A stretch of 61,545 nt of DNA, filler included, from Sphacelaria rigidula (GCA_964200075.2; 7 parts of 7 records of this genome joined end to end with filler, not necessarily neighbours in it), one strand, 5' to 3'. Shown: positions 1 to 61,545, counted from the whole stretch's first letter. Notes: generated by a model not told the origin, from the letters alone. Translations and numbers: made by a program.

Positions 1-52
1 AGATTCTAATCCTCCGGGTTCTCATCCTCAATCAAAAGCACCATCCTCAACA
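1..52. mobile_element. Truncated end of the palindromic AACAC-MITE family
   Basis: agattctaatcctccgggttctcatcctcaatcaaaagcaccatcctcaa resembles the right arm of the 18793-19243 and 23497-23940 elements (gatttgaattctccgggtttctcacccccaataaaagattcatccccaa). Confidence 0.5.
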
Positions 53-120
53 TAGATGATTGGCTGTTTAGGCAAAAACGAGGAGGTATACCTTTTCTAG
101 GCCATTGCCCAAAAGAAAAA

Positions 121-350
121 ACGTCGGTAGCAAAAGGTTTTTTTTTCATGAGTCAAGGGCAATAATCAGTTTTCAGTAAAATGCCCTCAATTCATAAAAA
201 CAAAACAACAAACCTTTTGCTACCGACGTAATTTGTTCTTCATGCCCTTTGCATTGTCCGTACATTTTTTTTACGATCCAACTCTAAGTATTGGCCGGAG
301 CATGAGCCTGCAACCATCAAATCCGCCTCTAGGCTGGCCCACCTCGTAGA
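121..350. repeat. Foldback-containing dispersed repeat (family also at ~13700-14115 and ~17805-18315)
   Basis: Inverted arms 121-140 / 210-229 (acgtcggtagcaaaaggttt / aaaccttttgctaccgacgt). Shared motifs gtaaaatgccctcaa and atccgc..taggctggccc recur in the other copies. Confidence 0.65.
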
Positions 351-2216
351 GTGATGCTACGATAGGGGTTGCACGTTTTTGGCGAAAATGTTTCTCGGGG
401 TGTTGAACGGGTCATTTTGAGAATCGGTATCATTTTTACTTGAAAATGACTGAAAATGATGCCGATTCACGAAAAGGCCCCCGCGTGCATTTCCATGTTC
501 GGTTCCCGGAGAGTTGGGTTGCACAGTAAGCCCCATTTATTTGAGCTGTCGCAAAAAAGAGACCCAGAAACAAAAAGTGCAACCCGTATCGTAGCATGGT
601 TCGCTAATATTTCATCACACTCCGAACTCAAAAGTGGATGTTCCATCGACGACACCATCCCTTTCGAAATTTATATCGTAGTCTGAACTTCCACCAGCAC
701 TACTTTGCCCGACCTCCCCTCAAGTGACAGTTTCACACTTTACTATTATATCCTCCACCTCGATAGTGGGTCTCTGCTCGGTCAAGCCTTGACTGACGGC
801 ATCGCACCTCACTCTTGATGGTATCATATATCCTCGCTCAACATGTCTGAGGGGTATTCTCAATGACCTTTGCGTCTGACTACCATTTGTGAAGTCTCCA
901 AGTTTGGGAACGTGAACCTGTGAGAGCAGTACCATCTCGTGCACCAAGGACTTCAGAAAAGCCTCATATTTGACACAATGCGATGGTTTCATTCCAGCCC
1001 TCGCAACATGATGAATCATGCGCCCCCGTGCGTTCCAGGACTTTTCCCCACACTCTTGCAACCGTGTGTCCATTGCTTCTCTCCTTTCCTCATCCGAATC
1101 AACTCGCGCCTCAAGAGGTCATTCAAGACTCTCGATCCAGATATGGGCAAGCTCCCATGGTCAAATCAGACACAACGCCAGTAAAAATCGCCAACAAACC
1201 CGTCACCCGGAACGCATCACCTCCGAACATAGATCGAACGTAGCTCCCGACCCAGACACGGGCCAACCTTAGAAAGCAAACCAAACTTCCTGAAGAAATG
1301 GCACTTGGTCGCACAGCGTCCCGTCCCACTGCGCATGGTGCAGTCCTGCAAGCATGGTCATGACGCCGTGACTCCTCGCAAGCCCGGCGCTCCGTCCATT
1401 TGCTGCCGCCTACGCTGGAAACTCCAAAAACGATCCACAGAAGTCGACCCGTTGGCCGTTGTCACTGCTTCTTTCTCCGTTTCTGCTGGCACTGCCGTTT
1501 ATGCCTTTCCCAACTCTTACACTCCTGCAGCCTTAATGCCACATTCTCCTCACTTGTCACCAAGCCTCACGAAGGTCGACTCGCTCCCCTCTTTAGATCC
1601 TCCTGGACTCAGAACAAGGTCACACGACTGCTCCAAGAGCTTCCTTATCGGGGCTTGAAGACTTCAAGACATATGTTATTCACAAACATACAGCCTTCGA
1701 GATCGGAAGGAACCGCGCACCTCCATGCTTACATATCACGTGTCAAGCAGTCATGGCCATACTCCATGGAATGTCCCATGACCCAATTTCATGTAATTAT
1801 ATCCAAATCACTGTATCAACAGACACGTATAGCATGCACCTGCAAGTGTACTGGAGGTGAAATGCACCACACATCTCCCAACGAAGTTCACTCCGTCTTC
1901 CTCGGTATGAGACTTGGCCTTGTCCTGCCATCCCGCAACCGTTGATGAATCGTTTCGGTCGCAGTTCTTCGTTATAGCCTCTTCAGACACTCCGCTGTAT
2001 CTTCGACCGCACCCATACCCATGTCTCCAACGCTAGACAATCTCGGAGTGCCTCCACTAGTACCATTGGCTACCGCCGGGAACTCCCGTTGCGTGGTGGT
2101 CGTACATCATTCAACACACCTGACCCACATATATCGTGCCAATTAACCATCGAAGGTGTCTTCGCCGTATTCGAGTTGCGACTGGCGCGCTTTCTCTTTT
2201 TCAGCCACAGTGCATA

Positions 2217-3552
2217 CAGTGGGGGTCCCGGTTTAAGAGAGGGATGTGTCAGATCAAGAAAACCTCTCTTGATGACCTTCTACTAAATCGGTTTAAGAGA
2301 GGTTTTCTCCTGAACCGAACAGTCGGGTCAAGAGAAAACCTCTCTTAAACCGAATATATGGATTATGGACAGTCTTTGAAGGGTCGCTTGTGCCGTTGTG
2401 CCGAATCAAAGTGTTGAAAGAGCATTTCAGATCGTTTGTGCGTGTTGTCGTCTCATCTATTCTGGACGCCGGTCTACACCTTTCGGTGTATGTGAGCGCA
2501 TTAGCCGGGGTCACACAGGCGGAAGGTCAACACAGGAGCGTTTCTTTTTCATTTGTTTTTAGTACCCCGCCTGCCTTCTGCGGTGCTTGCCTTTATCTTT
2601 TATCGCGAGAGGGGTTCAGCAGTCCTTTTCCCTCCTCGACCGTAGAGTCGAATTTCGTGTACCCACGACATAGGCGCTCTCCACGCTGGGCATGGTGTGA
2701 GAAAAAATGCCAGATCGCTCGGAAAATTGAACCCACGACCCTACCGTCGAAGAGTTTCGAGGTTACCAACTGAGCCACCGGGGCGACCACATCGTTTACA
2801 CAAGAATATTGTGCGCTAGAAGATCCACATCCAGCACGATCCCCCCTTGTTGTGAAAAAATCGATATATTTCGCGGGATCCAAGTTATCCCCACATCATC
2901 AGAGCAGAGCTGCAAACCCAGCACATGCGCGCCACACACACGTCACATTTCGGCAGCAAAAAACAAAACAAGGCAAAAATACAGAAAATCACACATACTG
3001 TACGGTACTTTGCACTGCTGTACAAGTGCTTCTCTCACCACCAGTGAAACTCAAGCATTAACACTCGTATTACCCAGCAACAGATACATTACATGCGCTC
3101 ATCGGCAGCTTCTGCAACGCTACATGAAGTCTGCCCTGCAACTGTGTTCTGTTTTCCTTGACCCAAACTCGTTCATCGAGACTAGGTTGGCCTTACGAAG
3201 ATGGCACGACACCTCCATGTTTCACCTCTCTGCTCTAATACTGCCGTATAAACACTAAAAAACCCGCCGCGCAAGGTATCATGCTTGCAGCCAGTGGAGC
3301 TTGAGGCTGTTTGTGTGTTACAACTGCTGGACGTACTAAGATGTTTTTCGGGCTACAGTACTGCGCAGTACAAGAGCGGGGGGGTTGGGGGTGGATCCGG
3401 TTTAAGAGAAAAGAGAGTTCGGTTGAAGAGAATGGGTCCGGTTTGAGAGAAACCAGGGTTCGGTTTAAGAGAGTGGTGTGCCAGACTTTTTTCACCTTCC
3501 TTAAACCGGCAATTCTCTTAAACTGAGCTCTCTTGAACCGTGACCCCCACTG
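2217..3552. mobile_element. Non-autonomous Tc1/mariner-pogo-type DNA transposon
   Basis: TIRs cagtgggggtcccggtttaagagag / ctctcttgaaccgtgacccccactg, flanked by TA at 2215-2216 and 3553-3554. Clusters of cggtttaagaga subterminal motifs at both ends. No transposase ORF. Confidence 0.85.
2543..2788 (-). mobile_element. tRNA-derived SINE nested in the pogo-type element
   Basis: Minus strand has a Pol III A-box (tggctcagttgg), a B-box-like ggttcaatt, a body and an A-rich tail. A second copy of the body and tail lies at 33421-33578. Confidence 0.75.
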
Positions 3553-4179
3553 TATTCAGAATCGGAACGACTGAAGGACGCTAGCGAGGAAGAGTATCCC
3601 GCCTGCTAGTATTGCGCACACCGCAGGTTCCAAGCGAAATACCATTGTCGGCTCGGCGAAAAACACAGCGTAGCTTAGACAACAATCTCGGTTGCAATTT
3701 CTTCAATTCCGGTTGTAGGTAAACACGAAGTGAACCACTTCACACGTCTATCAACCACTCCGCCATCAAATTGTGATCATGAGACTGAGAGTGAGTCTTA
3801 TTAGTCGCTCTAAATTGCATTGTAGAAAAAAAATGTTGGTGCTTTTCTTCGCCTGTAACACTGTCGTGGTCACAGCAACACGCCCATATCCTACCAATCA
3901 ATATCAAAGACTTCAGCTGCAAGCTACTACAGAAAGCATATCAAGCCTCGTATGAGGGCCGGAGGGGCTGAAACTATTTCATGCATTGAATGGTTCTCAT
4001 TCCCAATCCTATCCGCACTCTCAATCTCACGAAAACATTGTGACATGCAATAACCACTGATTTACACCCATGTACAGAACATTCCACCAAGACTCGCTCA
4101 TTTGAAGAGCTCAGCACAAGCAGCGACTACTGTACAAATGATAGCAATGTAGTTTGTATCCAACTATGAAAACTGAAAA

Positions 4180-6905
4180 GCCTCGATCGACTGCTTGAAG
4201 CCTTCTTCGAGCGCTCTGAATGTCACCTTCTACAGTGGCGCGGGCAACGCCACACTCTCGATGGGCTATTCGAAGCAGAAGCCCCAGAATATCATATATC
4301 ACAAGCCACATGATGCTCTCAAACGGCTGTTTGCATCGATATCCCCAAGATACTGCTGCGGCTGTGCGAGCACGATTAACCCTCAACCAGCGTCTTAATA
4401 CATTCCAAACATGGGCTTCTGCATTGACGAACGTTATGCAACGCCTCTCCATGCGCTTGTTCACTTTTTCTCAAACGCCATGCTAACCCTCGACGAGCTG
4501 GTGCAAGCGATTTACGAACGTCGGTCATTGGAACGACACAGGTCACCGCCTTTGACGGGCTCGTTGTTTTGTATCCACCCGTCCGCTGCTGCAGCGACGC
4601 TGGCGCCGCCATATCCTGGATCGGCTGGTCGAAGCAACCTCCGAACGTCAGCTACTGCAGCGACGCGCAGGCCACGTCACACACTCGATCGGCTGGCTAA
4701 AGCCATCTTCGAACGTCAGCTGCTACAGCGACGCAGGTCATGTCACACTTTCGAGCGGCTGGTTGAAGTAAGCTCCGAGCGTCAGTTACTGCAGCGATGC
4801 AGGCCATGACACACCCTCGATGGGCTGGTTGAACCTCATTCCGAACTTCAGCTGCTGCAATGACGTAGGCCACGCCACACCCTCGATAGGCTGGTTGAAG
4901 GCTTTCCCGAAGGTCAGCTGCTGCAGCGACGCACGCCACGCCACACTCTCGATGGGCTGGTTAAACCTCATGCAGAACGTCAGCTGCTGCAGCGACGAAG
5001 ACCACGCCACACCTTCCCGTCGGCTGGTTGAAGCAATATCCGAACTTTAGCTGCTGCAGTGACACAGGCCACGCCACACCCTCGATCGGCTGGTTGAAGC
5101 AATATCCGAAAGTCAGCTGCTGCAGCGACGCAGGCCACGCCACACCCTCGATCGGCTGGTCGAAGCAATATCCGAGCGTCAGCTTCTGCAGCGACGCAGG
5201 CCACGCCACACTCTCGATCGGCTGGTTGAATTCATATCTGAATGTTAGCTGCTGCAGCGATGCAGGCCACGCCACACCCTCGATCGGCTGGTTGAAGCAA
5301 TCTCCGAACGTCAGCTGCTGCAGCAACGCAGGCCATGTCACACCCTCGATCGGCTCGTTGAACCTTGTTCCGAACGTCAGCTGCTGTAGTGATGCAGGCC
5401 ACGCCACATCCTCGATAGGCTGGTTGAACCTTGTTCCGAACGTCAGCTGCTGCAGCGATGCAGGCCACGCCACACCCTTGACCGGCTGGTGAAAGCAACC
5501 CCCGAACGTCAGCCGCCGCAGAGATGTAGGCCACGCCGCACTCTCGATGGACTGGTCGAAGTCATCTCCAAATTTCAGCTGCTGCAGCGATGCAGGCCAA
5601 GTCACACCCTCGATCGGCTGGTTGAAGGCATGCGCGAATGTCAGCTGCTGCAGCGACGCAGGCCATGTCACACCCTCGATCGGCTGGTTGAAGTAAACTG
5701 CGAGCGTCAGCTGCTGCAGCGACGCAGGCCACATCACACCCTCGATGGGCTGGTTAAAGGCAAAGCCGAAAGTCAGTTGCTGCAGTGACGTAGGCCACGT
5801 CACACCCTTGATCGGCTGGTCAAAGATATACCCGAACGTCAGCTGCTGCAGCGACGCAGGCCATGCCACACCCTCGATCGGCTGGTTGAAGGCATGCGCG
5901 AATGTCAGCTGCTGCAGCGACGCAGGCCATGCCGCACCTTCGATCGGCTGGTTGAAGTAAGCTCCGAGCGTCAGCTGCTGCAGCGACGCAGGCCACGTCA
6001 CACTCTCGATGGGCTGGTTGAATATCATTCCGAACTTCAGCTGCTGCAGCGACGCAGGCCACACAACACCCTCGATAGGCTTGTTGAAGAACTCTGCGAA
6101 CGTTAGTTGCTGCAGTGACGTAGGCCACATCACACCCTCGATCGGCTGATTGAAGTATTTTCCGAACGTCAGCTGCTGCAGCGACGCAGGCCACACGACA
6201 CCCTCGATGGGCTGGTTGAACCTTGTTCCGAATGTCAGCTGCTGCAGCGAAGAAGGCCAGACCACTTCCGTGATGGGTTGATCAAACTTTCCTGGCTTTC
6301 GACCACAACGGCCCCCGAACACAATTTTCCTGACTTGCGGGGGCCAGACAACATACTCCAGCCTACGGTCAAACATACAGCCAAAGTGCCAGTTTCGCAC
6401 GTTGGCCAAAACATTGGTCTTGCATGACAGGATTGCCGCGTCAGTACTCAACATCCACACAATACTGTGTGGTCGTAACAAAGGTACTCGAGGATTATCA
6501 TTGCGACCCATCCTTCCAGCCATCACAGTCGGAGATTGCTCGGCGGTATCGGCCCATAGCCTGAGCGGTGTAGATATATCAATGTTCACCAATAGCGTGC
6601 TTACGCCGCGGCAAGCGATGCAGAGCTGTAGTGACGCCAACTGTAGTTGTTTTGTCCGCAAATATGACGTTCCCCCAGAGGAAGCCTCGTTGAGGGCAGT
6701 GGTGAAGGCGTCCAGACAAAGCTTGCTACCTGCCCCACAAACATGGAACGAGCGCTGTGCGGTTGAGCTTCTCTGGGATTATCAAGCAGCGACGTGAAAT
6801 CCGTCGCGAGTTGATGACGCAACGTGGGTCGGTACAGATTCTCAAAGAATGACGAAGGAATCGAAGAACAGTACGTGAAAACAGGAGCTTCAAGCTATTG
6901 ACCAT
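4180..6905 (-). pseudogene. FNIP-repeat (22-aa LRR-like) protein gene, disrupted; main open frame 4961-6661
   Basis: 66-bp tandem unit encoding FNQPIEGVAWPASLQQLTFGxx: 19 units in the 566-aa ORF plus about 6 more after a +1 frameshift at ~5015. In-frame stops near 4786, 4740 and 4725, and degenerate units down to ~4180. The non-repeat N-terminus is broken by a stop or frameshift around 6670-6730. Confidence 0.88.
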
Positions 6906-8620
6906 CGCACGCGCTTATTCTTCAGCCTTGTCCCACCTCCACGGGAATCGCGGGAAAATCATCATATCGAATTATCAGCGGATTTTACAGACTTCCTCAT
7001 GGTGACACCAGATATTCGTACTACTTCAACTAACTGGAGCTTCGTCCAAAAGGGGTGAAGGAGACCCTGAAGGTCACTTCACGGTGTTACATAGCATCAA
7101 ACTTTCACCCACGTGCACTAGACCACTCTTGTATGTGCGTTGGCACGCCAGTCGCCCATAATTCCTAGTAAGGAACGAAAGTATGGTATCGAAAAAATGC
7201 TCGAGCTCAAGGGCTACAATTCGCTGAACTGTAGTTATTGTACTGCAGTGCCTACTGCATGCGTTATGTTTTTGCTGAGATGTATACATTCCACTGCCCA
7301 AGACCCACCTCACCTGCTGCCGTTTCGAGGCCGGTGTCAGACACGTCAGTCCGCGCAACGTCGTGAATGTTTGCGATCGGAATAACTGTGCTGCAGGAAC
7401 CCGCCATCACTCAGCACTCCGCGCCGACAAATCTACGGCGAAGACAACAGAGAGCTGAGAACAAGTATACACCCTCTCGTGGAGGTTTTTCATTCGTGCA
7501 CACCTGCGATCGGAGAGACGAAAAACGACATCGTAAGATTGATGATGAGTCACTGCACCATTCCATGCATATCGCTCTCCACTGAGATTTGATCCACAAG
7601 CTGGGGATGGTTAGCCCTCGTACCGCTGTAGCTAGTGGGGGCGAACAGCCTGACAATCGCGGCACCAATGAGCGGATGGCAACCACCAGTTCATGAATGA
7701 ATCACGTGCCTTCATGCCAAACTTTGACAGACGGTAGTGGTAGCAGCCTACAGGACAGTTGTGAAAGCTGAGCATGTGATCTGACAGGCCATCAACATCG
7801 CCGATTGGTAGCTGAACCAATGGCGTTACCGATGCTAACCGTGACTTTTCCCTTCTATCTCATCTCCCTCTCGAGCAACCAACGTACCGATCCAAAGCAC
7901 TAAAGTGCGTGTCATATTGCTCGCTAGTCGTGAATACCTCGAACCAACCCGCACCAACAAGACATCAACAGGCTGAAATCGCAGAAATGATTGAACTCGA
8001 TTCGCACAGTTCCACCCGGACCATACGCAATTTCAATGTGCACCCGCAGGAATGGTGAATATTATGCCGTTGGCTGCCTGTTCGACCAGATTTTGGATTT
8101 GTACATTATCTGGAACGCTACACTCTTGTAATCAGCATCAGCCCGGTTGCGATCTGACCCTGCCTTCCGTCGCTCCCCAACGTAGCCCTTACTTCTCCCA
8201 TGTTTCCCCGATGAACCGACATATCCGAAAATAAACCGCGTGTCGCGGAGATATTTCCGTCTTGACCTTCATGACATCAATGAAATTTACCCTTGTATAC
8301 ACACAAGGTTGATATTCCAGTGCCCCCTGGTCGGGACAAACTATAACCACCATAGCGCCGCGTGTGCTGGTGTTGTTGCAGCTCTCAATAATGGCCTCCA
8401 TGTACAGAAGCATCAGGCACCTTGATGTACCCTGGTACATGTTTCAACTATAGGACAACTTTCCTCATGTCTTCCGCGCTAAAGTAAATACTATATCCAA
8501 GCAAATAGGCGGAAAACCACCGCTGTTTAGTGACCAATACCCCTCACCACTATGCGCACATAGGTACGGACACCTCCGGCTTCTTCACATTTCAGGGAGA
8601 GTGCACGACCTCCTACTCAC

Positions 8621-8707
8621 GAGCCATCCTACGATAGGGGGGGGGGGGGATTTTGGGCCATTTGTTGCTCGAAATTGCGAGCCAGATCGTCGTTGAAAGC
8701 AGCAACG
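8621..8707 (+). mobile_element. Partial GAG-TIR MITE (Sola-like family), cut by contig end
   Basis: gagccatcctacgatagggg...cgtcgttgaaagcagcaacg matches the left part of the complete copy at 56585-56845. Confidence 0.8.
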
Positions 8708-8807
8708 NNNNNNNNNNNNNNNNNNNNNNNNNNNNNNNNNNNNNNNNNNNNTTAATTAATTAANNNNNNNNNNNNNNNNNNNNNNNNNNNNNNNNNNNNN
8801 NNNNNNN
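8708..8807. other. Artificial contig linker N44-TTAATTAATTAA-N44 (also at 17515-17614, 26322-26421, 35129-35228, 43935-44034, 52741-52840)
   Basis: Identical 100-nt spacer occurs six times and carries stops in all six frames. Intervening segments are 8707, 8707, 8707, 8707, 8706, 8706 and 8705 bp, i.e. size-sorted unplaced contigs. Confidence 0.97.
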
Positions 8808-8876
8808 AGACGCCAGAAACGTCATTCCTGACCAGCCTCATTGGTCGTTCTGGAGGCCCGGTCCCAACAGGGTTAA
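8808..8876 (+). mobile_element. End of a short piggyBac-like (AGGG-TTAA) repeat; second copy inverted at ~50703-50822
   Basis: agacgccagaaacgtcattcctgaccagcctcattggtcgttc...agggttaa matches the reverse complement of 50703-50770, whose other end reads taaccct. Confidence 0.5.
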
Positions 8877-9261
8877 TACGTAACGTTCTCCAGAACGGGA
8901 AAATACGGATTTTCGGGGTATGTACCGGCAACGGAAGGAAATTCCCCGAAAGTAGGCACCTGCTTTGATTAGTTTAGCGATCGCTCGGCGTCCTTGTGTC
9001 ATTTCACAGGTCTGCGAACATGCCCTGCTCCGCTCGAAAAAAAACACCCGCTTATATGCATCAACGTGTCTGTCGGCGACGCTACTGTAACGCAACGAGG
9101 CTAAAAGTCAAAGGGCAAGAGGCAAGAGGCAAGAGGCAAGAGAGGCTGTCGAAACAACCTCATTTCCCTAAAAAACACCACAAGCAGGAACGATTTCAAG
9201 TACGCAGCGCACCGGCGCACAATTTGCTACGTTATATTATTGCTGCAGATGAAAATCTGAC

Positions 9262-9666
9262 CTGCACATCGGGAAATACTCGAAAAAACGCCTCCTTGTT
9301 CATCCCGGCCCGCGAGCTCCCCCCCCCCCCCCCCCCCCCCCCCACTTCCCCTGATTCAGCGCTACCCGCTCCGGCTTTTGCCCCGAGCAACGTTCCATCT
9401 CCTGCCTGCTTTCTTTGCTCTCCATCACCCAACGATGCGTTCTCGCCCGAAGCCGGTGGCGTGCCTCCATCCTCTCCAAAACTGGTGTCGCGATTATTAC
9501 TTGTAGTCGCCGAGGTCGCTGTCCCTGAGCCGGCCGAAGGGGTGCCGAGATTACCCATGAGCTTTGTCGCCATAGTGGGCTTGACGGACTGTGCTCTAGC
9601 TAACCGGAACCGGCGTTGCAGTAGATTGACTTCACCGTGCCGCCACCTATTGAGCAGCTCGTTCAT
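9262..9666 (-). CDS. Internal exon (135 codons, phase 0) of a host gene, possibly an EF-hand/NCS-like N-terminal region
   Basis: Pyrimidine-rich acceptor ctttcccccaccag| and donor cag|gtcaga; 405 nt open. Reads MNELLNRWRHGEVNLLQRRFRL-(G/S/T low-complexity insert)-GMNKEAFFRVFPDVQ. The product assignment is only a motif impression. Confidence 0.65.
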
Positions 9667-10184
9667 CTGGTGGGGGAAAGCCCGAGGCACGGAAGTCGAA
9701 AGCAGTTTTACCGTCTGCAATGGTCTTCGAGTCTACATGTTGGAGGTTATGACGAGAGGAAAACCTTCAGTCCGAGGCGTAACAGTGATAACAGCATTGC
9801 GAATCACAAGGGTCTCGTGATGAACCCACTGAGTGGAGGATGTGTTGTCGGGACGATAAACACAGAAAAGGTGGACAACGTTCAATCTCTTGAGCGCCCA
9901 CACCCCAATTTAGGCGCTACTTGGCCCGATTTCATGTCGGGGGTCTGGGATGGTCGTTTTTGATGGATAAGCAACGGTTTCTTCGCACAGACAGCGTGCC
10001 GCAGGAATTTGGGCGTAGATACGAGCAGCAGCACATGTGGTCACGGGTGTACGATTTCTTCAGGACTGCAGTGCGGGGCCTATGACCCAACAGAGATTAC
10101 CAAATGGTAGGAAACAATGGGTGCCCTTGGGTTTTAGTGTGCACACCGATAGTCGGGTCTTCAAAGGGGCTGAAAGCCCTAAGT

Positions 10185-10275
10185 GCCTCCAGCTCGTCCA
10201 GAACGTGTTCGTGTCTAAATTCAGTGCCGCTGGCGCCGCTTTGAGGTCTGCCAACGCACACTTTGCCTGGGACTC
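10185..10275. repeat. Dispersed repeat shared with 26660-26750
   Basis: ccagctcgtccagaacgtgtt...ttgag.tctg.caacgcacactt.gcc is present in both. Confidence 0.6.
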
Positions 10276-12929
10276 CTCCTGCGTCCCCCGTCCCCGGGAG
10301 TTCTGTTATGCCTTGTGTCGGCACCGCATTTATGGTACCAACAATCGTTTCTGACCAATTGTTCATCAGCCCTCCAGTGACCAATGGATGTGCACCCGCC
10401 TTCCTTGACCCATGGCAAGAGGCTGCTGCACACGTGGGCTAAAAATCCTGGTGCAGAAAACTCGGGCTAATCGCCCATGTGCACCTAGAGCATAACCTAC
10501 GCCTACAGTCTCCTACAGAATCCCGCGTGACTGACAACAGACAAAGACTCGGAGCAATTAGCATGGGTGGGAAAGAGCGGGAATATGCTTGAAGGGTTTC
10601 CACTAGGCCAGCACGACGCGAACTGCATTTTCAACACTATAATACCCACGTACCAAGCTTTTTTGTACGCGGGTGCCTGGTATGCTACATACACTTGCCA
10701 TATCGCATATCCCCACCGTTCATGAGCGCCGGCAATTCCGTCGAAGCATGACTGGAAAGAGACAAAGCTGGTGTATACGTGTGCGCGAGATGCTCTACGA
10801 CTGATTCGATAACCCCCGACAGTCACGGTCGTACGCAAGCGTATTACTTTTGAAATGTATCCATTGTAGTTAAGAAGGAGTATAATCTAAGGGGGGTACA
10901 ATTCCGTCTTGGCTGCTCAATTGGACAACGCCGTCAAGGATTAATCGCCAAGATCGAACGCGAGATGTGCTCCACGTGGCACATCTGGCCTTAAATCTCA
11001 GACAGCGAGCGTCGCCAACGAACATTTTCACAGGTTGTTAGTCAAGGGACATGCGGGGGTTTCCAGGGGGCGTGGTGTGTGTGTGTGACTTTCGACAGGG
11101 GGGTGGGGGTCTGTTCGCGTAACAGCCGAAAAGCTCACCAAGTCAACCATGTGTGATTAGAAGCTTTCCACGGAAAATTATGAGCCAGGAACGAGGCCTG
11201 AGAGGAGGGGAGCAACAATTTTGACCAACCACGGTTATCAAAATGGTACTTCGTTCCCCCACAGATGGACAATAGATGGACTTCTTCGTTGTCTAGCCAT
11301 ATTTCTCATTTCGATGGTGACTAATCAACCATGAATGACATGGGCGCACACAACGTGCTTGTTATTTTTAGTCTGCTCGTGGTCTGTACCACCTGCCCGA
11401 CCCCTCACGTCTTGCCAGTATAGCTTCACACTATCTGTAGTGTTGTGGATCACTGAGGGCATGTATTGGCACATTTTGTTTTGATCGAAAAACAAGAGCG
11501 GTGGGAATTGATTCGAGCGAATCCGTTTATTCTTCGCGAGTTGGGTCCAAGCGATTTCGCAACCTTTCGATGGAAAAAAGACAGCAATTCATGAGGCGGT
11601 ACTCGTTCGCTCGTCTACAGAACAGCGCTCTACTCCTGTCTATACCATCTTCATACAGTACGTCTGGGTGTACATATGTGCTTCGTATGGTAGGATGTGA
11701 AGAAGAAGCGGGCAACGTGCAGTACAGATAGCACAGGACTATCGTTACTTTCCACATTTTGTACACTGCAACGTAAAAAGGACTTGAACAACGTTCAGGT
11801 TTGTACTGCCTGCACTGTCCATGAGCGTGTACGCAAGCCTGTCGCTAACCCCTACTTGAACAAATGATACCCAACTACTGCAGTGTGTCTATCCCTCTAG
11901 TCAACTCGTGCTCTATGCTGCAGGGTTGCTGTTGGCGGAGAATGAGAACGAGCTGTGTGGGGTTCGCATTGTTCTGTGAAGGGGTGGTATCTGGAGTGGT
12001 CGCCTGCAAGATAAGAGTCAAGTGCCCCTTCGTGCCTTCTCTCCGTATGTTTTCGATCGGAAAGCTTAGCTTAGGTACGTTTTCCCTCCTGTTCGCGAGC
12101 CACCAATCATAAAAAAAATACTTGAAGCCAGCTAGGAACATAATACTATGGACCTATCAGATCAAAAACTTTTCCAAGGGAGGACAGCGATGGCGCGTCC
12201 AGAGCGTCAGTGTCTGTTTTTTTGGTCAAACATGTTCAAACACCGTATCTCGAGCACTTTACTCTATAACTAATCTCATTCAAAATTTGAACGAAAGCAC
12301 ACGATAGTGGGCTGAATTTTCTCAAGCCGCCATGAGGAACTAGGTGATAACTTTTACTCGGCACTTTCCTACCGCTCAGGGAGTGTCTGCAACAAAGGAA
12401 TGTCAGCCGTTAATCGAAATCGAGGACAAACAGGGTGTTGTGATTCATCCGCAGCCCTGGGGAGGAATCAAATTGACGTCCATTTCCTGACTCGAATAAA
12501 AGATCTAAAACACTGGCCTGGAATGAAAAATCTCAATACTTCATTGAAAATGTCGAGTCGAGCAGACAGTGTGCATGGTCCGTCGGGGCGGGCCGGAAGG
12601 TTCAGGGTTTCGAGGTGGCAACTGTGTGCTCAAGATAGTCTGGTATGCAGCGTCGCGTACAAACACCCACGACAGGACGCGCGCAGATCCGCATAAAAAC
12701 AGAACCATCTGGAATATAATGTGGTATAGCTGAGCGCGTTTGATTCCGTATTGGATGAGTACTAACGATGTGGGCAACAAACAGTACAGTATGTATTTTT
12801 TCCACACCCGCGTATCCAGTTCAGGAACGAGTCGTACGTCATACGTGGCTGGGTGAAAGCTACCGTGATTGGTATTGGGCACTATGGGGCTGTTCAACTC
12901 TCGGTCATCCATTACACTCCTTCGACCGC

Positions 12930-13030
12930 CTGTGGATTGTCAACTGCTGGTTGCTTTGGGCCCGAATCTCAAACATCTCAAAAGCATTTTCGCTGGCGGC
13001 GCCGGACCCAATTGCACTGCGAGCTGGGCC
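12930..13030. repeat. Diverged dispersed repeat shared (inverted) with ~26905-26990
   Basis: aatctca...tca.aagcattttcg....ggacccaa.tgca in both. Translations IGSGAASENAFEMFEIRA and VGSVTSDENASDIYEIEA align. Confidence 0.45.
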
Positions 13031-16000
13031 AGCCTCGAAACGGGTTTAAGCTCTCGAAGGAATATCTCATCGACACAGACGAGCTGGGCCATGAGCCGTA
13101 TATCGTATTAATCGTCTAATCAAGGGGAAGGTGTTCATCCCCTCAAAAAGTCTGGGCCAATGTTTTCTCGTTGATGAAACCCCATGTCTAGTAATTCCTT
13201 TACCGTAGGGAGATATAGTTTATACTAAAATCTATATGAAACACCGAACGATACATTCAGCGAATGGTGTTTTTCGGTGTGGACATTCCCTGGAGCACGG
13301 GGAGACGACAGATACCCTTACTTTAACGTAATTCATCATCTATCTCGGGATATGGCGCACATAAGGTTTTATACTAAAATCAATATATAATGAGCAGAGA
13401 CGCTAGTTGCATAAAATCTGGATACAGTATCGCGTCTCAGTTTTTGAGAGTTGTGCTATGAAATTTCGTACTAGCGTAAACAGAAAAAAACAGCTTCTTT
13501 CGTTTTTATCAATTTTTTTCATCATTTTTTCGTCTTTTTACGGGAGTTTTGAGGAGAAATGGCTCTTGGGCCTTGTCTCGATGTTTTTGCTCAATTTGTA
13601 GAGTTCTGATTTGAACCTCATCGTGGAGTAACCACAGAGGTACGCCGAATAGAAAATAAAATGGGCCTTCTTTTTTTGGGGGGGGGAAAAGGTTCGGGCG
13701 TTCTCGTAAAAAAATGGTCGTTACTGTACTGAAGGGCCTGAAACCGGTGAAATAAATCAATAAATACCAATCTAGCCCACTTGTTTTGGTTCATTATGCA
13801 TTATGATAGCGAGGTCCCACACAAAATTTCAATATTCAAACACTAAACGTGCGCCGGTGAGTGGCCTGCAAAATACTGTTCCGTACTTTTACCAACCCGG
13901 TGACTCGAACGGCCCATTCACCGGTCAATAGGACGCTAACTGATTAGTGCCCTTTAACTCATGAACAATAAAAAAAAATTCGGGTCCACGCATACATTTT
14001 TCTTAATATGCCTATTTAATTGCCCATACCAAATTATGGGGCCCAACTCTGAATATTGGCCGGCGAATGGGCCTGCAAACCCCAAATCCGCCTATAGGCT
14101 GGCCCAGCTCGTCTGGAAGATTGAAAACCGAATTCGATTGTGGATGCATTTTGTGGAGAAACGCCCTCAGTCACCTGCACCGGTCGCTCGAGTGCGCCGT
14201 TGGACCGCGTTACAACGGATATGTGGGTTGTTCGGGGCTAGTTCGGGACTCTGACCCCCTAAAAAACCCTTTCTTAGGCTTATCAGCTCAGTCCAGTGCA
14301 CCGGCCACGCTATTATTCGGGCTTCTGTCTTCGAGACAGCAATCTGGATGTAAATAATCGTACCACATATGAGTCGCACTACTGTACCCTTCACGTGAAA
14401 GGGGGTAGGCACGTATGCAGGTGTACTACGGGTAATCATGTTGAATCTGCACAAGAAACGTGAAATGTGCCTTGTGCCAGGTTGGTGGGGCCTCCAAAAG
14501 TTGCGCAATGCTCTTCAACTCTGGGTGGAGAGAGAAACAAAAAAGGCGAACAGGCAAGGAACGACGGCAGCTTACGCTAAGCAGACGAGTACCGACAGAT
14601 GTCCCCTGTGGTGCACCGGAACACTCACGTTGTCTTGCATGGGCGGCGGAAGAGGTGCAGGGAATGCACCCATGCCAGAAGGTGGCTGGCCCTCGCTTGA
14701 AGCACAGCAGCCCATGATGCGAGGGAGTACCGACCGTTAACACACAGTCAGCCCGATGCCTTCAGCTGCACCCCCTGCGAGTAGCTATCCGTTCGATCAC
14801 AGAACACGCTCACAGCCCCTCCCACGCCCCCACCGTGTCGCCTAGCCAAAGCGTTTTTTTCGCACAAGAGCCCCGGCTAATGTTTTTGATGTGTCAACAT
14901 TCGGCAGCAGGTCGCAAGACGAAGCAGGCAGGGGGCACAACGTGATAGCGAGGATTAAGGATGAGCACCCACTGAACATATCAAATTCAAAGGTGCAACC
15001 CTGAATGCCGCTTGGACAACAGAAATTGCACAGGTGCTTCGCGTAGAAGTGGGTGGCAATAGAGTTGGGACATATGCTTGTTACCATCTGGGATATTTAT
15101 CGGTAGCACGATCAGTGACTCTTTGCCAGGATGCAAACAGCATCCAACATGGTACCTGCTGTCACTGTTGCTGTAGTGTAGGGTAGTGTACTATATGCAG
15201 TGCTGGTACACCAGTATTGCATGCCCGTGGCGGGGCAAAATGTGCAACAATGTCGCGACCTTTCTACTTCTGTATCGTTTGCATTCGTCCATCAGCGCCA
15301 GCGCATGTTGCAGATTGAAAATGAAAAGTGCAATACTTGAATCATACTGAAAGTGTGTTGCGAGCAAAGAGCTCTTACGGGGGCGAGGACATGCGAAACA
15401 GCGCGTCGGCGGCGCGCCTCACCTACTGAAGGAAGCCTGCTTGCTGTTCGACTCTAGACGACATCCCTTATCTCGCCGAAGCGGGGAGTCACATTCAACA
15501 AAAACACAAGCAATGTTGCTGAATACATAGCCAAGTTGGAAAAAAATTGACGGTTTCCGGTTATCCCTCTGAACAATACACTACTCACCCACCTTTCTAC
15601 GCCGTGGTTCCACCCGCCAGAGGCCGCCTAGCTACGGCGGAACACAGTCAACAGGAGAGAGGTTGGTTGTCTCTGGCCTGAAGCTTCAGAAGGGTCATAG
15701 GGTTTGTCATACTCCAGTCAAAACTGGTGAATGACAATGGAACGTAGGAACTACGGGGGTCTGCGGAAGAGAGCAGAGCCCGTGGAGCCAGGGGCTTTGC
15801 AGGCTCGAGTTCTACGCCTTTTGCAAGGGTCCCTTGGAATTCACAGCCACACAAAGTAACATCAGAGGTGCCAGATTTCTCGAGTGGGCTACTTGTGGAT
15901 TGAGAAGTGTAGTATAGCTTCATCTCCACAAGCGTCGTGAGTACTTTTACGGAACAATGTTGCTCAGAGGCCTCTGTTTAGCGGGGGCAGGGGCGACGGT

Positions 16001-18010
16001 GTTTATGGCTGGGGTGGATGGCTTCTATCTTCCGGGAGGAGCGCCCAACTCTTTCAAGGAGGGGGACGAGGTGCGATGCCCGTGCACGAGTGCGTTTTAG
16101 GTTGTCCCGCCATCATCGCACGACAGTAAATATTGAACAATGCAGTGATGCAATTCGTTATGCTGTATAGAGCAGCTTATAGCCCCAGTCAGGCACTTAC
16201 GTTCGATTGTTCTGTCACCTGTTGCTCTTCTCGACGTGGGCAGATCCGAGCGCTCCCCCACCGCGCCCCCCGTCTCCCTTCACTCGCCCAAAGATGTGCA
16301 CGAGATTACACTCGGTCGAAGACGCATCGAACTTTTTGTGCATGAAGCATCGAAAGCATCGACTGTTTTGTAGTCTACTGTATGGTCTGTCTACTGCAGA
16401 TTTTGGTCCTCCTGAACTCGACTCCAACCCCACGGTCGGGTTACGCAATGCCCATGTGCGGTAAGACTAATGCCCTGTACCCGTTCTGGTTCTTTTGGGC
16501 TATGCTACTGCACTGTCTGTACTCCATCGTACCCTCTGTGTACAGTAGTCCATCGCGCGCATCCTGCTGTGCATGTCTTTCTAATACGCTGGACGTATGT
16601 AGAGCGTGTCAAATTTATGCGACTTGTCATATCGAAGTAAATGGTGTCGAAAGAGTCGATTGTTACTGCGACTTCACTACTGTTTGTTGGCGTTCGCTGT
16701 AGACATGGCGTATTCTAGGCTCAGAAGCGGTGAGCGCGCGCGGTCGGCATCTAAATGTGTCGATGTATATGCTTCACTGGGAATGTTCCCAATTTGGTGC
16801 TGAGTAGAGTGCGACAGAGCTTTAGAGTTCCACACAGAGCAAAGGTGAGGGGTTGGCGTCTCGCACCGGCTCGTCGAGGGTTCTTGCTTCCCGTGTTTGA
16901 TCTGTCAGGAACTTCTGGCGAACGAGAGTCGTAAGCGGGAAGACTTCTGTTATTTGCGTGAGTGTGTTGAGTCGTCGAAGGCTGGAGAGAACGGTCACAA
17001 GTGGTGTGCTCGCCATGAGAGAGTATTCGCGAGGGCGCATAACCTCGGACTTGAACAGGCTTGGCCGGGCAGGAAAACTACAGTTTTATATGGCCATATC
17101 TTTAGAATGGCATTGAGTCAGGGCAAGCTGAGCATATCGCTGGAGCTAGTTAAGGCGATCGATCGCGCAGCCGCCCTGCGCAGGAATCCGCCAAATCGGC
17201 GTCGTGAAAGTAATGTCTCCTTGTTTGCGCTTTTTTTTGTATCAGGCTTTTGTGTTGGCTCGTTTGATCCACACCGGAAAACTATTCCGAATTTGCCCAA
17301 TCTTGCTGAGCGTTTGATTCACAGACAAGGAAAGGCAGTGAAGGTATCATCTCATGGTTTTTCGTTGTCCGAAAGCTATATTCGAAACCGAGGGCCCCAT
17401 ATCGGAAAATCCATGCACCACCCCCCCCCCCTACCCGTGGTCGAGAATGAGGAAAATGCCAAATCAATTCGGGAAATACCTCTTTCTTCCTATTTCTCCG
17501 CTAGTATACGGAATNNNNNNNNNNNNNNNNNNNNNNNNNNNNNNNNNNNNNNNNNNNNTTAATTAATTAANNNNNNNNNNNNNNNNNNNNNNNNNNNNNN
17601 NNNNNNNNNNNNNNCTCCCATCCCACGGTATTTCGAGATTTCATTACCTACCCTACTCGCCCAATCCGGTATTTTGAAATATCATACCTACGATACCTAC
17701 GTATACCAGGGTATGGGATACACCGGTAAATACCGGGGGTGCGCTCGGTACGGTACCTTACCTACGGTGCCTGTGAAACGTTTTTTTCCATGAGAGGTTC
17801 GAGCGTTCTCGTAAAAAAATGATCGTTACCATACAAAAACGCCCCCAATCAGTGAAAACTAATAATACCCAACCTCCCCCATTTTTCTGGGTTCATCACG
17901 ACCTAGCAAAGTTCCGCACAAAGTTTCAACCCACAAACACCAAACTTGGGCCGATAAACGGCCTGCAAAATACTGTTCCGAATTTCCACCGCCTCGGTTT
18001 TTCAAAGGTA

Positions 18011-18274
18011 AATTCGCACTTTTTTTCTTGGAGTTGGAAAGTGAAATTTGGTATGGACAATCAACAGGGCATGAAGAAAAGCTGTCTGTGAGGTCCTAAC
18101 GATTTTTTTTCGTGAATTGAGGGCGAAAATCACTTTTGAGGTTCTAGTAAAATGCCCTCAACTCATGAAAAAATGAAAGAAATCGTTGGGACCTCACAGA
18201 CAGCTTTTCTTTATGCCCTGTTGATTGTCCATACCAAATTTCACTTTCCAGCTCCAAGAAAAAAATTGCGAATT
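18011..18274. repeat. Long foldback (about 110-bp arms)
   Basis: ttcttggagttggaaagtgaaatttggtatggacaatcaacagggcat...gctgtctgtgaggtcc pairs with ggacctcacagacagc...atgccctgttgattgtccataccaaatttcactttccagctccaagaa. Confidence 0.9.
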
Positions 18275-18319
18275 CGCCTGCAAAGTACATATCCGCTTGT
18301 AGGCTGGCCCAGCCTGTAT

Positions 18320-18526
18320 TCAGGCCCGTTGACGAGCTGCGGGAAATTTCAGCATATCTTCGATGGAATTTTCTTCCTCCATCGACAGTACATTACCCAG
18401 ACCAACCCTGCCAGCTATGCCCACGCTACCACTGACACGCTTCTGCAGCGAACCAACGGAGATGTCAAAGGTCTTTGCAGCAGCATGGAAGGTCATGCGA
18501 CCGCTGCGTAACGCTTCTGGGTCCAC
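18320..18526 (-). pseudogene. pogo/Tigger-type transposase N-terminal remnant (HTH_psq plus start of CENP-B HTH)
   Basis: ALRSGRMTFHAAAKTFDISVGSLQKRVSG...GRVGLGNVLSMEEENSIEDML fits the psq HTH followed by the 'G...L..EEE..' linker of pogo-family transposases. Confidence 0.7.
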
Positions 18527-18792
18527 CCTTCCTTGTCCTCTGCATGCTTAGCAGCCGATCGACCAAAATGCTCTTTTTGGAGAAAGACACACACGCGCTT
18601 ATTCGCAGTGCTGTGGGATGGTGTTTTTTTCTATGTAAAAGGCATGCGCAGTAGCTCAAAAGAAGTGCCGTGCTCTTGTGCACACGCAGCAAAAACCAGA
18701 ATGGAAAACGATCAATATTTCGCGGAGTTATGGACGATTAACAAAAATAGTTCCTTAATTGGTACTGTCCCGAAATAGGGACGTTTACTCTA

Positions 18793-19243
18793 AACACGGG
18801 ATCATACAAATTGGGGATGGATCTTTAATTGGGGATGGGGAACCCGCATAATTAAAATCTTCGTATCCACACCAAATCTTTGAAATATGGTTCCATTTCT
18901 TCACCTACTGATAGCTATTGACAATTGCTGCACGCCACAGAGATTTGGATTTCGACCACCAAAATATTGGGGTCCTAGGTAAAAAGCCAATTTCGGAACG
19001 ATTTTGGCGTCCGTAGGGACACCCGGAATTCCCCCAAATTGGTTTTTCACCTGGGACCCCCACGTTTCGGTTATCGAAATCCAAATTTCTATGGCGTGTA
19101 GCAGTTGTCAATAGATACCAGTAGGTGAAGAAATGGAGCCATGTTTCGAAGATTTGGTGTGGATACGAAGATTTGAATTCTCCGGGTTTCTCACCCCCAA
19201 TAAAAGATTCATCCCCAATTTAATATTTGTAAGATCCCGTGCT
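18793..19243. mobile_element. Palindromic MITE (~450 bp, ~190-bp TIRs), copy 1
   Basis: Ends aacacgggatc / gatcccgtgct with long self-complementary arms. Flanks tcta / tgta suggest a degenerate 4-bp TSD. Confidence 0.85.
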
Positions 19244-20241
19244 TGTAGCAGCAGTCGTTCATTTGCTCTGCACTCCTTGAACACCTCCGTTCGGGATAAA
19301 TGCCTCAGTCCATCAACTCTCGTGCATGTATCCCAACCCCCGAGGGCAACATTGAGCTCAATCATACTGTAGCGCTCGAACGTATGTGTCTTGTTAGGTC
19401 CAAATCATACCCGATGTACCTTGCCCACGCTCTGCACAACAACATGGCTGACAGCAACGACACGCCGATCTGAGTCTCCGCAGTCGACTGACGAGCTGAT
19501 CGCCCCAGTCAGGCCCTTCAATCCGTGGAAACCCCGGCCACCAAAATGTAGCTCTCACTGCTCGCCAAAGGTAAAAGTTTCGGAGCCCGTTGCAGTTATC
19601 TCTGTGAGGATTGCGAGAGAAAAAGGTACTTGTTCGACGACGACCTGACGCCTGCTTCTTGACTTCACCTCCCCCCCTCCCCCTGATCTCTTCACATGCT
19701 CTGTGCGTGCGCCTCCAAGTAGTTTATTGCTGTTGAATAATATTGAATGTAGTTGACGTGGATGACACGTCTTGGCGTTGGTCCGCGGTGAGGATTCAAA
19801 ACCGCCGACTGTGATTCCAGTTGTATTCGTGAAGATGTGTGTATCATGTAGCTTGAATGCGACGAAACTGACACAATTTTTCGAGTGTTTCTACGATAGT
19901 CCCTCCCCCAAAAGTGTCTGGTTCGGGGAGGCAAAGTCTACACGTGAACCGAAACGAGAAAAAGCCGAGCACAGCGAGCAGCTTGGAATTCCCACGCTTG
20001 GATTCGTTTTCACTAATGTCGCCAATATGAGGCGCTTATTGCAGCCTGAAACCAAACATCAGGCGCCGTATGACCATTTTCTTCGTGACAGTTTTCGGCT
20101 GGTTTTGGGGAAGGGGGGGGGGGGGGTATCGCAGGAAGTGTCTACAGTGAATAATTATTCATGAATTCATGGATGCATGTTTTTTTGTTCAACGTTGATT
20201 AATCTGATAGTCTCTTTTTGTAAGACATGGCCTTGCGCCAT

Positions 20242-23200
20242 CTACGGGGGTTGCGAAAAAACCCGATTTGAGACGTTGCTTGAGGCAGTGGAGAGCTTTT
20301 TTAGAATGGCCTCAATGTCCATTTTCAGCGGCACACACCTCGAGCTTGACGATGCTCTACACCGCGAAAGTGCTCGTACACAAGTGAACCCCACTGTGGC
20401 GCCGGAGGGGAGGTCAATACCGTTCTTTTCGGAGATTGGGTCTTGGAGGTCAAGGCACGGGGGCCGAAAGTTGACCCCTAGCAAGTAGGTCTGCTCTCTA
20501 TCCGTGATATATACAGTAGAATTACTTGTCACAGGTGAACAACCGGCTGTATGTCCCTGCCGGAGGGGAGGTGAATATCGTTCTTGTCGTAGAGCAGGTC
20601 TTGGAGGTCAGGGCACGAGGGCCGAAAGTTGACCCCTGGCAAGTAGTTCTGCTCTCTATCCGTGATACATACAGGAAGAATTACTTGCCACAGGTGAACA
20701 ACCGGCTGTATGTCACCGCCGGAGGGGAGGTGAATACCGTTCGTGTCGGAGATCAGGTCTTGTAGGTCCGGGCACGAGGGCCGGAAGTTGCCCCCTGGCG
20801 AGTAGTTTTGCTCTCTATCGGAGTTACACTCGGTAGGAATTACTTGCCAGAGGTGAACAAGCGGCTGTATGTCCTCACCGCAGGGGAGGTGAATACCGTT
20901 TGTGTCGGACATCAGGTGTTGGAGATCCGAGCACGAGGACCGAAAGGTGACCCCAGGCAAGGACTTCTGCTCTCCATCCGTGATGCATACAGTAAGAATT
21001 ACCTGCCACTGGTGAACAACCGGCTGTATGTCCCCGTCGGAGCGGAGGTGGATATCGTTCTTGTCGTAGAGCAGGTCTTGGAGGTCAGGGCACGAGGGGC
21101 GGAAGTTGAACCCTGACGAGTAGTTCTGCTCTCTATCGGAGTTACACTCGGTAGGAATTACTTGCCACAGGTGAACAACCGGCTGTATATCCCCGTCGGA
21201 GGGGAGGTGAATATCGCTCGTGTCGTAGAGCAGGTCTCGGAGGTCAGGGCACGAGGGCCGAAAGTTAACCGCAGGCAAGTAGTTCTGCTCTCTATCCGTG
21301 ATACATCCAGTAGGAATTACTCGCAACAGGTGAACAATGGGCTGTATGTCCCCGCGGGAGGGGAGGTGAATACCGTTCGTATCGGAGTTAAGGTCTTGAA
21401 GGTCCGGGCACGAGGGCCAGAAGTTGACCCCTGGCAAGTAATTTTGCCCTCTATCGGAGTTACACTTGGTACGAAGTACTTGCCACAGGTGAACAAGTGT
21501 TAGCCGGAGGGGAGGTGAATATTGTTTATGTCGTAGAGCAGGTGTTGGAGATCATCGCACGAGGGCCGAAAGTTGACCTCTGGCAAGTAGGTCTGCTCTC
21601 CATCGGAGCTACAGTTGGTACGAATTACTTGCCACAGGTCAACAACGGGCCGTATGTCGCCGACGGTGTCGCCGACGGAGGGAAGGTGAATATCGTTGTT
21701 GTCGGACATCAGGTCTTCGAGATCACGGCACAAGGGCCGAAAGATGACCCCTGGCAAGTAGGTCTGCTCTCTATCCGTGATACATGCAGTAGGAATCACT
21801 TGCCACAGGTGAACAACCGGCTGTATGTCCCCGCCGGAGGGGAGGTGGATATCGTTCGTGTCGTAGAGCAGGTCTTGGAGATCAGGGCACGAAGGCCGAA
21901 AGATGACCCCTGGCAAGTAGTTCTGCCCTCTATCCGTGATGCATACAGTAGGAATCAATCGCCACTGGTGAACAACCGGCCGTATGTCCCCGCCGGAGGG
22001 GAGATGAATATCGTTGTTGTCGGGGATCAGGTCTTGGAGGTCAGGGCAGGAGGGCCGGAAGTTGACCCCTGGCAAGTAGTTCTGCTCTCTATCCGCGATA
22101 CATACAGTAGGAGTTACTTGCCACAGGTCAACAACCGGCTGCGTGTCCCTACCGCAGGGTAGGTGAATATCGTTGTTTTCGGACATCAGGTCTTGGAGGT
22201 CCGGGCACGAGGGCCGGAAGATGACCTCTGGCAAGTAGTTCTGCTCTTTATCCGTGGTACATCCAGTAGGAAAACTTGACACACACTCAATATTCGGCTC
22301 CTTGTCCAGGCCAGAAGAACCCACAGCTGGATGCCGTTCGTGTCGGGGATCAGGTCTTTTAGGTCCAGGGACGAGCGCCGGGTGTTGACTACAGGCAAGT
22401 AGGTCTGCTTCCTATCGGAGGTACACTTGGTAGGAGTTACTTGCCACAGGTGTACAAGCGGCTGTATGTCCTCGCCGGAGGGGAGGTGAATGCCGTTCGT
22501 GTCGGCGATGAGGCCTTGGAGATCCGGGCACGAGGGCCGAAGGGTGACCCCTGGAAAGTAGTCCTGCTCTCTATCCGTGATACATATAGTAGGAATTACT
22601 TGCGACTGGTGAACAACCGGCTGTATGTCACCGCCGGAGGGGAGGTGAATACCGTTCGTGTCGGAGATCAGGTCTTGGAGATCAGGGCACGAGGGCCGAA
22701 GGGTGACCCCTGGCGAGTAGTTCTGCTCTCTATCCGTGATCCATACGGTAGGAATTACTTGCCACTGGTGAACAACCGGCTGTATGTCATCGCCGGAGGG
22801 GAGGTGAATACCGTTCGTGTCGGAGATCAGGTCTTGGAGGTCAGGGCACGAGGGCCGGAAGTTGCCCCCTGGCGAGTAGTTCTGCTCTCTGTCGGAGTTA
22901 CACTCGGTAGGAATTACTTGCCACAGGTGAACAAGCGGCTGTATGTCCTCACCGGAGGGGAGGTTAACATCGTTCTTGTCGGACATCAGGTGTTGGAGAT
23001 GCGGCCACGAGGGCCGAAAGGTGACCCCAGGCAAGGTGTTCTGCTTCTCATCCGTGATGCACACAGTAGGAATATTTTGCCACTGGTAAACAACGGGCTG
23101 GATGTCCCCGACGGAGGGGAGGTGAATATCGTTCTTGTCGTAGAGCAGGTCTTGGAGTTCAGGGCACGAGGGCCGAAAGTTGACCCCAGGCAAGTAGTTC

Positions 23201-26200
23201 TGCTCTCTATCCGGGATACATAGAGTAGGAATTACTTGCAACAGGTGAACAATGGGCTGGATGTCCCTGCCAGAGGGGAGGTGAATTCCGTTCTTGTCGG
23301 AGATCAGGTCTTGGAGGTCCGGGCACGAGGGCCGGAAGTTGACCCCTTGCAAGTAGTTATGCTTTATATCGGAGTTACACTTGGTACGAATTTCTTGCCA
23401 CAGGTGAACAAGTTCCCGCCGGAGGCCGAAAGTTGACCCCCGGGAAGTAGTCGTACTCTCCATCCGTCATACATCCAGTAGGAATTGCTTGCCACAAACA
23501 CGGCATCTTACAAATTGAGTATGGATTTTTTATTGGGGATGAGAAGCCCGGAGAATTCAGATATTCGTATCCACCCCGAATCTTCGAAATATGGTTTCAT
23601 TTCCTCACCCACTGATAGATTTTGACAACTGCTACACGTCTTAGAAATTCGGAGCACGATCACCGGAACGTTGGGGTCCTAGGGGAAAAACTAATTATGG
23701 GGAATTCCGGGTGTCCGAGCGGATGCCAAAATGGTTCCAAAATTAGTTTTTGACCTAGGACCTTAAAATATCGGTGGTCGAAATCCAGATTTGTTTGGCG
23801 TCTTGCAGTTGTCAAGAGCTATCAGTAGTTGTAGAAATGGAACCATAGTTCGAATATTTGGTGTGGATACGAAGATTTTGTTGCTCCGGGTTTCTTATCC
23901 TCAATGAAAGATCCATCCCCAATTTTTAGGATCCCGTCTTCACAGGTGAACAAGCGGTTGTATGTCACCGCCGGAGGGGAGGTGAATATCGTTCGTGTCG
24001 GAGATCAGGTGTTGGAGGTCCGGGCACGAGGGTCGGAAGTTGACCCCTGGCGAGTAGTTCTGCTCTCTATCAGAGTTACACTTGGTACGAAGTACTTGCC
24101 ACAGGTGAACAAGCGGCTGTATGTCCCCGCCAGAAGGGAGACGAATATCGTTCGTGTCAGCGATCAGATGTTGGAGGTCAGGGCACGAGAGCCGAAAGTT
24201 GACTCCTGGCGAATAGGTCTGCTCTCTATCTGTGATACACTCGAGATGGATTACTTGCCACTGGTGAACAATCGGCTGTATGTCCCCGCCGAAGGGGAGG
24301 CAAATATCGTTCGTGTAGGACATCAGGTCTTGGAGGTCCGGGCGCGAGGATCGGAAGTTGATTCCAGGCGAGTAGTTCTGCTCTCTTTCCGTAATAGCAC
24401 TTAGTTATTTTTTTCATCCGTGATACATACAGTAGGAGTTACTTGCAACATGTCAACAACCGGGTGTATGTCCCCGCTGGAGGGATGGTAAGTATCGTTT
24501 TTGTCAGAGATTGGGTTTTGGAGATCAGGACACGAGGGGCGAAATATGACCCCTGGCAAGTAGTTTTGCTCTCTATCGGGGGTACATGCAGTACGAAGTA
24601 CTTGCCACAGGTGAACAACCGGCTCTAGGTCCCCGCCAGATGGGGGGTGAACATCGTTTGTGTCGGAGATTAGGTCTTGGACGTCAGGGGACGAGGGCCG
24701 AAAGTTGACCCCTGGCGAGTAGTTCTGATCTGTACCCGTGATACATACGGTAGGAATTGCTTGCCACAGGTCAACAACCAGCTGTGTGTCCCCGCCGGAG
24801 GGGAGGTGAATATCGTTCGTGTCGAAGATTAGGTCTTGGAGGTCAGGGCACTAGGGCCGAAAGTTGACCCCTGGCGAGTAGTTCTATTCTTCAGCGGAGG
24901 TACACTTGACAAGAATTCCTCGCGACAGCTCAACAACCGGCTGTGTGTCCCCTCGGACGAAAGGTGAATATCAATATTGTCGGAGATGGGTTCTGGAGAT
25001 CAGGGCACGAGGGCCAAAAGATAACCCCTGACAAGTAGTTTTGATCTCTATCCATAGGACATACAGTAGGAATTGCTTGCCCCAGGTGAATATCCGGCTG
25101 TCCGTCCCCGCCGGAGGAGAGGTGAATATCGTTCGTATCGGAGATGAGGTCTTGGAGGTCAGGGCACGAGGGCCGAAAGTTGACCCCTGGCAAGTAGTTC
25201 TGCTCTCTATCCGTGATACATACGGTAGGAATTCTTCGCCACAGGTGAACAACCGGCTGTGTGTGTGTCCCGGAGGAGAGGTGAATATTGTTTTCGTCGA
25301 AGATCATGTCTTGGAGGTCAGGGCACGAGGGCCGAAAGTTGACTCCAGGTGAATAGTTCTGCTTTCCCCCGTGGTACACTCGCCATACAGTGGGAGTTAC
25401 TCGCCAAAGGTCAACAACCGGCTGTATGTAGCCGCCGAAGGGGAGGTGAATATCGTTTGTGTCGGAGAGCAGGCCTTGGAGGTCAGAGCACCAGGGCCGA
25501 AAGCTGACTCCTGGCAAGTAGTTCTGCTCTCTATCCGTGATACACTTGGTATGAATTACTCGCCCTAGGTCAACAACCGGCTGTATGTTCCCGCGGAGGG
25601 GAGGTGAATATCGTTCGTGTCGGAGAGCAGATCTTGGAGGTCAGGGCATGAGGGCCGCACGTTGACCCCTGGCAAGTAGTTCTGTTCGTTATCCGTGATT
25701 CATACGGTAGGAGTTATTCGCCATAGGTGAACAAGCGGCTGTATGTCCCCGCCGGAGGAGAGGTGAATATCGTTCATGTCGGAGATGAGGTCTTGGAGGT
25801 CAGGGCACGAGAGTCGGAAGTTGACTCCGGTTGAGTAGTTCTGCTCTCTATCCGTGAAACACTTGGTAGGAATTACTCGCTACAGGTCAACAATCAGCTG
25901 TGTGTCCCCGCCGGAGGGGACGTGAGTATCGTTCGTGTCGAAGATCAGGTCTTGGAGATCAGGGCACGAGGGCCGAAACCTGACCCCTGGCAAGTAGTTC
26001 TGCATTCCATCGGTGGTACACTTTACAAGAACTCTTGGCGACAGGTGAACAACATGCTGTGTGTGTCCCCGGAGGGAAGGTGAATATCAATATCGTCGGA
26101 GATTGGGTTCTGGAGGTCAAGGCACCAGGGCCGCAAGATGACCCCTGGCGAATAGCCCTGCTCTTCATCCGTGATACATACGGTAGGAATTACCTGCCAC

Positions 26201-26256
26201 AGGTCAACAACCGGCTGTATGTTCCCGCCGAAAGAGAGGTGAACATGGTTCGTGTC
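20242..26256 (-). pseudogene. Tandem 159-bp / 53-aa repeat protein gene of unrecognised family (~34 units), disrupted and 5'-truncated
   Basis: Period of 159 bp (aggtgaacaa-type motif at ~20533, 20692, 20851, 21010, 21169, 21328). Consensus WQVIPTVCITDREQNYLPGVNFRPSCPDLQDLISDTNDIHLPSGGDIQPVVHL. ORFs of 302, 274 and 425 aa. Recurrent variants are synonymous in this frame. Non-repeat tail at 20242-20400. Interrupted by frameshifts, a MITE at 23497-23940 and a MITE at 26257. Confidence 0.8.
23497..23940. mobile_element. Palindromic MITE, copy 2, inserted in the 159-bp array
   Basis: Ends aacacggcatc / gatcccgtctt. Perfect 4-bp TSD caca (23493-23496, 23941-23944); removing the element restores the array consensus ttgccacaggtgaac. 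Orientation is opposite to copy 1. Confidence 0.9.
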
Positions 26257-26321
26257 GAGTCATCCTACGATAGGGGGGGGGGGTATTTGGTTGCACGAAA
26301 AAAGAGGCTTATAAGTGTGTC
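26257..26321 (-). mobile_element. Partial GAG-TIR MITE (Sola-like family) inserted in the 159-bp array, cut by contig end
   Basis: gagtcatcctacgatagggg...tatttggttgcacgaaaaaagaggcttataagtgtgtc is the reverse complement of the right end of 56585-56845. Confidence 0.85.
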
Positions 26322-26793
26322 NNNNNNNNNNNNNNNNNNNNNNNNNNNNNNNNNNNNNNNNNNNNTTAATTAATTAANNNNNNNNNNNNNNNNNNNNNNN
26401 NNNNNNNNNNNNNNNNNNNNNAATTTGAGTCCCCCCGATTTTTTCAAAATCAGGATCCAAAAAATCGGGATTCGTTTGCCATAAAAGTGGGTCTAACCGG
26501 CTTTGTGATCGAGGATCCACAAAAGCTGTGGCATCGGAGTCGAAGATAAAATCAGTAGAGCTGAGGATTTGAACGTAAACAATGGCTGGTGCTCGGTTTT
26601 ACTTGATTTTAGAATAAATAAAGTTCTGAGAAAATTCATGGTCTGGGGCAGGTGAGCAGTGGACCCAGCTCGTCCAGAACGTGTTTTGGTCCAAAATCGG
26701 CTGGAAGACGTCGATTTGAGCTCTGGCAACGCACACTTCGCCCAGAGAACACTCTGCACCCCTTTGCCCGAGGGTTCTCGGTATACCTTGGTC

Positions 26794-26824
26794 GGGGTTA
26801 GGGTTAGGATTAGCTTTAGGGTTG
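26794..26824 (+). repeat. Short degenerate interstitial TTAGGG-like tract
   Basis: ggggttagggttaggattagctttagggttg. Confidence 0.4.
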
Positions 26825-27540
26825 GCGGCATTTCCATAGAACCAACCATTGTTTACGTACAAATCCTCAGGTCGGCTCGATAAAATAGGAAATCGTTTTC
26901 TTTACGTTGCAGGTTGCAGTTGGGTCCGTCACCAGCGACGAAAATGCTTCTGATATATATGAGATTGAAGCCAATACCGACTAAGAGATAGATGACGAAT
27001 AGCGACCGATCCAAGGGGTCCAAACGCTGGCTGGAAGAAGAGTTGCTTGAATTGCGCCTCGTACAGCTCTCGATAGCCTTCACGATATTGTAGAATATCT
27101 TACTGCTTACTGTTCTCCACAATGTGCTCGTTTTGACGTCGATTCGCTCAGAGGAAATGAGGCTGTTGAGGCAGGTTGGGGGGCGATTGTTTTCGCGAAA
27201 CCGCACAGCACAAATGCTTCCAAAACTGCACACGTTGGGGTGAAAATACTACCCTACACAAGACAACGGTTTACACACATCAACATCAGGATCGCCCAAT
27301 ATTATGGAACCAAGCGCACTACATCTACAGTAAGCACCCTATTTGTTCTAGCCAAGTTGGGCTATCGGTGAATGTGCGCAAGTTTTGTGGAGGCAGTATC
27401 CACTCGACAGTGAGTGCTTTTCTGACATATTACATACAATAATGCATCTCGGACCCTTCTGACCCGCATTGACACGATCATGCGAGCTCGTTGTCCCGCG
27501 TGTTCGATAGAAAGGTTCGAGCTTGAGACTACAGGGTAGC

Positions 27541-27643
27541 TAACCCTTCGACGGTACGATGGGTCATCTATTGAATCGACTTCAATTGCACCTGAAAAAG
27601 CCATGCATGATCCGGATGGACCGCCCGCGCGGCCAAGGGGTCA
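27541..27643. repeat. ~100-bp dispersed repeat (copies at ~28241-28342, ~43740-43810, inverted ~46540-46640)
   Basis: cccttcgacgg....at.ggtcat.t.tt.aat.g.c.tca.tt....tgaa.aa....catga is shared. taaccctt...aagggg ends hint at a piggyBac-like MITE. Confidence 0.55.
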
Positions 27644-30600
27644 AGATTCTAGGATGTTCTTCGAGCTCGCAATTCCTGGAAAAGTTTGGTTGTCAGTTGT
27701 TAGAGGAAGGGCGCCAATCACAGCATCACCACATCTTGGATGGTCAATTGTCCATTGAAATCGTTCTTGTTGCCAACACCTTCTTCCTCCTCACCCACAT
27801 ATTTAGATGATACCGTTCTCACATCCGTCTTTCCAGCCGCACCGTTCAACGACAATAACTATCGGAGCTACTCGCTTACCGTAGCAGTATTCGTCCGAGG
27901 GCACACTCCTGGGCCGAGTGGCGAACAAGTAGCAATGCATGATAAGAACAGTAGTTGAGAAAAAATACATCGAAAAAATAACTTGGTCAACCTTGTGCCA
28001 ACCATGATTTTTTGTAAATAAATGCGCAGGGCTTTGGCGCGACCAGTTAGGCTGTGAACACATCTTACTTCGGGTTGGGACCACCACCCGTCTGAAGTAG
28101 GTCAGTAGCGACATACTTGCTCCCTTTGCCTGCATGTACGCCAACGGTAACTCCCTTTGGTTTATTGAACACAATCTTACTAATACTCGTACGAAAACCG
28201 TGAAAATAGTTCTTCACCGTGTCTTGTACTCTCTTGGTGGACCCTTCGACGGCGAGGGTAGGTCATGTGTTAAATCGGCATCAATTCGACTTGAAGAAAG
28301 TATCCATGATCAAGATGGACTTACCCTCGCGGTCTAAGGATCAAGTTTGCTACCGTTGGCGACCATGTACGACGTATGTTTATATCGTTCCTTTTTGCAC
28401 CTTATGTATAGATGGTGTACATGGTCACCCAACAGATGAAAACTCACAAGTAGTTTCCTCTGTTTGTTCGCTTCAGTAGTATTAGAGTGATTGCAGCACA
28501 CATGGGCATAAGTGCATGTGCATCCACGTTGTAGATCTTCAGTAACTATACGGTAGTACAGAGTACTACATCGCTGTTGTACCAATACACTCGAGCTTGG
28601 TCACAGTAGTGGGTGCGTCTGGGTGCGTCGTTGTGAAGGCAGTACAACCGTAGTCGTGAAACATTGTTGTGCTGGTGCATAAACAGTACCTGCAGTACAG
28701 TAGGTCACAGGTGAATACATTGTATGCGAAATCTTGACTTCCCGCCAGCTCGTTCCCGCCCTAACGTTACTGCCCTACTCACTAGGCAATGGCAGCAACG
28801 TCTACTGCAGTACAGTAGGTGCGTGGAGGACGCGTGTTTATTTTCGTGAAGTGATCGCGCGCGTCCTTACTCAAGACCCCTCAAGCACCTTTTTCGAAAA
28901 ACGGCATGTACAGACACGACCGTAACATGAACCTCGTAATACTTGGGATGTGGGAAAATAGGGATGGGGAGGGGACGGGCGCGCGCGCGGGGAGGGGGGG
29001 GGGGGGGGGGGGGGGTAGCATATACTTACGAGTAGCCGCAATGCGCCATTAAAATATAAGGCACATGCTTGCGGAACACGATAATCCTCCGTGATCCTTT
29101 GCGTGACCAGTTATTTTTCTGCGCCAGACGAAACGACAACAACAGCTGCTCTTTGTAGTCTGTGGTGTATTGTGCTGTACTACTATCTTCACCGAAGACA
29201 CTGAAGTACTGCAGATGCGCGCCAGCTTACCGTTTGAAGCGTGTTATTCTTGTTGGAGCCACACTTCACTTCTCGCTCTCTGTGATCACGTCGTAAACAT
29301 CGAGAAATCGATATGATAAACTTCCCAGCGAGCACACACGCGCGTACACGGCGACGCCGGCACCGACAGACTGACTCGGACAGAAACAACAGGAACACAA
29401 GAGGACCGGATACGCACGCCCTACGCGGGGGATTTCATTTGCCCGCGAATGTCTACACGTTTTTCGCGTAGTGTGGCACGACTGGTATGCCATCGTCGGG
29501 GAAGCATGAAGAATGCATACAATCTCGAACCAGCGGGGAAACGAAGTTCAACGAAGGAAGGTCAGGCTTCCGTGGGGCTCCGTTTCGTTCGGTGCTGTTC
29601 CTGGGTTGAGGCTGTTGCGAAGCAACATATACTTTTTTGTCAACGCAGGTCCACGGAGAAACACCACCTTCCTTGACCGTGTCCATATATATACATGAAC
29701 AAAAAATGAGAAAAATACTTCGAACGGACTGACATGAATTTGCCGAAATTCTGACGCCTCCAGTAACCAAGAACGCAGGCAGCAAGCACATCACGGGCCA
29801 GCGGCGGCAGAGAGATACGGCACAACTCCAGTAGGAAGTTTTGTGGGCTAGGTACGGCTGCCAGATGGCTTGCGTAACGTGTGTAGAACTTATGAATTTT
29901 TCTGTTCAAGTAACCTACTGCGGCGATCATTCCTGGTTCGACGTCAGTATGTGCGGAAGTGGTGGACGCCGCATACAGTTGCCGCATGTCAACAGGTGGA
30001 GGCGATGTTGCCGTCTTACAACATCGACCGGGATCGGCGGGAACACGCCTGTCTGAACGACCTACAAGAAAGTATTTAACTACTCGATGTCCACCTATAC
30101 TGCACAGTCGCCACCACAGGCTCAAGGCGGTGCCAGTATGCGGGCGTCATCTGTGCTTGGCATACAGTTCCAGCTGCAGCTTCAGCAAGAGACACAACCA
30201 CCGAACCATACGGATGGTATAGTGGGGTAGGCCATGTCACCCACCGACTGTTCCGGTGGAGAGTGTCAACCGCACCAACGAATGCGGTTCGTTCAAAGTG
30301 TCCCGAAAAAAAGAAGGAGGGACTTTAATAGACAACACTGATGATGTACTAAATCAACAAGAAAAATATCTTTCATCGCTGAAGGCATGGTTCTGTTCGT
30401 CCGCCTGTCATCATGTACAATGTACACTTGTTGTTCGGTATGTGTCCTGTCATTGCCGACACGCTGGCTGTATCGTTATGCTGCTTAACGAAGTACGCGG
30501 TATTGATGGTGAGACCGCAGTTCACAACAACACTACTTTCTGCGAATAGATCATAGAGGCACGTAGTAACTCACAGTATGACAGACAACAGCACGGTATT

Positions 30601-33420
30601 ACCTGGAGCACACTCTGGAGTATATAACCTGATGATGCATTGTGCAATTAATAGCACATGATCTACAGTACGATTGAACCAGGTATGACATGCCTATGTC
30701 CGGTATATATTCTGATGGTGGAGCAGACGCACGTTCACCTGCGTTGTTGTTGCACGTAACCAACCCACCAGCCGTCGCCATTGACTGTACTATGCTTCCC
30801 CCTGTTCTTTCAGCCAAGCCCAGGGAGCTGCTGGTGTTGCGTTGCGTTGCGTGTGCCCGCACAACCCTGCATTGCCGGACGTTGGCGTGTTCGCAGGGGA
30901 AAAATAGGGGTCTCTGGTCTATGCATCAAAAGGATGCCTGCCCCGTCTCCATTATCATGTTCACTTTACGTTAAATCTTCAGCAAAAGAAAATCAAATCG
31001 GGGCCGGACGGAGCAACAAATCACCAACCAAAGAACACGCGATAAAGCTCACGAACACTCAAGTGGCTGTGCAGAAGCAGAAAACACACCCATGCTGCCA
31101 TCATGGTGTCGATACTACAACGTCGACGATTTGGAAAGAGACCGCGTGCACGCTACGCATTCGCAACAATCATGGATCCGAAGACCCTTCCTTCCGTATT
31201 TTTCTCCGCTCCTTGACTTACACCTCCTATATATGGCATGGTGAAAAAACGCAAACGCCACAAATACCAAAAGGTGTAGACTGGTGAGAATAGATGGGAT
31301 GACAACACAACACACATCACCCGTACATGAGGGGGCATTTCCGCAAGACAGAGGCGGAAATCAGCTTCCCCCAAGGCCACCAACGTACCTGTATCTTTCG
31401 AGTTCCCTTTCGCTGAGGATAGATAGATGTGGGTGTCTCTTTTGGTCGCTGGCAGGAGATGGGATGTGTCAAGCTGACAAGCCTACAAGCAGGTGGGATG
31501 TGTTTGAAGTTTGAAGGGAACCCATTATAATGTGGTTCTTGTGCGTCGACTGGTTGTTGGAGGACTGAACCCCCAACCGCAATCCAGCGCGTGTTTCATC
31601 AGTAGACACATGTTCTGCCCAGGTCCAAGACAGATTCGCAGCATGTCCAAAGATGCGGCGTTTCTTGCCGTATTGTTCGTGCAACATCAACATACATAAC
31701 AACATAATCAGCCTGGCGAAAAAAAAGAAAATCGAGCGAAAATAACGATGACGATGTTGTTGTTATACACTCATGGGCCACCACTCAAACCGAGCCCCGA
31801 GAGAAACGCATTGGCACCCGCTGCACACGCACAAAAGCTCCAGCGTTAGCCCTTGCTCATCTACACATACAGGAGAACCTGCAATGGACAGCATCTGTTC
31901 GGCCGCATGCATACCCTTTTTCAACCGAAAAATCGCCGTTCGGTACTGATTTCTCGTGTGTGTATTACGTCGCGACTCTGACAACATACACAATTGATCA
32001 ATCAAAGCTAAGCACATCTTTGGCAGCAGTTTACAGCTGTTCTTGGGCTCTTTCAATGTTGTTGTACGAGCATGTGTTGTGTTTTGTCAGCTCTAGAGGG
32101 GCTGCCAGGTTCGTGTGTGATTATCGGGTTGTTGTATAGTGTCAAGACATCTTTGCATGCGCCCCTGCCTCCTTTGCTAAGTTCACATCCCCCTTCGAGC
32201 TAACTGGTTGCCTGTTCGCTCGCGGAAACATATGAAGCGACGACAGCATCTTGGATGAATGGACTGGCTGGGATGATCAGTTGCAGTAGGCCGGGCTTTT
32301 CGGTGAGAGCTTGGAATACAACAAAAAGATGAAGTTCTATCCCCGTTTTCATCTTTTTTTCGAAACCACGGCGGCAAGATACGCACGCATCCAGTAGTCG
32401 AAGAAGATTTTTCCCTTGAAAAATGTTTGTCACGTTCCAGTGCTCATCTACGGGTGCTCAAACAAAGGATCGACGAAGGGTCTGCAATAATATTGGAAGT
32501 TGAGGTGCATGCTCGCCTCCTTACAGCAACACAGTGCAGTGATACACAACACGGGAGAGCAAGGGACTAACCAATAGAAATAACTGTGGTGGAACCAAAG
32601 AAGATACGTACGGAGTGTGAGTCTAGCCTGTTGTCGTGCGCGGGTGTTTGCTGCGTTTGCCGGTGCAGCGGTAATACAGCCATACAGCTTGTTCGCGATC
32701 GCAATCAAGTTCCGATGCTGGATACGTAGTGAGTGGTCACCTTCAACCTGCGGCATTCAACCATCACATCTCCTCGCGCGTACAGCATGGGCAAGTAAAT
32801 GACGACGCTCGGTGGACTCCACACCACAAAAAACGTTATTATTTGCGGTAGTTCTCTTCTCCTAGAGCTACGAGTGAGTATCGGAGAAGAAGCAAAAACA
32901 ACAAACCTGGGGACTTATTTTTTCGGCGTCCACAGGCCTCCCCCACGCGCAGTTGGTTTTACTATTTTCCTGGACCACAGCATCTTCTGTATGTTAAACT
33001 TGAGGTACGAGTCGTAACTCGCTTCTCCTCATTGTTCTAGCGCAGTATTAAAAAATCTGAAAAAAACGAATATACTTGACGATTCGGTGCCGATTTTGGC
33101 CCGAAGGAGATTCTTGTCGGGTTGTGCCACACCGGAAAAGAAGGATTTCTAGGGTCTCCGAGATAATTCGCCTCCCTGCCGCATTCTATACCGATCTCCC
33201 GTACCCACCGTTTTTTTATTCGGATTACAGCAAAAGTTTCCCCCAAATACTCCGTGAATTACTCACGGAATGTGATTTATCGTCGATCAAGGAATCAAAG
33301 AATATCGGTAGATCAGATTGTTCGTACATTTTTATTGGCCCATCAAAACACTGCGTACCACCTCACTCGTTTACTTTCTCGTTGTTGTTGTTATTGCTGC
33401 TGTTGTTGTTGTTGCTGTTG

Positions 33421-33578
33421 TGGAGAGCGACCATGTCGCAGGTGCACGAAATTCGGCTTCACGATCGACGAGGAAAAGGGACCGCTGAACCCCTCTCACT
33501 ATAAGAGAGGAGGCAAGCACCGCCGAAGACAAAATAAATGTGGAGTACTGGGTACTAGAATAAGGCAAAAAACAAACA
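33421..33578 (+). mobile_element. 5'-truncated copy of the tRNA-derived SINE, preceded by a (GTT/GCT)n microsatellite (33379-33421)
   Basis: tggagagcg..catgtcg..ggt.cacgaaattcg...gctgaacccctctc...aggcaagcaccgc aligns with the reverse complement of 2560-2685. Confidence 0.75.
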
Positions 33579-33694
33579 GACAGCTGTGTTGTCCTTCCTC
33601 CTGTGTGACCACCGGCTTATGCGCCCAAATTTACCGAAAAATGGAAGGAAACTGGCGTGCAGAAGAGATTGGACGACAACACGATACAACACTC

Positions 33695-34044
33695 CACACG
33701 CGGCCATTTGGCAACCCCGAAAATGCCTCCGGAGCGATGCGCGGCCCTCCAGAGGCAAAACAAGCCTCCGGAGGCCTTCAACCCCTCTGGAGAAACCTAA
33801 CACTACCTACCTCGAGGGCCGCGCACCCCTCCGGAGGAATTTGGGGGTAGAAAAATGCCTTCGGAGAGACGCGCGGCCCTCCGTAGGCAAAACAAGCCTC
33901 CGGAGGCGTTTAATCCCTCCGGAGGGAACAAAAAAATCCCCTCTCGAGGGCCGCGCACCCCTCCGGCGGCGTTTATTTTCTCTGGAGGCTCGTAAAGTTG
34001 ACCGACTTGGAGGAATTTTAGGGGTAGCCAACTGGCCGCGTGTG
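33695..34044. mobile_element. CACAC-terminus MITE (CMC/EnSpm-like) with cctccggagg palindromic subrepeats
   Basis: TIRs cacacgcggccatttggcaacccc / ggggtagccaactggccgcgtgtg. 2-bp TSD tc/tc. Internal ~133-bp tandem duplication. Confidence 0.8.
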
Positions 34045-34589
34045 TCCGCACTGGGCATCTGGTGCAAACGCCTCTCGTTGTCTGTAGAGCAAATACAGTA
34101 GCACCAAAGTAGCACCTCTTCTAGCATGAGAAGTACGGTGGCATGTGGAGCTTGTGCCCCATCATGATTGGTTGAAGGATGACTGTTGAATGCGTAACAT
34201 ATGGTGTTTGCGAGGATAGCAAACTGGGTCACTCCCGGTTTAACGAAGACAATTATTTACATAACTGCTTTGTCTTGAGGTCTCTGAAGCCCCCTGCTGG
34301 GGAGGATTTCTTTGGAGCAAGCACTTGGACCCTGTTCTGATTCCAGACAAGTCTATAATGAAAATATTTGTTCAGGAAACTAGTGGTTTCTGGACGGGGT
34401 CGCTGAACCGTGCAAAAAGAACGAGGGCACTTATTGGATAAGAGGGGCGCGGGGGCGCGGGGGGGGGGATAGACGCGAGGGAGAGCAGGTGCAGGAAGCT
34501 TTTGAAAGATGACAACGCACAGCAGAGTAAGGAAGGAGGAAGGCGATGAGTAGGTCAAGTTTGGTCTGACAAATTCCATTGCGGGGGGA

Positions 34590-35066
34590 ACGCTCAAGGC
34601 GCCCGAGTATGGACGCGTGTTCAGTGAGCAAGCCTCGAGACGTTTTCTGCTCAAGTACCAGGAGGAGTACTCGTACCATGAACAAGCTGGCCTTGGGGAG
34701 AAACAAGACTCGCACTGTGAAGAGTGCGTTTTTGACTGTGGAGGAGCTAGTGCCTCGGCATATTCAAGACTGCTTGTCGGATACTATTTGCTGGACAACG
34801 ATGGAAATGGATTCATCTAAATCAGCAGCCGGTGTCAAAAAGGCACTTGCTGCACGATCCGTTTCAAATGCACTGCGTCGAGTAGAAAGGCAGTGGAGTG
34901 TCTTTCAACATTATTTCAAGGAAAACGAGGGTGCCGACCGTGTTTTCCGCGAGACAGACCGTACCTATGAACCACGCCCGGCACACATTATCACTAGAGC
35001 CATGCATGCGGGCCTGACCCCTCCGGAATTCAAAACAAAAGTAGAAAACAAACGGCGTATGAAGGG
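34590..35066 (+). pseudogene. Probable LTR-retrotransposon gag remnant
   Basis: Frameshifted coding-like stretch (FSEQASRRFLLKYQEEY...; VEELVPRHIQDCL...IITRAMHAGLTPPEFKTKVENKRRMKG) ending at an LTR-like insertion. Assignment is by general resemblance only. Confidence 0.35.
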
Positions 35067-35128
35067 TGTACTCATGATCATGCCTGCCATAGTCATCAGA
35101 CCATTGACCTCGCATCCCTACAAAGCCG
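35067..35128 (+). mobile_element. TG-start terminus of a repeated LTR-like element (also 52841-52914 minus and 61424-61468)
   Basis: tgtactcatgat...catagtcatcagaccattgacctcgca is shared by three copies, all with a sharp boundary at tgtac. Confidence 0.7.
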
Positions 35129-35659
35129 NNNNNNNNNNNNNNNNNNNNNNNNNNNNNNNNNNNNNNNNNNNNTTAATTAATTAANNNNNNNNNNNNNNNN
35201 NNNNNNNNNNNNNNNNNNNNNNNNNNNNGGTTGGGTGTGGGGGTGGGGGTCCGGTCGGGTGGGTGTGGTGGGGGGGGGGGGGGGGGGAGGGACAACTTTT
35301 GATTTTTGCGACCAATCAAACATGGCTCTTTTTGAATGTTTGTTCCCTATGACGCTTCTTCTTGTGGTCTCGACAAGACACGGCCTTACCACTTGGGGGG
35401 CATAAAAGCGCGACGCCCATGAAGTAGGGCTGTGTCCCAGTCCGACGTCATAATAATCATGGTTGATGCCGGTAGATTCGGGTATGGGTACAAAGATTCA
35501 GATCTTTCAGTGACGCTGACGGTCTCGAGTGCTCCTACCGTGAGCGGAAAGGGATTTGAGGTCTGCTAACAAAGTAATTTGTCTAGGAAACCCTTCATGC
35601 CCCGCCCCCTCCTCCCCCCTTTGCCCATGGGTTCTAGGCATGCCTCGGGTTGGGCTTGG

Positions 35660-36126
35660 AGTCCTACCGTCGACGCCAGTAAGGCTACTCCCCCTGGATG
35701 TGGGAGAAATGGTTTCGGGAGCCACGGACTTCGCCGTGGGACATGCCGAGACAGTTCTTTCTTGTGTGGAGAGACTCTGGGGTCGAGAAGAGAAGATGAT
35801 CCCGAGGGTGGGTGGGAAGAGACACCTCCTGGAGTTGAAGTGTGACTATTACTCCGGGGACCGGATAGACATTGACCCGAGAGGACAGACTAGTCCTACC
35901 GTCGACGCCAGTAAGGCTACTACCCCTGGATGTGGGAGAAATGGTTTCGGGAGCCACGGACTTCGCCGTGGGACATGCCGAGACAGTTCTTTTTTGTGTG
36001 GAGAGACTCTGTGGTCGAGAAGAGAAGATGATCCCGAGGGTGGGTGGGAAGAGACACCTCCTGGAGTTGGAAGTGTGACTATTACTCCGGGGACCAGATA
36101 GACATTGACCCGAGAGGACAGACTAG
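35660..36126. repeat. Near-perfect tandem duplication of a ~233-bp unit
   Basis: agtcctaccgtcgacgccagtaaggctact...gacattgacccgagaggacagact occurs twice head-to-tail. Confidence 0.9.
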
Positions 36127-36743
36127 TGTTCCCGGCGAGCATTCCCAGAACTAAGCCGGAGACATAAACATTCCTGGAACGGAGCGGACGGATCCATACA
36201 TATTCTCGGTAACTATGCAGAGGGAGGTTTGGTCCCGTCGCGGTTGTGGACACGTGTAGACTTGTCGACTACCCCGGTACTAATATTTTGATTAGCTATA
36301 CTTGAGGCGCATGTGTTGGGCCCATGAGAGCGGATAATACTATACACTGGGCGCATGGAAGGGCTACACTAACTATACACACGCCTAGAGGACGGGTGAT
36401 GTTCCTGTCCTCCGTAGCAGAAGCCAGACAATCGAAACAAAGCACATGTCTGATCTCAATGCCGGAGCAGCTCCGACCCTCACTGGGTCTGTTGCATTTC
36501 TCACGCAAAAAAGAGCCTCAACTTAGCGGGGGTAGTAGTGCACTAACTGTGCATGTGCTCCAAACCGTGTGAGCATTTCCACTCCAAAGAAATACCCACA
36601 CATGACCAACTCACGTGTGTGCTGTGTCGACTCAACACAATGAGGCACCCGCACCTGCGTCTTGCGGGGCTCAAACAAGCCTCATGACTCGAAAGAGGCA
36701 ATCGTGCTTGATGGCATGACGAAACAAGCAAGAGCGATAATCC

Positions 36744-36975
36744 CTAGGACCGAAGCTCACAAGAATAGGTCGGCGCGTGAACTGCGCCAAGTTGACGCGG
36801 GGTTCAAGTCGGTCGGATCCTCATACTGCCTTGAGCATAGTTTGCAAATGCTCGAGGCGCCGACCCGATACAAATGCCATGAGGAAGTCTAGCCGAGCCT
36901 CAGGGCTATCTGCACATAAACCCGCTTGCGGGTTAAGTGTTGGGTCGGGTCTCCATCTTCATGGAAAAGAAGAAG
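36744..36975 (+). repeat. Diverged ~230-bp direct repeat, second copy ~38700-38930
   Basis: ctagg.ccgaagctc...ggcgcgtg.actgcgccaagttga...gctcgaggcgcc...agtctagc...cgcttgcg is collinear in both copies. Confidence 0.75.
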
Positions 36976-39900
36976 ACGAGCGAAACCTCTAATAGGTTTA
37001 GTTGAACACACAATGAATAGCCTTCAGCAAAACAGAAACGAGTCGACACCGGAGTATACCTTGGACACAACAAATAACAGTGTTTCCGCGAGATTGAGAG
37101 TAGAGGATACGATTGAGAGTCAGAAGGGGTCAATCAATCGATTAAATGTTTCAGTTCCGAAATGCTCCTCCCACGACGCCCGATACGCTCTCTGTAGTAG
37201 CTTGCCACTGAAGCCCTCGACATCCCTGAGTAGGATATCGACGTAAAGCTGTAAGCACACGCAAGAGTTCAAGGCAACGAAAAGCACATGCATTATGAAA
37301 AAATGGGTCCACTTGTAGCGAATGATGGAACCCACTCTCAATCTCACGAAAACATTGTTAATTCTAGAGGTCAATGAGTGCACTGTAGGACTGGAGTGTC
37401 GAAGGTAGACTCGCCATCTTATGCAAACCCTTGAATCCCTACATAACGAGGGTAGGTCATCAGGGTCACGAATATTCGAAGTGAGAATTAATGTGATTTC
37501 AAAACACAAAAACATATGCTGGCGGTCCACGGGTATAATCGCCTACGGTTGTTTACGGGTATAGAAAGTGCCACGACACTTGCACCATCTTGCAGCTTTC
37601 ACCTTGCGGAAATTCGAGAAGCAGGTGCACGAATGGCGCACAAGCAGTTACGCACCGTGTACTTGACAATGGCACAACTCCCAAAAATCATCCGAAAGCT
37701 CCGGTCATTAACTCTCCACTCCATTTGACAACTGCAACCCAACTACTCTCCCCTGGTACCAGAGGACAACCGGCGGGATGATCGTAATTGATGGGCATCG
37801 ATGCCTTGTCCGGCGACTTGCGCGTGGCCACCAACCCCCAACGAAACTTTTGTCAATGAAAAGCTGTTGCGGAGATGTCAACAGCAAATGCCTTTTTTCC
37901 GACAGTGCAGAGTTTTTTTTATCTCGACAAACATGGTCGTAAACTCGTCAACTGGATGGAGGGATGACATCCTATGGTATATACGATTACTCATCTCATG
38001 TACTCTGCTCCATTAGTCATGATACAACTCACGGCTAGTGCAATGTCTTGTTCCGCGGGATGACTCATTCTTTTGGGGCATCTCCCTCGACGAAACGCGC
38101 AGAGAGCAGGCGTTGGTAATCGAGATCTTTGTCAGGCTCGCCAGGAAACAACTCCAAACAAAAAAATATTGCCACAAAGCCGATGCTCTTGAGTGGGCAA
38201 GACGAGGACGGCAAAACATTCAACGGATCCTCGTTGACGCGGGTCGTGAAAAACAAACGAGCAAATCTGGGTAGGGTGCGGGCAAATTCATGAGTAACAT
38301 TGGGAACATATCAGCACGAACTTCGTCATCGCCTCCTGACAGAGGGATCTTGAATATTCTTCCAAAGACCACGCCCTCCACCCCCCCTCTCCCAATTTTC
38401 CTCATCAGTTTCATCAAAGATGAGCGCACTTGACAGAGCACCGTGATGGAATAGGGGACGAGCAGTTGATTTCTCGATTAATCGTCTTTCTTACAGGCAA
38501 ATGAAGACATGTGTGTTGTACGTTGACTACAGACTTCGTACAAGAACAATATATCGTTGCGGGGTGGATAATCGACAGAAAATGCGTAGCATCGCTCCAT
38601 CGGTTCCCCGAACGTTTTTGGACCAAACGGTCAAATGCGACTCAAAACGACCACTTTACATTCGAAGGGTCAACCTCTTCCAAGAAATCATTTTTTTTCC
38701 TAGGGCCGAAGCTCTTGAGAGCATGGCGGCGCGTGCACTGCGCCAAGTTGATAAGGGGTTTCAGTGGGTGCATCCCCCACACTGCCTCGAGCACAGCTTG
38801 GGAACGCTCGAGGCGCCTTCCCAATATGATTGCCGCCAGGCAGTCTAGCTGTGCCTTGGGGTAATCGGCACACGAACTCGCTTGCGAGGTAAGGGTTAGG
38901 TTGGGTTTCCGCCTTCGGGCAAAGGAAGAAAAAAAACATCTTCTCTAATCCATGTGACTTTGAGTGCCAAACTTCAACGAGTTAACAGGGTGGCACCATT
39001 GCTTCAACAATCGTAGTGCGGTGCAGTGTTGCTGGGGGAGGCAACGTGAAGATGTGGGGCATCCGTATGCGATCTGTAGCATTCAGCAATGAGAAGAACG
39101 GTGCCCAGTACCGGTGGTCAGTTTTGAATGCTGCTATCACATCATCAAGGATAACGAACGTGGCCGACCTCATTTTTTTCATGTCTTCGCACGATCAGAT
39201 ACGTGATGATTACAGTAAAACGGACAAGTTCGGGGAGCCTCCTACTCACCACCGCATTGTGCTTTTGGAGCTTCTCGGAAAAGTTGACGTTAATGTACTG
39301 TACTGCCACGATCTGGTCGGATATCTTCTCGGGGGTACACCTTGCTTGCTTCAAGGGGAGATTTAGATACTCGGTATGGGTGAATGCTGACAGCACTGCG
39401 CAGTAGAGATGAATGGTCATTACATTAGTAACATTCCATCGTATTTCCGTAAGATCGTGCGTATCCCGCCTCGCATGAATGAAGCGAGTTGACCTCCTTG
39501 GAGAGACTTGACCCTGTCTCATCGTGTCATGTTACAACAACGACAAGTAGACTTTCACGTCGTTATGCAGGGGTCTGGTTGAGCTGCATCAGAAAGCACT
39601 CAAAGACAGATATCACAATCTCTACTCGTATAGTGGCACAAGTGTATACAACAGAGTAAGAAGGGACAATGGACACAGCAATACAACCGAATCCAGCATC
39701 AGCATACGCCGCGGCAAGTCAATAGTGAAACAGTCACCACGGAGATCAAAGACCCGCTATATTGTGCTGTGGTGAACGGCGAGTGACCGGTACCTTGGGC
39801 AGATGGATACACACCACTGCACTACCCACCTCACGGATAATCATCGTATCATACGATACAACTCCCCAAATGATGCTGACAAGCATGCACGTGTAAAACA

Positions 39901-40935
39901 GACACTGGGCGCCGAGGCGCAGTACAGTCGGTAATGAAAGGAGACCTGCTTGCCGCAGTGCTGAAAAGCCCATAGAGGTGCAGCGCACATCTCACATCTC
40001 ATATCACGTCGGTCGTTTAAACCGTATTGCAAACACGAAGTCAGTAAGCGGTAAGCAGTAAAATCTGATGTTGTGCTACTGACCTTCCGTCGCCGGAAAA
40101 ACTCACAATGAGGGAGCAGCATATTGGCCTTGGCCGCTGCCTAACAAGACGAAACGCTCACGCACACTACATCGTGTAGTAAAGGGACTCCAAGAAGGAG
40201 ACACCCCAGAAACAGGCAGAGGCACCCGAGATAGCCATGAACATGCAAAAAAAGGGAGCAGAGAAACTGTACCCTGATGGAGAAGCAGGTAGAAAGGTAG
40301 GTACTAACTGAGCTGTGGATGTAAGCCCCAAGTGTCCATGATTCAGATCACAACAGCATGCGTTTTTTGTGTCACTCATGAATCGCTTCATGTAGTACGA
40401 ACCTCCTCCAGAAAGAAAAAAAAACACGCGGCGAAAGGAGGATGTGCGTCAACTCACCGAGTTACAGATAGTACAATCTGTAGTATACTGTCTGAAGTCT
40501 TGACCAGACAGCAGTACAACGGTACAGTCAGCACGACGCATGATCTGCTTGTCATTACAGTATGCATTCGCGTCCATTCTTCTCAAACCGGGCATTTGTG
40601 TATACACATTGAGCATTGATGAACACATATGTTATAACCCGATTTGTACTTGTGAAAGCAACATTCCCACTTGTGTGTACAGCCCCTCAGCGAAGGACGC
40701 GAAACACGATACAGAACAGTACACTCTAGCCGACTCCAGCATGCACCATTAACCCCACACCGTTGTCACGCCCTATCCCACTATCGAAAAAGCATACCTA
40801 AAAAAGTAGGCAACCAACATGATGCTTTCACACACGAACGCGCACACAAAACACACTCGCAGACGGAGCGAGGATTTCATTGCACATTCGACACAAAAGC
40901 ACTCTGCACAAAAACGGCGCTTAACAGACACTCAC

Positions 40936-41199
40936 CTGCTTCTTGATAGCCTCAAGCAGCTCTTTGCCCTGCAAGGGCTCCTCCTGCGCAGGCGTTGTGC
41001 TCGCCCCCTCAGCTGTCGCCATGATATTTATCGAGGGTACAACAGTAACCGCACCACCCGACCCCTTCACGTCTACCCCTACCCCTGCCGTGTCTGCTGC
41101 TGCTACGACGCCCGTTTGTTGTTGCTCCTGCTGGCGGTGCTGCTCGCCACTAGAATCCGAAATAACCGCGGGGCTCGCGTCCTCCGCGCTCATTGTCAT
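40936..41199 (-). CDS. Probable first coding exon (88 codons) of a host gene; ends like the start of a La motif (LARP-like)
   Basis: ATG at 41199, low-complexity A/Q/G/V N-terminus, ends ...LQGKELLEAIKKQ at a consensus donor cag|gtgagt in phase 0. The expected next exon (VEYYFS) was not found in this contig, so the La assignment is tentative. Confidence 0.6.
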
Positions 41200-42651
41200 G
41201 CCGAGCTGCACTACAGGTGCTTTGCTTCCGCAGCGGCGGCGTCTTGGTTCGGCACTTCGATGGAATCGGAGTCAAGTGAAACTGTAGTATTTTAGTGTGT
41301 GGGGAGGTTGCACAAGGCAGGTCAAGAAGTGTTGCACAATATACACTGCATGTGCTCGGTGTGTGTGTGATGTTGACCTATACAAGATTATGGGTCTGTA
41401 CTTGCGATTGCTACTGATTTTTTTCGGAGGTGTTTCTCTCAGCACCACACACTCCACTAGCGGGAAATTTAAGGCAGTGTTTTGACGGAGATCAATGTCG
41501 TGTCTTGCCCATCTCCGTGTTTGAGGGGATGGACAGATAAAGTGGCCTACATGCTTCCAGCCAAAAGAGCCAGTGGCCAACCCTTTCGAACATGAAGGCT
41601 GCGGTTGGCTGTATTCCGAGCGTGGGCAGCGAGGGGGGTGTTGTGTGGGTGTCACAGCCAGTCGTGTTTTTCGAGGTGTCAACTGAAACTAAAACCCGTA
41701 GAGAGGGAACTCTAGTACTGTTGTACTTCTGTACTTCCATAGTATAGCACATATACACTACAGACAAACTCAGAAAAAAAATTCAAACAGGAGGTGCTGG
41801 TGGATACGTCCATCTGATTAGACCCCGCGTCGAAGCTGCACAGCGCGACTTGTGTGTATGTACTGTCAACGTGTGGGACAGGAAAACCAAGATCAAGTGT
41901 GTTTACATATCCCAGAAAATACAGTACAGTAGTTACGACGCAACAAATACAACCCTCAAGCCAGGCTGTTCTTCAAAATGAGGTCCGGTACCGTATTACC
42001 CATGACCTTCCTAGCAGGGAACAAGATGAGTAATCCACAGCCGGATGCGCGAACCACTGCGCCCCTCGCAGCACCCCCCACCCCATCCCCCGCCGGTCAC
42101 CGCGCCGCGCTAAAATTGTCATGGAGTGCAACTTGAGTTGCTGACTACCCTTGCTTCACGATCGCAACTGCGCCTCTGTGATGCATGATTTCCCTGTAGT
42201 CTCTGGTCTCCGCTCATAGCTGTACGTAAACTGCGGCTCACCCTACCCGCTCTCCGGAAAACAACTTGCAGTCGAAAGTTTGTGTTGACTATCACTCTGG
42301 GCTAGGGATGGAGAATTTTGAGTGGGCGTAAGAGTACACAGCCCGCTGTATTAGACGGGCGAACGGAGGATGCCTACCCAGTCCGCACGAATACCTGTTG
42401 CTCTCGCTGCTCCTGCTCAAAATCGAACTTTTTTGAAGCCCTATGTGCGTGTGTGTTTGCGCGCGTGCTTCCGCTGCTCTGGCTCGCCGCCCCTCCTCTG
42501 CTTCCCTGCTCGAGACTGTACTGACCTATATATTTGTACTATGTGTCTGCAATCTCGGGGAACTACATATGAGCATCCGGTTGCTTGGACCTGACAGTAG
42601 GCAAATTGTTTATATCCAATCGGTGAGATTGCCCGACACGTTTGTCCAATT

Positions 42652-42873
42652 TTATTGGTCCAAATTTTCCCGCCCACGGGTTCGCAGAAGATCGAGGAGC
42701 TTCGATGGATATTTATGAACGACATCGGAAATACTCTCTCGCGAATTCTGCTGAAATACCTCCAAGACAGCTCCTTGATAGGCACACTGAATCAAAAGCG
42801 CAATGATCATCACAAGTTCCTCGGACTCGAGGAGGATATCCATCGCGTTATCCACCATCACAACCAACGGGTC
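42652..42873 (-). CDS. Possible terminal exon, unknown product
   Basis: Acceptor cttttctactcttgcacag| followed by open frame PLVVMVDNAMDILLESEELVMIIALLIQCAYQGAVLEVFQQNSRESISDVVHKYPSKLLDLLRTRGRENLDQ*. Confidence 0.3.
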   Translation of the reverse strand, partial: DPLVVMVDNAMDILLESEELVMIIALLIQCAYQGAVLEVFQQNSRESISDVVHKYPSKLLDLLRTRGRENLDQ

Positions 42874-44056
42874 TGTGCAAGAGTAGAAAAGTCGTATGTG
42901 CACTTTTCATCCGTCCTCGTTAGCGTTAGCGTATGCTCTAATTTCGTCCTCGTTGTGGAGGTGTGGTGTGGCTTCCCCATGCACCATCGACTGACGTCTA
43001 TGTTAGCCTGTCTCACCGCTTTTCAGTGTCTCCTTGTGCACAGCTTCTACCAGCCTTCATTTCTTCCTGCGCGCCTTTTAGCACGATTCACGACGATAAA
43101 CGAGCCTGTCCACCAGGAGAACGTCAGACAAATGTGAGCATGAACGTCAACATGTTGGACTGATCTACAGACAGTAGTAGGGTGCATCACACCATCAGCA
43201 GTAAAAATTGGTACACACAGTGGTGTCTGACACCGCTCGCTCGTAAGCTGGGACGACCTTACGCAACGGGTTCGAGTGCTCTTCACATAATGGGCTAGGT
43301 ATTACGCGGTGAAGTAGGTGTAGGTGTGATGATGACAAATGACGCGGTTGATTATTACATGTCCGTGTCGATGTTGATTTCATGTTCTGGTTGGGTATTT
43401 CATCATTTGATCATTTTCCAGGTGGATCACGTATCTATGCCCGAGCTATGCCTCATACCGAAGATGATGGGACGTACGGCACGGCAGAATTTCGAAAATC
43501 TGTAGGTTCCCTCCATACCAGCGGGGACCCTTGCTGTTTGCTCAGCAGCGATTCATCGGTGATTGTGATCGTATAGCAAACGAAAAAAGACAAACCGCAC
43601 TCGTACCGCATTTATCTTGTACGGACGGTTCCATGATTTACTGTACGATATCCAACGAGCTGGGGCAGCCTAAAAACGGATGAACTGTTGTCGCAGCCAT
43701 AATTTATCGACGCGGACGATCTGGGTAGCACATGTTGTCAACTCTTTGACGGCGAGGATAGGCCATCTGTTGAATTGACATCACTTTCGCATGAAAAATA
43801 GTGCGTGACCCCAGGAGTGCCCAAAAGAAAAATGCGAGGCTCTATGCCGATTTTTTCAATCCTGGCTGTTTTCGGGGGGGGGGGGAGGGGCGTACTCATT
43901 TGTTGCTTGCCTTAGTCGTTCGAGCATTGACCACNNNNNNNNNNNNNNNNNNNNNNNNNNNNNNNNNNNNNNNNNNNNTTAATTAATTAANNNNNNNNNN
44001 NNNNNNNNNNNNNNNNNNNNNNNNNNNNNNNNNNAGAAATGACTAAAACATGAACA

Positions 44057-44682
44057 AGCTGTACACAACACCGCCGTATGTAGTAAGGAGGAGTGATGTC
44101 CACGGGGCATTTACGGTATAGCGTTGTGTGTCCTGCTGCGATTGTACTACTACTGCTGTATACGCTGCGATGTAGAGTATCATTAAGGAGTGATGTGAGT
44201 AAAACGCTTCATCATACGTAGCTGTTTTTCGTACTCGACAACAATGTCAGTCCCAGTCCTGCGTACCCAACATGCTTTATGGTTCTGTCCAGAACCTACC
44301 GTACTTCTTGATTCTGTCCATAGGAAATTTCTAGCCACGAGAAAGATTCCTCGGGTTGTCGGCGACGCCGATGTCTGCAAGGCTTTTTGGTGTTACGGTC
44401 CTATGTGTAGCTCCGAGGTCTCTTTTTACTACTACTGATTGCTTGAAAGAGAGAAAAAGAGACCTGCTGTTGTCACAGCAAGCACTACAGTCTATATACC
44501 TCTCTAAAAATATACAGCTACGTATGATGAAGCGTTTTACTCACATCACTCCTTAATGATACTCTACATCGCAGCGTATACAGCAGTAGTAGTACAATCG
44601 CAGCAGGACACACAACGCTATACCGTAAATGCCCCGTGGACATCACTCCTCCTTACTACATACGGCGGTGTTGTGTACAGCT
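44057..44682. repeat. Perfect 169-bp inverted repeat (44057-44225 / 44514-44682) with 288-bp spacer
   Basis: The arms read as exact reverse complements (agctgtacacaacaccgccg...catacgtagctgt / acagctacgtatg...cggcggtgttgtgtacagct). Confidence 0.92.
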
Positions 44683-45810
44683 AGCTGTGTACAGCAAGCA
44701 GCGGGTGCAGTATGTCATATGTGGTGTATTGAGAGGGGGGTGGAAGATCCGTGCCAACGGCATTGGGCGGGGTGCCGCGGTTGTTCGCAACGTTAAGATC
44801 CGTATCTTGGGGCCCTTTGCTGGGAGGGGGGAGTGATTCCTTCGGCCAAAGTGGTCGATAGAAGATCCGTGGTCACGATATTCTGCACGGGCTGCATGGT
44901 TGTTTGCAGCAGTAAGATCTATATTTTGAGGCCCTTTGCTGGGGGCGAGAAGCGATTGTTGCGTCGAAGATGGCCGATGGAAGAGACTGATTTCCCGTCA
45001 CATGTGGGTACAATTTCCAAAAAACAAGGGTACAATTGGGAGAAAAGTAGTCACAGCAGGGTATACCGTGGCCGTCTACGGCCGCCGCCGGGTGAAAATG
45101 GTCGTTGGCCAATCAGCTGTTCTCATTCCTCCTCCAAACAAAGAGGGTACCCAGGTTTGTCGCTAATGCACCATGGTATACCCTACTGTGACGTTTGCCC
45201 TATTATGATTATCATCATCATCATCATCATCATCATCATTATTATTTCCGCACATTAGTCCGATCTCGCGAACCCGTGGTCACAGACGAACAATACACGA
45301 GGGAATCGACCGTCATTATATGTGGTGGAGAAATATATATTTAGATATTCACCTTGTACATTGGAAAGTGTACAGGAACTAGTATGGTCGGCACTTTTTT
45401 GCTCGCGAACGCCATTGAAAGTTTAATCACCAGAAGCCGGAAAAGGCTCGATGTATTCCTTCGCGAGCATGTTCAAAATGAATATTGGTTGCAAAATAGC
45501 TACGCGATGAGCGTGCGCAATATATATACATATATATATATATATATTGGAAACGCGATGCCTTGGCATGATTTGGTTTCGATATATAATATCGCAACAA
45601 GATGTTATGCAACGCTTCGACTGCATTTATACTTATAGTTGGGTACATGTACGGCCGGCATGAAAAAAATATACTGAACGTTTCGTTCCAAGAGCAAGTG
45701 CATGTCCAATACATATTAGCATGCATCACCGTCACGATCATGGCACGAAAGATATAACCCATCACTTCAACATCTCCGAGGAGATCTCATTAATATATAT
45801 ATATATATTG

Positions 45811-47208
45811 CACACGTAAAACAGCTCACTAGCTAGCTCATCTGCGGGCGGTAGCTCACTTGTAGTCAAACATGTACGTGTGAGCTACGTCCGATAGCTC
45901 AACACAAGGCAAACGTGCGTTGGTGAGCTACGGGTTGGTAGCTCACCCAGGGTAAACACGCGTAGCTCATGCAGCTCTCATAGCTCACCCACGGTGAATA
46001 TGAGGTGATGAGTTACGGGTTGGTAGCTCACCCAAGGGAAACACACGTAGCTCATGCAGCTCTCATAGCTCACCCGGGGCGAATATGAGCTGATCAGCTA
46101 CGGGTTGATAGCTTACTCAGGGTGAACATGTGCAGCTCATGTGGCTCTCACAGCTCACCCGGGGAAAACATACGCGGATGAGCTACGCTCGATAGCTCAC
46201 CCAAGGCAAACATGTGTTGCTCACGCAGCTCTTGTAGCTCACCCAGGGAAAACATGAGCGGATGAGCTACGCCTGGTAGCTCACCCCAGGGACACAAGGT
46301 CGTGGATCACTCACGTCATATGCCTAGCTCGCCGCTGGCCAACCCCGTGTCGCTTATGAGTAACATTCGTCTTCTAACGGATGGCACCACATATCATTAG
46401 GTTGGGATGATTTGCCTCACTCTTCGCGATAGGAAGAAAAGAAGGCAACACATATCCTCGTTCGCTTGATGGGATGGTTAAAAAAAGTATTAATATTTAG
46501 AGTCTACAATAATCGACCGATTCATTTCTTTTGATCGGTTCGCCGCGAGGATACGAGTCCATCTGGTCATGAATACGTTTTTCATGCGAAATTGAAGCCG
46601 ATCCAACAGATGACTTATGCTCGCCGTCGAGGGATTAGCCCTTTGGCCGCGAGGGGTGGCGATCTGATAAATCAGCATAATTCACTTCATTTCTCGGATG
46701 TGAATGACGTCGATTCAGAGACCTCCTACCCTTGCGGTCAAAGGGATGAGCAATCGTAGCTCATCCAGGGCAAACATGTGTAGCTCATGCATCTCTCATA
46801 GCTCATCTGGGGCAAACATGTGTAGCTCACGCAGCTCTCATAGCTCACCCAGGGCGAATATGAGGCGATGAGCTACGGGTTGGTAGCTCATCCAGGGGAA
46901 ACATGCGTAGCTCACGCAGCTCTCATAGCTCACCCAGGACGAATCTGAGGTGATAGGCTAGGGGTTGGTAGATCAACTATCGCAAACGTGCGTAGCCCAT
47001 ACAGCTCCCATAGCTCACCCAGGACGAATATGAGCTGATGAGCTACGGGTTAGTAGCTCACGTACCTTAAACATGCGTACCTCATACAGCTCTCATAGCT
47101 CACCCCAGAAAAAACATACGTAGCTCATGTACCTCTCATAGCTCACTAGGGAGCTACGCACAAAAAGAGTTAGCTCGAGCTACAGGGAGCTGATCTGTCC
47201 GACGTGTG
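45811..47208. mobile_element. Non-autonomous CACAC-terminus element with dense tagctca/tgagcta subterminal repeats
   Basis: Ends cacacgt / acgtgtg. Two blocks (45820-46330, 46755-47190) of short tandem units tagctcaccc...aaacatg..tagctca..cagctctca. TSD not preserved. Confidence 0.65.
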
Positions 47209-47369
47209 ATATATTATGAGGACATGAACTTGCGCTGCTTCCTAAATAAAAATATGTGTATCGTATTGCAACGGATCATTTTGTCCAGGGTATAAGCAAC
47301 ATGGCACCGGTGGCCAGAGGGGTACCAAAAGGCACATATCAAGCCGTATTTTATGCCGTCGTACTGTCC

Positions 47370-47625
47370 GGCTATATACATGTACATGTATCATTTAACT
47401 TTTTTCACCACTTTTGCCGAGTTTTCTCTGACGGCAAGGCATCTTATTACGCGCTTTCTGTTGAGTGCACGAAGAAGGCGCAGCGGTACATTACATTTCA
47501 GGTTTGGGTGTCATCTGATACCTGTGGCGCGTGTTCTGGCCATCGAAAGTCACCTGCACTGGCTCTTTTTCGCGGGCTGTCGATCCCGAACCACAAAAGC
47601 CTTCCCAAGTTCATAAAAACCTTCA
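47370..47625 (+). repeat. Diverged direct repeat, second copy ~48450-48700
   Basis: catgtacat.tatcattt...ttttgccgagttttctctg...gcac.aagaaggc.cagcggtacattac.ttcaggtttggg...ttttcgcggg.tgtc.atcc.gaaccacaaaagc is present in both. Confidence 0.8.
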
Positions 47626-50600
47626 AGAAGCAGGATGATCGTTGGCGGGGTATCTTCCCCCCGTGTTTCTCTTCGTCGGGTTCTCGTTCATTTGGGAGCA
47701 CAAGTGCACCGCTTATGCCGCCAATGTCACGAGAAGACGAGAGTAATGCAGTTGGAAACAATTGATCATTGTCTTGGCCTTAGTCAGCAGCATACACCAG
47801 ACCGTGCGGTGAGCCTTTGACGAGTTAAACAAGGCACACACGTGGGCAAACATCCCCATTGTGGGTCACGTGTATTGACCAGCAAAGGGTGGTGCCGAAA
47901 TCCCTGTGATCATGCAACCCGTAGGATGCACCTGTTACAGGTTTGTCCTTGTGACAGGGATGACAGGGAGAATCATACGAGTACGCACCTCATGTACCTT
48001 TCGACGGCTTAGTACTGTATTTTCAGTACAAGTCAAGCGTTACTTTGCTTGTGGATTTCTCTGCCGTGTCTGCACAAACCAGCCTGAAAATTGGCACAAA
48101 GGTAGACCACAACACAGACAGAATATTCCCGGATCGGCGGCACGTTTTACGCGGTGCGCCAGACGCACGAAGTGAAGACGGATTCTGGGCAATACCATCG
48201 ATACGCCGTCAAAACGGACTCCCCTCAGCCCAGACTGTGTGAGACGCCAGTAAAGGCATATATGGACACGCAGATGCGCTCACTTCCACATAATGACCTG
48301 CTGGGTGGCTCCTGCCCCGGCAAGCAAGCATCGATCCGTATTGGGTACACTCTGGATGATGTCATTCTACGCGACACCTATCTTGGTATCGCCTGTACAG
48401 GTACTCACTTCAGGAGGCTCGGTCGTGCAAGCGCTGTCAGTACTTTTACGCACGATGTATATCATGTACATTTATCATTTCACATTTTCACCGCTTTTGC
48501 CGAGTTTTCTCTGGCGACAAGGCATTTTTTCCCACACGTCCCATTGCAGCGCACCAAGAAGGCTCAGCGGTACATTACCGTTCAGGTTTGGGCGCCATCT
48601 GATGCCTGTGGCGCGTGTTCTGACCACCGGAAGTCGCTCAAACTGGCCCTTTTTCGCGGGGTGTCAATCCTGAACCACAAAAGCTTCTTCAAGATCGTGG
48701 ATAACTTGACAAAATATATTTTCGACTCCCGTCACCCCCGGGAGGCCCGTATCAACCTCCCAAAGGGGAACCTTGTATATATAGATATAGATATAGATAT
48801 AGATATCTGTATATACATGTTACATTTTGTAAGGGGATGAGCGACACTGCAAGGGTGGACAGACGGTATCAAAGGGGTACGTGCCGGATCGCCTCTTTCG
48901 TCACAGTATTTTCAGGCCAATTTATTTACACATCAAACTCCCGACGCGTCGACATGTTTTACAGGAAATATATCACGTACCGTCCAGTGTACGGTGCAAG
49001 GCTCGTTAGAGTTATCAGGATGTCAAGGGGATGAATATATATATATATATACTGACCGGGCGATATGTGGTCACCCACACGGCCCCAATATATTTTGACC
49101 AGCCAATATATTTTCACCCACACGACGCCAACATATACTGACTGGGCAATATATCGTCACCAATGGGAGCCCAGTATGTTTTGGTCGTGCCATATGTCAT
49201 AGTCCACACGCCCCCAATACATGTTGATGGGATAAGATGTGCAGTGTTATTCCTTTTCGACATTATGGAGGCGGTGTTTTGAAAGCTTAGACGTGCAGAG
49301 AATCCGCACCTCGCTTCAGATTACGCCGAAACTTAGACAATGTGTGGATTGGTATTAGAGGAACATGTCACAGTCACAGCTGCTGCAGCGGAAGTCGCTG
49401 AGGACCCGGTCTGCATTGATACGGTGGATACCTACGATGCATGGGATTAATTTCTTCAACACCGTACTGTCTAACGACGATTTTAGTGGGTACAGGTACA
49501 GTTAAGCACGCAGGCTGCGACGGATCCTGCCGGCCTCGCATCAATCTTCGCCCAGTTATGGATGAATGCCCAAAGAAACCCAGCAAAAAAGCATCGTTTA
49601 TGGTCCGCTATATATGTGAGGGTTGGGAGCTGAACGTTTCCGCTCCAGAAACAGGCTAACAATCAAAGGTTAAACTCCTGTCGCGCGACATGTGGGTAAT
49701 GCCACGGACCCTTGCCGGCGTACCTGGCCCTGGGTGGGGGCGACATCCCGGTGCAGACGGTCCCACCACTACCGGAACGGCCGTGCAAACAGGCCGGCAG
49801 TCGGAATCAATTCAGAGTACGGCCGCACAACCTTTGCACGCGAATATTTCGGTGATTGCCCCATTACCACTTCGGCAATATGCTGTAAATTATTTCATGA
49901 TCTCACCGCCCAACATATGTGGAAATGTACTACACCCTGGACGAGAGCTTTTCACCATAAGTATACAAATTAAAACAATGTACTGCGCATGGTATGGAAT
50001 CTTTTGCCTACTGCGAAGTGCGCAATACTCGTAGTGGAAACTACGTGCAGTATCACTTCAAGGCAGTGCATAAATCTCCACGGTATGAATTGTTACAGCC
50101 GGCTTGTGCACCATGGCGGCTGTGTTACTATACAGCTCCGCCCAAGATGCAGGCAGGCATTTTAGTGGCAGAGGCGGCTTTTTACTCCTGCGTGCGCCAC
50201 CCAGGGCAAATGCACGCTTAGCTGTAACACCAACCGGCGGAGCGGAGGGTGGTACACCACGTACACACAGGCATCAATCAGTATCATACACATATACTGT
50301 ATACAAGTGTAATTCGAGATCCTTGCGCGCTGGATGGAGCCGGCATGTAGACAACTCTGCACAACTACGCCGTGTACTACCGTGACGCAGCCTCTTTTCA
50401 GTAGCAATCGCTTGCGATGTGTGCTGTGACGGGTGTCGTGCGTGATGCCGCTTCATCCACCCCCGCACACCGCCCGTGAAGCGGGCTCTTGATGCTGGAA
50501 GTGTCCACCCCTCTTCACGTGGTGTTTACTCAACATCACCCTCTACGGAGAAGAAAAGTGCTGAGTTGGGGATGCGTACGGTGTAAGCTGTCGGTAGGTA

Positions 50601-52104
50601 TCGATGCAAGCAGTCGGTGAGAAGCCGATTCAGATTTTGTTTGGATGTACTCGGTGCTCCTACGGTGCGCGCGTGCAGTCAAATAATGTACTGTGGAACA
50701 GTTACTCCTTTCGGGACCGGGACTTAAGAACGACCAATGAGGCTGGTTGGGAATGACGTGTCTGGCGTCTGCACGAAACAGTGGCGTATTGCTGAAAATC
50801 TGCGTACGTAACCGCAGGGTTATGAGGAAGACGGAAACTTCCAAAGTTCCATCTAGTCTATTTTCAGGCGCAGGGTGCGCATTAGGTACTGAACATATGA
50901 TGTAGCAAGTAGTATGGGTCGCGGTAGAGAGCTTTCAACAGGATGCGGCGACCGGCGGGCCGCCCGCCACTTGTGGCTTCGGGTGGTATTATCGTCCCCA
51001 TCACCTTGCCACACAGCTCTTTGTAGTCGGGGTGGGGCGCCATTTCGTTCTTTGTTGCATGCGACAAATTCTTTTCAAAGGGTATGAGCGTTGCGGCGCG
51101 CATACATACAGTGCAGTACAGTGCAACACGCCTCTTCGACTGGAGCAGCAGCTGCCGCTGCATACTCCCTTGCACGTCCTGGGCAGTTCTCAGCGATGGA
51201 GATCAGCTTCCTATACACAGGTTGTTCATTCCTGCCCACTACATACACGCTCACAGTGTTCTGCAAGCCATCGGCAGAGAGATAAGCAGACTTCATGACG
51301 GTAGCTCCTTTTGCCTGTCCATCTGGGTTTAGTGCCTCGTGAAAATAACCATTTTGTGGCGTGTACACACTCCTTCCCGGTTTCCCCCCTCTACCCTGTG
51401 TTAGTGTAATTACTACGTTTTAATATAGGCGGGCGACCCGAAAAAAATCCTGGGAAACCGCGTGAACGCTATACTGGATGCAAGTAATACGATAAGCATC
51501 CTGGCTTTAGAAACCTGGGAAAGCTTATCTGGGACAGGGATAGGGCCCCCACACGATCCTTGCAGTGACATCACACTCGGCAACAGTCCCCGCGCTGGTA
51601 GTTCGGGTCTGGTCGATGAATTTCGCCTCGCCGTGATCGGGCAGGTCACTCCCTGACTTACTTTTTTATTATTTCACTACCACATGGTCAACCCCGTGTT
51701 AGTGGGGGGTCGGTCCGAAAAGGGTTAATTCGTATCTGTCTTTCTTACAGAGTGCATATTTCTTGTATATGAGTGGCATGCAGGTGAACATGAAACTTGT
51801 ACGACTTAGATCATGTTAGCTCGAGGTATGATGCGCTTGTGCCCTGGGTGCACAACAGTAGACGCCGGTAATGCCGCATCGGACTGCTCTCCGTCACTGG
51901 ACCACCGTCAAGCTGGAAGTACGAACGGCTCTGGCTTGTCGGTTGCACTGTTTATCTTTCACGTCAAGGTTAAGACAGAGCGTATTGGAACAAACGATTC
52001 CATCATGATTCATTTTTCACTTCATTGCAGTATAGGCATAAACTTCAACCTTCACGCGTCTAAACTACAGCGCGGAGAGACATTTACGCTAATAATATAT
52101 CTTG

Positions 52105-52398
52105 ATAATAATACTACAAGTATGATGATGACAATGACAATGACAACGATAACGATAACGACATTGACAATGTCGATGAAAGTGAAAATGGTAGAAATGA
52201 ATAAAATAATAACGACAATGATGACGATAATAATGATGATAATGGGAACTTATAGATGATCGTGATAATGACAATGATAATGAAGTACTAATAATAGCGA
52301 TAATAATAGCAATTCAATTGCTACAACAATAATACTGACAGCGACATAGTAATACATACATACATACATACATACATACATACATACATACATACATA
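52105..52398. repeat. Low-complexity (GAT/AAT/GAC)n tract followed by (CATA)n microsatellite
   Basis: Direct reading. Other microsatellites: (GGCAAGA)n 9114-9141, (ATC)n 45203-45245, (AT)n 45521-45547, (ATAGAT)n 48778-48805. Confidence 0.9.
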
Positions 52399-52697
52399 CC
52401 CGACCGGGTGATGCCGTGATAGCCCCCCCCCCCCCCCCCCCAAAACAAACATTGAGAAGAAAATGGCCAATGAGCGCATGACGGCTGGTTTCGGAATGCG
52501 CGAGGCGCCTCATGTGGACGATATTGGCGAAGCGGACCCGAGCGTGCGAATTCCCCGCTGCTCCCTATGTTCGGCTTTTTTTCATCTTGATGTACATGTA
52601 AATTTTGCCTCCTCAAACCAGCCACTTTATCTTCTTCGTTTTCTTTGGGGGGGGGGGGGGGGGGGGGGCGGGGGGGGTTTTGGGGGGCGGCGGGGGC

Positions 52698-52728
<31 letters not shown>

Positions 52729-52914
52729 CAAAAAAAAAAANNNNNNNNNNNNNNNNNNNNNNNNNNNNNNNNNNNNNNNNNNNNTTAATTAATTAANNNN
52801 NNNNNNNNNNNNNNNNNNNNNNNNNNNNNNNNNNNNNNNNCGTGCTCCGTCCCGGCATTGTAGGGATGCGAGGTCAATGGTCTGATGACTATGGCATGCA
52901 TAATCATGAGTACA

Positions 52915-53200
52915 ATGTCACCCCCAGCTGTTTCGCCGTTTCTCGTAACAAACCCTTGTGCAGGTGCCCGTGTGACTGGTGAAACAAATTCATGTCCACC
53001 TGATTACGGTCAACAGGCATCTTGCCCGGGGCAAGGGCGTCAGCTCGCGCGGATTCATCGGGATCAAACTGATGGGTTTTCGACAAACAGATGGATGACA
53101 GGCTACGACGGGTTACGGTCACGACATCATTTCTGCCATCCTTTTCAAAAAGCACTTTCTTTCCACCGGGCAACGTGATTTCAGTGCCCTTTCTCGTCAG
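52915..53200 (-). pseudogene. Ty1/Copia polyprotein fragment (GAG-pre-integrase region)
   Basis: ...QVDMNLFHQSHGHLHKGLLRETAKQLGVTL has the H-x3-G-H GAG-pre-integrase motif. Truncated by the TGTAC element at 52914. Confidence 0.7.
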
Positions 53201-53212
53201 TCTAATCGGCAA

Positions 53213-54535
53213 CCCATGCTATGCGCGACGCCGGGCATCGTGGTGTGGCTGCGACGCTCGTGCGCTTGCAAGAGTTTTGTGTCTGGCAGGGGATAGAAAC
53301 TCATGTGCGCGATTTTTTCCGCTTGTGTCTTCACTGTGATGGCTCTAGGGCGGGCGATGTTGTTCCCCGCCCGAGCGAAACGGTCCATGGGACCATGCCG
53401 AACAAAGTCGTTCGTTTTGACTTCTCGTACGTGGACGAGAGTGGCCCATTAGCTGCCCAAGGTTTGTCGGAGGACGCTGCGATTCGATACATTTTGGTAA
53501 TCACGGATGATTTGAGCAACTTCGTGCCTCTAGAATCAGTAGCAGTGTGTACTGCTGAATCGACTGCTGCATCTTTGCTAAAGTGGTGCAAAACTTTGGG
53601 AGTGCAGCGTGTGTGGGTGAGTGATACCGCCACGCATTTCAAGAATGCGATCTAGGTGCGATTGCGAGAGGCTTTGCGCCTTGAACACCACTTTGCGGTG
53701 GCGTATTCTCCGTGATCTAACGGCACGAGCGAACGCATGGTCAAGGAAGTAGTTTGTGCTCTTCGCTATATCCTTCTCGAGAAGCCTTGAGCGGTTTCCG
53801 AGTGGGTGGACGTGTTGCCTGCGGTGCAATGGGCGCTAAATACAGCGTATGTATCGTCGTCGTTACGATAGTACGCCGTACCACGTGATGTTTGGTCGTG
53901 CTCCTCGGACGTCTTTCTCGGTGCTGGCGTCTTCGTCGGCGGGGGAATGGAAGTGTGATGTTTTGGACGATGTTCAAATTAAGAGTGCATTGCAAGGAGT
54001 CTTGGACTTGCAAGGACATTTCCATGTTCAAGTGCAAGAACGTGCTGTCGCTAAACGTGCGCGTAGACGTGAGGGGTTCCCGTCGGCGCTGGATCTGCCG
54101 AATTTTGAGATAGGCGACCATGTCTTGTATGCACGCGTGCATCGTCCGGGTGTTACGCCTAAGTTGATGGCGACGTGGACTAGTCCATGGAGAGTGGTTG
54201 ATGCTCACCACCCGCACGTGTTTGAGATTCAGAACATTGCTTCGCGTCATGTTCAGACCGCGTATGTAGCTCGTTTGCGTTTTTATGCAAACTCGCAGCT
54301 TCATGTTACGGCTGACGTTAAGGACGTATTCCAGCACGCTTTTAATCAGGTGCACTTTCAGATGGCTTGTATTGTCCGAGTGAAAGAAGCAGACGCCCGT
54401 TCGTTGATCGTGTTGGTCGACTGGGTTGGTCTCGAAGTCGAGGAGCATACGTGGGAACATTTCACGGATATTTTTGAGGCCGCTCCGGAATTTATTGCGC
54501 GTGACTCGTGCCGTTGCTGCTCGCATTACGAGTGA
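53213..54535 (+). pseudogene. Ty3/Gypsy integrase plus chromodomain, degenerate
   Basis: HHCC zinc finger (HAMRDAGHRG...CLHC); core (FDF, ITDDLSNFV, VSDTATHF, AYSP*SNGTSER); TPYHVMFG; GPY/F-like KLMATWTSPWRV; chromo-like VLVDWVGLEVEEHTWE. Several stops and a frameshift at ~53850. Confidence 0.92.
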
Positions 54536-54630
54536 GTTTGGTATTCAATTGTGACTTACTCATCGTTCTTTTGCATTTTCTATGTGTTAAGCTTGTTGAT
54601 GAATTTTCGTCCAACGCGCTCTGGGGGTGC

Positions 54631-54897
54631 TGTGACGAAAATACGCCGTGACGTTGAGTTGATAGTGATGATATGGATAATGACTGGGGGCACGGAGATT
54701 CTGAAGGATTGTGGATAATGACCGGGGACACGGGGATGATCATCTGCAGGTCTAGAACGGCTGGTGCCTTGGAAGGTCACTCCCGATGATATGATATGAG
54801 ATGTTGTAAAGGCTGAGAACTGAAACTGAGGCCAGTGAGACTGGGGAGTCAATCCCTCAACAGCAGTGATCCACCAGTCCTTCTGACTGGCGTCACA
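54631..54897 (+). mobile_element. 3' LTR of the plus-strand Gypsy element
   Basis: tgtgacg...cgtcaca inverted ends, preceded by G-rich PPT-like ctgggggtgc, about 100 bp after the pol stop. Confidence 0.8.
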
Positions 54898-56026
54898 AGT
54901 ATTACTGAGAGTGCTTACTCCATATTTGAGTAAAGTATTTGAGGTCGCACTCGATCTACTAAAAAATTGAGTCGAGTTTGTGAGGCCATACTAAACCTAC
55001 TCAGAATGTGAGTAGAGTATTTGAGGCCGTACTCGACCTACTCAAATATTGAGTAGAGTATTGAGGTCGTACCCAAGTGATACTCTATACTCAGGTATTA
55101 CTGAGGGCTCACTCAAAATTTGAGTAGAGTATTTGAGGTCGTACTCGATCTACTCAAAACTTGAGTAGAGTGCTTGGGGCCGTACTCGATCTACTCAAAA
55201 ATTGAGTAGAGTTTTTGAGGCCGTACTCGACCTACTCAAAATTTGAGTAGAGTATATGAGCCCGTACTCGACCCACTTAAAACTTTGAGTAGAGTATTTG
55301 CGATCATACTCAATCTACTCAACGTTTGAGTATAGTATTTGCGGTCAAACTCAATCTACCCGAAAGTTGGGTAGAGTATCTGAGGCCGGATCCGATGTAC
55401 CGAAAACCTAGAACTTTAACATCAGTATCCAATTTCGTACGCAAGATACTCAAACTCGGGTAGAGGGAATACCGAGATATTTCCAGAGTTGCCCACCCAT
55501 GATGAGCGCTGATTCAAGATCGAACTTCAGCAAACATTCGGATACAGTGTATTTGAGAGAGCATTTGGATCAGAACCAAATGGTACAAAACTAGGGTAGA
55601 AAGAATATTGGGGTACTGTCGAAGGGCATTCGAATCATACCGTGTAGACTGGCGGGGGTACTGGAAAGCGTAAAAATCATATCGAAGTGTTGGGTAGTCA
55701 AAGTCTTGCACTGTTCATTCACCTGCACGCTTTTAAAATTGTTTTATGGCCATCATTCGCTCAAATTCCTTGTAGTCTGTAACGTAACACCATCCATCTA
55801 GTTGATGGTCATCGTTCGCCCATGCATTCAACGTAGTCTGTGGAGTAACGTCACGAAGTCGCCAATGGTCACGGATACTCACCAAACCCAAGTGGTTCTC
55901 TATGACCAAGTATTACTGAGAGGGCTTACTCAATATTTAAGCAGATTATTTGAGGCCGTACTCGATTTACTCAAAATTTGCGTGGAGTATGTGAGGCCGT
56001 ACTCGACCTACTCAAAATTTGAGTAG
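54898..56026. repeat. ~45-bp TACTC/GAGTA minisatellite (blocks 54898-55460 and 55908-56026)
   Basis: Unit gagtagagtatttgaggccgtactcgacctactcaaaattt is repeated more than 10 times and is internally palindromic. Confidence 0.85.
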
Positions 56027-56531
56027 TGTAATGAGGTTATGCTGCTGTATACGGCAAGAACAGGCTCAGTAGGCAAGGGGACAGTCAACAGACCGTACAG
56101 CCAAGCCACAAGGTACTGTTCAGTGTACGCTCGCACTGTATACCAGTCTCGCACTGATGTGTCCAAGGATACCAAAATGTCACGCGCAGGTATGATGTTA
56201 TCACTTTGTTTGTTTGGTCTCAACCTCACAATATCCGACCTCTCAATCCAGTCTCTCAATCCAATCAGTCTCACCGGTGTTAGACTTCTTTGCTTGGAGA
56301 GGGGAGTAGATGATAGTGCTTGGATGCGTACGGTGCATCCAAGAGTTTCCCTATTCTATCCTTATATACAAGTTCACACTCGTATCTGACAAACTCTGAA
56401 CAGACCTCCAGTCTTCAAACTAGCCTGGACCAGATATAAAAGCCGGACTCATCGACGGGTCTGAGGCGGCATGACAACAGACTAGTATGCTTCCTAATGA
56501 CAATAACCCACCCAGGCGAACCTTTATTACA
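56027..56531 (-). mobile_element. Probable 3' LTR of the minus-strand Gypsy element
   Basis: tgtaat...attaca inverted ends. Abruptly terminates the minisatellite. Flanks agtag/gctgc differ, so it is not a solo LTR. Lies downstream of the minus-strand pol. Confidence 0.6.
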
Positions 56532-56584
56532 GCTGCAAGGATTTTATCCTCAAAGTAGCGAAACCTTAAGGTTTTTCTTCACTC

Positions 56585-56845
56585 GAGTCATCCTACGATA
56601 GGGGGGGGGATATTTTGGGCCACTTCTTGCACGAAGTTTGGAGTCAAGTCGTCGTTGAAAGCAGCAACGGTTATTCGAACGAGCTTGTTGTGGATTCATA
56701 ACGCTCATCCATACTGCCTGACACCGTTTGAAACCAAATACAAGCGCAACGCAAGTGTGGCAGGTCGTCTGAGGTCGTCTGACACACTTATGAGCCTCTT
56801 TTTTCGTGCAACCAAACACCCCCCTCCCCTATCGTAGGATGACTC
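56585..56845. mobile_element. Complete 261-bp MITE with GAG...CTC TIRs and 4-bp TSD (Sola-like)
   Basis: TIR gagtcatcctacgatagggg / cccctatcgtaggatgactc. TSD actc at 56581-56584 and 56846-56849. Confidence 0.9.
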
Positions 56846-57376
56846 ACTCGTAAAACTTTACTCATGAAGTCATCAGCGGCTAATAAAGCATACCTCAGGA
56901 GATACTTCCGTACCACTCCCACACCTCAAAATGAGGGAAGCATATACTGCTTCGAGAAGCAGAAATACTGCTTCGAAACGTGGAAGCACAAACTGCTTCT
57001 GCATGCTAGCGATCGACGAAGAGGCACAAAATGCTTCGGCGTCCTAGCAAAACTGAGGGGGGAAACATGGCGTTACAACAAGGAGCAGAGCTTCAACCTG
57101 AGGAATCCAAGGAGAAAAAACGGCAAGATCAGTATGCGACCAACAGGTTGGTAGGAAGCAAAATCTGAAAATCGGTGATCCAACGAGATCGAGCGCCAGC
57201 CGGAAGGGGATACTAGAGCTCCAGTCGTCGTAGATGGTGGGTGGCTCCAGTAGTTCTTCGATCGTCGTCCGATCTAGGTGGTCCTGTTGTGGATGTTGTA
57301 GAGTAGGATCCTAGTGGAGAAGGGAGGGTAAACAATACCAAAGAAGGGAGGGAAAGTTGCAGTGAAGGAGCGTGGT

Positions 57377-60300
57377 TCAAAGCGGTGCGTGGACGTCGTG
57401 GGTGTGGTCGATGTTGCGCTGGAGGCCGCGGCAAAATCCTTTGGACTTGAGGCGCTGAAGGCACCAGGATCCGCGTGGTGCAGATGGGCTGGTGGTGTAT
57501 AGTGCTGGCCGGAGCTTGAGCAGTATGGGTCCAGGGCCATCGATGAAGCGCACGATGTATGTGTCGGCAGAAACCAGGTTGGCGGAGTGGGTCTGGCCCA
57601 ACCACCAGAGGCTGTCGCTGCCTTTGAACCAAAGTTAGCTGCCCTTGGGCAGTATTCGCTGGTTTGCGAAAAACTTTGTCTTACAAGTCTTGGTGGGTAC
57701 AAGTCCGTGACCATCGGCGACGAAGCGCAGTCCCTGATCGCGGTGAAGTTCGCGGGCTGCGGCGCCACGACGCATGTTGCGATATTTCTTGTTGTGAGCA
57801 AGATACTGATGTTGGGATTGCGTCCAGTACAGAAGGATTGCACGGCGGTGCAATTGAAGGTCGGAGTCGCGTTCCCAAGACGCTCTCCGAAGACCGTCTC
57901 AGTGGGTCTTATACATGACAGCAATTTTGCGACCTCGACCACAGGTTATCCGGCGGCCGGAGATGGTGGACACGGTCAATTGGAGGGGCTGTTCCGTCAC
58001 GTCGTCGGTGCTAACATGTTAGGGCGGGGACTTGGTCGAGTAGCTGTTGAGAACATAGTGTGTGAGTCCGGCAGGCAGGTACTTGGACATGTCGCTTGTG
58101 TCATGCGGGTTCGTGCAGGGTTTGCATCCCTGCACAGAGACGCGGGGTTTGGTGTCCTTGCCCTGGAAGTCGCGAGGCAGGTCGAGATAGAGCAGTTTGT
58201 CACCAACAGATTCATCATCCGGTGATGATGGCGATGGTTCGACTGTCAGGATCTTGAATGGTCCTGTCCAATTGAGGGACAATTTTGTCTTCAAAATTGT
58301 TTCGTTGGCTGCCTTGCTGGTGCCTTGGCGGACGGTCGACAAACTGTTGTAGATCCAAACCAATCACCAAATTTCCAGTTGGGGCTTTTGTGCATGAGGT
58401 TGTAGAAAGCAGTGCTAGATCTCTCCAGGCGCGAGGCGTTGATGGCGTGTTGTTCGCTCACGAGGGTAAACGCTTTGCGTTGTCGTGAATGCGCTGGCTC
58501 GTGATAGGATATCTGATCCTGATCCAATCCTCGCTGGTCATCGAACGTGTGTCGCTCAAACACGGTGATGAGCAGCCGAGGGTAACGTCCAAGATGAAGA
58601 TCGTTCGGAGAAAGGCCGGTAGCGGCGTTAAGCGAGTTGTTGTAGGACAACATGATGTGCGAGAAATGTAGCTCCCAATCATTTTGGCGGTCATTGACAC
58701 CCATAGAGAGCATCTGGGCCATGGTGTGATTAACTCTTTCGGTACCAACGTTACCGTTCGGGTGGTAGGCGCTCGTGGCAATTTTACGGATGCTCAGGAG
58801 CTTGTAAAACTCATCAGAAAGGTCTGAGAAAAATTGCTGACCATTGTCTGAAAGGAGTCGCTTCGGGTAACCGTAGTGCTTAATGTAATCGTGGACCAAT
58901 GTGTCGGCCGTGCCGACGGTAGTGAAGTCAGCAGCGGTTACCTCGTACATGGACGCGCGGCGGCTGAAGCGGTCAGTGAGAACAAGATGTAGGTGTTGCC
59001 GCGACGTGTGGTCAGTAGAGGGCCAAAGTAGTCAAAGGACACAAGGTGGGCTGGTGCGTTGAGGAGTCCCATGGAGATGACTGGCCAGCGTACTGTCTGC
59101 CGTGAAGTCTTTCGGACTTGGCATTTGAAGCATCGCCGAATCCAGAGGCGGGTGGAAATTTCCATGCCAACCCACCAGTAGAAGCGTTCCAAGAGATGTA
59201 GGATGCGGGTGATCCCAAGGTGACATGACAAGTCTGTGTGACAGCCTTTCATGACCCAGGGGCGAATCAGGAATGGGACATATTTGCGCGTTGGTTCGTC
59301 ATTGAGTAGTCCTACGTGGCGTCCCGTAGTTGAGACGAAAATTGCGCCCGTCAAAGGCGTGGGGCGACGCACGAGTAGTTGTACACCTTTTTTGGTGGTA
59401 CAAAGGGTGCCTTCACGCACGAATGCGTATACGTCAGAGATATCTGGTGGGGGCAGTTTGCCAACCGGGGCCAGAGGGGCGGATGAAAAAGGGACTGGAC
59501 AGTCAAGTTGTAAATACCGGATGGCTGCGCCACATAACGGTTCCGCATTTTGTTCGTGAGCCCAATCACGGTGAGAGTAGCTGGCGAGAAACTCGCGTAG
59601 TTGACCTTCCGCTGGCGAGCCGACCAAACATGGTGGGGTAGGCAGCGGGGGAATAGACGACGGGACAGGAATATCGACGTCAATATCTGTCCCGGGAGCA
59701 GGAGCTGAGTCGACAGCTCCATGCTCCGGAGCGGTAGATGTTGGTGGCGCCGTTACGGGCGGCGGGGCGGTATCAGTGCGCGGCGAAGATTGTCCGCAGC
59801 GCGTGGTGCATGCTGCAGGAGTTTCGCGGAGCGTTGCATGCTGATCCGTGGGACCGGTGCTGCGTGGCTCGTTGAATTTGCACTTGTTATCGGTAGTGGC
59901 GGGGCACTCGGGGGGGTGGTGCGGGCGGCAGACCGAGAGCGCGTGTTGTCGGAGATTGGGTGGGTGACCGAACGTGTTTCCGTCAAGAGCTTCGCGCGAG
60001 TACCGGAAGTGCGGACATCGACAAAATCAGAGGTAGTGGGCGCTAACCCACCCAAGACGGCGTAATATGGTAGAGGGCGGAATCCTCCAATATGCATATC
60101 AGTTTCTTGGCACTGAAGGTCGAGGGCGTAAACGGGCGTTGAAAAACGTCTAATCGGGTAAATTCCAGGTTCATCGAGTTCCGTTAGACGGCAAGCCGGG
60201 CTGGAATCTGCGGCCGTAGGCAGCCGGGGTAGTCGAGAAAAACAAACAGCGTTCCCGTTAGTTTACCTGGACGGTGCTTAATGGTATGCTGGTATGCTGT

Positions 60301-61400
60301 TAAAAAATCCAACCATCGTTGTACACGCGGGTTGTGTTCGCCAACCTTGGCGAGTTATGCGAGTGCTTCATGATTCGTACAAATCTCAAAGGGTACGTGA
60401 AACAGATGTTGTCGAAGGCGCTTAATGGCCCAGGTGATTACTCCCCCTTCCAGTTCTAGCGGGCTCCAGTTGGCCTCCTTGGGCAGGGTGGCGCGGCTGA
60501 TATAGAGGATGGGTCGGAGGGAGCCATCAACCTGAGGTTGATTTAAAACTCCTCCAAATCCGTTTGGGCTGGCGTCAGTGTGGAGTTGGAAAACGCGAGA
60601 GCCATCTTGTACTGCCTCCTAATTAGGAAAGCAAAGTGCCGGCTTTTCGGTAAGCGTCTTTAGCAATTCGCGGGTGATATTCTTCATATCCGTTGTGAAG
60701 GTAAACACGGCTTCTTTCTCGAGTAACGCAGTAAGGGGGCGAATCCGTTTAGATAAATTCGGCAAAAAATTGCGGTAGTAGGAGAGTCCGCCCAACAATG
60801 AGCGAAGTTGAGAAATATTAGTTGGCATCAGCAAGTCAGTCATCGCCTTGACTTTGTTTGTATCCGGATGTATTCCTGCTGGCGAAATGGATTGTCCCAG
60901 CAAATCCAAGTCAGTCGCACCAAGGCGAGCTTTGGATGAGGACAGCTTCGAATCGTGTATGCGTAGGCGAGAGAGAAGTTCTCTTAGAGTGCGGATATGT
61001 GCGATAGGTAAGGCATCGAAAGCGATAGAGTCGTCTAGGTACATGATGATGTGCTCGAGGCCCTAGGTAACGCGTTACATTAACCGTTGAAAGCACCCCG
61101 GGGCAGTTGCAGCGCCTTGTGGCATTCGAAGCCACTCGTAGAGTCCGGACGAGGTACAAAAGGCCGTTAGTGGGACTGTGTCCGGGTGAATAGCATTCTG
61201 GAAAAACTCAGAAGCGGGGTCGAAGGTGCTGAACATTTTTCGTTCGCCTAAGAAGTCGAAGACTTCAATGCGGGGAATTGGAAGTTTACCGTCCACAGTG
61301 ACGCAATTAAACCGTTGGTAATCCACGGCCATGCGTATGTTTCCATCCTTTTTTGGAACGACCACAAGTGGCGAGGCCCAAGGAGAGGGGGAATGTTGTA
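57377..61400 (-). pseudogene. Ty3/Gypsy pol (RT - RNase H - integrase - chromo-like/C-terminal extension), degenerate
   Basis: RT: SPWASPLVVVPKKDGNIRMAVDYQ, TAFCT..GLYEWLRMPQG, YLDD. RNase H: LHTDASPNGFGGVL, ELE, RVQRW. Integrase: CH...HLG...YWW..CFKC, LLSDNGQQF, SAYHPNGN..TER, WTGPFKI. Many stops and frameshifts. Confidence 0.95.
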
Positions 61401-61404
61401 TTAA

Positions 61405-61511
61405 GAGTCATCCTACGATAGGGTGTACTCATGATGCATACCATAGTCATCAGACCATTGACCTCGCATAGGGGGGGGGGGTATTTGGTTGCACGAAAAA
61501 CGAGGCTCATG
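61405..61511 (-). mobile_element. GAG-TIR MITE end (Sola-like) inserted in Gypsy RT, itself carrying a 45-bp insertion
   Basis: ttaa|gagtcatcctacgataggg[tgtactc...ctcgca]tagggggg...tatttggttgcacgaaaaa. Confidence 0.8.
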
Positions 61512-61545
61512 ATTGTGGGAGAAGTAGTGCGACGGTTAGGGAAAG

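Follow-up and report, generated by a model that had tools for sequence, protein, structure and literature searches.

Satellite DNAs of nucleosome length have monomers of about 150–180 bp, the primate alpha satellite and the centromeric satellites of plants being examples. Satellites seeded by fragments of transposon open reading frames (ORFs) are also documented, among them chicken HinfI (CR1 ORF2), Phodopus PROsat (LINE-1 ORF2) and rye E3900 (gag-like) (PMC9659126).

Here, we analyse a tandem array of a 159-bp unit from Sphacelaria rigidula (GCA_964200075.2). The array lies in a window of 61,545 nucleotides, that is, the whole stretch of DNA analysed, in which seven parts of seven records of the genome are joined end to end with filler. 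The literature excerpts available to us contain nothing that names this repeat among 159-bp algal or brown-algal satellites. On balance, we think it probable that the locus is a satellite-type array, non-coding now: a dead and degenerate run of a nucleosome-length (159-bp) monomer belonging to a lineage-restricted family. Its setting is transposon-rich, gene-poor sequence.

Anatomy of the array and its surroundings

Tandem Repeats Finder reported a period of 159 at 20400–23411 (18.9 copies, 80% matches), 23941–24386 (2.8 copies) and 24416–26257 (11.6 copies). A scan of the whole window with a six-unit profile gave 36 matches, all of them within 20400–26258 and in a single orientation; 33 cover at least 120 of the 159 positions, and the other three are partial. 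These units add up to about 5.4 kb, bearing out the preliminary description of some 34 units over that length, and they form a long head-to-tail array of a monomer of at least about 100 bp, as satellites do. The start given in that description, 20242, is not the edge of the array, which lies at 20400, but it does mark the stop of a short unique tail. The array and the features that interrupt or adjoin it are the following:

20400..26258, minus strand: tandem array of the 159-bp unit, 33 near-full and 3 partial units
20242..20399, minus strand: unique sequence adjoining the array (the short unique tail), at single-copy contig depth
20529..20531, minus strand: in-frame TGA where the last unit would have its Trp codon, with a 1-bp deletion after it
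21486..21634, minus strand: unit that has lost 10 bp and contains an in-frame TAA, one break point of the minus-strand ORF
23420..23494, minus strand: truncated unit with model positions 1–75 only, the other 84 deleted, the next unit running from 23400
23497..23940, no strand assigned: hairpin MITE-like insertion of 444 bp between two units, with 204-nt arms that are 76% complementary
19956..20112, no strand assigned: high-copy dispersed repeat with a G-run in the left flank, its approximate limits being the gap between single-copy contigs
26257..26321, no strand assigned: terminus of another high-copy element, which cuts the array mid-unit; the sequence piece ends at 26321

Spacing between units is exactly 159 in 21 of the 32 intervals. 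The mean pairwise identity of units is 0.80, and it stays at 0.80–0.81 at every lag from 1 to 12, with no higher-order periodicity. The unit tree is star-like, its internal branches making up 13.4–14.8% of the tree length. By both measures, the homogenised neighbouring or higher-order units that concerted evolution produces are missing, and the array looks like an old one in which homogenisation has ceased. An active satellite would typically show homogenisation; its absence here counts against the satellite reading.

The insertion at 23497–23940 has the properties of a MITE: it is small and non-coding, has inverted-repeat arms, is flanked by a 4-bp direct repeat (CACA at 23493–23496 and 23941–23944) as target-site duplication, and is present in many copies. 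A second copy lies in the window at 18793–19250 (82% identity), and the summed depth of short-read contigs over the MITE reaches 170,522–265,357 in run X2, compared with about 27 in unique flanks; by the tool's own warning, contig depth is not copy number. MITE copies and high-copy elements are found on both sides of the array. On the left, bins 19768–20235 have depths of 84,584–121,617 in X2, single-copy contigs stop at 19955 and resume at 20113, and a 73% copy of the dispersed repeat lies at 52418–52628. The short unique tail stands apart from this, with a depth of 28.2 in bin 20236–20469, close to the 27.4 of bins 19300–19767 in the same run. On the right, the terminus at 26257–26321 is 95% identical to 56781–56845, its motif recurs after unrelated sequence at about 8.62, 56.58, 56.85 (reverse strand) and 61.40 kb, and bin 26086–26300 has a depth of 170,577 in X2.

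An apparent joint from 20142 to 26257 raised the reading that a whole 6.1-kb segment had been inserted into a high-copy element. We rejected it as the main reading, since the joint has a depth of only 92.6 in X2, against about 1e5 for the element, its sides are short (25 nt), and the two flanks have in common only the G-run and a short motif.

Over the array bins, summed contig depth runs from 48.8 to 3068.6 in X2 (about 27–28 in unique flanks) and from 23.9 to 1915 in X4 (8.6–14.1). Contigs in three samples also join array positions in other orders, an example being the joint of 26222 to 25108, with depths of 299.8, 262.7 and 30.9. Depth and rearranged joints together suggest further copies of the family elsewhere in the genome, which would then be a multi-locus one. 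Run X8, guessed to be RNA, gave contigs on the flanking high-copy elements and none on the array, which is evidence neither way.

Reading frames and coding constraint

Units were aligned with corrected boundaries, using two phase-shifted profiles. The majority consensus of this alignment translates exactly to the 53-aa consensus of the preliminary description. Neither minus frame 0 nor the frame exactly antisense to it contains a stop in this consensus, so the two open antiparallel frames reported earlier were recovered, and all four plus-strand TAGs singled out there (20763, 22160, 24671 and 25724) are indeed CTA Leu codons in the minus frame. Across 1729 codons there are 6 stops in minus frame 0, 15 in the exact antisense frame and 48–94 in the other four.

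These observations had led to the proposal that the array is a decayed gene rather than a plain satellite. In its fuller form, this alternative, which we regard as possible but tentative, sees the array as the remains of a gene that encoded a very large repeat protein, specific to its lineage, with 53-aa two-Cys units arranged as beads on a string and possibly secreted; the units would have duplicated under frame selection, and the gene would later have died and decayed neutrally. The unit length, a multiple of three, and the open consensus agree with such a history. The frame itself has been broken by six in-frame stops, by deletions of 10 and 84 bp and by the MITE, and only three of the ten unit spacings that differ from 159 preserve the frame, the other seven not being multiples of three. 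The array thus has neither an uninterrupted frame nor one with only a few recent lesions, as a coding gene would have. Neither an N-terminal part nor a promoter nor a unique domain is visible, the 5' side being cut by a transposon. At the other end, the TGA at 20529..20531 and the 1-bp deletion after it put the unique tail out of frame with the 340-aa array ORF.

The composition of the unit is gene-like. GC at codon positions 1, 2 and 3 of the consensus is 32, 20 and 36 of 53, a pattern resembling that of an FNIP-repeat ORF in the window (0.58/0.45/0.68). The period-3 heterogeneity is significant even given that both strands are open (P=0.0058), and none of the other periods from 2 to 9 gives p<0.05. 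Stops are also scarcer than neutral drift would leave them. Six were found, where calibrated neutral simulations gave 18.2 +/- 9.3 (P=0.03), and among the 134 variants common to at least two units none makes a stop in minus frame 0, with 4.1 expected (P=0.014), shared-variant stops being at expectation in the other five frames. Singletons make five stops, with 3.4 expected.

The pattern of substitution is near-neutral. In a permutation that preserves mutation types, the synonymous excess over 243 distinct variants is z=1.09 (p=0.16); shared, older variants lean towards synonymous change (z=1.40) and the 109 singletons are neutral (z=0.05), as the decayed-gene alternative would have it. Under a codon model, omega is 0.72 in minus frame 0, lower than the 0.94 +/- 0.14 of neutral simulations, of which 3 in 136 are as low. 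The mirror frame, however, which has the same wobble positions as minus frame 0 but carries three stops in its consensus, has an omega of 0.75. The dN/dS comparison proposed earlier thus comes out below the simulated value in the minus frame, but hardly below that of the mirror frame. Divergence from the consensus at codon positions 1, 2 and 3 is 0.091, 0.132 and 0.138, so that position 2 varies about as much as position 3, and replacements are not conservative (BLOSUM62 z=-0.79, and z=-0.08 in another test). In an earlier alignment with gaps at unit boundaries, the periodicity of substitution rates was stronger at period 2 (p=0.0014) than at period 3 (p=0.04), and rates at even and odd positions contrasted at p=0.003. 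In sum, dN/dS is not well below 1, position 2 is not the most conserved and replacements are not conservative, as they would be under purifying selection, and what had been called a clear coding signature on the minus strand is weak and non-specific.

Individual residues give a mixed picture. The fraction of units retaining each of the two Cys codons is 0.91 and 0.88, with 0.68 expected (P=0.03), which speaks for a former two-Cys protein, and only 1 of 53 third codon positions is invariant, compared with 18 of the 106 first and second positions. Amino-acid conservation as a whole reaches P=0.09 in the calibrated simulation against its own consensus. A seemingly invariant Trp, which would have pointed the same way, was an artefact of alignment, for the corrected alignment keeps it in 0.67 of the units, with 0.60 expected. 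The tests behind these hints of constraint overlap and were chosen post hoc, and openness was itself the ground for selecting the frame; taken jointly, the hints still make a coding past plausible. There is no convincing evidence that the array itself was maintained as a protein at any time.

Relatives, fold and the remaining readings

A search of 1,835,955,588 representative proteins returned three matches at E<=0.001, none of them a credible homologue. Two word-indexed searches, covering 5.8 billion word-indexed clusters, gave no match to the array protein, nor did PDB sequences. IMG/VR gave 42 pattern matches and JGI metagenomes 105, none of which was confirmed, and the JGI metagenomes held no exact match to a 23-nt pattern of the unit. 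An origin from a giant virus or another virus was rejected, with no relative in IMG/VR. Within the 1.84 billion proteins, the 5.8 billion clusters, IMG/VR and the JGI metagenomes there is thus no intact homologue, a result that had been named in advance as telling against a gene.

The fold was no more informative. AlphaFold2, suggested earlier as a check on the repeat protein, gave a mean pLDDT of 31 and a pTM of 0.26, with pLDDT below 50 across all 340 residues; this lack of a confident fold is weak evidence against a solenoid. Recognition by a protein language model was 996, a low value when 91 of 100 proteins of known families reach 2300, and the best match in the ESM Atlas, at 0.76, left nothing usable. 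Neither homologue nor predicted fold, then, came out of the protein and contig searches and the structure model for a coding repeat gene.

No described repeat family fits the unit, and Pfam shows nothing robust, in agreement with the preliminary description, which recognised no family. The 340-aa ORF does match one Pfam model, DUF4768 (PF15989), with 38.8 bits against a cutoff of 27. Three of five array ORFs match this model at E<=1, two of them above the cutoff. When two-unit pieces were searched, one of four matched, with 17.1 bits (E=0.0056), below the cutoff, and membership was rejected: the 38.8 bits are a sum over repeats. Weak matches to CED4_WHD, Tir_receptor_M, SopE_GEF and DUF7513 (plus frame) were all below their cutoffs and were set aside. 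The FNIP repeat (PF05725), to which the ORF at 4961–6778 belongs, was likewise rejected, as none of the five array ORFs has an FNIP match, and BLASTP of the array against that ORF (E=1.2) indicates no relation. No transposon protein or Pfam family similar to the unit was found.

The decayed-gene proposal was right in that the array is not a featureless satellite, given its 3n unit and open consensus; the gene-like GC (P=0.006), the stop-free shared variants and an omega as low as in 3 of 136 neutral simulations lend some support to coding ancestry. The weak and non-specific signature, the absence of homologue and fold, and a family apparently present at other places, in other unit orders, leave it the second most likely reading. 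Tentatively, the array may be a relic of giant proteins that formed a lineage-specific family and were built from an undescribed 53-aa two-cysteine repeat, amplified with its frame open; the extra copies would in that case include paralogues, some of them possibly intact and expressed.

We think it very unlikely that the unit is a degenerate double leucine-rich repeat (LRR), akin to the units of two LRRs, about 52 aa long, that animal Death-NACHT-LRR proteins carry, and the array the relic of an LRR receptor gene. The best match among the 1.84 billion proteins is of this kind: P0002, a 2358-aa Death-NACHT-LRR_8 protein (E=1.9e-9, 53.3 bits, 21% identity), with P0004 as another. In BLASTP, several units align in register, each with a single gap. 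As read from the sequence, LRR positions 1 and 4 are occupied by L or V, and position 9 by C or N, in both halves of the unit. Position 6, which should be hydrophobic, is P or S in both halves, and no half-unit or sub-repeat recurs within the 159-bp unit at the DNA or the protein level. As a control, we applied the same random column permutation to every unit, in 4000 shuffled queries, and one of them beat the real score with P0002 (65.9 against 53.3 bits). With P0004 none of the 4000 did, the maximum being 27.2 and the real score 35.5. Since scores add over repeats and the library is rich in periodic LRR proteins, a match such as that to P0002 is expected by chance. None of the Pfam LRR models scores above its threshold (LRR_10 has 11.7 bits against a cutoff of 30), and the AlphaFold model contains no solenoid. 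The preliminary description had called the LRR resemblance loose; it is, and it fails the controls, so the LRR link was rejected as unsupported.

Less probable still is that the array belongs to a living gene whose protein is made, the breaks being assembly errors or introns. Some contigs do have an extra base at 25431 (86.6/86.6 in X2, 53/53 in X4) and at 25593 (41/62.7 in X2, 16.7/16.7 in X4), so one or two frameshifts could be assembly errors, or else these contigs could be paralogous copies. Several of the breaks, however, are reproduced by short-read contigs of two samples. X2 contigs show 0 differences from the window over 20113–20589, 21468–21778, 24287–24723 and 24856–25133, all of which contain breaks, the first including the letters of the TGA and the second the unit with the 10-bp deletion and TAA. 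The X4 contig over 20128–20573, with 2 differences and 0 gaps, also carries the TGA letters. With the six stops, the two deletions, a 444-bp MITE and its target-site duplication within the array, and a transposon cutting the 5' end, the living-gene reading is close to refuted.

The least probable reading takes the units for structured DNA or RNA elements (a hairpin on a 9-nt inverted repeat, unit positions 1–9 and 46–54) or for an array of small-RNA genes: the 9-bp inverted repeat is perfect in the consensus, and a rotated profile matches four opposite-strand places over the inverted-repeat part of the unit, but the consensus folds with unremarkable energy (z=-0.85, equalled or bettered by 41 of 200 shuffles), covariation is absent (paired cells make up 83.3%, compared with 82.7% under shuffling; 155 of 500 shuffles reach the real value), and neither a tRNA nor an Rfam family at E<=1 lies in the array.

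Origin of the array and comparison with known systems

Returning to the satellite-type array, we propose that a burst of amplification, through unequal exchange or slippage during replication, multiplied a single monomer and probably also duplicated at least one block of several units. Thereafter the copies would have drifted independently to about 80% identity, with no later homogenisation, gathering frameshifts, stops, deletions and the MITE, and a second transposon would have truncated one end. The long ORFs may be mainly a by-product of a unit of 3n length whose founder lacked a stop in one frame or its antisense. That founder was possibly a coding piece, such as a gene exon or part of a transposon ORF, which would explain the gene-like GC by codon position.

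The locus carries a caution for the annotation of repeats. A tandem unit of 3n length with a stop-free founder yields kilobase-long ORFs and anecdotal silent changes, and a naive dN/dS of about 0.6–0.7 appears in a mirror frame, which cannot code, as well as in the frame chosen. E-values of repeat against repeat (1.9e-9 here) and summed Pfam scores can mislead. Were the array a dead gene after all, it would represent an orphan repeat-protein family of an algal lineage and an example of a gene becoming satellite-like DNA, of moderate interest for studies of the algal cell surface or of satellite birth.

Among known systems, the array is like nucleosome-length satellites in having a monomer of about 160 bp repeated head to tail over several kilobases, lineage-restricted and apparently not confined to one locus, surrounded by transposon-rich DNA and itself hit by transposon insertion. 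It differs from them as follows: identity between units reaches only about 80%, and neither a higher-order repeat nor local homogenisation is present; its abundance seems modest (the summed depth being from a few times to about 100 times the single-copy level, though depth is not copy number); and the monomer has a length of 3n, two open frames and gene-like GC by codon position. With satellites seeded by transposon ORFs (PMC9659126) it shares a coding-like composition, an open frame, amplification as non-coding tandem DNA and a transposon-rich setting, whereas its unit has no similarity to any transposon protein or Pfam family. DUF4768 resembles it in that the 340-aa array ORF scores above the cutoff of that model, though the score arises only by summing repeats. 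The two-LRR units of P0002 and P0004 are close in period (52 vs 53 aa) and have C, N, D, P and hydrophobic positions in register with those of the array; identity is about 21–22%, and the array, unlike them, is without the hydrophobic LRR position 6, a Pfam LRR match or a solenoid model.

Organization and surroundings of the array

The window is made up of seven 8707-base pieces with linkers between them, so the context of the array is reliable only inside its own piece; sequence beyond may be non-contiguous. A profile built from six units gave 36 matches in the 61.5-kb window (33 near-full and three partial), all within 20400-26258 and in one orientation. Unit spacing was exactly 159 in 21 of 32 cases, and no internal half-unit repeat was detected within the 159-bp unit.

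Features in the window
8708-8807, 17515-17614, 26322-26421, 35129-35228, 43935-44034, 52741-52840: linkers N44-TTAATTAATTAA-N44, recurring every 8806-8807 bases
17615-26321: the piece that holds the array
20400-23411, 23941-24386, 24416-26257: 159-bp period, 76-83% matches (Tandem Repeats Finder)
23497-23940: 444-bp hairpin element with 204-nt arms, filling a gap in the array
18793-19250: further copy of the hairpin element
18025-18260, 18953-19076: palindromes, the latter inside the hairpin element copy
4961-6778 (minus strand): 605-aa open frame in another 8.7-kb piece, almost entirely FNIP repeats (Pfam PF05725, E=1e-90, 11 stretches), unrelated to the array (BLASTP E=1.2)
52381-52740: low-complexity sequence (extended runs of C and of G, and ~40 bases of poly-A where the piece ends), next to a copy (73%) of the repeat that flanks the array on the left
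58291-60026 (minus strand): two adjoining open frames of a retrotransposon remnant; integrase zinc-binding domain at 46 bits, integrase core at 28.2 bits (weak, under the cutoff)

The hairpin arms, a CACA duplication on either side, the second copy and a contig depth that is very high in public runs identify the 444-bp element as a MITE that was inserted into an already existing array. The two palindromes scored far below the gathering scores of plant microRNA-precursor models (for example, 90 bits for MIR8562, against 211), and are most likely hairpin transposons, not microRNA genes.

At its right end the array stops within a unit, at 26257, where a high-copy element's terminus cuts it off; four further occurrences of this terminus in the window each come after unrelated sequence. 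The terminus motif, followed by a G-run, was seen at 26257-26321, ~8620-8650, 56583-56609, 56781-56845 (minus strand), 61403-61425 and 61468-61517; it marks where an element of very high copy number ends (summed contig depth ~1e5 in the public sample X2), and the sequence ahead of it differs in each copy. On the left, ~160 bp of single-copy sequence, previously taken for the protein's tail, lies between the array and a different high-copy repeat. Contigs join 20142 straight to 26257 (four in X2 and three in a second sample, X4; short side 25 nt), so at a few further sites in the genome the high-copy sequences from the two sides lie directly against each other. Both sides have G-runs and share a similar short motif, in inverted orientation.

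The stretch is present in five public runs from two studies. Contig depth of the unique flanks was ~27, 14 and 1-3 in three samples, and the array bins had summed contig depths a few-fold to ~100-fold higher, depth not being copy number. Contigs also link array positions in other orders (26222 is joined to 25108 in all three samples), and together these observations suggest further arrays elsewhere in the genome. By far the highest summed depth in the array was that of 22812-23035 (224 bp; 3068.6 in X2, against 79-122 in neighbouring bins), both ends of which turn up again in joints with other parts of the array; perhaps one variant of the unit is far commoner elsewhere, or is carried by a different repeat.

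Tests of the candidate coding frame

The preliminary description had read the array as a decayed gene for a large protein of 53-aa repeats, with a clear coding signature on the minus strand. Its consensus is identical to the translated consensus of our corrected alignment, made from two phase-shifted profiles, and two antiparallel frames are indeed open: among 1729 codons there are six stops in minus frame 0, 15 in the antisense frame, and 48-94 in the other four. Read on the minus strand, the four plus-strand TAGs it named are Leu codons (CTA). A clear coding signature was not borne out. Our first alignment had gaps at unit boundaries that flattered the frame (Trp apparently invariant, 4 stops, omega 0.65). 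In coding sequence, codon position 2 is the most conserved; divergence from the consensus at positions 1, 2 and 3 was 0.091, 0.132 and 0.138 in the corrected alignment, which is not the coding order, position 2 varying about as much as position 3. A permutation test preserving the base and CpG status of every change found synonymous changes to be slightly over-represented (z=1.09 over the 243 distinct variants, 0.05 over 109 singletons, 1.40 over 134 shared variants), and replacements were not more conservative than chance would give (BLOSUM62 z=-0.79, corrected alignment). Under the Goldman-Yang codon model, omega was 0.72 (2dlnL 9.4) in minus frame 0 and 0.75 (2dlnL 7.1) in the mirror frame, which uses the same wobble positions and whose consensus contains three stops; two other frames gave 1.65 and 1.72. 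This pattern is the expected product of a mild three-base rate periodicity, regardless of coding status. The three-base signal (p=0.04) was weaker than a two-base one (p=0.0014) in the first alignment; there, even and odd unit positions (model 1-159) had 2.30 and 3.34 changes per site (p=0.003). Only three of ten length changes are multiples of three.

Some hints of a coding past were found. In neutral simulations, run under GTR+G on the estimated tree and calibrated to the 12% divergence seen in the array, omega reached 0.72 or less in 3 of 136 replicates; the six stops compare with 18.2 +/- 9.3 simulated (P=0.03), and amino-acid conservation of 0.783 with 0.756 +/- 0.019 (P=0.09). None of the 134 shared variants makes a stop in minus frame 0, where 4.1 would be expected (P=0.014), and all five remaining frames are at expectation; among singletons, stop-making changes are not depleted in this frame. 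Consensus GC at codon positions 1, 2 and 3 (60%, 38%, 68%) is close to that of the FNIP-repeat frame (58%, 45%, 68%), and period-3 heterogeneity of the consensus, conditional on both strands being open, is significant (P=0.0058), other periods being non-significant. The signals, all of them modest, overlap and were tested post hoc; they are compatible with a founder monomer derived from coding sequence and perhaps with some selection while the units were being amplified.

The array itself stands as described, and its interpretation was overstated; a dead repeat-protein gene, as previously proposed, is a possible but less likely reading. A living gene is unlikely, since contigs of two samples match the window across several frame breaks, which are therefore not assembly errors (single-base differences from the window occur at 25431 and 25593).

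Searches for protein and RNA relatives

In Pfam, DUF4768 alone exceeded the threshold (38.8 bits); we rejected this match, whose score is summed over repeats, one of four two-unit pieces matching, at 17.1 bits. HMMER, run exhaustively against 1.84 billion representative proteins, returned three hits: one junk repeat and two Death-NACHT-LRR proteins of animal type whose two-LRR units are 52 aa long, P0002 (the best, E=1.9e-9) and P0004. We then applied one permutation alike to every query unit, in 4000 shuffles; the real query was outscored once against P0002 and never against P0004. Because an identically permuted query can outscore the real one, the nominal E-value is no evidence of homology. 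An LRR origin of the unit is unlikely. The HMMER search yielded no credible homologue, and word-indexed searches (at near and at longer lengths) came back negative, as did searches of PDB sequences, IMG/VR and JGI metagenomes. AlphaFold2, given an alignment of six array ORFs, returned a pLDDT of 31, and a language-model atlas did not recognise the array sequence as protein-like. A structured-RNA role of the units, which the 9-bp inverted repeat of the consensus might suggest, is unlikely: that repeat lacks covariation, the unit fold is ordinary, and the array contains no Rfam families or tRNAs.

Nature of the array

The array is non-functional today and has evolved close to neutrality since amplification. 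On balance, we lean towards a satellite-type repeat that has degenerated and been invaded by transposons, and whose founder unit was perhaps a piece of coding sequence. Such a founding would have precedents in satellites seeded by transposon ORF fragments, as described in PMC9659126.
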